Source: a virus. Taken from it: a stretch of 64,000 bases of DNA. Positions 1 through 64,000 of the stretch are shown here, one piece after another. The translations under genes were made by a program, and so were the position numbers. The notes under the pieces were generated by a model. That model saw nothing but the letters and a program-made list of their open reading frames with translations. It ran no database searches and was not told where the DNA came from. Each line of letters opens with the position of its first letter. Positions within the stretch are counted from its first letter, which is position 1. The stretch is from positions 30,063 to 94,062 of IMG/VR virus record IMGVR_UViG_3300045988_058617; one strand, 5' to 3'.

Positions 1-138
1 GTATACGGTAAGCCAGACTAACTACGACCCTTTATATATAGCTCCAATGTTCTTTTGTACTCTTTGCTAAACTTGTTCTACAAGTTCTAGAATATCTTTT
101 TGGACCTGTAATATTAACTTACCATTTCTATATATCAT
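1..138 (-). CDS. Partial hypothetical late protein, N-terminal part only; runs off the window edge. Contains in-frame TAG codons (amber-recoded).
   Basis: A minus-strand ATG at 138–136 overlaps the upstream stop (ATGA). The frame stays open to position 1 if TAG is read as sense. This is coding-like AT-rich sequence. Confidence 0.3.
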
Positions 139-488
139 AATTTAGCAAAATCTTCCTTGACTTTAGCTTTTATCTATTTTAATATGTTAAGATATTCCTT
201 ATATTCATTAATAACTTCAGAATCAGAAGTAAGATTTTCTGAATAGCTATTATATGAATTGATTAAATCAAATTCTTCATCAACTGTAAGGAATCTTCTA
301 ACTATAGCTTTTACACAATCTTTGTAATTAGGCTGCCCATTTAATAATACCTAGATAAAACTATAGTAAGTTTTTTCTTTTATGGTATTGTCTAAATCAA
401 GTACTTCAACACTAATTTCTTTTATATCATAGTTATAGTAATAAGTACCGTTCCCAAGTTTTTGGATTGTCTAAGGATAAACGTCCAT
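135..488 (-). CDS. Hypothetical protein immediately downstream of the DGR reverse transcriptase (about 117 aa). It has three in-frame TAGs and ends with TGA.
   Basis: Manual minus-strand translation from the ATG at 488–486 gives a continuous ORF to the TGA at 137–135, with TAG as the only internal stop. It has no resemblance to Avd that I can see. Confidence 0.35.
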
Positions 489-1725
489 TTGTATTCTATT
501 CGGCTCTAACATAAGGTGTTATTTTAAAATTTATAGGAAATTTGTATCTAAGCAAAGAATAGTGTAATCTCCTATTCTTACTTTTAAAATAGTAGGGTTT
601 ATTGTTATACATGAAATGTACTCGAAAATGATTGTCATAATCAACAACCTCTACAATGTGAATATATTTATTATAAAACTTAGATATGTTAACTTCTTTT
701 CCATTCCAGTTAGAGAATTTCAATCCAGTTAACTCCTCTACCTTTCTCAGCAAGTTCTTAGAGTTGCAAAATTTCATCCATCCAAAATAAGACCTCATTC
801 TTCTATTCAATTCATCTTTATCAATCTTATTCTATTTATATAGATTTATAAGCCTAAACATCCTCATTTTTATAGATTTTCTCAGTAGAACATGAGTATG
901 ATAGAATTTATAGCCTACGAAATCAATACCTCTGCTTTCTACAGGGAATATTCGATAATTAGGCTTCAACTCTAGGTTAAGAACCTGTTTCAAATATAGT
1001 TTTATAGATACTAATACATTTCTCAAATAATTCTTGTCATTACCAAGAATCACAATATCGTCAGCATATCGAAAGTAGTACTTACATTTTAACTCCTCTT
1101 TTACCCAGTGGTCAAAATATGTCAGATATAAATTTGCAAAGAATTGTAATAGATAATTTCCAATAGGAACTCCCTTCGCTGAATAAATTATTTCTTTCAA
1201 CAGTTTTAATAGTTTTTTATCCTTTATCTTTCTCTATAACATTTCGTATAAAATGTCGTGAGTTATAGAAGGATAGAATTTTTTTATATCCATTTTCAAG
1301 CAATACTTTGTTTCTTCTGGATGTTTCTATAACACCTTAAACAAATCATACTCTACTTTATGAATACCTCTATTTCGTATAGAGAAATATGTTTGGTCTA
1401 TAAATATACTAGTCCAAATAGGCTCCATAATATTCATTATAGCATGGTGAGTTATTCTATCTGGATAGTATGGAAGTCTAAAGATTAATCTTTCTTTAGG
1501 TTCGTATATTATAAAGGTACTATATTCAGAGGTTTGATAAATCAAATCCCTTAACTTATCGGATAATTCCTTATTTTCTTTTAATCTATTCTTATCATGC
1601 TGCTTGATTCCACATCTAATAGACTTATTTCTTCTAGCTTTATCGTCAGCTAGTTCGATGTTATCTTCAGCGTATACTTTCTCGTGCAAATATCCTACAC
1701 GTTTCAATTTTTTTATATATTTCAT
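433..1725 (-). CDS. Reverse transcriptase of a diversity-generating retroelement (Brt-like). It has 3 in-frame TAG codons and ends with TAA.
   Basis: Six-frame ORFs 1327–1725, 832–1200 and 496–810 are all in the same frame. They are separated only by TAG codons at 1327–1329, 832–834 and 496–498, and the frame ends at TAA 433–435. Motifs match Bordetella phage Brt: YEPKERLI, the FRYADDIVILG (YxDD) box and SRGIDFVGYKF…LLRKS. A TR/VR pair is adjacent. Confidence 0.85.
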
Positions 1726-1853
1726 CGGAAGCGTTCGAGAATTAACCTACTAACACCCTTCATTCAACACTACGTTATCTTTTGCCTAGAGGCAAGGATA
1801 TTACTTAGCAAACTAAAAAAAAATAATAAAATGTTTCTAAATATATAATAACT

Positions 1854-1948
1854 CGACATTGGAATTGGGCATTGCTGACGTCATTGTTAGAATTGAAATA
1901 GCTGAGACCTGCATTGCTGCCATTATTCGCGTTGCTGCCTACTAGCAG
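1854..1948 (-). repeat. DGR template repeat (TR).
   Basis: A 95-nt segment homologous to 2056–2149 and 29275–29368. TR is the AT-rich copy, and every substitution relative to both VRs falls at a TR adenine (minus-strand sense). It lies between the target gene stop and the RT start. Confidence 0.8.
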
Positions 1949-2026
1949 TACTTTTTTGCCAATCAACGGTTTTTAGAAGTAATATCCTACGATTTATCAT
2001 CTAAATCGATTTTTATATTGTATATC

Positions 2027-3400
2027 TTAAGATACTCTATTCAGAGTCCTGAACCCGACATTGGAACCGGCATTGCCGACGCCATTGCCAGAACCGAAAA
2101 AGCCGAGACCTGCATTGCTGCCATAATGCGCGCTGCCGCCCACCAGCAGCGTGCGAAGCGCTGTGCTGCTTGCGTTGCAGTAATGGTAATCGCAAATATA
2201 AGTAGTAGCACTTCCTCCAACAGCGGATGGAATTATTTCAGCGGTTTCACCTAAGTCAAATGCCTTAATATAACCATCAGATGCTACTTCGTATCCTGCA
2301 ACGGTTTTCTCTCCAACTACGTCGGTAAATTCCGATACGTTAGTAGTTGTATAGACATTGCTAATCTCATTAGCAGCTGCCCTCACTATAACTACTCCGT
2401 CCAGGTTAGTCCAAATGTCTCCAAACGGATTATCGAACCCTCTCCAGCGAGGTACCTTAAATGTATGAGTTGCTACTGTACTTGTGCCATCTTGAGCTGT
2501 ACATTCTGGAATAACTAAATCTTTTACTCCAGTGAAGTTACCAAATTCATTGCAGTAACCACAAGGCGTAAGTGGAGATGTTGCATTATATCCTGACCAA
2601 CTTGTAGCTGCGTTAGCCCAATCTGTAACTCCAGGTCCTAAACCTCCTTGATGATATCCATCCGCAGTTAACTCTGCATTATATGCAGCCTAAGAATTAA
2701 AATTAGCATATTCAATGACATAATTCCAGTAGAATATCCATTTGTAATATTCATAGCATAGCAATTCTGAACCAGCATTTGTTGCATATGTTCTCATAGT
2801 AGCTCTAGAAATATTAGTTCTAGGCTTTCCTAAATCACTTCTGAATATATCCTTAGTTTCTAATTCTGTAGTTAGATAATCATCGTAGTTAGCTCTATTT
2901 CCTCCACCTCTAAATGCAGTAGTAGTATTAACTACTGATACAGCTTTTGGAGTTGCGGAGACTGTGGTATCAACTGTACTTCTGTATGCATCTATTAATA
3001 GTTCAGGAATTTCTACCCATGAATCATCAATTTTGACAGTAGAAGTTCTAACCCATCTTTTGTTTCCATCGCTGCCAGATTTTCCATAAAATTTAGGAGT
3101 ATTAACTCTTACTGTTCCATCAGTTCCATCTAAGACAGATGGAGTTTCGCCGTCTTCTTTATAAGACCAGTTATCTGGAAACAGATAGTAATTTACTACA
3201 TCATTGTTTGCTACACAACCTCTATACGCTGACTGAATAGGAAGAGATTTATGCAACAAAGGATTACCTATTCTAGTAAGTTCCGGAGATGCTACTGTAA
3301 CATCCCATTCTACTCCATAGGAATATAAATCCATATTACTATTTAGCTCAGTAACCTACTTATCAAGCTTTTGTTGTGCCTTCTACAATTCTTCCCAAGC
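2027..3400 (-). CDS. DGR target protein 1, a putative receptor-binding or tail-fibre protein with a C-terminal C-type-lectin-like variable region. It is recoded (in-frame TAG at 2690, 3356, 3383…); the N-terminal boundary is not resolved.
   Basis: ORFs 2027–2386 and 2690–3334 share a frame across TAG 2690–2692. TAG-to-Gln readthrough gives coiled-coil text (…ELQKAQQKLDKQVTELNSN…). The gene stops at TAA 2027–2029 and VR1 is embedded at its C-terminus. Confidence 0.6.
2056..2149 (-). repeat. DGR variable repeat 1 (VR1), at the 3' end of target gene 1.
   Basis: It is GC-richer than TR, with adenine-specific mismatches relative to TR (AAT/AAC codons in TR become GGT/GGC/CAT/TAT and so on). It is followed by the hairpin ttcag-gact-ctgaa. 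It encodes the segment …GSAHYGSNAGLGFFGSGNGVGNAGSNVG…. Confidence 0.8.
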
Positions 3401-6400
3401 CTCATTTAGTGCTGTAAATTGCTCTTCTAGCTTAGAACTTGAATCTGCCCATTCAGCAGTACCATCTGCTGAGAAAACTAGCATCTATCCAGACTCTCCT
3501 CCAGATGGAATATGTTTATTTCCAGAAGTAGTTGGGTGTACATAATTATTAGCATTATTAGCTATAGTACTTAACTTTTCCTTCTCAGTTTCAGTATAAT
3601 TGGCTTCAGAAAGTCCCTTTCCTAACTCCTTATCTACTTTGCCTTCAAGCTCACCCTTAGTAGCTAATTCACTAATATCCTAATGCTCAGTCAAATATCC
3701 ACTATCATTCTGTAACTAAGAAGTTTTAGTTGGAATTGCATTAGCTTTGGCATATGTCGTATCTATAACATTTCCAGCACCATCGTAAGTAGCTTTTAAA
3801 TCGTATGTGGTTTCCCCAACCTTTATAGATTTGATTGCTGCCATATCATTGTATTATTAAAGTTTCACCAACTACATCGTGATCTATTCCCTCTATGGAA
3901 GCAGTTAGGTCCTCAACAGCCTTCTACAATTCTGCTTTAGTAGCATAGTTCTTGAGAACTTCCTAGTCTACTCCAGAGCCTCCTCCTATACTTCCTCCAA
4001 CAACTTTTACTGGTTTGGCAGAACTCTTAAACTGTCCTTCAATATAAATTGTTCCCATATTGTTTAAAATATTAATTGTTCATTTTCTCCATCTACCTCT
4101 ACACTAGAACCTGGCTATAAAGCGTCTATCTTTTTCTACAATTCGGCTACGGCCTAGCTAATTAGTTCTTCTACCTCAGCTTTGGTGTAGTATCTCTCTA
4201 TAAGATATTCGCTCCTAACATATCCAGTATCTTGTAAATCTTTTTCTCCATAGGTGCAATAATAAGTATCTTCTTCAGTCTTACTATTCTCAACTAGGTC
4301 ATCATAATCAGCTTGTGGTAAGCATACAAGTTTTGGTACTTCTTCAGTAATAGCAACTTGCTTGCCTCCAGCAAATAGCCTGTTATCTTCTGTGGTAAGT
4401 TTAACAGAACTCTCAATAACTTGCTCAGTTCCTGTTTCCTCAGAAGGTTCTCCAGTTGTTCCCTATTGTACTTCTTTTTCTCCAATTTTCTAAATAGTAA
4501 TATCAGAAGTTTCTACTGATGTAGATTTCAAAAGCTCAGTGCTAAATTCTTTAGCAGCAGCAGCCTAATCATCCTGATATTTTTTCTAGGTAACAAATAT
4601 GAAATCATCATCTCCGGTTTCAGGAGAGTCTCCCCTTAAACTTTCTTTTGTTACGTAATCTTCGGCTATCTAATCTGATAAATTAGATAATGACTATTGA
4701 GTAGCATAAGTAGACTGAGCATTTTCCTTAGTAAGAAATTTGTCATCAACCTGCTAAATAGTATAATAAGCCTTAATATCTTCTGTAGTAACGTAGTTTC
4801 CAAGTTTTTGCAAACCTTGAACTATTTCATCAATCTACTTCTTGGAGTAATAATTTGTAGCAACCCAGGACTGATATTGATTAGTAGTATGATAATTCTA
4901 ATCCAAATATTCCTTAGTAATATAAACCTTTGCATCATTTGTAACGTCATATACATAGTAATATGTATCAGGCTCTACCGTCCCTTCCTCTACTAACTTT
5001 AGATACTCTTCTTCAGTTAATGTTACTAAGTTCGGAATATCCGATTCAGTAGCAATCTAATCTTCACCTATAAATAATCCTTCAGACTTAACGTCTACTA
5101 CTAACTAGCCCTCTCCCTCCACTACAGGAGATTTTATCTACCCAACAGTGATGCTTTCTAAGGAGCCATCTCCATCTACCTTAAGAGTTTTATCTAACTC
5201 GTCTTGGATAGCCTACTAATCTTCCTCATATTCTTTCTTTGTAACGAAGACAAAATCATCTCCTTCCATTCCCTCTCCTCTAAGGCTTTCTTTAGTAACG
5301 AAAATATCGTTTGTTTCTTCCTTAGTATAATACTTAGTCAGTGATAGAGCTAAAGAATCGTTAGAGACATAATTAGTAGTTAATTCTTCCAGTGTAGCAT
5401 AATCTGATAGGCTAGCAATAGTGTTATCTAAGTCTGTTCTAATCTATACTACAGTAGTATTAAGAGCCTTCTATTTTAATTGCTCTTCTATCTTTTTCCC
5501 CCATTCCGCGGATAGGTAAAACTAGTTATCGTCTAAGCTATCCTCATATATATAATAATATGTCTCAGCATGAAGATATGGTTTACTTTCATCTATGGGC
5601 CTAAAATCGTCTGTAGTATTCTCAGACCATTCTTTATATTCAGCCTCTGTACAGGTGATTATCTAGATAGATTCATAGGATGCTTTCCATCCTTCCTTGT
5701 ATTTAATCTTAGACTTATCAATCAGCATATAAATATTTCCGTTATCTATGTTAGCAACGGTCATACCTTGATAAGCATACTTCTCTGGAATAGAATAAAG
5801 TTCGTCTAAGTTATTAATGACTGTTCTATTATCGAGAGGCTTCGGAGTTTCTACGGTTAAAGCGACACCTAAGGTAGCATCACCTGTATATTTAAATGCC
5901 ATTATTGTGATAAAGTAAAGTTAATTTGATGAGGCAATGCTGAGGAGTAAGTATCTTTCTTAGTCCATACCTTGTAAGTAAATCCATTTATCTACTCGGT
6001 AGACGTTTCCCAACCACTTAGGTCTACATTTAAATATCCAAGTCCTCCATCTACGGTAAATGAATTTAACTATGTGTTACTTCCTGGCAATTTTATAATA
6101 GCCTTACCACTTAGTGAAAATGTGATAGTTCCAGACGATTGTCCAAAAGGAACTAGCGCCTATTTAATCACACCATCAGTATTACCAGAATACCAAGGAT
6201 ATGTGGCTACTACCTAAGCGGTAGCGGAAATAGAACCAGCTTCTACTCTCTTATCTGTAACTTCTCCTTTATTATTTATCAAATATTCTCCAGCGGCATA
6301 ACTCACTGTACCAGAGTGAGTATAAGTACCAATAGAATTATATGTATCAGACTCTACAGGAGAACTGTTAGAAGTAATAGTTTCTCGTCTGTCAGTTTCT

Positions 6401-9400
6401 TCTCCAGCATCATTCTTTATAAATGTAAGTGTAGGAGTTAATAAAGCAGTTCCCACTTCTACTATTTGAGAAGTAAAACTATAATAAAGCTATGGGTATA
6501 CTAAATCTCTAACTACTGTTGGAAACAGTAAAGTATCAATAATTTCATTAAAGGGCTTGCCCTTAAGTTTCTCTACTGTAGTCCCTTCAATTACTGTTGA
6601 AGTAGTATCATCTGGGAGTTCCGTCTAATAAGTAGCTATAGTTTCTAAGTTAGTTTGTATATTAGTAATACTTTCAGTATTAGCTTCTACTTTAGTATTT
6701 GTCTCTTGTTGTGCTTCCTAAGTTTTCTATACTTCTTTCTTTGTTTCTTCTAGAGCAGGTTCAAGATTCTTAACATAGATACCTGGAAGGATAATAGAAG
6801 AGGTTTCCTCTCCAATCTCCTATTCTATTAAATGAATAGCATTATCTTCCTAAGTAGATAAAATCACCTCTAAGGAATTATTTTCCTTTAGTTCTATAGT
6901 TTTGGAATTTTGGAGACTATTCTTAATCCAATTAAGAATGTTTTTATCAACATCTATATTCTCAATAGCATTGTTCAACTCAACTATAGCTTCATTGATT
7001 TTTACTATTTCTTCAGATAGATTATTAATTCCTTTTCTATTAATATCAATTTCTCGCTGTAAATCCTCCTTCAATACAGATATAGAAGTTCTAATATTGC
7101 TTATATCGACTTTCAGTTCTTCTATTGCTTCTGTATTAGATTCATATTCGCTAATAAAGTATAGGGCATAGTCTAGGGCATCCTTCACAGTATTAATGCC
7201 TTCTGCAACGTCACTAGTATAGGTCCATTTTTGTTCTATATACTATACTAGGTCTTTTTGCAGTTCTATGGTTCCACTAATGTTTCCCCACAATAGACTC
7301 TACTCATCAGCAATACCTAAGTTCTTTCTTACTTTAGCTTTTTCTAGTTCTGTCCTATATTCTCCTAAATAGTTATTTCTTAAGAGAGGTATAGGCTCAC
7401 ATTTTATAGGCTTACCCTTTTTACCACAAGGCACTATATCTGCGTTACTTACCGAAGTGTAAATAGACTGTATCATTCTAGTTTAATAATTGCTATTTAA
7501 TAAATTCGTGATTATCTAGTCTTACAGGTAGGTTAATAAAACAAATTAGATTAAGAATATCTTGATAATCTGGTTTATATCCCTTTTTGAGTTTTCTTAG
7601 AAAATCCTCATACCTTTTAATAGCCTTTCTCTTAAGAGCATCCACAACCTATACGTTTATGTCCATGGTGGTGATTGTCACAGAATCCTCCACAGGTACG
7701 GAACATCGCTAGTAATCTTTCAGCCTCCATGAATTGTTTAAAGCATATTAAATAATCTATAATGTTAAGAGTCATCCATATGAAATCTCGAGCAAATATA
7801 AGTGCTTCCTAATCTCTAGTTAGACACTTATTTAGTAAAGCATCAAAGAGTTTCTTACAATAATTAATGTAACACTACTACAAGTTTCCTGTAAAGAAAA
7901 CATCTACCTTACATTTTTTTATAGTAGTTCCTTCTATGTTTCGTTCAAGAACTTCTTTAACTGTACACTCTTCTAGCTTACCTTCTACTTCTTTATATAA
8001 TTTTTCTCCATCAGTAACATAGATAGTCTCATAGTATTCCTTGTATTCGTCCGATGAATTTTCATACCATTTCATATTAGGAATAATGATATGGTCTACT
8101 ACGTAATAACCATCATCCTTGACCTTAAACATACACGAGTCTAAGTCTTCTGTATGGTCATTAAGTAGGACATCTATCAGAGTAGCATCGCTTATACTAA
8201 CTTTGATGATAGTATTCAAGGTAGCACTCTCACTATACTTATAGGAGTCGTAAGAAGTTACTACCTCTACATCTTCATCAATATACTAGCCATATTCTTT
8301 TGAGAAATCTTCTATCAGTATTTCCCCATTAATTTGGGTATGTATATCAATACTAAATTCCATATTGCAATAATATTAAGTGTTAGGCCATTGACCGTAT
8401 TGAGCTGGTGTAGAAAAAGGTCCCCACTTTCCAGATTGCTTTATACGTCTAGACATAAAAACAGAAGTAAAAGATAAACTAATATCTTGTGGATAGTCAG
8501 TCCAGGTATAAGACTATCCATCTGGAGTAGGAGGTAATTTATCAATCCCAGAGGAGGGCTGTCCATTCCAGTAGTAGTTATAGTCATAGGCTTTAATAGA
8601 GGTTACTTCTGTGGTTTCTCTCCCGTCAGAATCTATATAGAGAGGATCTCCTTTTTCATTCGTTTTTTGTTTATACTCTATAACTGGTGTTATTCCCTCG
8701 GTTCTAGTATATATAGTCTATATAATAGTAGAGACATCACTCGCTACTATTTCATAGATAGTAGTTCCCTATGATTCATCAGCTCCCTAAAAAGTAAATT
8801 TAGTTCTTTTCCATATATATGGATTCTCTTCTGTTGGAAGCTCAAAAGTATCAGACCACTACTTACTTGATAGTTTTATTTCAGATTCATTGGCAGTATT
8901 AGCAGGGAGATAATGTATTTTAATAATAATACTATTAACTGCTTCACTTGAACCGGATAAATCTGATACCTACTTAAATAATTTTTTTAAGTCGTCTTCT
9001 ACATTTGATTTAGAACCGGAAGCATTACTTATAATTACTGTCCCATCAGAGATAGGATAAATCTACTACTAATCTTTGTTGTATACAATTGTTCCAGTTG
9101 CCATATTAATGTATTTGTCTTATTTTGTCATTATATGGATTTCCATCATGAAGCTAAGCCAACTCTATTTCAGTTCTTTTTTCTTCAATATCCATTTGTC
9201 TATCTTTATAAGTAGAATCAGACTGAGCTTTAAGCCAGTTAACTTTATATTCTAACTGCATCTTCTACTATTCTAATCCCAGTCTCTATTCATCTAAGCT
9301 TTCAATCTTTTGCTGAGCTTTCTATAATTCTTGCTATAACTACTGAGCCTATTGAGAAGTTTCTTCTAATTTTTCTTGTAGTTGCTGAAGCTGATTATTT

Positions 9401-11218
9401 TCCTCTTTGCGAACTTGAACAGCTTTCTTAACCTTATATTTAAGGTCTGTCAGACTCTTAGATGTAAGAGCCTCAAAAATAATATCTGGATCCATCTGTT
9501 GACTTTTTACGAACTCTGGAATGATTGCTTTTATAGTCTATAAATCTTCCATCACTTCTGAACTAGCAGTAATATGAATATCGTAGTCAGTAACAGTAAA
9601 ATACTCAGGAAGTGCGGTGAATATCTGTTGATATTTATCCCCAAGTATAATAGTTCCAGTTAATCCTTTCTTATAAGTAACTTTAGCCTAATTAAGACTA
9701 TCTAGTAGTATCTCGCAGGTTATTAAATCCATCTGCTAAAAATAGTGCTTAGTTACTATATACGAGTTAGCTACTCCCTACTTAATATTAGTAACTGCAT
9801 CTCTAGTTTCTATACCGTTAAGTCGTTCCCTAAATACTCCAGTTATTGATGATGTAGTTTGTTCTACTGATTGAATAGCTAGTTCAATAGCCTATACAGC
9901 CTATGCTTTTAAGGTATCATCAAATCCGTTATATATCTAGTTTGGAGCTTGCTGTCCGTCATTCCTACCTTCTTGGCTTGAGTCTATCCACATGATACCA
10001 CCTTTTTTATAAGCTAACCATTTTTGTACTCGTTCTGGCCATTTAACTCCTAAGTTGGTAGGCAACAGAGACATATCCATAATAACTCCAGCAGTACCAC
10101 TATTAGCTATTAGATTATCTCTATAATAGTTTAATAAGTCGTATCTATCCTACAGATGTGCACATTTTAATATAAGAGAATAAGGCTACTAAGAGCGATT
10201 TAAGAAATATACTCCATTTACCGATAAAGAACAGAAGTTGGGATTATCTTTAGACCTCATAACAGTCTTGTCTAATCCTCTAAGAATATATATCTCTTCT
10301 CCTATTCTGATAGTATTGTATCTCTACATCACAAAATCATCATCTGTTTCAATCCATTCAACATCATAGACTGGGATTAACTAGAACCTATGAGCACTAT
10401 ATTCATTGTCTGGATAGCCGGGAATGGTTTCATGATTCTAATCTTCATTTACTACTGTACAAGTATCTCCATATACTCTTCTATAAACAGCAGCTGAATC
10501 ATCAGCTCGCCATTCATCTTTTAGTCTTCTTAAATCTTCTCTAGATATTTCTTTGCCATATTTAGCTAAAATCTAACTCTTACTCATCCACTTTCTTACT
10601 ACAACTCTATATGAGTTCCTTACATATGGAGATTCTGGATTTCTATCAACAAATGTATTAAGTGGGTTTAATACCTCTATTTCAATATTAGTTCCAGAAG
10701 CCGATGATTTCACTCTAAAGAATGTATAACCAGTAATTAATAAGTCTGTTAGTAACTAACGTAACTTAGTAATTAAATCGGTTTCTCTGGATTGCATAAT
10801 ATAATGTACTATATTCTAAGCTGCAATTTCATATTGAGAAATAAAGGATTGGTCAATATCCTATATAATTTTATCTAACTAAGTCTTTACAGCTTTATCA
10901 GTAATATCCTTGCCATCAATAAACTTAAGAATTGAATTACTTAAATGGTCTTTCAAAAACTTTACTATTCCCTTGGTTATTTCTAGCTATTTTTCTCTTG
11001 TTATATTACTGATAGTATCTGAATCTTTGCAAGAAATTTTCGGAAGTATAGGAGTTCCTAAATATTCTCCAACTAGAGCATCTACGTGTTTCTTTAATAA
11101 AGGCGTAAACTCTACCGAAGTGGGGCTACCTATTCCGAAGTTTTCTTCCAGATAACGGAACTATTCAGGATCTCTTTTACCATTATAATAATTATAAGCT
11201 TTCTGTAACTCATACTTA
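3400..11218 (-). other. Block of TAG-recoded late/structural genes on the minus strand (tail/fibre-like and coiled-coil-rich proteins). Individual gene boundaries are not resolved.
   Basis: Six-frame ORFs here are short (4294–4485, 5663–5902, 6214–6456, 6850–7188, 7878–8219). Each terminates at a TAG (cta on the + strand), never TAA or TGA. The sequence between them has coding-like codon periodicity. Confidence 0.5.
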
Positions 11219-11680
11219 TCATATACAAGTTCCGCAATAGCCTCGTTTGTCTTGTCTATTAATTCCTTCTCTTTCATAACATAAATTATGTTGTTCTGGA
11301 GGAAGTTTAGTAGCGTTATAATACTTAACTCTTTGCAACTTCCTACTTCTTAATTCTTCCTTAATAAATGGCAGAAATTCTTCGTCTGGTAAATCTGCTA
11401 TTATTACTAATGGCATTTCTGACCTATCAAAGTTAAAAGAGACTTTATACCCAACTGGGTCTAAACTCTCAATATCTAGTCCGCCTATATACTCCATTTT
11501 GTACAAGTCCCTCATATATTCTAGGATCACTTGTTTCAACTCTGTATGGGTCATCATATTCGTTTCTTTGCATATTAAGTTCAGGAGTTTTCTTAGTTGG
11601 AATAACTCCAAATCTTTTAATTCCTCTCTCGTCGTAATAGTAACCAAAATCTTGGAACTATTCAACTTCTTTCTCCACAA
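11219..11680 (-). CDS. Hypothetical protein ending in TGA; it overlaps the 3' end of terL in another frame. The real start is probably an internal ATG.
   Basis: ORF track, 153 aa. The terminal TGA at 11219–11221 was verified. Confidence 0.45.
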   Translation of the reverse strand: MWRKKLNSSKILVTITTREELKDLELFQLRKLLNLICKETNMMTHTELKQVILEYMRDLYKMEYIGGLDIESLDPVGYKVSFNFDRSEMPLVIIADLPDEEFLPFIKEELRSRKLQRVKYYNATKLPPEQHNLCYEREGINRQDKRGYCGTCI

Positions 11681-13832
11681 GTACGGGCTGTCTTCCTGAT
11701 AGCTCTTGGTCTGCTAACTCAGTCATACCTACAGCGGCTACAATATCATACTTACCCTTATTTTCATCATTATATGCAGTGAACTATTCTAGCATTTCTT
11801 CGAACCATATAGTATGGCAATAGTCTTCTATAAAGGCGGCTGTTAAATCAGTATGCTATTCGATTATAGTTTTTGTAGCAGGAGTTCCATACTATTTAGT
11901 AGTTCCATTTCTAACGTCAGTTAGAGTAGCTCTTGGGCGCTTCATAAAATAGTTAAGGCATCCTTTTTCTCTAGCCCAAGTAACCATACCCATACGAGTA
12001 GCTTCTATATTTATTTTACAATTATAATAGCGAGCTAAACACATAGCTATTTTATAGGCTTCTCTGATGTCTCCAGGTCTATCCTTGTACATAGCAACAT
12101 ACTGAGGGTCATTCATACCAAACGCACGTTTCTTAATCGTTATGCAGAAATCAGACGGGTCTCTGGTTTCCTTAGAAGTCTAATTCGCTCCAATATCAAT
12201 ACCGTCTATACCTGCTACATATAAGTCTCGCATCTCTTTATAAACTGGAACTTCAAAATCCTAGCCATTATCTTCTGCCTCCTATCTAAGCTTTTCCATT
12301 TGTTCTTTATATAAGTCAGACCATATTGGATGCTCTAGAATTTTTACTTTGCCATTCCTGTTAGGAATCCATTTAAAACCATCAATATTATCCTAAGTAT
12401 GTTTATTATTTTTGTAAAAATAATCAATATAACCACATTCGGGTCTTGGGCCAATTTGTTTAAGTCTTATATTAGCTATCTATTCGGCAACTAAAATTTT
12501 ATTAAACTTATTAACACCTTCTAGATTAAATGCTTCTTCTGCATTCCAACAACGTTCAGCGCATTTCTTTAGGTAGTCTTCTGGTACAGCTAACAGATTA
12601 TCTCGCTCCTCCTATAAGAATTTCTTATATTCCACAGTATTACATACTCCTCTGTGGTCCATAAATTCTGGATTCAAAGATTGTATAAAGTATGGAATAA
12701 AGAATCCACTCTCTATAGTAGTCCCATCCTAAGTCCAATTATGTCTAAATGGAAGAATCTTATATGCTCTTGGATTATAGTAAATCTTTTTTAAGCCCTC
12801 TAGAGGAGCACCCATATCACCGCCAGTACCTCCAAACAACATTGTTCCACGAGGCATACCTTGAACTTCACAAAGTTCTTGACCTTGTACCACAGCGGTA
12901 TCAAGTCCAGGCCAGGAACCAGCTTCATCATATATTAATAAATCTACACGGTCTCCACGAATGTTAGATGGTTTAGCTCCGTTAATTGCTACAACCTCAG
13001 ATTTAAATCCTACGTCTTCAAACTAACCATTTATTTTGATTTGTTTACCTGATTTCTTTCTCAAATCCTGGTCAATAAGTCGCAATTTAAAAAATCCTCC
13101 TCCAGTACAGGTATTTAAGAATGTAAGAGCATTGTCAAACTTACTAAAGGTACCCTTAAGGAAGGTATCATTAAAGCAAGTAATCATAACCCTACTTCTT
13201 CTAATAATAGAGTACATACGAGCAGAAAGAGAGGCGTTTATTTCAGAGAATCCAATAGAACGAGCTTTCATTAAAGCTGCGTGCTTGTGTAGCACCCTAG
13301 CCATCTATAGATAATGAAAGAACGTATAATGTGATGCAAAGAATATTGGGAAGTCATTATCAGTACCCTCACCAGAGGCTTTCTACTAGTCAATAGTAGG
13401 TAACTAATAGAAATTTAAGAAGAAGTAATTATCTCCAGTAATGGTGTATCCATTAACTGTCATTCCATACTTACATCTTCTATATTGCTCTTTCCAAAAT
13501 TCGTTGTACCGCTTACTATCTCTAAGGTAGGGACAGTATTGACCAGTTCGTTTATATACTTCCCTAGTCTCGGTAAACCAATCTGGATTAAAGTCCAATC
13601 CATGAGTTTCGTCAATAGGTCTGTATCCAGTTATTTCATAAGATAAGGTAGGGTCAAATACTTCTATTTTATCTCCTATTTTAACATCCCAATAGTCAGA
13701 ATTTCTGACCCTTTCCTCTCTTATTTTCTATACTAATTCTCTAGCTTCTTTAGCATCCTCTTTCTATTCTTTTTCTCTTACCTAATCTACAATATTCTAT
13801 ATTTCTTCAGGTAATATCTTTTTTCTTGGCAT
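11616..13832 (-). CDS. terL: Terminase large subunit, about 738 aa, with many in-frame TAG codons (amber-recoded).
   Basis: Frame-0 ORFs 11892–12116, 13023–13304 and 13404–13598 are joined only by TAGs. Manual translation gives MPRKKILPEEI(Q)NIVD… from ATG 13832–13830, and a Walker-B/catalytic motif …RVDLLIYDEAGSWPGLD… near 12930. The frame terminates at TAA 11616–11618. Confidence 0.8.
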
Positions 13833-14432
13833 AATTAAAAGTCTCCTGGGTCAAAACCATCCACAGCTCCAGCTCTAACAGTAGATTGTTCAGTAAGTTC
13901 TTTCTTAACCTAGTCTTCTAGTGTTATGAGTTCTTCATGAACTTTGTGAAGGGTAGCCATTTCCTTCATTACTTTTTCAGCCTGGAATACTGGCTTGCCG
14001 TTATTATCACGCTCATTTAAATCTACAATAGTTTCGAAATAATCAATAAACTAGTCTGCAGCTCTTTTAGCTGCTTCCAGTAATTTTATTGACTTGTTTG
14101 AATCTTGTAACGCTCTGTACTTCCTACAGGCTTCTCTAAATATAGGGTCGTTAAATTCCGACTCTGTCAATCCAGAATCACTAATAGCTTCGTCATGTCG
14201 TTCATGTTCCGAATACTAACTGTACGGACTTTTCCAGTCTATAGCTAAATAAATGTAAGATAGTTCTCTAGTAGCTCTATCCTTTTCTGCAGATTTATCC
14301 CTCTAGATTAAAGCCTTAAATTCCTTAACTAGCAATATCTCTGGTTCATTTATTTCTAGCTATTTAGTTAAAGTGTTATAGTTAAATACATTCATAATCA
14401 TTAATCATTATCATACACATTAGATAATCTTA

Positions 14433-14567
14433 TTATTTCTTTTTCATTTTGGAACCGCACTTATTGACTTTCATTTTTGAGCCACAAGCGTCTTTCTTAG
14501 CATATTGTTTTCTGTCAGGAACCCATTTTCCTCCCTGGAAATTACCCTTATGTCCTTTATTGGCCAT
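14433..14567 (-). CDS. Small, very basic protein (about 44 aa, MANKGHKGNFQGGKWVPDRKQYAKKDACGSKMKVNKCGSKMKKK).
   Basis: Manual translation, below the ORF-track size cut-off. Its function is unknown. Confidence 0.3.
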   Translation of the reverse strand: MANKGHKGNFQGGKWVPDRKQYAKKDACGSKMKVNKCGSKMKKK

Positions 14568-14648
14568 AGTTTCCTAATCATTGTATTTATTGATTGATAT
14601 AGAATCTCTTGAGGCTTCGTCTCTAGCAGATTTCATATCTTTCTTATA

Positions 14649-15914
14649 CTAAGCTCTTCCTGCCTTAAATTTATCAACTTCATTAGCTTTCTTAGTAACT
14701 TTAGTTCCTTTTTGTGCTTTCTGGCAAGCTTTACAGATTCTACCGCCTTGCTTAAAATATACAAGCTCTTCTCCTTCTGGACATACTCCTTTTAGCTTCT
14801 TATAATACTCAAGCTTAGCTCCAAGCCTAGCCATTACTCCTCCTTGCATTTTCTGCATAAATTCCTGATACTTAGCTTTAATGCCGTCTTCACCTAATTG
14901 TTCAGCATAAGCTTGTAAATCCTGTTCAGACTATATCTGAACTCCCTATGACTGCGCATCCTATATTAAATATGCCACAAACGCTTTTTGTAATTCTTGT
15001 TGATTATTCATTGTTCCTCCTTGTTGAAATTTAGTTGTAGGTCCCGGAGATAATGTTAATGGTTCAGCTTCTGATTTTCTAGAATTCCATACATCTCCAA
15101 GATAATTAAATAATCTCAACCTCCTATGTATCCCAAAATCTCCTCCTTGTACTGTATTTCCCATAGTATATCTACTAGTGGCCTGTACAGGATTTACTTT
15201 AGGCTTACTTGAAGGCTACTCGGCTCTTGTCTATTCACTAGCTGGCTAACGGCCTCCTGTAATAGTTGGTATTCCTCTACCCCAAGTAGTTCCTTTTGTT
15301 GTAGCAATTAGGTCTGGAGATTCTATACTAATCTAAGTACCTAACTAAGGAATCTGAATGGCAGAAGGTTGTTTAGGCTTACTTGAAGGCTACTCGGCTC
15401 TTGTCTATTCACTAGCTGGCTAACGGCCTCCTGTAATAGTTGGTATTCCTCTACCCCAAGTAGTTCCTTTTGTTGTAGCAATTAGGTCTGGAGATTCTAT
15501 ACTAATCTAAGTACCTAACTAAGGAATCTGAATGGCAGAAGGTTGTTTAGGCTTACTTGAAGGCTGTCCTAAGTCTGTAGTATATACAGAATTTCCCCAC
15601 ATAAACTGTTTTAGTCCTCTCTCTCTAGCAGCCCTAAAAGCTGTCTTAAAATCTTTAACACCTCTTAAATCATCCTAAGCTATTTCAGCAGTAGGAAGAG
15701 GTTCTAATCTTGTGGGTAATGAAGGCATTTCTGGAGCATCAAAATATGTCTCTTGTAACTTAGGCATTTTCTATTGTGCGGTTCTTCTAATAATGTCTGG
15801 ATTAGTTGCCCAAGTCTAATGCAACTACCTCAAGGTTCTCTCATCTAAGTCCGCATCTCCGTAAATAATTTTGATATTACGCATCAATTCAGGGTCAAAC
15901 TACACTTTAGCCAT
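14649..15914 (-). CDS. Late protein (recoded) containing a tandemly duplicated 58-aa P/T/Q/S-rich segment. The 3' boundary is uncertain.
   Basis: ATG at 15914–15912 (MAKV(Q)FDPELMRNIK…). The frame-0 ORFs 14961–15164 and 14649–14858 continue the same frame across TAGs. The gene carries the 174-bp repeat. Confidence 0.45.
15201..15566. repeat. Perfect 174-bp tandem direct repeat: 2 full copies plus an 18-bp third copy, in-frame within a late gene.
   Basis: Units 15201–15374 and 15375–15548 are identical. 15549–15566 restarts the unit and then diverges. 174 nt is 58 codons. Confidence 0.85.
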
Positions 15915-15916
15915 TA

Positions 15917-16069
15917 CTCTTCTACTTTAATTAAATCCTTAGTATTAAACACTGCTTCCTACATAAGTCCGGAATCAGTAAACCATCTACATCTTAATCC
16001 TCGTAATCCTTGGTTATCTTTAAATAAAGCTGCTTCTCTTCTTAGAACAAGCATAACTGGAGAGTGCAT
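15917..16069 (-). CDS. Small hypothetical protein (about 50 aa) with one in-frame TAG.
   Basis: Manual translation: MHSPVMLVLRREAALFKDNQGLRG…. Confidence 0.25.
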
Positions 16070-16124
16070 TACTTTACACTACCGTAAAGTAACACAATCC
16101 CCAGGCTTAAAATAAACTTTTTCA

Positions 16125-16742
16125 TCAATTGTTTCCATGCTTCAATTCGTCTCTTCTTTCAGTTAGTTTCTCATTAACTACAGCCATGATTCTATTCTCA
16201 TTAACTACTACAAATCCTAGTTTATAGAATGGAACCATACATTCGCTAGCTATTGTATAAAATACAATATCTCCAGGCTTCAAGAACTCACACTTGTGTC
16301 CTACTTCTATCACAGTTCCTACTTTAATAAATTGTTGTTCTTCTTCAATTTCTCCAGTCTCATTAGATTTATAAGTAGGAGTAAATCCACCTAAATCAGT
16401 AATAAGACCACTTTTAGTAGTTTTTATTTTTTGGAATGGGTTTCGTTCAAAAGGTTTAATTAATGCATACCCATACATCGGCATAATTTCAAGTCCATTC
16501 ATATCGTTAGATAATGACTTAGCGTAATCCTCTAGTGCCTGATTATGTTTGGAGAATTTATCCTCTAACTCATCTACTGCGGTATTAAACTTCTCTTGTT
16601 TTTCTCTTAATAATGTTTGGTCTGCAGCTTCTCCATTTAAAATAAAATGTTCTCCCGTACCTTCCATTCCAGTTAATGATAGTGCTAGTTTTTCGTTACT
16701 GTTTAATTCTGTTCTTAAAGTTTCCATAATCCATTTTACCAT
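16125..16742 (-). CDS. Hypothetical protein (205 aa). The C-terminal part has a GroES-like pattern (…LKPGDIVFY…). Standard coding, ends TGA.
   Basis: ORF track. No in-frame TAG. The stop tca→TGA at 16125 was verified. Confidence 0.55.
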   Translation of the reverse strand: MVKWIMETLRTELNSNEKLALSLTGMEGTGEHFILNGEAADQTLLREKQEKFNTAVDELEDKFSKHNQALEDYAKSLSNDMNGLEIMPMYGYALIKPFERNPFQKIKTTKSGLITDLGGFTPTYKSNETGEIEEEQQFIKVGTVIEVGHKCEFLKPGDIVFYTIASECMVPFYKLGFVVVNENRIMAVVNEKLTERRDELKHGNN

Positions 16743-16930
16743 TTACATAAATCACAATGTTCATCTTCAATTCTTGTTTTATTCTCTAATATACAACCAC
16801 ATTCATCGCACACTTCCCCAACAGATGTTTGTAATTTATGGGAACAAGCGTCACAAATTTTTAATCTTTTGGTTGCCAAATCTTGATTTATTCCGAATAT
16901 ATTGAAATATATACTTTTCAATATTGTCAA
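16736..16930 (-). CDS. Small Cys-rich zinc-ribbon protein; a paralogue of 17059–17274.
   Basis: ORF track. It has CxxC…CxxC and ends …HCDLCKW, which parallels …HCPAGKW in the neighbour. Confidence 0.5.
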   Translation of the reverse strand: MTILKSIYFNIFGINQDLATKRLKICDACSHKLQTSVGEVCDECGCILENKTRIEDEHCDLCKW

Positions 16931-17058
16931 AGGTTTAGTAAATATTGCTTTAATCCACTTCCATATTATATCTTTTTCCTACTTTGTTTCCCTATTTATA
17001 TTTTGGACAGTAAGTATATAATGCTTATCTAGTTTATATAATATAGGAGTTCCATAAA

Positions 17059-17274
17059 TTACCATTTCCCTGCTGGACAATGTTTCTTTTCGTTTGGAAT
17101 CTTCTTCTCTAGTAAACATCCACATCCCTTTATATACCCTTCTTTAGGGCTTATACTTATATCATTATTCTTTGGATTTAGATACAAATGCCCATTACAT
17201 AATCCATTATCTTGGTCACATATTGGACAGCGTCTACATATCTCAAATCTTTCTTCTATTTCCTCTAGTGTCAT
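17059..17274 (-). CDS. Small Cys-rich zinc-ribbon protein (paralogue).
   Basis: ORF track, with CRRCPICD…CGC…HCPAGKW. Confidence 0.5.
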   Translation of the reverse strand: MTLEEIEERFEICRRCPICDQDNGLCNGHLYLNPKNNDISISPKEGYIKGCGCLLEKKIPNEKKHCPAGKW

Positions 17275-17276
17275 AA

Positions 17277-18191
17277 TTAATATTCAATACGTTGACGTTT
17301 TCTTTTATTTTCTGCCAATATAGATTCCTTCTTATAGAAGGCTAGCATTTTTATAACCTCATCTTTTAGATATGGCAAATGATATACTGTCATATTATCA
17401 TTATGGTCGAAATGTACCAAAACCAAATCCTCTATTTCAAACTCTGGATTTTTCTTTTGAATCATCCAAGCATAAGTACTTAATTGTAAAGTATAGTGCC
17501 AGTAATTAACATCATCTAAATTATTTAGAGGATATTTCATCTTAACAGAAGTTTTAGTTTTAGAATTGAAGAAACTCTTAGTTTCTATTTTCTTATTGGT
17601 CTTCCAGTCTCCTATAATTATCTTATTTCCTCTTTTAACTAATAAGTCAATCTGTCCTGCTATTCTTAGCTTTCCATCATCCGATACTCTAGATATTAAA
17701 TACTCAGGATATACACCATTCTCTAAGTCTAATTCATTGTGGTCTTTTATACACTCGAACTTGCCACCTATTTGATATTTACTAAGGTCTATGTTCTGTT
17801 TCTTTTTATAGAAAGAGTTTTCCAAATCTGCATGGATTTTAGTTCCCCTCTCGCATGAGTTTCTATTCTCTAAATCCCAAGCATCTAAGATAGCTTGTTG
17901 CTCTTTATTAAACTCGTCTTCTGTAATGTTATGAAGTTCAAGTAGAACTTTATCAAATTTCTTAGTGTTTAACAAAGACTTTTTTTCTATAGCCCAATCT
18001 TCTTTAGGTAAGAGTTTCTCTAGTGCTTTATATGCTGACCAGAACTCCTTATCAAATGGTTGGGTGAAAGAATGAATTAAAGTCGTTACAGATATAAACT
18101 TCTGTTCTGGCTTTGTAACATCATAATAAATATGAGCTTCTTCCTCAAAAGCTATGTTCCCATTTTGTTTTGTAATTTTACTTTTGTCCAT
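17277..18191 (-). CDS. PD-(D/E)xK family nuclease (YqaJ/lambda-exonuclease/Cas4-like).
   Basis: ORF track, 304 aa. It has the motif …IAGQIDLLVKRGNKIIIGDWKTNKK…, which is typical of the D…(D/E)xK catalytic core. Confidence 0.5.
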   Translation of the reverse strand: MDKSKITKQNGNIAFEEEAHIYYDVTKPEQKFISVTTLIHSFTQPFDKEFWSAYKALEKLLPKEDWAIEKKSLLNTKKFDKVLLELHNITEDEFNKEQQAILDAWDLENRNSCERGTKIHADLENSFYKKKQNIDLSKYQIGGKFECIKDHNELDLENGVYPEYLISRVSDDGKLRIAGQIDLLVKRGNKIIIGDWKTNKKIETKSFFNSKTKTSVKMKYPLNNLDDVNYWHYTLQLSTYAWMIQKKNPEFEIEDLVLVHFDHNDNMTVYHLPYLKDEVIKMLAFYKKESILAENKRKRQRIEY

Positions 18192-18305
18192 TAGTCATAA
18201 TTCATTTAATCATTTATCACATTTATCTATATTTATTTGATACTTTTCAAGTATATTAATATTCTTTGTAAGATACAAATCAATAAATAAGACATTATAT
18301 TAAAA

Positions 18306-18647
18306 ATGTCTAATATGACAAAAATGGTAACATTTGGATGTCCAATTTTTAAAAACGGGTCAGGTATTCATATTAAAGAGAAAAACAAAGGTAAATTTAC
18401 TGCCTCTGCTAAGGCTGCAGGATAGTCTGTACAGGAACATGCTAAATCTGTACTAAACAATCCTAATGCTACTCCGCTTCAGAAGAAGCGTGCTAACTTT
18501 GCTAGAAACGCGGCTAAATGGAAACACGAAGATGGAGCTAAGATACATAAACCAAGTGGACATAGATCTATTCTAGATAATGGATGGATTCCTACTACTA
18601 GATTAAAGAAAGGAAATTATGGATTAATTAAAACAAGAAAGCAATGA
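18306..18647 (+). CDS. Hypothetical protein (113 aa) on the plus strand inside the late block, with one in-frame TAG (amber-recoded).
   Basis: Manual translation MSNMTKMVTFGCPIFK…AAG(TAG)SVQEHAKSV…KTRKQ*. The TAG is at 18423–18425 in frame. Confidence 0.45.
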
Positions 18648-18722
18648 GCGCTGTAGTTAAATTAATTAAAGAATTTATACTTAAGATATATCTTTATTTA
18701 CTATTTATATTTAATAAGTAAT

Positions 18723-18914
18723 ATGGACTATAATAGAGCAACTCTTTATGCGGCTACTGGTCGTACTTTATTACTCCCTGGCTGGAAAGGGGATTTTTAT
18801 TGGGACTATACTAAGAATGAATTAAATTTTAGAAATGGAGACTATCATTTAGATAACAAATAGCTCAAGGAGAAAGGAGTTATGGAACGTAATGATTGGT
18901 ATTATATAATATGA
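18723..18914 (+). CDS. Small hypothetical protein with one in-frame TAG.
   Basis: Manual translation MDYNRATLYAATGRTLLLPGWKGDFYWDY…. Confidence 0.35.
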
Positions 18915-19303
18915 TAATTAAAAATAATATTATACCGTTTGGAGGTTATAAAGTAATTAATCTGTTTGGATTAATATTTACTAAGTCGGATTTGACTGAT
19001 GAGGATAAGAATCACGAGAATATCCATTCAGTATAGATTTTAGAATGTGCAATAGCGTTTGCAATACTTATATCTATATTATTTGGATTAGAATGGGTAT
19101 GGTTAGCTATTCCATCTTTCTATATCTGGTATGGATTAGAGTATTTAATTATACGACTATTAAGACTTAAAGATTCTCAAAATGATTGCTACAGAGATGT
19201 AAGCTTTGAAGAAGAAGCTTATATGAATGAAGACAATTTACAGTATCTAGAAGGATAGAGAAAGATGTTTTCATGGATAAAATATCTAAAAGTTAATGCA
19301 TAA
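18911..19303 (+). CDS. Small membrane protein (two predicted TM helices) with 2 in-frame TAGs.
   Basis: Manual translation MIIKNNIIPFGGYKVINLFGLIF…. The start overlaps the previous stop (ATGA). Confidence 0.35.
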
Positions 19304-19304
19304 C

Positions 19305-19345
19305 AAAATAGGCGAACTTAGACAATTAAGTCTAGGCTCGCCTAT
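19305..19345. terminator. Putative bidirectional terminator hairpin between the convergent genes 18911–19303 (+) and 19348–19560 (−).
   Basis: An imperfect inverted repeat (ggcgaac…gctcgcc) followed by a T-run on the plus strand. Confidence 0.3.
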
Positions 19346-19347
19346 TT

Positions 19348-19560
19348 TTATTTACTATTATACGTACAAGTGATTCTGTTTGGCTCTTCCCACCAAGGTT
19401 TATCTGAAAGTGGAGTTCTGATGCTATTGGGCCAATTTATAATTGGAGTAGTTTCCTCTACTATAGCCTCCATTATTTTAAATAATGTATCCAAGTCTAG
19501 CTCTGGAAGCAGCTCATGAATATTAGTTATTGTTTTCTTATAATTTATCATACCCTTCAA
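19348..19560 (-). CDS. Hypothetical protein.
   Basis: ORF track, 70 aa. Confidence 0.4.
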   Translation of the reverse strand: MKGMINYKKTITNIHELLPELDLDTLFKIMEAIVEETTPIINWPNSIRTPLSDKPWWEEPNRITCTYNSK

Positions 19561-19906
19561 AAGTGTCGTTAATAATTGCTTTCTCTATTGTAGTATCTTT
19601 ATATAAACCATGTTGTAGTATATTTCTTACTTGATGGTCTACTTGATTCCATATATCTAATAATATAGAAGAATCATCTGAAAGACTATATTGTGGATAG
19701 CTAGCCCTTAAACTGCTAAGTACTTTGCCATTAATGTAAATGTCAAATACGAAATTTTTTATATCATCTGTAGTTTCTCCAGAAATTCCTTCAGCTCTTT
19801 GTAAAAGTTTAAGAGCCTTTTCATATACTTCCCTTTCTTCACGCTTAATTCTTGAAGAATTGAGCATCATCATATTTGCGGCTACTGACATATTAGTACG
19901 ATACAC
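19538..19906 (-). CDS. Hypothetical protein.
   Basis: ORF track, 122 aa. Confidence 0.45.
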   Translation of the reverse strand: MYRTNMSVAANMMMLNSSRIKREEREVYEKALKLLQRAEGISGETTDDIKNFVFDIYINGKVLSSLRASYPQYSLSDDSSILLDIWNQVDHQVRNILQHGLYKDTTIEKAIINDTFEGYDKL

Positions 19907-20055
19907 TTAGCTTATTTAAGTTGTCTAGATAATCTAAGAACCATTGTTCGTTTTGTTTTCCTTCTTCTACAATAGTATTAATTAAAGATTCTGTAGCTAA
20001 TAGTGTTATTTCTGCTAGCTCCTCTAATTCCGATTTAGTAAGTTCGTTATATTTT

Positions 20056-20370
20056 TCAATCAAGTTTAACATAATCCATCCAGTCTTTTATATATGATTT
20101 ACATTCTTCCAAATCTGGATAGATACTTGTTATAGAGCATCCAGTTTTCGGATTTTTAAAGTGATGCATCTTAGTCTCTTCTTTTTTCTCCTCTTCTGTA
20201 TTTCTATTTAATGTTCTATTCCAATAGTTGTACTTTTCATCTAACATTTCCATATCACATTCCTCTAATATTTTCATATTAGGGTTATTCATTATCTTGT
20301 CGTATTTTCTCTTTAAATTAGAGACTTTGACAACATCATTTCCATTTAATACAACTGCACACTGTTTCAT
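20056..20370 (-). CDS. Hypothetical protein.
   Basis: ORF track, 104 aa. Confidence 0.45.
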   Translation of the reverse strand: MKQCAVVLNGNDVVKVSNLKRKYDKIMNNPNMKILEECDMEMLDEKYNYWNRTLNRNTEEEKKEETKMHHFKNPKTGCSITSIYPDLEECKSYIKDWMDYVKLD

Positions 20371-20594
20371 TTCAATACCTTATAAGTACATATCTTGCCT
20401 ATCTGTTTTCCTTGAATTGTTATTTGCGGAAGAAAATAGCAGGCTTGATTCTCAAATTCTTGAGGTACAAAGATATAATCAAACTTACTTCCAACTACCT
20501 TCTCACAAACTTTATTCCAATCGTCTCCCTCTTCTATAATAAGAGTTTTAGCTCCTGTTGGAGTTACTACATAATTCTCATTTAATTTTATCAT
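20367..20594 (-). CDS. Hypothetical protein. The true start is probably MIKLNENYVV at about 20594; the ORF-track N-terminal extension overlaps the tRNA.
   Basis: ORF track 20367–20669, trimmed at the internal ATG. Confidence 0.45.
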   Translation of the reverse strand: MIKLNENYVVTPTGAKTLIIEEGDDWNKVCEKVVGSKFDYIFVPQEFENQACYFLPQITIQGKQIGKICTYKVLK

Positions 20595-20611
20595 AACTAT
20601 TAATTTTGGCG

Positions 20612-20683
20612 TTGCCCTACTAGGATTCGAACCCAGACTAAATGATTTAGAGTCATCTGTGCTGACCATTACACCATAGGGCA
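20612..20683 (-). tRNA. Amber-suppressor tRNA, anticodon CUA (reads UAG), with a Gln-tRNA-like scaffold.
   Basis: Manual fold: acceptor TGCCCTA/TAGGGCA, D arm GTGT-AATGGTCA-GCAC, anticodon stem GATGA/TCATT, loop CTCTAAA (U33, CUA, A37), T arm CTGGG-TTCGAAT-CCTAG. Its overall architecture is almost identical to tRNA-Gln(UUG) at 33540. Confidence 0.8.
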
Positions 20684-20821
20684 GTAACTTATTTCTCTTT
20701 TAGAGATTTATTTTCTGCTGCCAATTTCTCTAGTTCTTTTCTTAATTGTTCATTTTCGTGAAATAAAGCCTGCATAGTAGCGTTGATATTAGCTAATAGT
20801 ATTCTCATTTGAGCAACCTAT

Positions 20822-21223
20822 TCATACATAAGCTTTCAGTTGTTCAATTCTCTTTTTAGCTATATCTGACAATGCCATTTTGAATTTAGCAATACCAGCT
20901 CTTACTGTTTCTAACTTGCCGCTTTCTAAGCATTCTTGTATTTTATGAACTTCAAGCTCTCCTAGATATTCGCATACATCTATAAATAAATCATCATCTA
21001 GAGATTCTAAATATTTCTGGAATTGGTCTGCCTCTTCATTAGCTAGACAGCTTTCTTCCTTCTATCTTTCATAAGATATTAATAAGAACAAAGAATCGTC
21101 GGTAGATTCGGACTTAATAGTTAGCCCATTACCAGACATATAATATTCTTGATTCGTATTAATTGCCTCAACTAGCTATTTAAACTAGTCCTAATTTAAC
21201 AATGTTTCTAAGTCTGTAATCAT
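20822..21223 (-). CDS. Hypothetical protein (133 aa) with 4 in-frame TAGs, ending in TGA.
   Basis: Manual translation from ATG 21223–21221: MITDLETLLN(Q)D(Q)FK(Q)LVEAINTNQEYY…KAYV*. Confidence 0.45.
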
Positions 21224-21548
21224 AATTGTTTTCTTTTTAGTTATATACAACAATAACCTCCGAAAAGTTAAACGCAAAGTTAAAAAATTCTAATTCAAAT
21301 ATTATACATATTTTATATATTAAGGGGAAAGCCGGTACAGGTACTTTATATAAATAGCCCCCTGGGGTTATTATAAATTCCGACTTTTATATTTGGAGGG
21401 CAATTACCTAGATTCCAAAAATTCATAGAGTGAGTGTAGTGGCGGTCCACCACTACGTTAGACCCCCCCTGGGGTTCGTAGTGGAAAATAAATATCCATA
21501 TATATAATCCCTAACCATATAAGAGTAATAATTATAAATTTTATAACA
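21224..21548. promoter_or_regulatory. Divergent intergenic control region between the minus-strand recoded genes and the plus-strand early genes. It contains two copies of CCCCCTGGGG (21357–21366, 21465–21474) and an inverted repeat gtagtgg-cggtc-caccactac (21436–21456).
   Basis: About 320 nt with no ORF, flanked by divergently oriented genes. The repeats were seen directly. Promoter function is inferred. Confidence 0.35.
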
Positions 21549-38908: not shown

Positions 38909-39519
38909 ATGGCATATATTTATTGCATTACAAATTTAATTAATAGCAAGCGATACGTAGGAAAAACTACTACTTCTATAGAAGAGCGCTGGAAGGAACA
39001 TTGTTATGACTTTTAGAAAGAAAGATGCAACAAAAGACCTTTATATGATGCCATGAATAGGTGTTGAGAACTTTATGATAGAGGAATTGGAATATGTAGA
39101 TAGTAACTCTGAATTATCTGAAAGAGCTAGGAACTTATGGTTCTAATGGGTACAATGCCTCTAAAGGAGGAGATGGCACTATTCTATACAATCATAGTGA
39201 AATTGTAGAATTAGCTAGATTGGGATATACTAGTTCTTAGATACAAGAAAAAATAGGGTGCTGTAAAGACACTATTTACAAAGTTTTGAAGGCAAATAAT
39301 ATAAAAATTAGAAAAAGTAACGCAAAGTTAATTGCTTAGTATGACTTAGCAGGTAATTTTATACAGGTATTCTTTGGTTCCAGAGAAGCTTAGGAATGGT
39401 TAATTAATAACGGAATTACTGACAATAAATCTGCATAGAGTCATATTATAGGATGCTGTAAGAATAAAACCAAATCATAGTATGGCTACATTTGGAAATA
39501 TCTTCCAGAGCCTATTTAA
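38909..39519 (+). pseudogene. GIY-YIG homing endonuclease gene (I-TevI/Seg-like) inside the tRNA array, interrupted by two frameshifts. It also contains 6 in-frame TAGs (one N-terminal, five C-terminal) and ends in TAA.
   Basis: Manual three-frame translation: frame A MAYIYCITNLINSKRYVGKTTTSIEERWKEHCYDF… (the GIY-YIG motif). It shifts near 39053–39062 to GVENFMIEELEYVDSNSELSERARNLWF, then near 39140–39150 to …GSNGYNASKGGDGTILYNHSEIVELARLGYTSS(Q)IQEKIG…. All premature stops in the last frame are TAG. Confidence 0.6.
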
Positions 39520-39665
39520 TCTTTAAATCACTGTTTCGACATTTTCAGTCTAAATGCCGTGTCTGGAGACGTTACCAACCAGTCGTGCTATACGGTTAGA
39601 ATAGTCCGTGCCTCACTGGTGATAGAGGCATCCCTGGGTAGCGGATGTAAAGTGGCTACCAATAT

Positions 39666-39743
39666 CGTGGAGTAGAGAAGTGGTCATCTCGCTAGGCTCA
39701 TAACCTAGAAATCGTCATAAACGGTTCGAATCCTACCTCCGCA
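39666..39743 (+). pseudogene. Degenerate tRNA-Met-like sequence (CAT anticodon arm CTAGG-CTCATAA-CCTAG, D arm, and a TTCGAAT T-loop) with an unpaired T-stem and a poorly paired acceptor; probably a tRNA pseudogene.
   Basis: Manual fold attempts. It resembles the intact tRNA-Met at 40851 but has about 16 nt between the anticodon stem and the T-loop. Confidence 0.3.
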
Positions 39744-39937
39744 ACGAAACTCCTTTTGTGGCCCTGAATTAGATTAATTATTAACAATTTTAAACTTTGA
39801 TGTTATGAAGAAAGTAATTAATGTTGTGAAGAAAGCTGCTAAGTGGTATTTTGAACAGAGTTCTAAGAGCTATACATGGTTAGTTTCTGGAACTATTCCG
39901 CCTCCTTATAGAGGTCTAGAGTAAAGATACTACTAAA

Positions 39938-39962
39938 AGGTAAGTACCAAAGGGGTACTTAT
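39938..39962 (+). terminator. Hairpin (taagtacc-aaag-ggtactta) upstream of tRNA-Asn.
   Basis: A perfect 8-bp inverted repeat; there is no clear T-run. Confidence 0.3.
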
Positions 39963-39988
39963 CTACACCCGTGGAGAAAATTAACTAT

Positions 39989-40060
39989 TGGGGTATAGTT
40001 CAAAGGTCAGAACTTTTGACTGTTAATCAAAGAATCATGGTTCGAGTCCATGTGCCCCAG
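39989..40060 (+). tRNA. tRNA-Asn (anticodon GTT).
   Basis: Manual fold: TGGGGTA/TGCCCCA, GTTC/GAAC, TTTGA-CTGTTAA-TCAAA, CATGG-TTCGAGT-CCATG. Confidence 0.75.
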
Positions 40061-40574
40061 CTATTGACCTTATATTAGATTATGCATCAGTGTGATTATT
40101 GTTGTTGGTACTACAGTGGAAATTGTGATTGTCCATATGTAATGAAGAAACAAGCGTGTGAAAATGCTTTGAAAACTAAAGAGAGACCTATTAGAAAAGT
40201 ACAAAATGTTTCAAACTCCAAAACTAGCTAATGAGATTTCATGGAAAGACATGAAGGAATTTAACTCTTATATGAAAGAAGTAGTTCGTGATTATAAGAT
40301 TAAACAGGCTAAATCAATTCAGAGTGCTAGAAACGTAATAATATCCTGACCTGGCAAGGTAAAAATCCATTCGGGGTTGAAGCCAGTCCCTGCGAAATCA
40401 TAGAGACCTTTTCTGACACGATAGTCGATGAACTGAGAGAGTAGCATGGTTGCGAACTTATGCTACTAGAACATGATTCAAACAAAAAAAACTTATCTGG
40501 TGTTGTTAAGTTATGGAATCTTAACAGTGGAAATTTATGGGTATGTCACCAATTAAAAAGAAAATCCCAAAAAT

Positions 40575-40647
40575 GGGCCGTTAGCTCAAATGGCTAGAGC
40601 GCTGGTTTTGCACACCGGAAGATAGGGTTCGAGTCCCTGCGTGTCCA
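40575..40647 (+). tRNA. tRNA-Ala-like (anticodon TGC) with a G3·U70 pair and A73, but a poorly paired acceptor stem (only 4 of 7 positions pair); it may be a pseudogene.
   Basis: D arm GCTC-AAATGGCTA-GAGC, anticodon stem CTGGT/ACCGG with loop TTTGCAC, T arm TAGGG-TTCGAGT-CCCTG. The acceptor GGGCCGT pairs weakly with CGTGTCC. Confidence 0.45.
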
Positions 40648-40850
40648 CAAACTTTATTTAAAAAATTATGAAAGTATATGTAGTAAATTATCACCCAGCT
40701 AATGCTCCTCAAAATTATGAAACTGATTGCCAAATCTTCTTAGACAAGAAACAGGCAGAGAAGTATAAAGAGGCTAAGGAAAAAGAGTTTCCTATTAGCT
40801 GGGGAGGAGAGTATAATCATTGTAAACTAATTAAAAAGCATTTGTAATAT

Positions 40851-40923
40851 CGCGGGATGATAGCAGAGGTAGCTAGTCAGGCTCATAACCTGAAGGTCGT
40901 CGGTTCGAATCCGACTCCCGTTA
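40851..40923 (+). tRNA. tRNA-Met (anticodon CAT) with an unpaired C1·U72.
   Basis: Manual fold: CGCGGGA/TCCCGTT, TAGC/GCTA D stem, TCAGG-CTCATAA-CCTGA, GTCGG-TTCGAAT-CCGAC. Confidence 0.65.
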
Positions 40924-40946
40924 TTTTTAACAATTAAAATTAGATT

Positions 40947-41372
40947 ATGGATTTCAAGAATCTTACAAAGGAATCTCTTCCGAAAGAATTTCAGGAGAGA
41001 ATCGAACGTTTCAATCGTTTGTTCGTTGAAGCTGGTGATGGTACATTTGAAGAAAATGACCTATTTGGTTATGAAATGGCTTGTATAAAGCAAGCCCTAT
41101 CATTCTCTGAGTTTTTCAAAGAAATGAGTCTAGAGGAATGTAAAGCCTTCTATGAGAAATATCCTAGCTTATTTGAGCTGATTGAGGCTATCAAAGACAA
41201 ACTTCCGTACTTTGATAATGGTCATAGTGGAAACTCTATGAGCATGAGTTGGATGCTATACAGGTGTTATAAGGAGAAACCCGAACTTGTTCCTTATATG
41301 CACGGTTGTTTAGCCCAACTTGTTGGGGACGAGGGCTATCATGATAACCGTTCTGATGTTCCAAAACTATGA
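40947..41372 (+). CDS. Hypothetical protein.
   Basis: ORF track, 141 aa. Confidence 0.5.
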   Translation: MDFKNLTKESLPKEFQERIERFNRLFVEAGDGTFEENDLFGYEMACIKQALSFSEFFKEMSLEECKAFYEKYPSLFELIEAIKDKLPYFDNGHSGNSMSMSWMLYRCYKEKPELVPYMHGCLAQLVGDEGYHDNRSDVPKL

Positions 41373-41559
41373 GTGTAATCCCACTAGATTAGAGAGAAAA
41401 GAACGCTATCATATTGATGGCAGTATGCTTGTAACTGACAATTACCACATTCCTATGGACTTTATAATTAATTTTCTACAGGCCAATGGTTGTATAGAAC
41501 AGAAGGATGGTAAGATGTATGTTGTATTAAAGGAAGTAGAATTTAAACCTAATTACTAA
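41355..41559 (+). CDS. Hypothetical protein (start trimmed to the internal ATG; it overlaps the previous gene by 18 nt).
   Basis: ORF track 41320–41559. Confidence 0.4.
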
Positions 41560-41945
41560 TGTTATCTATATTATTCTCAGAATTTAAGGAATGGGGTTGT
41601 CCTAATTGTGGATGTGATTCTGTGACCAGTGGTTGTTTCTCTTGCGGAGGAGTTACCTCTGGAACTTGCAGACATTGTAAACTAACATTCGAAATAAGAA
41701 GTGATAACGGAAAAGGCATAGTGCAATATGGCTCTCATCCAGAGAATCCTTCTGATCCAAATTCGGAATCCGTAATGGAGTATGCTCATCCTAGGTCCGG
41801 TGTTTCTGCCTGGCATTGGGAACCAAAAGACATTCGTCCAGAGGAAGGAGAATACTGGAGTTCTAGAGGTGTTGGATATGATTTATCTGGATTCGTAAAA
41901 ACTAAAGCTGCTGGTGAACGTATATTAGCTATGTTTGGGAACTGA
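41559..41945 (+). CDS. Cys-rich hypothetical protein (multiple CxxC).
   Basis: ORF track, 128 aa. Confidence 0.5.
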   Translation: MLSILFSEFKEWGCPNCGCDSVTSGCFSCGGVTSGTCRHCKLTFEIRSDNGKGIVQYGSHPENPSDPNSESVMEYAHPRSGVSAWHWEPKDIRPEEGEYWSSRGVGYDLSGFVKTKAAGERILAMFGN

Positions 41946-42097
41946 TAAGTGTGAGACTTATTTAGACTATAGACCTAGTGAACCAACTTGGATTCAATTT
42001 AAGTTCCAGTCTAGCGAGTTTGACTTAGAAAAGTTGGATAAGCTATCTAGAGAAGCTGATAGAGTAGTTACTAAGGAAATATTAAAACAGTGTTTAC

Positions 42098-42349
42098 ATG
42101 GCAAAAGTAATTAATAAGACAATCACAACACATCTTACAAATATGAAAGATGTAGCTGAGATTGTAAATTGGTTCTGTGACGAGGAAATGGAGCCTGGAA
42201 CTATAGTTCAGAGGTACGGAGATGCTTTAATTATCATTGGTGGGCGTAGCGGTCTATGCTATCCTAAGCTGTTTACTGTTGAGGATACGCGTCGTTTGCT
42301 TACTTGTAAGGTCACAATTTTGCCTCCTGGCTCAACTATAATGCTATAA
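42098..42349 (+). CDS. Hypothetical protein.
   Basis: ORF track, 83 aa. Confidence 0.45.
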   Translation: MAKVINKTITTHLTNMKDVAEIVNWFCDEEMEPGTIVQRYGDALIIIGGRSGLCYPKLFTVEDTRRLLTCKVTILPPGSTIML

Positions 42350-42391
42350 TTTCTTTTCTCCAGTTTTCTAATCAGAGATAAACTGGAACAT

Positions 42392-42952
42392 GGGCCTACT
42401 TGGATTTGACAGGCGATTACGAATTATAAGGACGTGTAGAGCGCAATCTCTTTAAACGAAGAAAACAAATAACTGCAGAAATTGCACCTGTAAGAATGGC
42501 AGCCTAAGCTGCTGACTTATTAATAGACAATATTAATCAAGTCGGGTTAATGGGGAGACCTAGAAACAGAAGAGGTTTGTATCTAAGTGTTATAACGAGA
42601 CCTTCAGGGAAGAATCATAGTACCTACAGGTTACAGTGAAGCTTAGATGCATTAACTTGAAAGCCAAAGGTTAGTAGAGCTGAAATCTCCACTGCCTATC
42701 TATGGGCTACAAATAGACGTTCTCCAACGTAAATGGAGTGGTGGAAGAATGACTTCTAGTCAGCCCCCAGTTTGGTAGTTTGTAAATTAGTTAGTAGGAG
42801 GACTGCTGGTTCACCTCTACTGTAAAGAATCCAGCTCTTCTAATAAAACTATCTAAATGCTAGAACTCACTAGCTGATGTAATAAAAATGAGACGCACGT
42901 TATCCTTGTAATAAGGGTTGTTTGGACACGGGTTCGACTCCCGTTAGGTCCA
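42392..42952 (+). ncRNA. ssrA: tmRNA-like gene (ssrA-like). Candidate tag reading frame GCA GAA ATT GCA CCT GTA AGA ATG GCA GCC TAA (…AEIAPVRMAA*) starts about 82 nt in.
   Basis: The 5' end GGGCCUACUUGGAUUUGACAGGCGAUUACGAA matches E. coli ssrA GGGGCUGAUUCUGGAUUCGACGGGAUUUGCGAA. The 3' end GGACACGGGTTCGACTCCCGTTAGGTCCA matches GGACGCGGGUUCAACUCCCGCCAGCUCCA. The 5' GGGCCTA pairs with the 3' TAGGTCC, with a G3·U70 pair. The 561-nt span has no ORF. Confidence 0.65.
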
Positions 42953-42978
42953 CATGACAGGGCTATAGTTCAACCGAT

Positions 42979-43050
42979 TGGGATGTAGTTTAACGGTTAG
43001 AACAAGAAACTGATAATTTCTAGACGGCAGTTCAACTCTGCCCAACTAAC
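42979..43050 (+). pseudogene. tRNA-Ile-like (anticodon GAT) with good D, anticodon and T arms but a poorly paired acceptor stem; a probable pseudo-tRNA.
   Basis: GTTT-AACGGTTA-GAAC, AGAAA-CTGATAA-TTTCT, GGCAG-TTCAACT-CTGCC. The acceptor TGGGATG against CAACTAA gives only 4 Watson-Crick pairs and 1 G·U. Confidence 0.35.
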
Positions 43051-43136
43051 ACTGTAAATAATATGTAGAAAATTTCTGAACAAATCAAACAACAAGTAAA
43101 AATCCTCAGAGAAATATGGTACTGGGATTAAATATC

Positions 43137-43180
43137 GAGGCTGTGGTGTAATGGCTTGCATATCACACTGTCATTAAAAT
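43137..43180 (+). pseudogene. tRNA 5'-half fragment (acceptor plus a GTGTAATGGC D arm resembling the Gln/Sup tRNAs) with no T arm.
   Basis: Sequence similarity to the 5' halves of the tRNAs at 33540 and 20683. No TTCGA follows. Confidence 0.3.
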
Positions 43181-43195
43181 TAATTAAACTTATCT

Positions 43196-43737
43196 GTGAA
43201 TCGAGAACAATCTCTTAAATTGTATTATGAGAATCCTAACCACTGTAAGGAATGTGGTAAGGTAATCGAAGTACTAGATAATCAGAGGGTCGCAGATGTG
43301 AGGAAGAAACAGTTTTGTAGTCATTCGTGTGCTGCTTCTTACAATAATAGAGGTAGGATAAAGCACGATGAAAACAAGATATGTCCTAGATGTGGTAAAC
43401 CTAAGCATAAAGATTCAGAAATGTGTCGTAGTTGCTGGGAAGAACTTAATGGAATTGGTAACAAAACATTAGGTTATTATACATCTACTTATCATCTAAA
43501 TGTCAAGAAATAAGGACTAATGCTCGTAGAGTATTAGAAAGTTCCGAACGTGAGAAAGTATGTCAATATTGTCATAATCATGAATTTGATGCAATACTTG
43601 AAGTACATCATCTTAAAGGAATATTAGAATTTGACGAAGACACTCTTATTAAGGAGATTAACAACGAGAATAATTTAGTATGGTTATGTCCGAATCACCA
43701 TATTATGTTAGAGAAGGGTTTAATTAGTCTGGAGTAA
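43196..43737 (+). pseudogene. Zinc-ribbon plus HNH homing-endonuclease gene split by a −1 frameshift: ORF 43196–43513 (Cys4 zinc-binding N-terminus) and an HNH domain in the −1 frame ending at 43737.
   Basis: ORF track for the first part. The downstream frame translates to …EREKVCQYCHNHEFDAILEVHHLKG…NLVWLCPNHHIMLEKG… (HNH motif) but has no ATG and overlaps the end of the first ORF. Confidence 0.5.
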
Positions 43738-43748
43738 TCCAGTTACAC

Positions 43749-43820
43749 CGAGGGTTAGTTCAGTGGTAGAATAGTGCACTGTCTATGCGAAGGTCGCCAG
43801 TTCGAGTCTGGTACTCTCGG
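43749..43820 (+). tRNA. tRNA-Asp (anticodon GTC), with the G10·U25 feature.
   Basis: Manual fold: CGAGGGT/ACTCTCG, GTTC-AGTGGTA-GAAT, GTGCA-CTGTCTA-TGCGA, GCCAG-TTCGAGT-CTGGT. The D arm matches E. coli tRNA-Asp. Confidence 0.65.
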
Positions 43821-43860
43821 CACTGTGAAGGTTGGGGTTCGAATCCCCCAGCCTCGGCAT
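43821..43860 (+). pseudogene. tRNA 3'-fragment (T arm TGGGG-TTCGAAT-CCCCA plus acceptor 3' strand GCCTCGG) immediately after tRNA-Asp, with no matching 5' half.
   Basis: Seen directly. The 3' strand is complementary to the CCGAGGG just upstream of tRNA-Asp. Confidence 0.3.
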
Positions 43861-43864
43861 TTAT

Positions 43865-43937
43865 TCCCCTGTAGTTTAGTTGGTTAGAACACGTGATTTG
43901 TAATCTCGAGACCTCGGTTCGAATCCGAGTGGGGGAT
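43865..43937 (+). tRNA. tRNA-Thr (anticodon TGT).
   Basis: Manual fold: TCCCCTG/TGGGGGA, GTTT/GAAC, CGTGA-TTTGTAA-TCTCG, CTCGG-TTCGAAT-CCGAG. Confidence 0.7.
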
Positions 43938-43964
43938 CTTAACCATTAAATTAGATTAATTTTT

Positions 43965-44639
43965 ATGACTAGATTAGAAAAGTATTTAGTAGCAACTGCT
44001 ACTGAGATTATCGAAGCGGAAACAACTGTTTCTCGCTACTTTGTCATTGGAAACGTCAAAGTTAGAGTATCAGACCATTTAAGTAAAATGAGTGATGCAG
44101 ACTTACAAGTGATTATTCCATTGAACGGAGGGACTAAGTATATAGTTACTGTTAAGGATAGTCCTGGAAAATTTCTTGTATGGAATGCAACTCAAATAAA
44201 AGACTTTATTCCTTCATTGCAGATTATTAAGGGCTTGAAGGAAGGAGTGCAACTTAAGCCAAAACCTAAAGACTCTACAGTTCAGAAGATTCAGCTAGCA
44301 TTAAATAATAGTAATACCGATGGAGGTTCGTTAACGTTTGATGGTACTATTATTGAGTCTAGATTGAAAGAAAAGCAACTTACTTCCAAACAGCGGGAAG
44401 TTTTCAGGAGAACTAAATCTACTTGGGATATTTCTCAGATTGGGACATTACCCAGTATGATTAAAGTAGATTTAGGATTGTCAAATGGTTCTGTAAACGA
44501 AGATGTGCAGATATTTCTAACTTGTACATCTTTAACCTACAAAGAAATTCTGAACATTTATAAAATAATAGTTGTTGATAACCGTATGGTTCCAACTATT
44601 AAACTGTTGCAAGAAGCTTATAGCTTGATTGTGCAGTAG
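43965..44639 (+). CDS. Hypothetical protein.
   Basis: ORF track, 224 aa. Confidence 0.55.
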   Translation: MTRLEKYLVATATEIIEAETTVSRYFVIGNVKVRVSDHLSKMSDADLQVIIPLNGGTKYIVTVKDSPGKFLVWNATQIKDFIPSLQIIKGLKEGVQLKPKPKDSTVQKIQLALNNSNTDGGSLTFDGTIIESRLKEKQLTSKQREVFRRTKSTWDISQIGTLPSMIKVDLGLSNGSVNEDVQIFLTCTSLTYKEILNIYKIIVVDNRMVPTIKLLQEAYSLIVQ

Positions 44640-44642
44640 GAT

Positions 44643-44714
44643 AGCGCCATCATCTAATGGTTAGGATTCAGGCTTTTCACGCCTGCCATACGGGTTCGAA
44701 TCCCGTTGGCGTTA
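44643..44714 (+). tRNA. tRNA-Glu (anticodon TTC).
   Basis: Manual fold: AGCGCCA/TGGCGTT, ATCT/GGAT, CAGGC-TTTTCAC-GCCTG, ACGGG-TTCGAAT-CCCGT. Confidence 0.75.
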
Positions 44715-44765
44715 CTATGTACCCCAGCAGCGAAAGTTGTTGGGGTATTTTTTGTTTAATTTAAT

Positions 44766-45092
44766 TTGTGTTTAATGCGAAAAACATTTGAATTTGTAAA
44801 AGTGGGAGGAGTCTGGTTTTATTGGTGGCCAGATTTCGATGGAGACCCAGGAGAGTTAGCTATGGTTGGCGGGGCTGACGATCTTCTTGATTCTCTTGAT
44901 GATAGATTTGTTAGGTTACAGATGGTTGACCCTTCTGTAGCTAAGATTGTTCTATCTAAGATTGAAGAAGATGAGAATGGAGCTACTTACTTGTGTAAGA
45001 GTAAGAATTATAACGATAGAGTTTGGATTTGTCCAGTAACTCTACTAGTATTTAATGAATGTCCTCAAAACATTTATTTGTCTGAATTATAA
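44766..45092 (+). CDS. Hypothetical protein.
   Basis: ORF track, 108 aa. Confidence 0.5.
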   Translation: MCLMRKTFEFVKVGGVWFYWWPDFDGDPGELAMVGGADDLLDSLDDRFVRLQMVDPSVAKIVLSKIEEDENGATYLCKSKNYNDRVWICPVTLLVFNECPQNIYLSEL

Positions 45093-45565
45093 TGAAAACA
45101 TTAGATGAAATCGTAAATAATTACGAAGAATGGTCTGTATTTCCTGACGATAGATTTGGAGTTAGATTGGCCCAATTTCTGACACAAGAACAGTTAGAGA
45201 AAATAGGTTTTAAGTGGAATAGCGATGAACCTTATCCCGAACCCAAAGAATGGACTAGAGAAAACATCATGATTACTGAGATTTCATACGATAAGGACTT
45301 ATTAGGAAATGAAGTTAGGGGTACAAATACCTCCTACTGGGGTATATCAGCTCTACAGGCAGACCACGATGACATCCGCCAAGATATTTCAAAGTATTTA
45401 TTTAAAGACTGTGTGGTAGATAGTGGACATAAAGGGATAATTATAGGGTTCGAAGATAATAACCAATTCTTTGATTACTATTATATAGTCTATGTCCCAG
45501 AACTTGATAAAGTTGTTTATCAACTATGTAATGATGCAAGATTTATTAATTCTATTGAGATATGA
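45092..45565 (+). CDS. Hypothetical protein.
   Basis: ORF track, 157 aa. Confidence 0.5.
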   Translation: MKTLDEIVNNYEEWSVFPDDRFGVRLAQFLTQEQLEKIGFKWNSDEPYPEPKEWTRENIMITEISYDKDLLGNEVRGTNTSYWGISALQADHDDIRQDISKYLFKDCVVDSGHKGIIIGFEDNNQFFDYYYIVYVPELDKVVYQLCNDARFINSIEI

Positions 45566-46059
45566 AAAAGAGAGTTTTGATTATTTTAATGATTAGTATT
45601 GTATTCGGATTTGCAACTGGTTATTCCTTGCACCACTGGATACATTCTGCGAGGTTTTCAGAGGAGAAAATTATGCTGATGCCGGAACATCCATTCTATT
45701 TGATGGAGGAGGTGAATGAGGAAGTATTGTATAATACTCTTAAACACTATGATTTCCCAAGTCCTGCTATTATAACAGCTCAGGCTGTTCTAGAATCTGG
45801 TAACTTCAAGTCTAAACTTTGTAAGGACAACAATAATTTGTTCGGACTGTATAATTCAAGAACGATGTCCTATTTCAAGTTTGATAGTTGGATAAGCTGT
45901 GTATTTGCTTATAAGCAATTTATTCTAAGTAGGTACGATCCAGAAGAGGACTATTATAGATTCCTAGATAGGATTGGATATGCCGAAGATTCTCTATATG
46001 AGAGTAAGGTTAAAGAATTAGAGTTAGATATTATCAACAAGTATGGAAGCCCAGATTGA
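45562..46059 (+). CDS. Peptidoglycan hydrolase with a FlgJ-type N-acetylglucosaminidase domain and an N-terminal signal anchor; a candidate lysin.
   Basis: ORF track, 165 aa. The motif …AIITAQAVLESGNFKSKL…NNLFGLY… matches the glucosaminidase (mannosyl-glycoprotein endo-β-N-acetylglucosaminidase) family signature. Confidence 0.5.
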   Translation: MKKRVLIILMISIVFGFATGYSLHHWIHSARFSEEKIMLMPEHPFYLMEEVNEEVLYNTLKHYDFPSPAIITAQAVLESGNFKSKLCKDNNNLFGLYNSRTMSYFKFDSWISCVFAYKQFILSRYDPEEDYYRFLDRIGYAEDSLYESKVKELELDIINKYGSPD

Positions 46060-46264
46060 AAAGGCTATTGAGCTTAGAAAACAAGCTAACTTTAAGATTT
46101 TAACTAGACTAGCTCAAATCATAGAATGTAGTCCACATTTGCGATTCCAGCAAATATTATCTAATTACAAAGTCTGTGAATTAGGTAAGGATAAGTTCTA
46201 TGAGGAGAGTATAGAAACTCTTAGGAATTTAGAAGGAGAAATGAACAAAAAGTTGAACACTTAA
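46043..46264 (+). CDS. Small hypothetical protein.
   Basis: ORF track, 73 aa. Confidence 0.4.
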   Translation: MEAQIEKAIELRKQANFKILTRLAQIIECSPHLRFQQILSNYKVCELGKDKFYEESIETLRNLEGEMNKKLNT

Positions 46265-46274
46265 TAGATTTAAA

Positions 46275-48290
46275 ATGGAATTTAAGAATTTTAAGAAAGA
46301 TGTAGAAGCTGCTTTCAATAATATGATTGCAGAAAACCTGTTTGTTGCTAATGTTGATAAAGACCTCCTTTGGATGGGCTATCTTCTGTCGTTTGAAGAT
46401 GAAACCGTTAGACAAGACCATAACTGCAATGCCTGTAAATCTTTTATCCGGCATTATGGTAAAGTTGTAGCGATTGACCCTCAAACATATAAGACTAAAA
46501 CATTCTGGGATGATGTGCACACTCCTGGATACGAGAAAACAGCACAGGCTCTAGCTAAATTAGTTAAGGAAGCTGGAATAGGAGATGTCTTCATTCAAGG
46601 TGTGAACGAATTTCATGGTTGTGACCATAATGTTCAACTACTCCCTGATGGAACAACTAGAACTTGGACACATCTGTACGTAACTATTCCGAATAACTTC
46701 AAGTTCAACAGGCGAGTTCATGGTTTTGACTCTGCTGCCGGTTACAGGGGAGATGTCAGAGCAAGAGCTGGGGTATTTGAACGCTCTATCAGCGAGCTTA
46801 AGCTGGAGGCAGTTGAAACTGTTATTGAGCTTATAGAAGGAAATAATCTCTATAGAGGTGCAGAGTTCTTGAAGAGTTTGGAGGAATTTAGAAGAACACT
46901 AGTTACTGCTCAAACTCTGAGTCCAGAAGTAAGAACTAACTATTGCTGGTTAAACTTTAAGTCTCCTATAGCTAAGATTAGAAATACGGCTATGGGAACT
47001 TTACTTATTGACCTAAGTAATGGTGTAGATTTGGAGAGAGCAGTAAAAGCATACGAGAACATCATGGCTCCTGCCAACTATAAGAGACCTACTGCTATCA
47101 TTACTAAGAAGCAAATTGAATCTGCTCAGAAGAAAGTAGAAGAGCTAGGTCTTACTGATGCACTTCCCCGTCGTCACGCTCACGTAGAAGATATTTCTGT
47201 GAATGATGTTCTATTCGTAAATAGAGACACTAGAGCAAAGATGAAAGGAGGAATGTTTGATATGCTCTCTGAAACTTCTACGGTAAATCCGAAAGAGTTT
47301 ACCAAAGCCCAAGAGGTTTCTGCTGACGCCTTTGTCAAGAACATACTTCCAGGGGCTAAGGAGGTTTCTATCTTGGTAGAGAACAGACATATTCCCAACT
47401 TTGTTACTCTGACTGCTCCTGAAAATCCGGATGCTGGGCAGTTGTTTAAGTGGGATAACAACTTTGCTTGGGTTTATAATGGTTCTGTAGCCGATTCCTT
47501 CAAGGAGAAGGTAAAGGCTGCTGGTGGAAATGTAGACGGTTTCATGAGATGCTCTCTTCACTGGTTTAACTATGATGACCTTGACCTTCATGTAACCGAA
47601 CCTGGTGGAAGAGAAATCTATTATGGAATCAAAACTGGTTATACTGGAGGAACTCTTGATGTTGACATGAATGCAGGTTCCGGAAAAACTAGAGATGCTG
47701 TTGAGAACATCATATGGACAGACCCTAGCAGACTAAGACCGGGAGATTATGTGGTAAGAGTGCATAACTTCTATAAGAGGGAAAGTATTGATTTTGGTTT
47801 CGAAATGGAAATCGAGATTAATGGAGAACTTCACAAATTCCAGTATGGAAAAGTAGTTCTGAGCAAGGAATACATTGAAGTTGCTCGTATCCATGTTGAT
47901 GGACAAAGAAACATTTCCATGACTCCTACTATTAAAGAGGGTTCTACATCGTTCAAATCTACTAACGAGTGGGGAATTGATACAATGAAATTCCAGAAGG
48001 TTTCTTGTATTATGTTCTCTCCTAATCATTGGGAAGGCAACGCTATAGGAAACAAGCATCTGTTCTTTATGATAGATGGATGCAAGAATCCAGACCCTGT
48101 TAGAGGTTTCTTTAATGAATATCTGAGAGCTGACCTTGAAAAGGAGCATAGAAGAGTGTTTGAAGCTCTTGGTTCTAGAGCAAAAGCTGAGTACAGTGAT
48201 GACCAGTTGAGTGGATTGGGATTTTCTAGCACATCACACAATGATGTTGTTGTAAAAGTTGATAATAAATCATTTAAAATCATTTTCTAA
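46275..48290 (+). CDS. Large hypothetical protein (671 aa) with an N-terminal HNCNACK zinc-finger-like motif.
   Basis: ORF track. An uninterrupted long ORF with no recognisable catalytic motif. Confidence 0.6.
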   Translation: MEFKNFKKDVEAAFNNMIAENLFVANVDKDLLWMGYLLSFEDETVRQDHNCNACKSFIRHYGKVVAIDPQTYKTKTFWDDVHTPGYEKTAQALAKLVKEAGIGDVFIQGVNEFHGCDHNVQLLPDGTTRTWTHLYVTIPNNFKFNRRVHGFDSAAGYRGDVRARAGVFERSISELKLEAVETVIELIEGNNLYRGAEFLKSLEEFRRTLVTAQTLSPEVRTNYCWLNFKSPIAKIRNTAMGTLLIDLSNGVDLERAVKAYENIMAPANYKRPTAIITKKQIESAQKKVEELGLTDALPRRHAHVEDISVNDVLFVNRDTRAKMKGGMFDMLSETSTVNPKEFTKAQEVSADAFVKNILPGAKEVSILVENRHIPNFVTLTAPENPDAGQLFKWDNNFAWVYNGSVADSFKEKVKAAGGNVDGFMRCSLHWFNYDDLDLHVTEPGGREIYYGIKTGYTGGTLDVDMNAGSGKTRDAVENIIWTDPSRLRPGDYVVRVHNFYKRESIDFGFEMEIEINGELHKFQYGKVVLSKEYIEVARIHVDGQRNISMTPTIKEGSTSFKSTNEWGIDTMKFQKVSCIMFSPNHWEGNAIGNKHLFFMIDGCKNPDPVRGFFNEYLRADLEKEHRRVFEALGSRAKAEYSDDQLSGLGFSSTSHNDVVVKVDNKSFKIIF

Positions 48291-48292
48291 TT

Positions 48293-48667
48293 ATGTTTAA
48301 ACAAGCGTCAAAAATGAAGTTGCGTTTCGCAACTAGTAAAGGTAATCTGAGTGTAGAAGATTTGTGGGACTTGAGCCTGCCAGTATTGGATAAATTAGCC
48401 GTTTCTTACGATGAGGAACTAGCTAAAAGTCCAAGAAAGTCTTTCATAACTAATGATACTCCCAGCAATACCGAACTTGAATTGAAGTTCAATATTGTGA
48501 AGGAGATTATAACGGATAAGCTAAAAGAGAAGGCTGATAGAGAGACAGCTAAGAATAAGGCTGCTGAAAAGGCTCGCCTGACGGAACTGTTAGCTAAGAA
48601 ACAATCTGAGAAGTTAGAAAGCTTGTCCGAAGATGAAATCAAACGGAGACTCGCCGAACTCGGGTGA
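48293..48667 (+). CDS. Hypothetical protein with a charged coiled-coil C-terminus.
   Basis: ORF track, 124 aa. Confidence 0.5.
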   Translation: MFKQASKMKLRFATSKGNLSVEDLWDLSLPVLDKLAVSYDEELAKSPRKSFITNDTPSNTELELKFNIVKEIITDKLKEKADRETAKNKAAEKARLTELLAKKQSEKLESLSEDEIKRRLAELG

Positions 48668-48944
48668 GTGTGTAGTATTAAAGACTGTCAGTCCACAAAT
48701 CTTAGACAGACTAAGAGAAAGTGGGTTGACAGTTTGTATTTGTTGCGAATTTGAAGGAGTAGCCTGGTTGACATTCAGTCCTGGACTACCCTTTGATATT
48801 CATGGAGAGGGTTACGATTTTGAAGAGCTTGGGTTAATAGGCACAGAAGCTAATCTAAGATACTTTGAAAAAGTTACCCCTAACTATATTGATTGTGGAA
48901 CTGATGTTGATAAGTTTATTAACACCTGTCTACAGTTTAAGTAA
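48633..48944 (+). CDS. Hypothetical protein.
   Basis: ORF track, 103 aa. Confidence 0.45.
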   Translation: MKSNGDSPNSGECVVLKTVSPQILDRLRESGLTVCICCEFEGVAWLTFSPGLPFDIHGEGYDFEELGLIGTEANLRYFEKVTPNYIDCGTDVDKFINTCLQFK

Positions 48945-49054
48945 GTTAACAGTTTTTAACTTTGAATTTAACAATTCGGAGACTAATCTAGTAAGAAGAT
49001 TAGAAAAATGATACTTTAGGATTATCTCTCGGTTCGTGAGAATAGCTACCATAT

Positions 49055-49129
49055 GCCCGGATGGTGGAATTGGTAGACACGTCAGATTTAAGCTCTGATG
49101 CCCATTGAGGGCGTGTCCCACTTCGGGTA
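49055..49129 (+). pseudogene. tRNA-Leu-like (anticodon TAA) with an intact 5' half and variable-arm hairpin but no canonical T arm (75 nt); a probable pseudogene.
   Basis: Acceptor GCCCGGA/TTCGGGT, GTG/CAC D stem, TCAGA-TTTAAGC-TCTGA, variable hairpin GCCC-ATTGA-GGGC. There is no TTCGANT loop. Confidence 0.35.
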
Positions 49130-49305
49130 CTATAAAATGTTTTGATATGGAAAGATACATAAAAGAACTAGTAGAGATTTATACTAGCAATACTCTTAAG
49201 TCAAAAGAGGAGCTAGAAAGTTTGAAGAAACTTATTATGAATGCTCATAGAGCTGGTTTCATAGCTGGAGAAGAATCTATAGTAATTGATAAGTTAACAA
49301 AATGA
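49105..49305 (+). CDS. Small hypothetical protein.
   Basis: ORF track, 66 aa. Confidence 0.35.
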   Translation: MRACPTSGTIKCFDMERYIKELVEIYTSNTLKSKEELESLKKLIMNAHRAGFIAGEESIVIDKLTK

Positions 49306-50216
49306 AAGAAAGTGTATTTTTTGGAAACGAAGGATTGACTTCTACATCTGCTAACTATTATGCTAATGTTGCGCAGGAAATGATTCAGGCTGCTACTGAG
49401 CGTCTGAATAGTGTGAGGTTCTATCAAGTGTTTGTAGCCTCTATAGGAGGTGGGGAGAAGCAATTAATGACAGTAGGTCAAACTTCCCTAGACTTTATTA
49501 AGGACGACTTAGAAAAGTCAGCGGAAATGAATAGCTTCTGTGCTTGGGTGCGGGAGGCTATTAAGAAAAAGGAGGAATTGATTTCCTATACTACTGCTTG
49601 CTCTATCGAAAAATGGGCTAGAGAAAACAATGTTGAGATTCCAGAACAACCTCAATATCCAGATTCACCTATTAAGGCGGATGAAAAAGAGGTAATGGAT
49701 TCATGGGATGCCAATAAGAGAAACAAGTACCTAAGACTTGAAGCATTTGCTTCTACTTATGGGAAATATATTCACCCAAAAGGAGCTTTTAGTAAAGCTA
49801 GAAAAGATGTTCATGCTGCTGAAAACTGCCCAATCTACAAGGAAGGAACTGGTAGAGACTTAATTCTCTATTACCAAGACCCAACTATTAAGATAGAGGA
49901 CGTCGATGCGATGTTTATGTCTCTTCAAGATACGTATCGTTCTTATGAAAAAGAACTAAACGCTATGAAGGCAGAACTTAAAGAGACTGTAAATAAACTT
50001 GATATGACTAGAGAAAGGGAATATCAAGATAGAGTAGCAGAATTTAAGGCTGACTATGAGAGATATAATTCTAAAATGCAAGAATTTAGAAGTCAGTTTA
50101 ATAACTGGAGAACGTCTGAACAGGAGAGAATCTCTCAACTAAAGATTACCTTGCCAACGAATCTTCTAGGAATTTTCGAAGAAATTAGGAAACAAGGCGA
50201 TCCCTCCTCTAAGTAA
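49302..50216 (+). CDS. Hypothetical protein.
   Basis: ORF track, 304 aa. Confidence 0.6.
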   Translation: MKESVFFGNEGLTSTSANYYANVAQEMIQAATERLNSVRFYQVFVASIGGGEKQLMTVGQTSLDFIKDDLEKSAEMNSFCAWVREAIKKKEELISYTTACSIEKWARENNVEIPEQPQYPDSPIKADEKEVMDSWDANKRNKYLRLEAFASTYGKYIHPKGAFSKARKDVHAAENCPIYKEGTGRDLILYYQDPTIKIEDVDAMFMSLQDTYRSYEKELNAMKAELKETVNKLDMTREREYQDRVAEFKADYERYNSKMQEFRSQFNNWRTSEQERISQLKITLPTNLLGIFEEIRKQGDPSSK

Positions 50217-50219
50217 TTA

Positions 50220-50651
50220 GAGGAATTTTCTGTAGGAAGCTAACAATTTATATATACGTTAGGAATAATATATGAATCTTTATTTGGAAATCTAAGGATT
50301 TCTGACTTACACATTCGCTGGTCTCACAAAAATCTTGAAATTACTCTCTTATTGAGAGTCTTAGTCTTCGCTAGTGTGACCAGGTCTTCGACTTTGATTT
50401 CATCTTTGCCTGCGTGTTAGCTTCCTACTATAGCTCACCAGCCAAGTTGTTGGAGGAGTTACGAAGCCCTGTTAAGGGTTTCAGCATTTGCTTCAGTTAC
50501 AAGTAATCTTTAAACTTGGTGACTATTATCCCAAATTCTCAACAAGATGAAGAGGGAGGTTGGCCGACCTAATAACGGTACAAGCTCTTCGGAGTGATAG
50601 GAGTGGGGAAAGTATCTGAGAAGCACAGATACTGGAACCACTCTTTTTTTT
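50220..50651 (+). ncRNA. Candidate structured non-coding RNA region (about 430 nt with no ORF). It has a 14-bp long-range inverted repeat (50232–50245 against 50416–50429), further internal inverted repeats, and a strong intrinsic terminator (50601–50651).
   Basis: The perfect inverted repeat is gtaggaagctaaca/tgttagcttcctac. Others are ctggtctcaca/tgtgaccag and actctc-ttatt-gagagt. The terminator is gagtgg…gtatctg-agaagca-cagatac…ccactc followed by T8. Confidence 0.35.
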
Positions 50652-50688
50652 GATAGATAAAATGTTTAACTAATTAAAATTATTGAAA

Positions 50689-50856
50689 ATGAAGAAGTTA
50701 CTATTGCTTTTTGTGTTAGTTGCTGCTATGTCAGCTTGCACACACAAGACTCAACCGGCAACTGTAGTTGCAGAAGACTCTGTTGTAGTCGTTGAGAATG
50801 TTGCAGACACAACTGCTGTCGATTCTATAGTATCTAACGATAGTATTCAGTAAGTA
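50689..50856 (+). CDS. Small lipoprotein (55 aa; signal peptide with an AAMSAC lipobox).
   Basis: Manual translation MKKLLLLFVLVAAMSACTHKTQPATVV…. Confidence 0.4.
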
Positions 50857-51173
50857 TGGATTTCATCGCAACTAGAGTTAGTGAACTCCTAGAAAAGGTT
50901 TCACCCATTAGACGATGGCTTATTTCCGATGTTGCGAATGAATACTACCGTGAAGGTTATCAAGATGGTCAGAAGCTAGTCTATAGAAATGTATTGAAAG
51001 GTAACGCATTGAAAGAATTTATTGAAATTCTTAATCATTGCGGAATCAAATTGAGTTACAATCTGCGGAAAGGAGGTTTAATTGTCAGTGTGAGATCTGA
51101 CAAACTTCCCAATCTGCAACGTCTCGTTGAATGTTATAAAAATGAAAGTAAAGAAGACAAGAAATTTCAGTGA
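50856..51173 (+). CDS. Hypothetical protein.
   Basis: ORF track, 105 aa. Confidence 0.5.
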   Translation: MDFIATRVSELLEKVSPIRRWLISDVANEYYREGYQDGQKLVYRNVLKGNALKEFIEILNHCGIKLSYNLRKGGLIVSVRSDKLPNLQRLVECYKNESKEDKKFQ

Positions 51174-51516
51174 TGCCCCACCTCTTGATGTTCAGTATAA
51201 CTACATCATGGAGAACTTTGACTTTGACAAGGTTCTAGAATATATGAGTTGGGACAAGAGTCATAGAACATATGACGATGATGGGAAATGTGTAGGAAAG
51301 TCTCCTTGGAGGATGTATATAAGTCCTGGAGAGTATAGAGTTCCATCTATTTCTGACCTAAGAGCACTAGCTAGAGACTTACTTACGCAAGTAATAAGAA
51401 ATTATAGAAACAGTAAATCAACATTTGTTTCTATATCTACTGGGCCATTTAAGGCTATGTGTAGATATGGTATGCTAGAGTTGGTTGGTGTTATAGAATC
51501 TTGGAGCGATGATTGA
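51127..51516 (+). CDS. Hypothetical protein.
   Basis: ORF track, 129 aa. Confidence 0.5.
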   Translation: MNVIKMKVKKTRNFSDAPPLDVQYNYIMENFDFDKVLEYMSWDKSHRTYDDDGKCVGKSPWRMYISPGEYRVPSISDLRALARDLLTQVIRNYRNSKSTFVSISTGPFKAMCRYGMLELVGVIESWSDD

Positions 51517-51904
51517 GTTCAATGAAGTGTTCTGTTTAGATTTAAAAGATGATTTTGAGGAATTAGGAAGGCATGAGAGAAATTTCGAGCTAGATGAATT
51601 CATTCAGAAGGATTTGAGTAGAGCTTTTGCTTTTGGTTATTGTCACTTAGATTGGATAAAAGAAAAAATGTGGTTTCCAGTCTCTATTAGAAAAGCCTTG
51701 AGGCATCTTGGAGATAATTTGGAAGACTTTATTCCACAAATTAAGTGGCTTAATGGGAAGTATGGAGCTGTAGGAAAGAGAGTTAGAATAAGTGATTACG
51801 CAAACTATATTTTAGATAATATATTTTGTGATAACCAAGACGACCTGCTAAAGATAGCAATACTACTAGGAACTAATCTCAGGACTAATACTCAGAATGA
51901 GTAA
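51509..51904 (+). CDS. Hypothetical protein.
   Basis: ORF track, 131 aa. Confidence 0.5.
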   Translation: MIEFNEVFCLDLKDDFEELGRHERNFELDEFIQKDLSRAFAFGYCHLDWIKEKMWFPVSIRKALRHLGDNLEDFIPQIKWLNGKYGAVGKRVRISDYANYILDNIFCDNQDDLLKIAILLGTNLRTNTQNE

Positions 51905-52358
51905 TTTAGAGGTCTTTACTGACGGAGCTTTTAGTTCATCTAGAAATACAGGAGGAGTAGGAGTTGTATTCGTAATTGATGGGAAAAAATCCTATGAATT
52001 TAGCAAGATGATTCCAAATACTACTAACAACAAATGTGAGTTGTTAGCTGTAATATATGCTCTCAATGCAGTAAGCCGTAAGATAGAATCTCTTACTATC
52101 TATTCAGATTCTCAGTATGTCATAGGATGTGCTACAAAAGGATGGAAAAGAAAAAAGAATGTAGAGTTGTGGAACTTATATGACAAGGTTTTTGCTAAGG
52201 CAAGCCAGTTTTGCCCTGACATAAAATTTTGTTGGGTTAAGGGACATACTTCAAATTCTGATTTCTTTTCTGAGATGAATAATTTAGCAGATAAATTAGC
52301 AGTTGAAGCAAGTCAAGAATATGAAACTAAGAAAGAACAAAAACAAGAGACTCATTAA
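51897..52358 (+). CDS. rnhA: Ribonuclease H (RNase HI family).
   Basis: ORF track, 153 aa. It has TDGAF…GGVGVV…NNKCELLAVIYAL…YSDSQYV…WVKGH…NNLADKLA, the RNase H DEDD-fold signature. Confidence 0.65.
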   Translation: MSNLEVFTDGAFSSSRNTGGVGVVFVIDGKKSYEFSKMIPNTTNNKCELLAVIYALNAVSRKIESLTIYSDSQYVIGCATKGWKRKKNVELWNLYDKVFAKASQFCPDIKFCWVKGHTSNSDFFSEMNNLADKLAVEASQEYETKKEQKQETH

Positions 52359-52737
52359 AGAGGCTATGAAGTTCTATCCGTTTGATTATGGTTTTGTTCT
52401 CTCCCTAGAGAAACAAGCTTTAATTAGAATGTATGAATACTTCAAAGTATCTAGAATTGCTGAAGGTAACGAAGTTGTTGAAAAGAATCTAAAACTCGCA
52501 CTAGGACTTTTAGATATTGTTCTAGAGATAGATTCTGCCTATCATTGTGATTTCAGACCTGGGTCTGAAGGATTCGTAGATAGGCACATAAACATTAAGA
52601 ACTGGAAACGATTCTGGCCTAAAGCTGCTGATCTTGATTTGAGTAAACCTATTCTTCAAGACCATTTGAGAAGAGAAAAAGCCTGGTACTTGTACAATAA
52701 ACTTAGGTTTGAACGTATGAGAACTTGGTGGGATTAA
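52303..52737 (+). CDS. Hypothetical protein.
   Basis: ORF track, 144 aa. Confidence 0.45.
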   Translation: MKQVKNMKLRKNKNKRLIKEAMKFYPFDYGFVLSLEKQALIRMYEYFKVSRIAEGNEVVEKNLKLALGLLDIVLEIDSAYHCDFRPGSEGFVDRHINIKNWKRFWPKAADLDLSKPILQDHLRREKAWYLYNKLRFERMRTWWD

Positions 52738-52753
52738 TTTAACTAATTTAATT

Positions 52754-53770
52754 ATGAAGAGAATTTTTAGTATTATTTGTTTGTGTTTGATGTGTGCATT
52801 TGCTAGCGCACAAGTTGTTGAGACTGGAAGTATGAAGGATAACTGGTATATTTCTGGTAATGTTGGAACTACTATTTGGGATAACCATAGAAGTTGGGCA
52901 GAACCAAATGATGTACTAGTAAACATTGCTATTGGTAAGGAGGTTACTCCTATCTTTGGCTTGGAGTTAGACATGATGGCTGGAATGAACCAAGGAAATA
53001 AAACATTCTTTGATTCACATAATTTGACAGCTAACGTTACTACCAATCTTACTAACCTGATATGTGAATATAACGGAGATAGGCGTCTGTTTGAGCCTAT
53101 ACTAATCGTTGGTGCTGGTTGGTATCATACTTATGGAGATGTCTATAATAATGTATCCGCCCGTGGAGCCGTTAGATGTAACTTTAATATCTCTAATAGA
53201 TGGGCATTAAATGTTACTCCTGAGTATATGTTACTTCCCAAGACTTCTCCTCTGAATCATGAGTTTAACGTCTATATTGGTGCTACCTATCGCTTTAAGT
53301 CTAGCAAGGGGGACTTTCCAATTATGAAGTTGTATAGTGATGCCGAGGTTGAAAGCCTAAACGCTTCTATTAATGAGTTGAGAGCCAAGAATGAGGAACT
53401 TATGGCTCGTAAACCAATAGAAATTGTTAAGACGGACACAATCGAAATTACTAAAGTAGAGCTTTTGACTCCAAAAATTCAATTCCTTCAAAATTCTTCA
53501 GAGATTTCTAAAACTTCCAATGTGGCTGTCTCAGAACTAGCTTCCTATATTTCTAATAGTGGAAAAACTTATGTGATTGAGGGATATGCTTCGGAAGAAG
53601 GTCCAGAAGAGTTTAATAATAACCTTGCTGTAGCTAGGGCAGAATCTATGAAGAAGGCTCTGATTAGCTATGGTGCTCCAGAGGATAAATTGGTTGTTAA
53701 GGGATGCGGAATTACCACTGAATTTGGAGATAATGAATTTAATCGTATCGTAATAATTTCCGAACAATGA
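52754..53770 (+). CDS. OmpA-family outer-membrane protein (signal peptide, β-barrel-like N-terminus, and a C-terminal OmpA-like peptidoglycan-binding domain).
   Basis: ORF track, 338 aa. The signal peptide is MKRIFSIICLCLMCAFASAQ, and the C-terminus has …YVIEGYASEEGPEEFNNNLAVARAESMKKALISYG…. Confidence 0.55.
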   Translation: MKRIFSIICLCLMCAFASAQVVETGSMKDNWYISGNVGTTIWDNHRSWAEPNDVLVNIAIGKEVTPIFGLELDMMAGMNQGNKTFFDSHNLTANVTTNLTNLICEYNGDRRLFEPILIVGAGWYHTYGDVYNNVSARGAVRCNFNISNRWALNVTPEYMLLPKTSPLNHEFNVYIGATYRFKSSKGDFPIMKLYSDAEVESLNASINELRAKNEELMARKPIEIVKTDTIEITKVELLTPKIQFLQNSSEISKTSNVAVSELASYISNSGKTYVIEGYASEEGPEEFNNNLAVARAESMKKALISYGAPEDKLVVKGCGITTEFGDNEFNRIVIISEQ

Positions 53771-54011
53771 AGTATAAGAAAAAAGTAGCTTGGTTAAAAG
53801 CAAAGCAAGCATGGTGGGATAAACAAGGAAAAGACTTTCAGGCTGCAACTACCAGACCTGGGTCTATTAAAACTCGATAAATCATGATTGCGTTTATAAT
53901 TATGTGCATAATATTTGCCGCGTATATTTATTATGACCCGTATGTAGATATTACAGAGGATAATGTACTACTATGGTATAATAAAAGCGGCAATAGAGAA
54001 TATATTATTCT

Positions 54012-54224
54012 ATGGTCGAGAAAAACTTAATTAAGGCATTTGTTGCCGTTCTATTAATCGTTGTAATTTACAACGTCAGCTTATGGTTATTATCCGAATC
54101 ATTGTATGCTGCAAATATCTTGGGGTTGTTACTATTACTAGTGGCAATCCCAAGTTTAGTTTATAGGATATTCAAATATATTAAGAAACATTATTTAAAT
54201 AAGGAAAATGAAGACAATTATTAA
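54012..54224 (+). CDS. Small membrane protein.
   Basis: ORF track, 70 aa. Confidence 0.4.
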   Translation: MVEKNLIKAFVAVLLIVVIYNVSLWLLSESLYAANILGLLLLLVAIPSLVYRIFKYIKKHYLNKENEDNY

Positions 54225-55035
54225 GCTTTTGTGTGTATTAACTTTGGTGTTTGGCTTGTCTAGTTGTGGCTACGAGAGAATTGATGCTGGTTACGAAGGC
54301 ATTAAGGTGAAGCTATACGGAGACGGTAAGGGAGTAGACGATGTGTCTCTTGTTACTGGCGCGGTGTGGTATAATCCTGTTACTACGGCTGTATATGAAT
54401 ATCCTACATTCGTACAGACTGTGGACTATCCTCCTTTCAGTATTAATGCTAAAGATGGATCATCATTTACTGTAGACCCTACAATTTCTTTGAAGATTGT
54501 TGACGGGAAATCACCAGAAGTATTTAAGAAGTATAGAAAGGAAGATATTGTAGAGGTAATTAACACTACTTTGTATAATTACGTAAAGAATGCTTTTCGC
54601 ATTCAGCTGAATAACTATACTACTGATGAACTAGTAAGTAAACGTGAGGAGTTTGAGAAGTCTATAGAAGATAGACTGTCAAAGGAACTCTTGGCTGAGA
54701 ATTTTCAGCTTGAACAAATGACTTCTGGTCTTCAATATCCACAGACGCTAGTCAATTCTATTGATGCTAAGAATGCTGCAATTCAACAGGCTTTGAAGGC
54801 AGAGAATGAAGTTAAGACTATTGAGGCAGAAGCTAAAAAGAAAGTAGCAGCTGCACAAGGAGAGGCAGAAGCTCTTAAGATTAAGGGTGATGCAGAAGCT
54901 GAATATAATAGAAAGATTTCAGCATCTTTATCAGTTCTCATAGTTCAGCAGGATATGATTAAGAAGTGGGATGGAAAACTTCCTACTTATGGTCAGGTTC
55001 CCACCTTATTTAAAGACGTAGCTAATAACAAATGA
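54208..55035 (+). CDS. SPFH/band-7 (prohibitin/HflC-like) lipoprotein.
   Basis: ORF track, 275 aa. It has an LSSC lipobox, an SPFH-like core and a C-terminal AEAEAKKKVAAAQGEAEALKIKGDAEAEYNRK segment typical of band-7 proteins. Confidence 0.5.
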   Translation: MKTIIKLLCVLTLVFGLSSCGYERIDAGYEGIKVKLYGDGKGVDDVSLVTGAVWYNPVTTAVYEYPTFVQTVDYPPFSINAKDGSSFTVDPTISLKIVDGKSPEVFKKYRKEDIVEVINTTLYNYVKNAFRIQLNNYTTDELVSKREEFEKSIEDRLSKELLAENFQLEQMTSGLQYPQTLVNSIDAKNAAIQQALKAENEVKTIEAEAKKKVAAAQGEAEALKIKGDAEAEYNRKISASLSVLIVQQDMIKKWDGKLPTYGQVPTLFKDVANNK

Positions 55036-55379
55036 TGTATCTAGTAATATGCACTGTGATGGTAATCATCACGGTGCTTATCTTGAAAGATACCCATGTA
55101 ACCGTTTATTACAATGGGTATAGCAGAAGTGTGGCACTTATAGAAGAAGACTATGACCTTAAAGTTCCAGTGTGGCTAGTTTTAGTAATACTAATCCTAG
55201 GATTTATCCCAGTACTGAACATTATGCTATACACAGTAGGATATTTATTCTATATAGTTCATGCTGTGTGGAATCCAGACAAGTTGTCTGGATATACACA
55301 TAAGTTCAATCTAAGAGGAAATAATTTTCTAACTAGAATAGTGAAGAAGATATGGAAATTCTTAAATGTATGTGTATAA
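55032..55379 (+). CDS. Small membrane protein.
   Basis: ORF track, 115 aa. Confidence 0.45.
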   Translation: MMYLVICTVMVIITVLILKDTHVTVYYNGYSRSVALIEEDYDLKVPVWLVLVILILGFIPVLNIMLYTVGYLFYIVHAVWNPDKLSGYTHKFNLRGNNFLTRIVKKIWKFLNVCV

Positions 55380-55876
55380 CACTGAGACATCTTAGGCGAA
55401 TACTTAGACATAAGTTTTGGGTAGCTTATTACTGTTTTCAGTTAGGTTTATACAAACAGGGCATCTTGCACGACTTATCTAAATTCGGATGGTATGAGTT
55501 CTCTCGTTCTGTAAAATTTTACGATGATGACACATCTCCCTTAAACAAGGAAAAAGAAATTCTAGGATATTCTAGGTCTTATTTACATCACAGAGGAAGA
55601 AATCCACACCATTATGAATACTGGGTAACTAAGCTAGACATTGGCGGTGTTCCAGTGAAGATGCCTAAAGAGTATGCTCTAGAATTGGTATGCGATTATC
55701 TGGCTGCTGGTAAAGTATACAACGGTAATAGTTTTCAAGGAGAATATAACTGGTGGATTAAGTATATAAATTCTCCTAGGGCTATCCATCCAGAAACGAA
55801 GGAATTTATCACTCAGTGTTTTAAGAATTTAGCTAGTGGTAAAGGCATGAAAAGTTTATTAACAATTAGTTATTAA
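55352..55876 (+). CDS. Hypothetical protein.
   Basis: ORF track, 174 aa. Confidence 0.5.
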   Translation: MEILKCMCITLRHLRRILRHKFWVAYYCFQLGLYKQGILHDLSKFGWYEFSRSVKFYDDDTSPLNKEKEILGYSRSYLHHRGRNPHHYEYWVTKLDIGGVPVKMPKEYALELVCDYLAAGKVYNGNSFQGEYNWWIKYINSPRAIHPETKEFITQCFKNLASGKGMKSLLTISY

Positions 55877-56090
55877 AATAATTTTTAGAATGGAAATAAT
55901 TAATGCAACAGATGGCTATAAATTGGGCCACCATAGAATGTATCCAGAAGGTACTGAACAAGTTTACAGTAATTAGACTCCTAGAAGTAACAAATACTTT
56001 CCAGAAGCCACTGAAGGTTCTGTAGTATTCGGAATCCAATATTTAATTAAGAAGTATCTGATTGATGAATTTAATCAGAATTTCTTTGGA

Positions 56091-57164
56091 TTGCCCAAAG
56101 AGAAAGCTGTAGAAATGTTTTATCGAAGAGTTCATAACTTCGTGGGAATTGAGTCCGTAGGATATAAACATATTGAAGCCTTGTATGATTTAGGTTATCT
56201 TCCCATTCGCATTAAAGCGTTGCCAGAAGGTTCTGTATGTCCTATCAGAGTTCCCATGATGACTATTACTAATACAAAGTCAGAGTTCTTCTGGTTAACT
56301 AATTATCTAGAGACTTTGATTAGTTGTACTCTGTGGATGCCTTGCACTTCTGCTACTAGAGCAAGACTCTATAAGAAGGAACTTAAAAGACACGCAGTAC
56401 ATACTGGATTTCCAGAAGATGTAAATCTGGATTTCTTGTGTCATGACTTCTCTATGAGAGGAATGGCTGGTTTAGAGGCTGCTATCATTTCTGGTATGGC
56501 ACATATGACTTCGTTTGTTGGAAGTGAGACCATTCCAGCTATTGCTGCTCTAGAAGAATATTATGGTGCAAATTCTGACAATGAATTAATTGCTGCTACT
56601 GTTCCAGCTACAGAACATTCTGTAATGTGTGCTGGTGGAGAAGAGGATGAACTTCAAACCTTTAAGCGATTAATTAACGAATTGTATCCATCTGGGTTCG
56701 TTTCTATAGTTTCTGATACTTGGGACTTCTGGAATGTTATTGAAAACTTCCTTCCCAAATTAAAGAAGGATATTATGGCTCGTGATGGACGTGTAGTTAT
56801 TCGTCCAGATAGCGGAGACCCCGTTGATATTATTTGTGGACTGAGAACTAATCCTCACTTCCATACTAGGATGAAAGAGGGTAAGTATTATTGTTGCTAT
56901 GCTCCATTTAACGATGATGCTGAGTATGTAGAAGTGTCAGAGGGTCAATATTACGGAGCATATTATATGCTTGGTAAGATATTCGGCTGGAATATTACTT
57001 CTAATACTTTATCTGCTCCAAACATTAGTAGTTCTATATTCTCTAAATCTAAGAAACCTTATTACAATATCCTCCTAGATGATAGGGCAGGTCTAGAAGA
57101 AAGTTATGAAATCTTAAAATATGTAGTAGATGAAATTAAACTTAATCAACAAGGAAATCAGTGA
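56091..57164 (+). CDS. nadV: Nicotinamide phosphoribosyltransferase (NadV/NAMPT-like).
   Basis: ORF track, 357 aa. It has …GSETIPAIAA…ATVPATEHSVM…VVIRPDSGDP…, characteristic of the NAMPT/NAPRTase family. Confidence 0.55.
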   Translation: MPKEKAVEMFYRRVHNFVGIESVGYKHIEALYDLGYLPIRIKALPEGSVCPIRVPMMTITNTKSEFFWLTNYLETLISCTLWMPCTSATRARLYKKELKRHAVHTGFPEDVNLDFLCHDFSMRGMAGLEAAIISGMAHMTSFVGSETIPAIAALEEYYGANSDNELIAATVPATEHSVMCAGGEEDELQTFKRLINELYPSGFVSIVSDTWDFWNVIENFLPKLKKDIMARDGRVVIRPDSGDPVDIICGLRTNPHFHTRMKEGKYYCCYAPFNDDAEYVEVSEGQYYGAYYMLGKIFGWNITSNTLSAPNISSSIFSKSKKPYYNILLDDRAGLEESYEILKYVVDEIKLNQQGNQ

Positions 57165-57931
57165 AATTAAGTACGATGTTACTAGATTTCCTGATGGAGA
57201 GCCTCAGTTTTTCCTTACTGAGGAATTAAACAGAAAGGAATCTATTGATGTCATTTGTAGAATATCTAATACTGAGGATTTATTCCTCTTAATGCAAGTA
57301 GGAGATATTTTAGATAGACAAGAAGTAGAATGGGATTACTTATTTAATGTCTATGCGTATGGATAGAGTAATGAGTTTTAATCGTCCATTCTCCTTGAAA
57401 GTAGTATGTAATATGTTAAATAGCTTAGGCTATAGAAACATATATGTTCTTGAGGCACATTCTAGTAGAACTTTTCATCTTCTTGGTGACAGATGTTTAC
57501 CTTGGGAATTTGGACACTACTCTTGGATTCCAGCCCAAAGTAATATCGTGTTCCCAGACCATGGGGCGAAGGACAGATATGGAAGTAACTATTCTCACTA
57601 TGGTTATTTAGTCTTCAAAAAGGAAAGAAATCTAGAGACTGGAAGAATTGAGTCCTTTGAAATAGAGGAGTCTAAGAATTGCTACTATTCTACATTTGTG
57701 TTCATTGATGACTTGTGTGATGCTGGAGGAACTTTCCTAGGAGAGCTTAAGGTTCTCAAAGAGAGATATCCAAATAGCAAGTTTATCATAATCGTATGTC
57801 ATGTAGTTAATGATAAAGGCCTGGTTAATATGTGTAATAATTTTGACCAGGTTATTGTATCTAATTCTCATAGGGATATTAATTATCGTCCCAGCAACGA
57901 GAACTTAACTGTAATAGACGTTTGTAAATAA
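57130..57931 (+). pseudogene. prs: Ribose-phosphate pyrophosphokinase (PRPP synthetase, Prs) gene split into two ORFs (57130–57366 ending at TAG, and 57347–57931) by a +1/−2 frameshift at the TAG.
   Basis: ORF1 …RFPDGEPQFF…DYLFNVYAYG* matches the Prs N-terminal domain. ORF2 MSMRMDRVMSFNRPFSLKVVCNMLNSLGYRNIYVLEAHS… and …VFIDDLCDAGGTF… match the Prs middle and PRPP-binding regions. The ORFs are in frames 1 and 2 and overlap at ggaTAGagta. Confidence 0.55.
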
Positions 57932-57940
57932 CAAAATAAA

Positions 57941-58243
57941 ATGGTAATTGAAGGTCCTTTTTACAGACTTACTCCCATTAGTGAATCTTCTCCGAGGTTT
58001 GACTTGGAATTGTTGTATGATATTGGTGGGAAAAATCCGAGAAAAGAATTTAAAGTGGAGGGCTACGGCTATCCCCTAGAAGCTGCTATAGAGCGATGTC
58101 GCCATTATGCAGTAAGAAAAAAGTTCGGAAAAGATGAAGTTATAACTTTAGGTAGGTACTTAGATGAGTTTAAAAAGGCAAAGGAGGAAATTAAACTCGA
58201 AGTCTCAGGAGATTCAGGAGATTCTAGCGGAGAGGCTGAATAA
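57941..58243 (+). CDS. Hypothetical protein.
   Basis: ORF track, 100 aa. Confidence 0.45.
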   Translation: MVIEGPFYRLTPISESSPRFDLELLYDIGGKNPRKEFKVEGYGYPLEAAIERCRHYAVRKKFGKDEVITLGRYLDEFKKAKEEIKLEVSGDSGDSSGEAE

Positions 58244-58637
58244 GCTTTGTAGATTCTTAGATGAGGAATATGACGTTAATTGTGGAGGGTGTTGCTATAT
58301 AGCATACTGTCTAGCCAGGCTACTAAGTAGAGATAAATTCAAGTTCAAAGTCATTATTTACGAGGATTATGAACTAGAAGAAAAGTTTAGCGAAGTAGAG
58401 AGAAGTCATTATCATTATGCGATTTCTATTGGAAAGTACACCATAAACGCAGCAGATTGTGATGATGACGATAGCTTTTGCAGAAATGTGTATACTGGTG
58501 TAAAAGCTTCCGAACTACTATCTCACTATCAGAAATGTAGCTGGAATGACTGTTATAATACTCAAAAGAATCAATTCATTTTTAAGACTATAAAGGTATT
58601 TTATGACGACCTCACGGAGGACTTACGAGAAGGATAA
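58164..58637 (+). CDS. Hypothetical Cys-rich protein.
   Basis: ORF track, 157 aa. Confidence 0.45.
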   Translation: MSLKRQRRKLNSKSQEIQEILAERLNKLCRFLDEEYDVNCGGCCYIAYCLARLLSRDKFKFKVIIYEDYELEEKFSEVERSHYHYAISIGKYTINAADCDDDDSFCRNVYTGVKASELLSHYQKCSWNDCYNTQKNQFIFKTIKVFYDDLTEDLREG

Positions 58638-58867
58638 ACAGATTGTGCATACGCATGATAAGTTTATCTACTGTAGTTCAGTATATCAAATATGGAGCTG
58701 GGGAGCTGCTCTAATGGAAGAAAAATACTACTCTTCTAATAAACCCATTGTATTGAAAAAGAATCAACTATGCTGTAAGAGGAAGAAATACTCTCTGCAT
58801 AGGTTCTTTGAATTACAATTTGCTCCCGAAGAATATTTAATTAATAACGGTTTTAAAATTGTAGAAA

Positions 58868-59452
58868 ATGAAACAGGATGTGATTGAGTACATGGTAGAC
58901 TCATTTGTAGACTTTAAGGGTGAAGAACGTAAAATTGTAGCTTGTGCTTTAAGTCAGGCTGCTGAAGTAAGTGAGGATGATTGTGTCTTAGCAGTAGGTT
59001 GGGTGGCTCCCGATGAATATATATGCACAAATGATCCGGACTATGCTAGAATCTGTAGAGTAGTAACCGTTGGTATTGCAGTATGTAATCCTAGTGATAC
59101 CTTCGATTTGGCTAAGGGACAGAAGAAGGCTTACGATAAGGCTCTTCATGATCCAAAGTGTCCAGCTATTTATACTACATCTAGAGGTGTAGCAGGTAAA
59201 GTGCTGGTAAAAGCATTCTTGGAACAGGAGCTTACTTTCTTGAAAGAAAATCCAGAGCGTATCATTAAGGGATATAACCAAATGAAAGCTCGGTTTGAAA
59301 GAAAAGAAGCCCTCAAAAATGAAATCAAAAATCTCTCTGATAAAGAGAAGCAAGCTTTGAATCTAGCTAAAGAAGGTATAGATGTAGTTAAATGCGCTGA
59401 ACTGGTAACTAAAGCCAAGGCAATAGGCGTTGATCTGAATGAACAGGACTAA
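58868..59452 (+). CDS. Hypothetical protein.
   Basis: ORF track, 194 aa. Confidence 0.5.
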   Translation: MKQDVIEYMVDSFVDFKGEERKIVACALSQAAEVSEDDCVLAVGWVAPDEYICTNDPDYARICRVVTVGIAVCNPSDTFDLAKGQKKAYDKALHDPKCPAIYTTSRGVAGKVLVKAFLEQELTFLKENPERIIKGYNQMKARFERKEALKNEIKNLSDKEKQALNLAKEGIDVVKCAELVTKAKAIGVDLNEQD

Positions 59453-59744
59453 GTTTTGCTATATCTTAATAGCCTTGATGGGATTGTTAATTATTTATTT
59501 GCTAATACCTAAGAAGGAAACCACAGTTTCTCCACCTAATGTGCAGGAAATAGTAAGGATTTCTATAATTAGAGATAGCATCTATATAGTTAACGATTCC
59601 ATCGTGGAGAAAATTAAGTATATAGACAAAGAGTATGATGAGAAAGTATCTACTATTATGTCTAGTTCTGATAGCATCAATTTGTGCTTTTTCTCAGAAT
59701 ACATCGACCGTTACAATAACCAGCGAGCAACTAAAAACAACTAA
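59439..59744 (+). CDS. Small membrane-anchored protein.
   Basis: ORF track, 101 aa. Confidence 0.4.
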   Translation: MNRTKFCYILIALMGLLIIYLLIPKKETTVSPPNVQEIVRISIIRDSIYIVNDSIVEKIKYIDKEYDEKVSTIMSSSDSINLCFFSEYIDRYNNQRATKNN

Positions 59745-60009
59745 TCTGATATTTGCTGAGCATCAGAAGTTGTCTGAAACTGTTCCGTTATTGAATAAGC
59801 GAATAACTAATCTAGAACTAATAAATAAGAGTTGGGAAAAAACGGATTCTCTTCGTAGAGTTCAGTTACTGTATTATGGAAACATAATTGAAGATAAAAA
59901 TAGATCTATTGAAGGTCTTAATAAGTCTTTAAAAAAGAAGCAGAATGTCATTAAATATGGCACTGCTGGTTCATGTGTATTAATATTATTATGCCTATTA
60001 CTGAAGTAA
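59635..60009 (+). CDS. Secreted/membrane protein with a signal peptide.
   Basis: ORF track, 124 aa; it overlaps the previous ORF in another frame. Confidence 0.4.
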   Translation: MMRKYLLLCLVLIASICAFSQNTSTVTITSEQLKTTNLIFAEHQKLSETVPLLNKRITNLELINKSWEKTDSLRRVQLLYYGNIIEDKNRSIEGLNKSLKKKQNVIKYGTAGSCVLILLCLLLK

Positions 60010-60163
60010 TGTTTAAGGACAAAGATGGTTTTCACTACAAACATCCTGAACGTAGCTGCACTAGGTGTAAGAATTACCCTTGCTTGCCTAACATGGATGA
60101 GCTGCAAGGAGACTTCGCTTCTTATGGTTGTAGGAAGTTCGAGGATATTAATACATTTGAAGT

Positions 60164-60487
60164 GTGGAAACCAAAGAAGTAACTTACCATGTCAAATTTG
60201 TTGCTGAATGTGAGGACGGGATGGGATACGCTAATTATGTCTTTGAAAGGCTAGAATATGATAATCTAGATTACAAGGATATAATGTGTGTTCGATTCCC
60301 GAATTGGAACCAGTGTTCTATGAAATTAGGAGATGTCGGCTATGTTTCACTAAGATACGTAGAAGAAGGCATCGATAAATGGTACGATGGTAAAGATTTT
60401 GTTCCATACAAGGATAGTAATATAATTTTCTTGAAATTTATTCATGAAAAGCCTATCATTGAAGATGGACAAATATTATTAGATTAA
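60164..60487 (+). CDS. Hypothetical protein.
   Basis: ORF track, 107 aa. Confidence 0.45.
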   Translation: METKEVTYHVKFVAECEDGMGYANYVFERLEYDNLDYKDIMCVRFPNWNQCSMKLGDVGYVSLRYVEEGIDKWYDGKDFVPYKDSNIIFLKFIHEKPIIEDGQILLD

Positions 60488-60532
60488 CATTAAAAAGGAG
60501 ATAAACTATGAAGTATTTTTAAAGAATAATTT

Positions 60533-61396
60533 ATGACTGTATTAGGAGATAAGCTGAGAGAGGCTTTGAGCGATAAAGCAAACGACGTTAATAGCTATGT
60601 ATGGAAAGGACCTAAGGTAAATGGGGTCCAGGAGGAAATTAAATTGGTAGACGCAGGTTATGACCAGCTAAGACGATTCTACAATCATTGTGAACAAATG
60701 TTGTACAACTCTGATACCAAGAATCCGGGTCGTGTAACATTACTCGGAATTGTGTCCGACCAAATACAAAGATGTCGTGCAGAGCTTCTTATTAGATGGC
60801 TTAGAGCTGAAAAGCAATACACAAACACACGTTGTTTGGAAGACTTGAAAGCTGTTATCAAAAACAATAAGGAAGTGTTAACTAATGAGGCTATTAAGGT
60901 CTATCCAATTGGAGAGATTCTTAATGGAATCCCTGTAGAGTTTAGAGAAGTACCAGTAAGTTTAGTTATGGATGCTTGTTTAGATTCCTTGGGATTGTTT
61001 GACAACTCTCATTTGACGCTTAACTTCATTGTAAAAATGGGACTGTGGTTTACACAGCAAGAAATGCAGAAAGACTTGTATCGTAAAGACCCAGTGACAG
61101 GTAAAGCTGTTAACAGACTGTTAGTAGTAAGTAAGGAACTTCGTTTGAATCCTTCTATAGCTCTGAAAATCTGTGATACTGGATTAAGTTATGCTGAGTT
61201 TAGATCTATGTGTAGATTGAAACGAGATAAATATGCTAACTTAACTAGTGATCAGCTCAGACTGCTATCAAACAAAGTTCTTTATCGCTTCCAAAATCAA
61301 TGCGAGAACCAGGCTAAACAATGGAAGATTAAGATGGAAGAAATCAAGAAAGTTGCAGAACTTAAAGGATGGGACATCACTAGGAATATAGATTGA
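60533..61396 (+). CDS. Hypothetical protein.
   Basis: ORF track, 287 aa. Confidence 0.55.
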   Translation: MTVLGDKLREALSDKANDVNSYVWKGPKVNGVQEEIKLVDAGYDQLRRFYNHCEQMLYNSDTKNPGRVTLLGIVSDQIQRCRAELLIRWLRAEKQYTNTRCLEDLKAVIKNNKEVLTNEAIKVYPIGEILNGIPVEFREVPVSLVMDACLDSLGLFDNSHLTLNFIVKMGLWFTQQEMQKDLYRKDPVTGKAVNRLLVVSKELRLNPSIALKICDTGLSYAEFRSMCRLKRDKYANLTSDQLRLLSNKVLYRFQNQCENQAKQWKIKMEEIKKVAELKGWDITRNID

Positions 61397-62667
61397 TGAA
61401 AGACCTCTTTACTCCTGTTACTCGTGACGAGCGGCAGGAGCAATGTAAGAGAGCCTGGTTATTACATAAAGGAAGAGGCACCATAGAAGCCTGTACAGGC
61501 TTTGGTAAAACACGATGTGCTATTAATTGTTTAAAGGCTGTTCTATCTAAATATCCTACTATTAGAGCATTGGTAGTAGTCCCCACGGAACTTTTAAAGA
61601 ATCAGTGGGTAGATATATTAGATAAGGAAGGTCTAGGGTTAAATACAGAGGTGCAAGTTGTAAATACTACAGCAAAGAATGGATACGAATGTGACTTTTT
61701 AATCATTGATGAAATCCATAGAACTGCTGCTGAGACTTTACAATTTGTATTTAGTAAGGTTAAATACAAGTTAATTCTTGGACTAACTGCTACTCTGGAA
61801 AGACTTGACGGTAGACATACTATAGTCGAGAAATATTGCCCTGTAGTTGATAGTGTAACTATTGAAGTAGCCAAAGCCAATGGTTGGGTATCTGATTTTA
61901 CTGAATATCAAGTAATTATCACAGCAGAAGACATCGAAAGCTATCGAGAGCAAAATAGGGAATTTATAAGACATTTTGAATTCTTTAACTTTGATTTTGG
62001 ACTCGCAATGAGTATGGTTGGTAAAGACGGCCTCAGAAATAGGCTTAATTACAGAAATCAGATTTGTAGTTCGGATAAAGCTGAGCTGTCTAATGCTTTG
62101 AAGCAGATTACCTTTCATTCTACGGCTTTTATGAGAGCTTTACAAGCTAGAAAAAAGTTTATCCATAATCATCCGGCTAAATTAGAAGTGGCTAGGGAGA
62201 TTATTGCTCACAGAGCAGACAAGAAAATTATTACATTCTCTGCCAACACTGCAATGGCAGAGAAGATAGGAGTAGGATATGTTTACACTGGCAAAGAAAG
62301 TAAAAAACAAAACAGAATTACACTTGAGGAGTTCGCCCTACTAGACAAGGGCGTAATTAATAGCTGTAAATTGGCTATTGAAGGTTTTGATTGTCCCGGT
62401 CTATCGGTCGGGATAATGCTTGGAGTTGACTCTAGTAGCACAAAAAGCACTCAAGCCGCTGGTAGGGTCATTAGAAAAGAAGGTTCTAAATACTCTGAAA
62501 TATTCACATTAGTGCTAGAAGATACCGTTGAACAAGAATGGTTTAAGAAGTCTCATCAAAAGAGCGAGTATGTTACTATTGATGTAGATAACTTACGAAA
62601 GTTACTTAATGGAGAGCCTTGGGAACCTTACAAGAAAAAATTGCAGAATTTTACCTATCGTTTTTAA
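61393..62667 (+). CDS. Superfamily-2 (DEAD/DEAH-box type) helicase.
   Basis: ORF track, 424 aa. Walker A is CTGFGKT, Walker B is IIDEIHR, motif III is LTAT, and motif VI is QAAGRVIR. Confidence 0.65.
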   Translation: MMKDLFTPVTRDERQEQCKRAWLLHKGRGTIEACTGFGKTRCAINCLKAVLSKYPTIRALVVVPTELLKNQWVDILDKEGLGLNTEVQVVNTTAKNGYECDFLIIDEIHRTAAETLQFVFSKVKYKLILGLTATLERLDGRHTIVEKYCPVVDSVTIEVAKANGWVSDFTEYQVIITAEDIESYREQNREFIRHFEFFNFDFGLAMSMVGKDGLRNRLNYRNQICSSDKAELSNALKQITFHSTAFMRALQARKKFIHNHPAKLEVAREIIAHRADKKIITFSANTAMAEKIGVGYVYTGKESKKQNRITLEEFALLDKGVINSCKLAIEGFDCPGLSVGIMLGVDSSSTKSTQAAGRVIRKEGSKYSEIFTLVLEDTVEQEWFKKSHQKSEYVTIDVDNLRKLLNGEPWEPYKKKLQNFTYRF

Positions 62668-62837
62668 TTATGGAAACTTATTACACTAAAAAAGAGTTTA
62701 ATGAGATGAAGTCTGCTTTGACTAAGAAGTGCAAAGCATTGGAAACTAAAGTTAGTAAGCTTACTGCTGAATTGAAGGAATTAAAGAAGGACTATGCAGT
62801 ACTTCTTGAAACTGCCAGCGAAAAAGTTGAGGACTAA
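62619..62837 (+). CDS. Small coiled-coil protein.
   Basis: ORF track, 72 aa. Confidence 0.35.
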   Translation: MGTLQEKIAEFYLSFLIMETYYTKKEFNEMKSALTKKCKALETKVSKLTAELKELKKDYAVLLETASEKVED

Positions 62838-62924
62838 AGTTTATCACGTAACCAAGTTTTAACGCTTTAACAAGTAAACTAGACTTGGTGTATAGATTAG
62901 TAGAAAATCTATTAATTTGTACAC

Positions 62925-63530
62925 GTGAAAAATCTTGAACTGAAACAGCAACTTTTGTTTTGTGAAAAATATAGCATAAACCCAAGTGAGCTGTTGTTGT
63001 TAGAAATTCTTCTTATCGCCCAAGAGGGTGATGAACCCGAAATTGTCCACGAGTATTTCTCTTCTAGAGTATGCGCTCGTGGTTTTACAATAGAACTATT
63101 AACTGGACTTCGCGATGCTGGAGTTATTCATAAATCCTATAAGATTCCTGAGAAAGGGTCTGTATTTAACCCACTAGATGTTCCTCTAAATAAGTTAGTT
63201 GTGAAAGACTTTTATAAGTGTTCATTCGACTTAGGTAAGGAATTGTGGGATACTTATCCATTATTTGGAATAGTTAATAATACACAAGTGGGTCTGAAAA
63301 GCGTATCTAAGAAATTTGATACAATTGAAGACTTCTATAGGTTTTATGGTAAAACTATCAGATGGAAGCCAGAAACTCATAACCATATTATAGAGTTAGT
63401 TAAGTGGGCTAATGAACACAATATATTGTGTACCACAATAGCTAATTTTGTAATAGACCATAAGTGGGAAGAACTAGAGGCATTAAAGAATGAAGGCGGA
63501 GTTAATTATGATTCTATGAGATTACTATGA
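62925..63530 (+). CDS. Hypothetical protein.
   Basis: ORF track, 201 aa. Confidence 0.5.
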   Translation: MKNLELKQQLLFCEKYSINPSELLLLEILLIAQEGDEPEIVHEYFSSRVCARGFTIELLTGLRDAGVIHKSYKIPEKGSVFNPLDVPLNKLVVKDFYKCSFDLGKELWDTYPLFGIVNNTQVGLKSVSKKFDTIEDFYRFYGKTIRWKPETHNHIIELVKWANEHNILCTTIANFVIDHKWEELEALKNEGGVNYDSMRLL

Positions 63531-64000
63531 TTTCTGATAAACTTCTCAATGAAATTGATAGAGGTAGACAGGGACTAAATCATGGTATTTCTATGAAACT
63601 TCCTAAGCTAGAGAGTATTATTGATGGAGTTACTAGGGAAACCTATACTTTAATTCTATCAAACTCTGGTGCAGGTAAGACTTCGTTTGCCTTATATGCT
63701 TATGTATATCGACCACTAATGGAACATCTTGATGATGATGATTTTAAGGTATTGTATTTCAGTCTTGAAATGGGAGAAGTAGCTTTGTATATTAAGCTGT
63801 TATCCATATATATATTTGAGACCTATGGAATCCAACTATCTTTTAAGAAGATATTGTCAAGAGAAAAAGAATATATTTTATCTGATGAGCATTATGACTT
63901 AGTTAAGCAATGTATGCCTTGGATAGATAAGATTAGTAAGAAGTTAGAAATCTATGACAAGAAGGTAACTCCGAAGAAGGTATATGCCATCTTGAAAACT
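63527..64000 (+). CDS. DnaB-like replicative helicase, N-terminal part; it continues beyond the window.
   Basis: Manual translation from ATG 63527: MISDKLLNEIDRGRQGLNHGISMKLPKLESIIDGVTRETYTLILSNSGAGKTSFALYAYVY… It carries a Walker A (GAGKTS) in a DnaB/RecA-fold context. Confidence 0.5.
   Translation, partial: MISDKLLNEIDRGRQGLNHGISMKLPKLESIIDGVTRETYTLILSNSGAGKTSFALYAYVYRPLMEHLDDDDFKVLYFSLEMGEVALYIKLLSIYIFETYGIQLSFKKILSREKEYILSDEHYDLVKQCMPWIDKISKKLEIYDKKVTPKKVYAILKT

What the first reader, a model, noticed from the sequence alone, without database searches (positions are those of the whole stretch)
56091..57931. NAD salvage module: NadV (NAMPT) followed by a PRPP synthetase whose frame breaks exactly at a TAG
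NadV (with …GSETIPA…RPDSGDP…) is followed by Prs. The Prs N-terminal domain ends …NVYAYG-TAG, and the homologous sequence (RMDRV…RPFSLKVV…VFIDDLCDAGGT) resumes in the +1 frame overlapping the TAG (ggaTAGagta). A +1 shift at an in-frame stop is the classic prfB-type programmed-frameshift configuration, so this may be regulated rather than broken. Phage NadV/Prs pairs regenerate NMN/NAD+ and have been linked to countering NAD-depleting defence systems.
Basis: partly seen in the sequence, partly recalled or inferred. Interest (0 to 1): 0.6.

Follow-up and report, generated by a model that had tools for sequence, protein, structure and literature searches.

The report
Decayed phage NAD-rebuilding (NARP1) operon
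This stretch is the broken remnant of a known phage counter-defence operon (NARP1, which rebuilds NAD+ from ADP-ribose); the frame break in its second gene comes from a private 8-base deletion, not from a programmed frameshift at the TAG.

Summary
The two gene families are really there, and the Prs-like gene really is split over two frames. The split is not at the TAG. Homology changes frame at 57334-57337, 30 nt upstream, where the window lacks 8 nt (ATTTACAC) that all 29 close relatives have. All 26 relatives that cover the whole gene carry one uninterrupted 269-codon gene. TAG 57364-66 is just the first stop met in the wrong frame.

The 'NadV' is also broken, in two ways. A conserved Trp codon is TAG (55974-76). 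A ~700-nt deletion (junction 56991-57004) removes its catalytic C-terminal part and most of a small HAD-type phosphatase gene that lies between the two genes in relatives.

The genes are the Namat/Adps type, i.e. NARP1 (Osterman et al. 2024); crAss-like orthologues are listed in that paper's tables.

A separate Logan assembly of run SRR341596 is identical over 56109-58149, including both deletions, so an assembler artefact is unlikely.

The phage reads TAG as sense in its late genes and carries a tRNA-CUA, which weakens the prfB analogy further.

Verdict: a recently pseudogenised NARP1 locus of a known kind, of low interest. Two side observations are worth keeping: NARP1 lesions recur across this clade, and the HAD phosphatase is linked to NARP1 in two unrelated phage groups.

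The parts
55890..57004 (+). Namat (NAMPT-like nicotinamide ADP-ribose transferase) remnant, roughly codons 1-372 of a ~516-codon gene. It keeps GSETIPA and RPDSGDP. It lacks the C-terminal YGDSI, GVGSYSYQY (selectivity-clamp helix), SRDSLGFA and KxPKTDDGTK segments.
   Evidence: tblastn with intact relative L026: Namat residues 1-378 at 55890-57023, 94% identity. Best solved structure is SPbetaL1 Namat 9W5X, E 3e-113, against human NAMPT 1e-52.
55974..55976 (+). In-frame TAG at codon 29, replacing the conserved Trp codon TGG (YSNWTPRS).
   Evidence: Relatives L001, L022, L026, L030, L031, cr126_1 and cr111_1 have TGG/W here, and SPbetaL1 Namat has W34.
56991..57004 (+). Junction of a ~700-nt deletion (703 nt against L026, 715 nt against L025). 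It sits at an imperfect 14-nt direct repeat, AATAYTACTTCTAA, present once in Namat (GWNTTS) and once in the HAD gene (ANITSN). It fuses the two genes in frame.
   Evidence: The two blastn HSPs overlap at query 1112-1125, which is window 56991-57004. Both sites are shown in L025 and L026.
57005..57164 (+). 3' remnant of the small HAD-type phosphatase gene (the last 57 codons when counted from 56991; ...KKPYYNILLDDRAGLEES...), ending at TGA 57162-64.
   Evidence: 100% identical to L026 HAD residues 89-145. The gene is intact (136-145 aa) between Namat and Adps in cr126_1, cr111_1 and most close relatives.
57130..57336 (+). Adps (Prs-like ADPR-PP synthetase) codons 1-69, in frame 1.
   Evidence: 100% identical to L026 Adps residues 1-69.
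57334..57337 (+). Site of the 8-nt deletion. Relatives read GGG-ATTTACAC/T-ATTAC; the window reads GGG-ATTAC. An ATT repeat makes the exact placement ambiguous. This deletion causes the frame break.
   Evidence: Pairwise alignment with MT836666. All 28 IMG/VR relatives have the 8 nt. It is the single gap in every blastn alignment.
57335..57931 (+). Adps codons 72-269, in frame 2. This part contains RMDR, EAHS, PDHGA, KKERN and the PP loop DDLCDAGGTF. Stop TAA at 57929-31.
   Evidence: 99% identical to L026 Adps residues 72-269. The repaired protein hits phrog_619 at 1e-51.
57364..57366 (+). TAG, the first stop met in the wrong frame after the deletion. It is not a recoding signal.
   Evidence: Frame analysis. 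The same TAG triplet is present out of frame in the intact relatives.

Best explanation
The locus is a recently inactivated NARP1 operon (Namat, HAD-type phosphatase, Adps) in a TAG-recoding, crAss-like gut phage.

In intact relatives, by homology with the characterised enzymes, Adps pyrophosphorylates ADP-ribose to ADPR-PP. Namat then joins ADPR-PP to nicotinamide to rebuild NAD+, which offsets NAD+-depleting host defences.

In this genome three separate mutations have destroyed the operon:
1. TGG to TAG at Namat codon 29.
2. A ~700-nt deletion between an imperfect 14-nt direct repeat. It removes the Namat C-terminal part, which carries conserved catalytic motifs and the clamp helix, together with about 60% of the phosphatase gene.
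3. An 8-nt deletion in adps that shifts the frame just before the RF-loop segment (RMDR).

Shown here: the lesions, their absence from relatives, the family assignments and the TAG recoding.
Inferred: loss of function, and the activities of the intact enzymes (from homology with tested enzymes).
For: - Intact three-gene architecture in cr126_1 and cr111_1 and in at least 8 close relatives.
- The 8 nt are present in 28 of 28 IMG/VR relatives and in MT836666. All 26 relatives that cover the whole gene have an intact 269-codon ORF.
- The window's adps differs from its nearest relatives by 2 substitutions plus this single gap.
- Deletion junction and repeat.
- W to TAG.
- Namat assignment: 9W5X/9W5W are the best PDB hits, and the relative keeps the aromatic pair of the clamp helix (GSYSYQY against SPbetaL1 GSF392TYQY396).
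- Adps assignment: phrog_619 at 1e-51; TIGR01251 scores 60.5 bits, below its cut-off of 113; the PP loop DDLCDAGGTF matches the Adps pattern D212-D213-I-C215-D216-x-A-A-S-F221.
- Osterman et al. list the cr126_1, cr111_1 and DAC15 orthologues as Adps and as Adps-associated Namat.
- A separate Logan assembly of SRR341596 is 100% identical over 56109-58149, including both deletions.
Against: - No reads could be inspected, and the Logan contig may come from the same sample as the window. That would exclude an assembler artefact but not a minority variant.
- The deletion alleles were not found in IMG/VR or JGI metagenomes, so they look private to one strain.
- Loss of function is inferred from missing conserved segments, not measured.
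- The TAG at codon 29 could be read as an amino acid late in infection, because the phage has a tRNA-CUA. That lesion alone is therefore not necessarily inactivating.
Confidence: 0.9

Rival explanations
1. Sequencing or assembly error. The real phage has an intact adps (and perhaps an intact Namat and HAD gene), and the 8-nt and ~700-nt gaps are artefacts.
For: The deletion alleles are absent from IMG/VR and JGI metagenomes. Some lesions in relatives, such as C4 to C5 in L022 and L031, look like homopolymer errors, so errors do occur in such data.
Against: A second assembly (Logan, SRR341596) reproduces window 56109-58149 base for base, including both junctions. An 8-nt loss outside a homopolymer is not a typical read error. 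A 14-nt imperfect repeat is too short to collapse a k-mer assembly. Three separate lesions sit in one operon.
Confidence: 0.05
2. Programmed +1 ribosomal frameshift at GGA-TAG-A, of the prfB type, produces full-length Prs/Adps.
For: A stop codon lies in the zero frame while the +1 frame is open across it.
Against: - The frame change is explained by a deletion absent from all 29 relatives, which carry the gene in one frame.
- Shifting at the TAG would give ...EVEWDYLFNVYAYG-RVMSF..., losing the conserved ITYLMSMRMD segment.
- The GGA codon cannot re-pair on GAU, and there is no Shine-Dalgarno-like motif in ATTACTTATTTAATGTCTATGCGTATGGATAG.
- Downstream folding is ordinary (z = -0.68).
- TAG is decoded as sense in late genes: 133 in-frame TAGs and a tRNA-CUA.
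Confidence: 0.01
3. The two adps pieces, or the Namat-HAD chimera, are still expressed and useful. For example, the 194-aa C-terminal piece might re-initiate at ATG 57347 and act as a split or truncated enzyme or as a regulator.
For: ATG codons at 57347, 57353 and 57359 overlap the end of the upstream ORF, so coupled re-initiation is possible. The sequence downstream of the break is still 99% identical to relatives.
Against: - Codons for the conserved segment I72-L75 (57335-57346) are translated in neither piece. No start codon exists in frame 2 between TAA 57290-92 and ATG 57347.
- The near-identity of the two pieces to relatives fits a very recent deletion, not purifying selection.
- The pathway partner Namat lacks its C-terminal catalytic part.
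Confidence: 0.03

Closest known systems
NARP1 (NAD+ reconstitution pathway 1: Adps + Namat), Osterman et al. 2024, 'Phages reconstitute NAD+ to counter bacterial immunity' (bioRxiv 10.1101/2024.02.11.579819)
   Same: A Prs-like gene adjacent to a NAMPT-like gene in a phage. The NAMPT-like protein is closest to the crystallised SPbetaL1 Namat. Orthologues from crAss-like phages cr126_1, cr111_1 and DAC15 are listed as NARP1 in the paper's supplementary tables.
   Different: - The gene order is Namat then Adps, with a HAD-type phosphatase gene in between. The published operons have Adps first.
- In this window all three genes are disrupted, so the locus is a remnant, not a working system.
NARP1-AP (NARP1 with the Macro-domain ADPR-1''-phosphate phosphatase Adpp), Osterman et al. 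2026 (bioRxiv 10.64898/2026.01.28.702374)
   Same: A three-gene operon in which a phosphatase gene sits between or beside adps and namat.
   Different: The phosphatase here is a small capless HAD-type enzyme (DxDxT; BT0820/2OBB-like), not a Macro domain. Its substrate is unknown. Only its last 57 codons survive in the window.
NARP2 / KVP40-type NadV (Nampt) with Nmnat
   Same: A NAMPT-family enzyme used by phages to restore NAD+.
   Different: NARP2 Nampt prefers PRPP and is paired with Nmnat, not with a Prs-like gene. The window's protein groups with Namat, and intact relatives keep the Namat-specific aromatic clamp helix.
prfB (RF2) programmed +1 frameshift
   Same: Only the superficial layout: a zero-frame stop codon with an open +1 frame across it.
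   Different: There is no CUU-U-type slippery re-pairing and no upstream Shine-Dalgarno stimulator. The arrangement is not conserved, homology changes frame 30 nt upstream, and TAG is a sense codon in part of this genome.

Membership tests
NARP1 | An Adps-clade gene and a Namat-clade gene in immediate proximity in a phage genome. | tested here: met
   Remnants of both lie within 2 kb (55890-57931). Relatives carry both genes intact and adjacent. The crAss-like orthologues are listed as NARP1 by Osterman et al..
NARP1 | Both enzymes are intact and catalytically competent, giving a functional pathway. | tested here: not met
   Namat has TAG at codon 29 and has lost residues from ~373 onwards. 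Adps is frameshifted at codon 70. The locus is a pseudogenised member, not a working one.
Namat (nicotinamide ADP-ribose transferase) | Closer to characterised Namat than to PRPP-using Nampt. | tested here: met
   SPbetaL1 Namat 9W5X scores 381.7 bits (E 3e-113). Human, rat and mouse NAMPT score about 180 bits, and a bacterial homologue scores 151 bits. The PDB identifiers are confirmed as Namat in PMC12774641.
Namat (nicotinamide ADP-ribose transferase) | Selectivity-clamp helix with two aromatic residues (SPbetaL1 F392 and Y396) that stack on the adenine of ADPR-PP. | tested here: not met
   The region is deleted in the window. The intact relative L026 has GSYSYQY aligned to GSF392TYQY396, so the lineage has the feature and this copy lost it.
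Namat (nicotinamide ADP-ribose transferase) | Catalytic-core Arg (SPbetaL1 R306, human R311) in the RPDSGDP motif. | tested here: met
   VVIRPDSGDPVDIICG is present at about 56800-56830 and aligns with the 9W5X motif.
Adps (ADPR-PP synthetase) | A Prs-like fold that falls outside bona fide Prs and inside the phage clade linked to Namat. | tested here: met
   The repaired protein scores 60.5 bits on TIGR01251, below the cut-off of 113. Pfam Prs domains fall below threshold. phrog_619 hits at 1e-51. tblastn finds 1373 phage records annotated as Prs, including Felixounavirus, Kayvirus and ICP1. No phylogeny was built here.
Adps (ADPR-PP synthetase) | Remodelled PP loop (D212-D213-I-C215-D216-x-A-A-S220-F221) and a catalytic Lys on the beta-hairpin (K185). 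| tested here: met
   The window has IDDLCDAGGTF, with the Cys and Phe that canonical Prs lacks (DDIISTGGT and DDMVDTAGT in the alignments), and FKKERNLETG. This rests on motif inspection; the structure was not superposed.
Adps (ADPR-PP synthetase) | ADPR + ATP gives ADPR-PP. | not testable with these tools
   A biochemical assay is needed, and the gene is frameshifted in this genome in any case.
prfB-type programmed +1 frameshift | The frameshift site is conserved among homologues. | tested here: not met
   0 of 29 relatives show any frame break. All 26 that cover the whole gene carry one 269-codon ORF.
prfB-type programmed +1 frameshift | A slippery P-site codon that allows +1 re-pairing, an upstream Shine-Dalgarno-like stimulator, and a poorly decoded stop. 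| tested here: not met
   GGA to GAU gives no re-pairing. No GGAGG or AGGGGG lies within 30 nt upstream. TAG is decoded as sense in late genes, with a phage tRNA-CUA.
HAD-superfamily phosphatase (gene of the 57005-57164 remnant) | The four HAD motifs (DxDxT; S/T; K; DD) on a Rossmann-like fold. | tested here: met
   In intact homologues D31, D33, T35, K110, D118 and D119 are invariant. The AF2 model has pLDDT 92.5, and its best PDB match is BT_0820 (2OBB), probability 0.99. There is a weak NF046079 hit. The window retains only motifs III and IV.

The most novel reading that the evidence does not exclude
In this gut-phage clade NARP1 is normally a three-enzyme pathway whose middle gene is a small HAD-type phosphatase. 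That enzyme would be a non-homologous counterpart of the Macro-domain Adpp, feeding a phosphorylated ADP-ribose derivative into Adps. The pathway is being knocked out repeatedly and independently: 6 of the 13 relatives that cover all three genes, plus partly covered L027 and this window, carry different lesions. That pattern would mean the pathway is costly or counter-selected in some hosts, not merely drifting. The window would be the most degraded example.
Probability: 0.2. Interest if true: 0.55.

Novelty: already known. Interest (0 to 1): 0.2.

Why it matters
The finding shows that an apparent 'frameshift at a stop codon' in a stop-codon-recoding phage is an ordinary private deletion, and that the module is the published NARP1 counter-defence pathway, not a PRPP/NMN salvage pair. 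Annotators should call such NAMPT/Prs pairs Namat/Adps and should check close relatives before proposing recoding.

Two by-products may be of use. First, the natural knock-out series of NARP1 in one phage clade could show when this counter-defence is dispensable. Second, the recurrent HAD-type phosphatase in NARP1 operons of crAss-like and Bacillus phages is a testable candidate for a further pathway extension.

Tried and rejected
1. Looked for the deleted alleles elsewhere. The prs junction was searched in IMG/VR (all 28 matches carry the 8 nt) and in JGI metagenomes (none). The Namat-HAD junction was searched in IMG/VR and JGI (none). Only the exact-protein look-up found a second contig (Logan SRR341596). 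A further look-up with the 192-aa C-terminal piece returned an ENA scaffold that starts at the gene edge, so it says nothing about the deletion.
2. Tested the frameshift signals. There is no Shine-Dalgarno-like motif, no slippery codon and no unusual downstream structure. The promoter and terminator scan showed nothing notable. Rfam found nothing in 55-58 kb.
3. Tried to work out which amino acid TAG encodes.
   - The tRNA-CUA is most similar to the phage tRNA-Gln, but only at 71%.
   - Late-versus-early amino-acid composition was uninformative.
   - TAG positions in TerL align mostly with E, Q and K in homologues.
   - The result is compatible with Gln but not proven, and TAG is not Trp. W29 to TAG is therefore not a synonymous recoding.
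4. Considered a functional split Adps and rejected it, because the conserved I72-L75 segment is encoded in neither piece.
5. Considered that the window is ancestral and the relatives gained 8 nt. Rejected, because the distant cr126_1, cr111_1 and DAC15 are also in one frame with a homologous segment.
6. Pfam gave no hit for the middle gene. The annotation 'phosphoheptose isomerase' (phrog_1238, RefSeq) is not supported by the motifs or the fold.

Full report
**What is in the sequence**

The window is part of a crAss-like gut phage.
- The NAD module matches MT836666 (human faeces) at 89% nucleotide identity. It matches the corresponding modules of Steigviridae crAss-like phages cr126_1, cr111_1 and DAC15/17 at about 68-71%.
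- The large terminase is only 25-28% identical to those of named Crassvirales.
- The first hits Pfam NAMPT_N and NAPRTase. The Prs-like pieces hit Pribosyltran domains only weakly.

**Where the frame really breaks**

- In cr126_1 and cr111_1 the Prs-like gene is a single 269-codon ORF.
- Aligned with MT836666, window 57071-57931 is about 99% identical, with one indel. The relative reads GAATGGG-ATTTACAC-ATTACTTATTT, and the window lacks those 8 nt at 57334-57337.
- A pattern scan of IMG/VR that allowed a gap of 0-8 nt found 28 relatives. All have the 8 nt (25 ATTTACAC, 3 ATTTACAT). All 25 that contain the whole gene have an uninterrupted 269-codon ORF.
- The window's gene differs from the nearest relatives by 2 substitutions plus this gap.
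- With an intact relative (L026) as query, residues 1-69 map to frame 1 (57130-57336) and residues 72-269 map to frame 2 (57335-57928).
TAG 57364-66 is just the first stop in that wrong frame, 30 nt after the lesion.

**The programmed-frameshift idea**

- It fails on conservation: none of 29 relatives has a frame break.
- It fails on product: a shift at the TAG would omit ITYLMSMRMD, which begins the RF loop of Adps.
- It fails on signals. GGA cannot re-pair on GAU. No Shine-Dalgarno-like motif lies upstream. Downstream folding is ordinary, z = -0.68.
- TAG is not a reliable stop in this phage.
  - The 13 minus-strand late ORFs of 150 or more codons that lie below 21 kb (433-15926 and two further ORFs up to 18194) hold 133 in-frame TAGs.
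  - A tRNA with anticodon CUA lies at 20611-20683. It is most similar to the phage tRNA-Gln.
  - Only 3 of 49 plus-strand ORFs of 100 or more codons end in TAG.

**The partner gene is broken too**

- The NAMPT-like gene starts at ATG 55890, not at the TTG at 56091.
- Codon 29 is TAG, where every relative and the crystallised SPbetaL1 enzyme have Trp (YSNWTPRS).
- At 56991-57004 the window jumps from Namat codon ~372 (GWNITS) to codon ~89 of the next gene (ANITSN). The jump crosses an imperfect 14-nt direct repeat and deletes 703-715 nt, depending on the reference.
- The resulting ORF is a chimera. It lacks the Namat YGDSI, GVGSYSYQY, SRDSLGFA and KxPKTDDGTK segments. It ends with the last 57 codons of a small HAD-type phosphatase gene.

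**Artefact or real**

- The exact 78-aa N-terminal fragment, which includes the out-of-frame tail, occurs on a Logan contig from run SRR341596.
- That contig is 100% identical to window 56109-58149 and so spans both deletion junctions.
- This argues against an assembler artefact. It may come from the same sample as the window, and reads could not be inspected.
- Neither junction occurs in IMG/VR or JGI metagenomes, so the alleles look private to one strain.

**What the module is**

- The N-terminal 371 residues of the NAMPT-like protein match PDB 9W5X/9W5W at E 3e-113, against 1e-52 for mammalian NAMPT. These entries are SPbetaL1 Namat (PMC12774641).
- The intact relative keeps the two aromatic residues of Namat's selectivity-clamp helix.
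- The repaired Prs-like protein fails the NCBIfam Prs threshold (60.5 bits against 113) but fits the phage family phrog_619 at 1e-51. It carries the Adps-type PP loop DDLCDAGGTF.
- Osterman et al. list the cr126_1, cr111_1 and DAC15 orthologues as Adps and as Adps-associated Namat.
- The module is therefore NARP1: Adps makes ADPR-PP from ADPR and ATP, and Namat joins it to nicotinamide to give NAD+. It is not a PRPP/NMN salvage pair.
The enzymology is not.

**Interpretation**

- This is a recently pseudogenised NARP1 operon. It carries three independent lesions, with almost no other divergence from intact relatives.
- The inference that it is non-functional rests on the loss of conserved catalytic segments and was not measured.
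- The TAG at codon 29 might be read through late in infection, but that would not rescue the deleted C-terminus.

**Side observations**

a) Lesions are common in this clade.
- Among the 13 relatives covering all of Namat, L030 has AGA to TGA at codon 16. L022 and L031 have a C4 to C5 insertion at codon 19-20, which is possibly a read error. L001 and L011 have large deletions.
- L017 and L027 have 5-nt and 8-nt deletions in the HAD gene.
- adps itself is intact in all relatives.

b) The middle gene has a consistent link to NARP1.
- It is annotated 'phosphoheptose isomerase' but is a capless HAD-type phosphatase. DxDxT, Lys and DD are invariant. The AF2 model has pLDDT 92.5, and its best PDB match is BT_0820 (2OBB).
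- It lies between Namat and Adps in several crAss-like lineages. It lies directly after Adps-Namat in Bacillus Wphvirus phages Zuko and BPS10C.
- The published NARP1 accessory genes are a Macro-domain phosphatase and RyDEP. A literature search found no paper linking a HAD phosphatase to NARP1.

c) The window also holds a tmRNA-like gene and a tRNA with anticodon UUA.

**Verdict**

The locus is a decayed copy of a known system. Interest is low.

Noticed in passing
window 433-15926 (minus strand) and 20611-20683 (-): The late-gene block is unreadable under the standard code. With TAG read as sense, it resolves into long ORFs holding 6-28 in-frame TAGs each: 133 TAGs across the 13 late minus-strand ORFs of 150 or more codons (below 21 kb), including portal and TerL. 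A tRNA with anticodon CUA, most similar to the phage tRNA-Gln, lies next to the block. Plus-strand (early) genes almost never contain or end in TAG.
   Followed up: partly
window 23597-23666 (+): A tRNA with anticodon UUA (ochre-suppressor type; Rfam tRNA 57.3 bits), although TAA is the main stop codon of the window's genes (31 of 49 plus-strand ORFs). Its role is unexplained.
   Followed up: no
window 42392-42955 (+): A tmRNA-like gene. It matches Rfam RF00023 at 68.8 bits (gathering score 47) over the full model, with a canonical T-arm and acceptor end and a possible tag reading frame, AEIAPVRMAA-UAA (my own reading of the sequence in the alignment). It has large insertions, and ARAGORN did not call it. 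It sits in the 21-45 kb tRNA-rich region (23 ARAGORN tRNAs plus 4 extra Rfam tRNA hits).
   Followed up: partly
window 57005-57164 (remnant); intact in L026:3092-3526, L002:4467-4892, L003:4349-4780, L033:3983-4393, L034:3965-4357: A small (~140 aa) capless HAD-type phosphatase (BT0820/2OBB-like), mis-annotated as 'phosphoheptose isomerase'. It is embedded between Namat and Adps in crAss-like phages and lies directly after Adps-Namat in Bacillus Wphvirus phages. It is a candidate NARP1 accessory enzyme that no paper found in my literature search describes. Lak megaphages also encode it, but far from their NAMPT-like gene.
   Followed up: partly
loci L001, L011, L017, L022, L027, L030, L031 (relatives of window 55890-57931): Independent lesions in the NARP1 operon of close relatives: a nonsense codon, 5-nt and 8-nt deletions, large deletions and one homopolymer insertion. 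Their adps genes all stay intact. This suggests frequent loss of the pathway in this clade, though some lesions could be sequencing errors.
   Followed up: partly
L035:1916-3517 (also L036-L038): Another crAss-like lineage, seen in several Japanese DRR3347xx runs, has an in-frame TGA exactly at a conserved Trp of Namat (TTL*LPMTS against TLWLPMTS). This fits TGA-to-Trp recoding. Gene callers split the gene into 151-aa and 379-aa ORFs.
   Followed up: partly
window 55352-55876 (+) and 54208-55035 (+): The genes directly upstream of the NARP1 remnant are a DUF5662 protein (Pfam 1.5e-28) and, by my reading of its sequence and by analogy with the annotated neighbours in cr126_1 and L035 (not scanned here), an SPFH/Band-7-like protein. 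In cr126_1 and L035 a Band-7 gene lies downstream of the module instead, so the neighbourhood is rearranged.
   Followed up: no
window 11469-13850 (-): The large terminase is only 25-28% identical to those of named Crassvirales and 43-45% identical to unclassified gut phages MT835470 and MT835539. The phage belongs to a poorly described crAss-like group, even though its NARP1 module resembles that of Steigviridae. This hints at module exchange. Consistent with a mosaic, Namat is ~81-97% identical to relatives while adps is ~99%.
   Followed up: no
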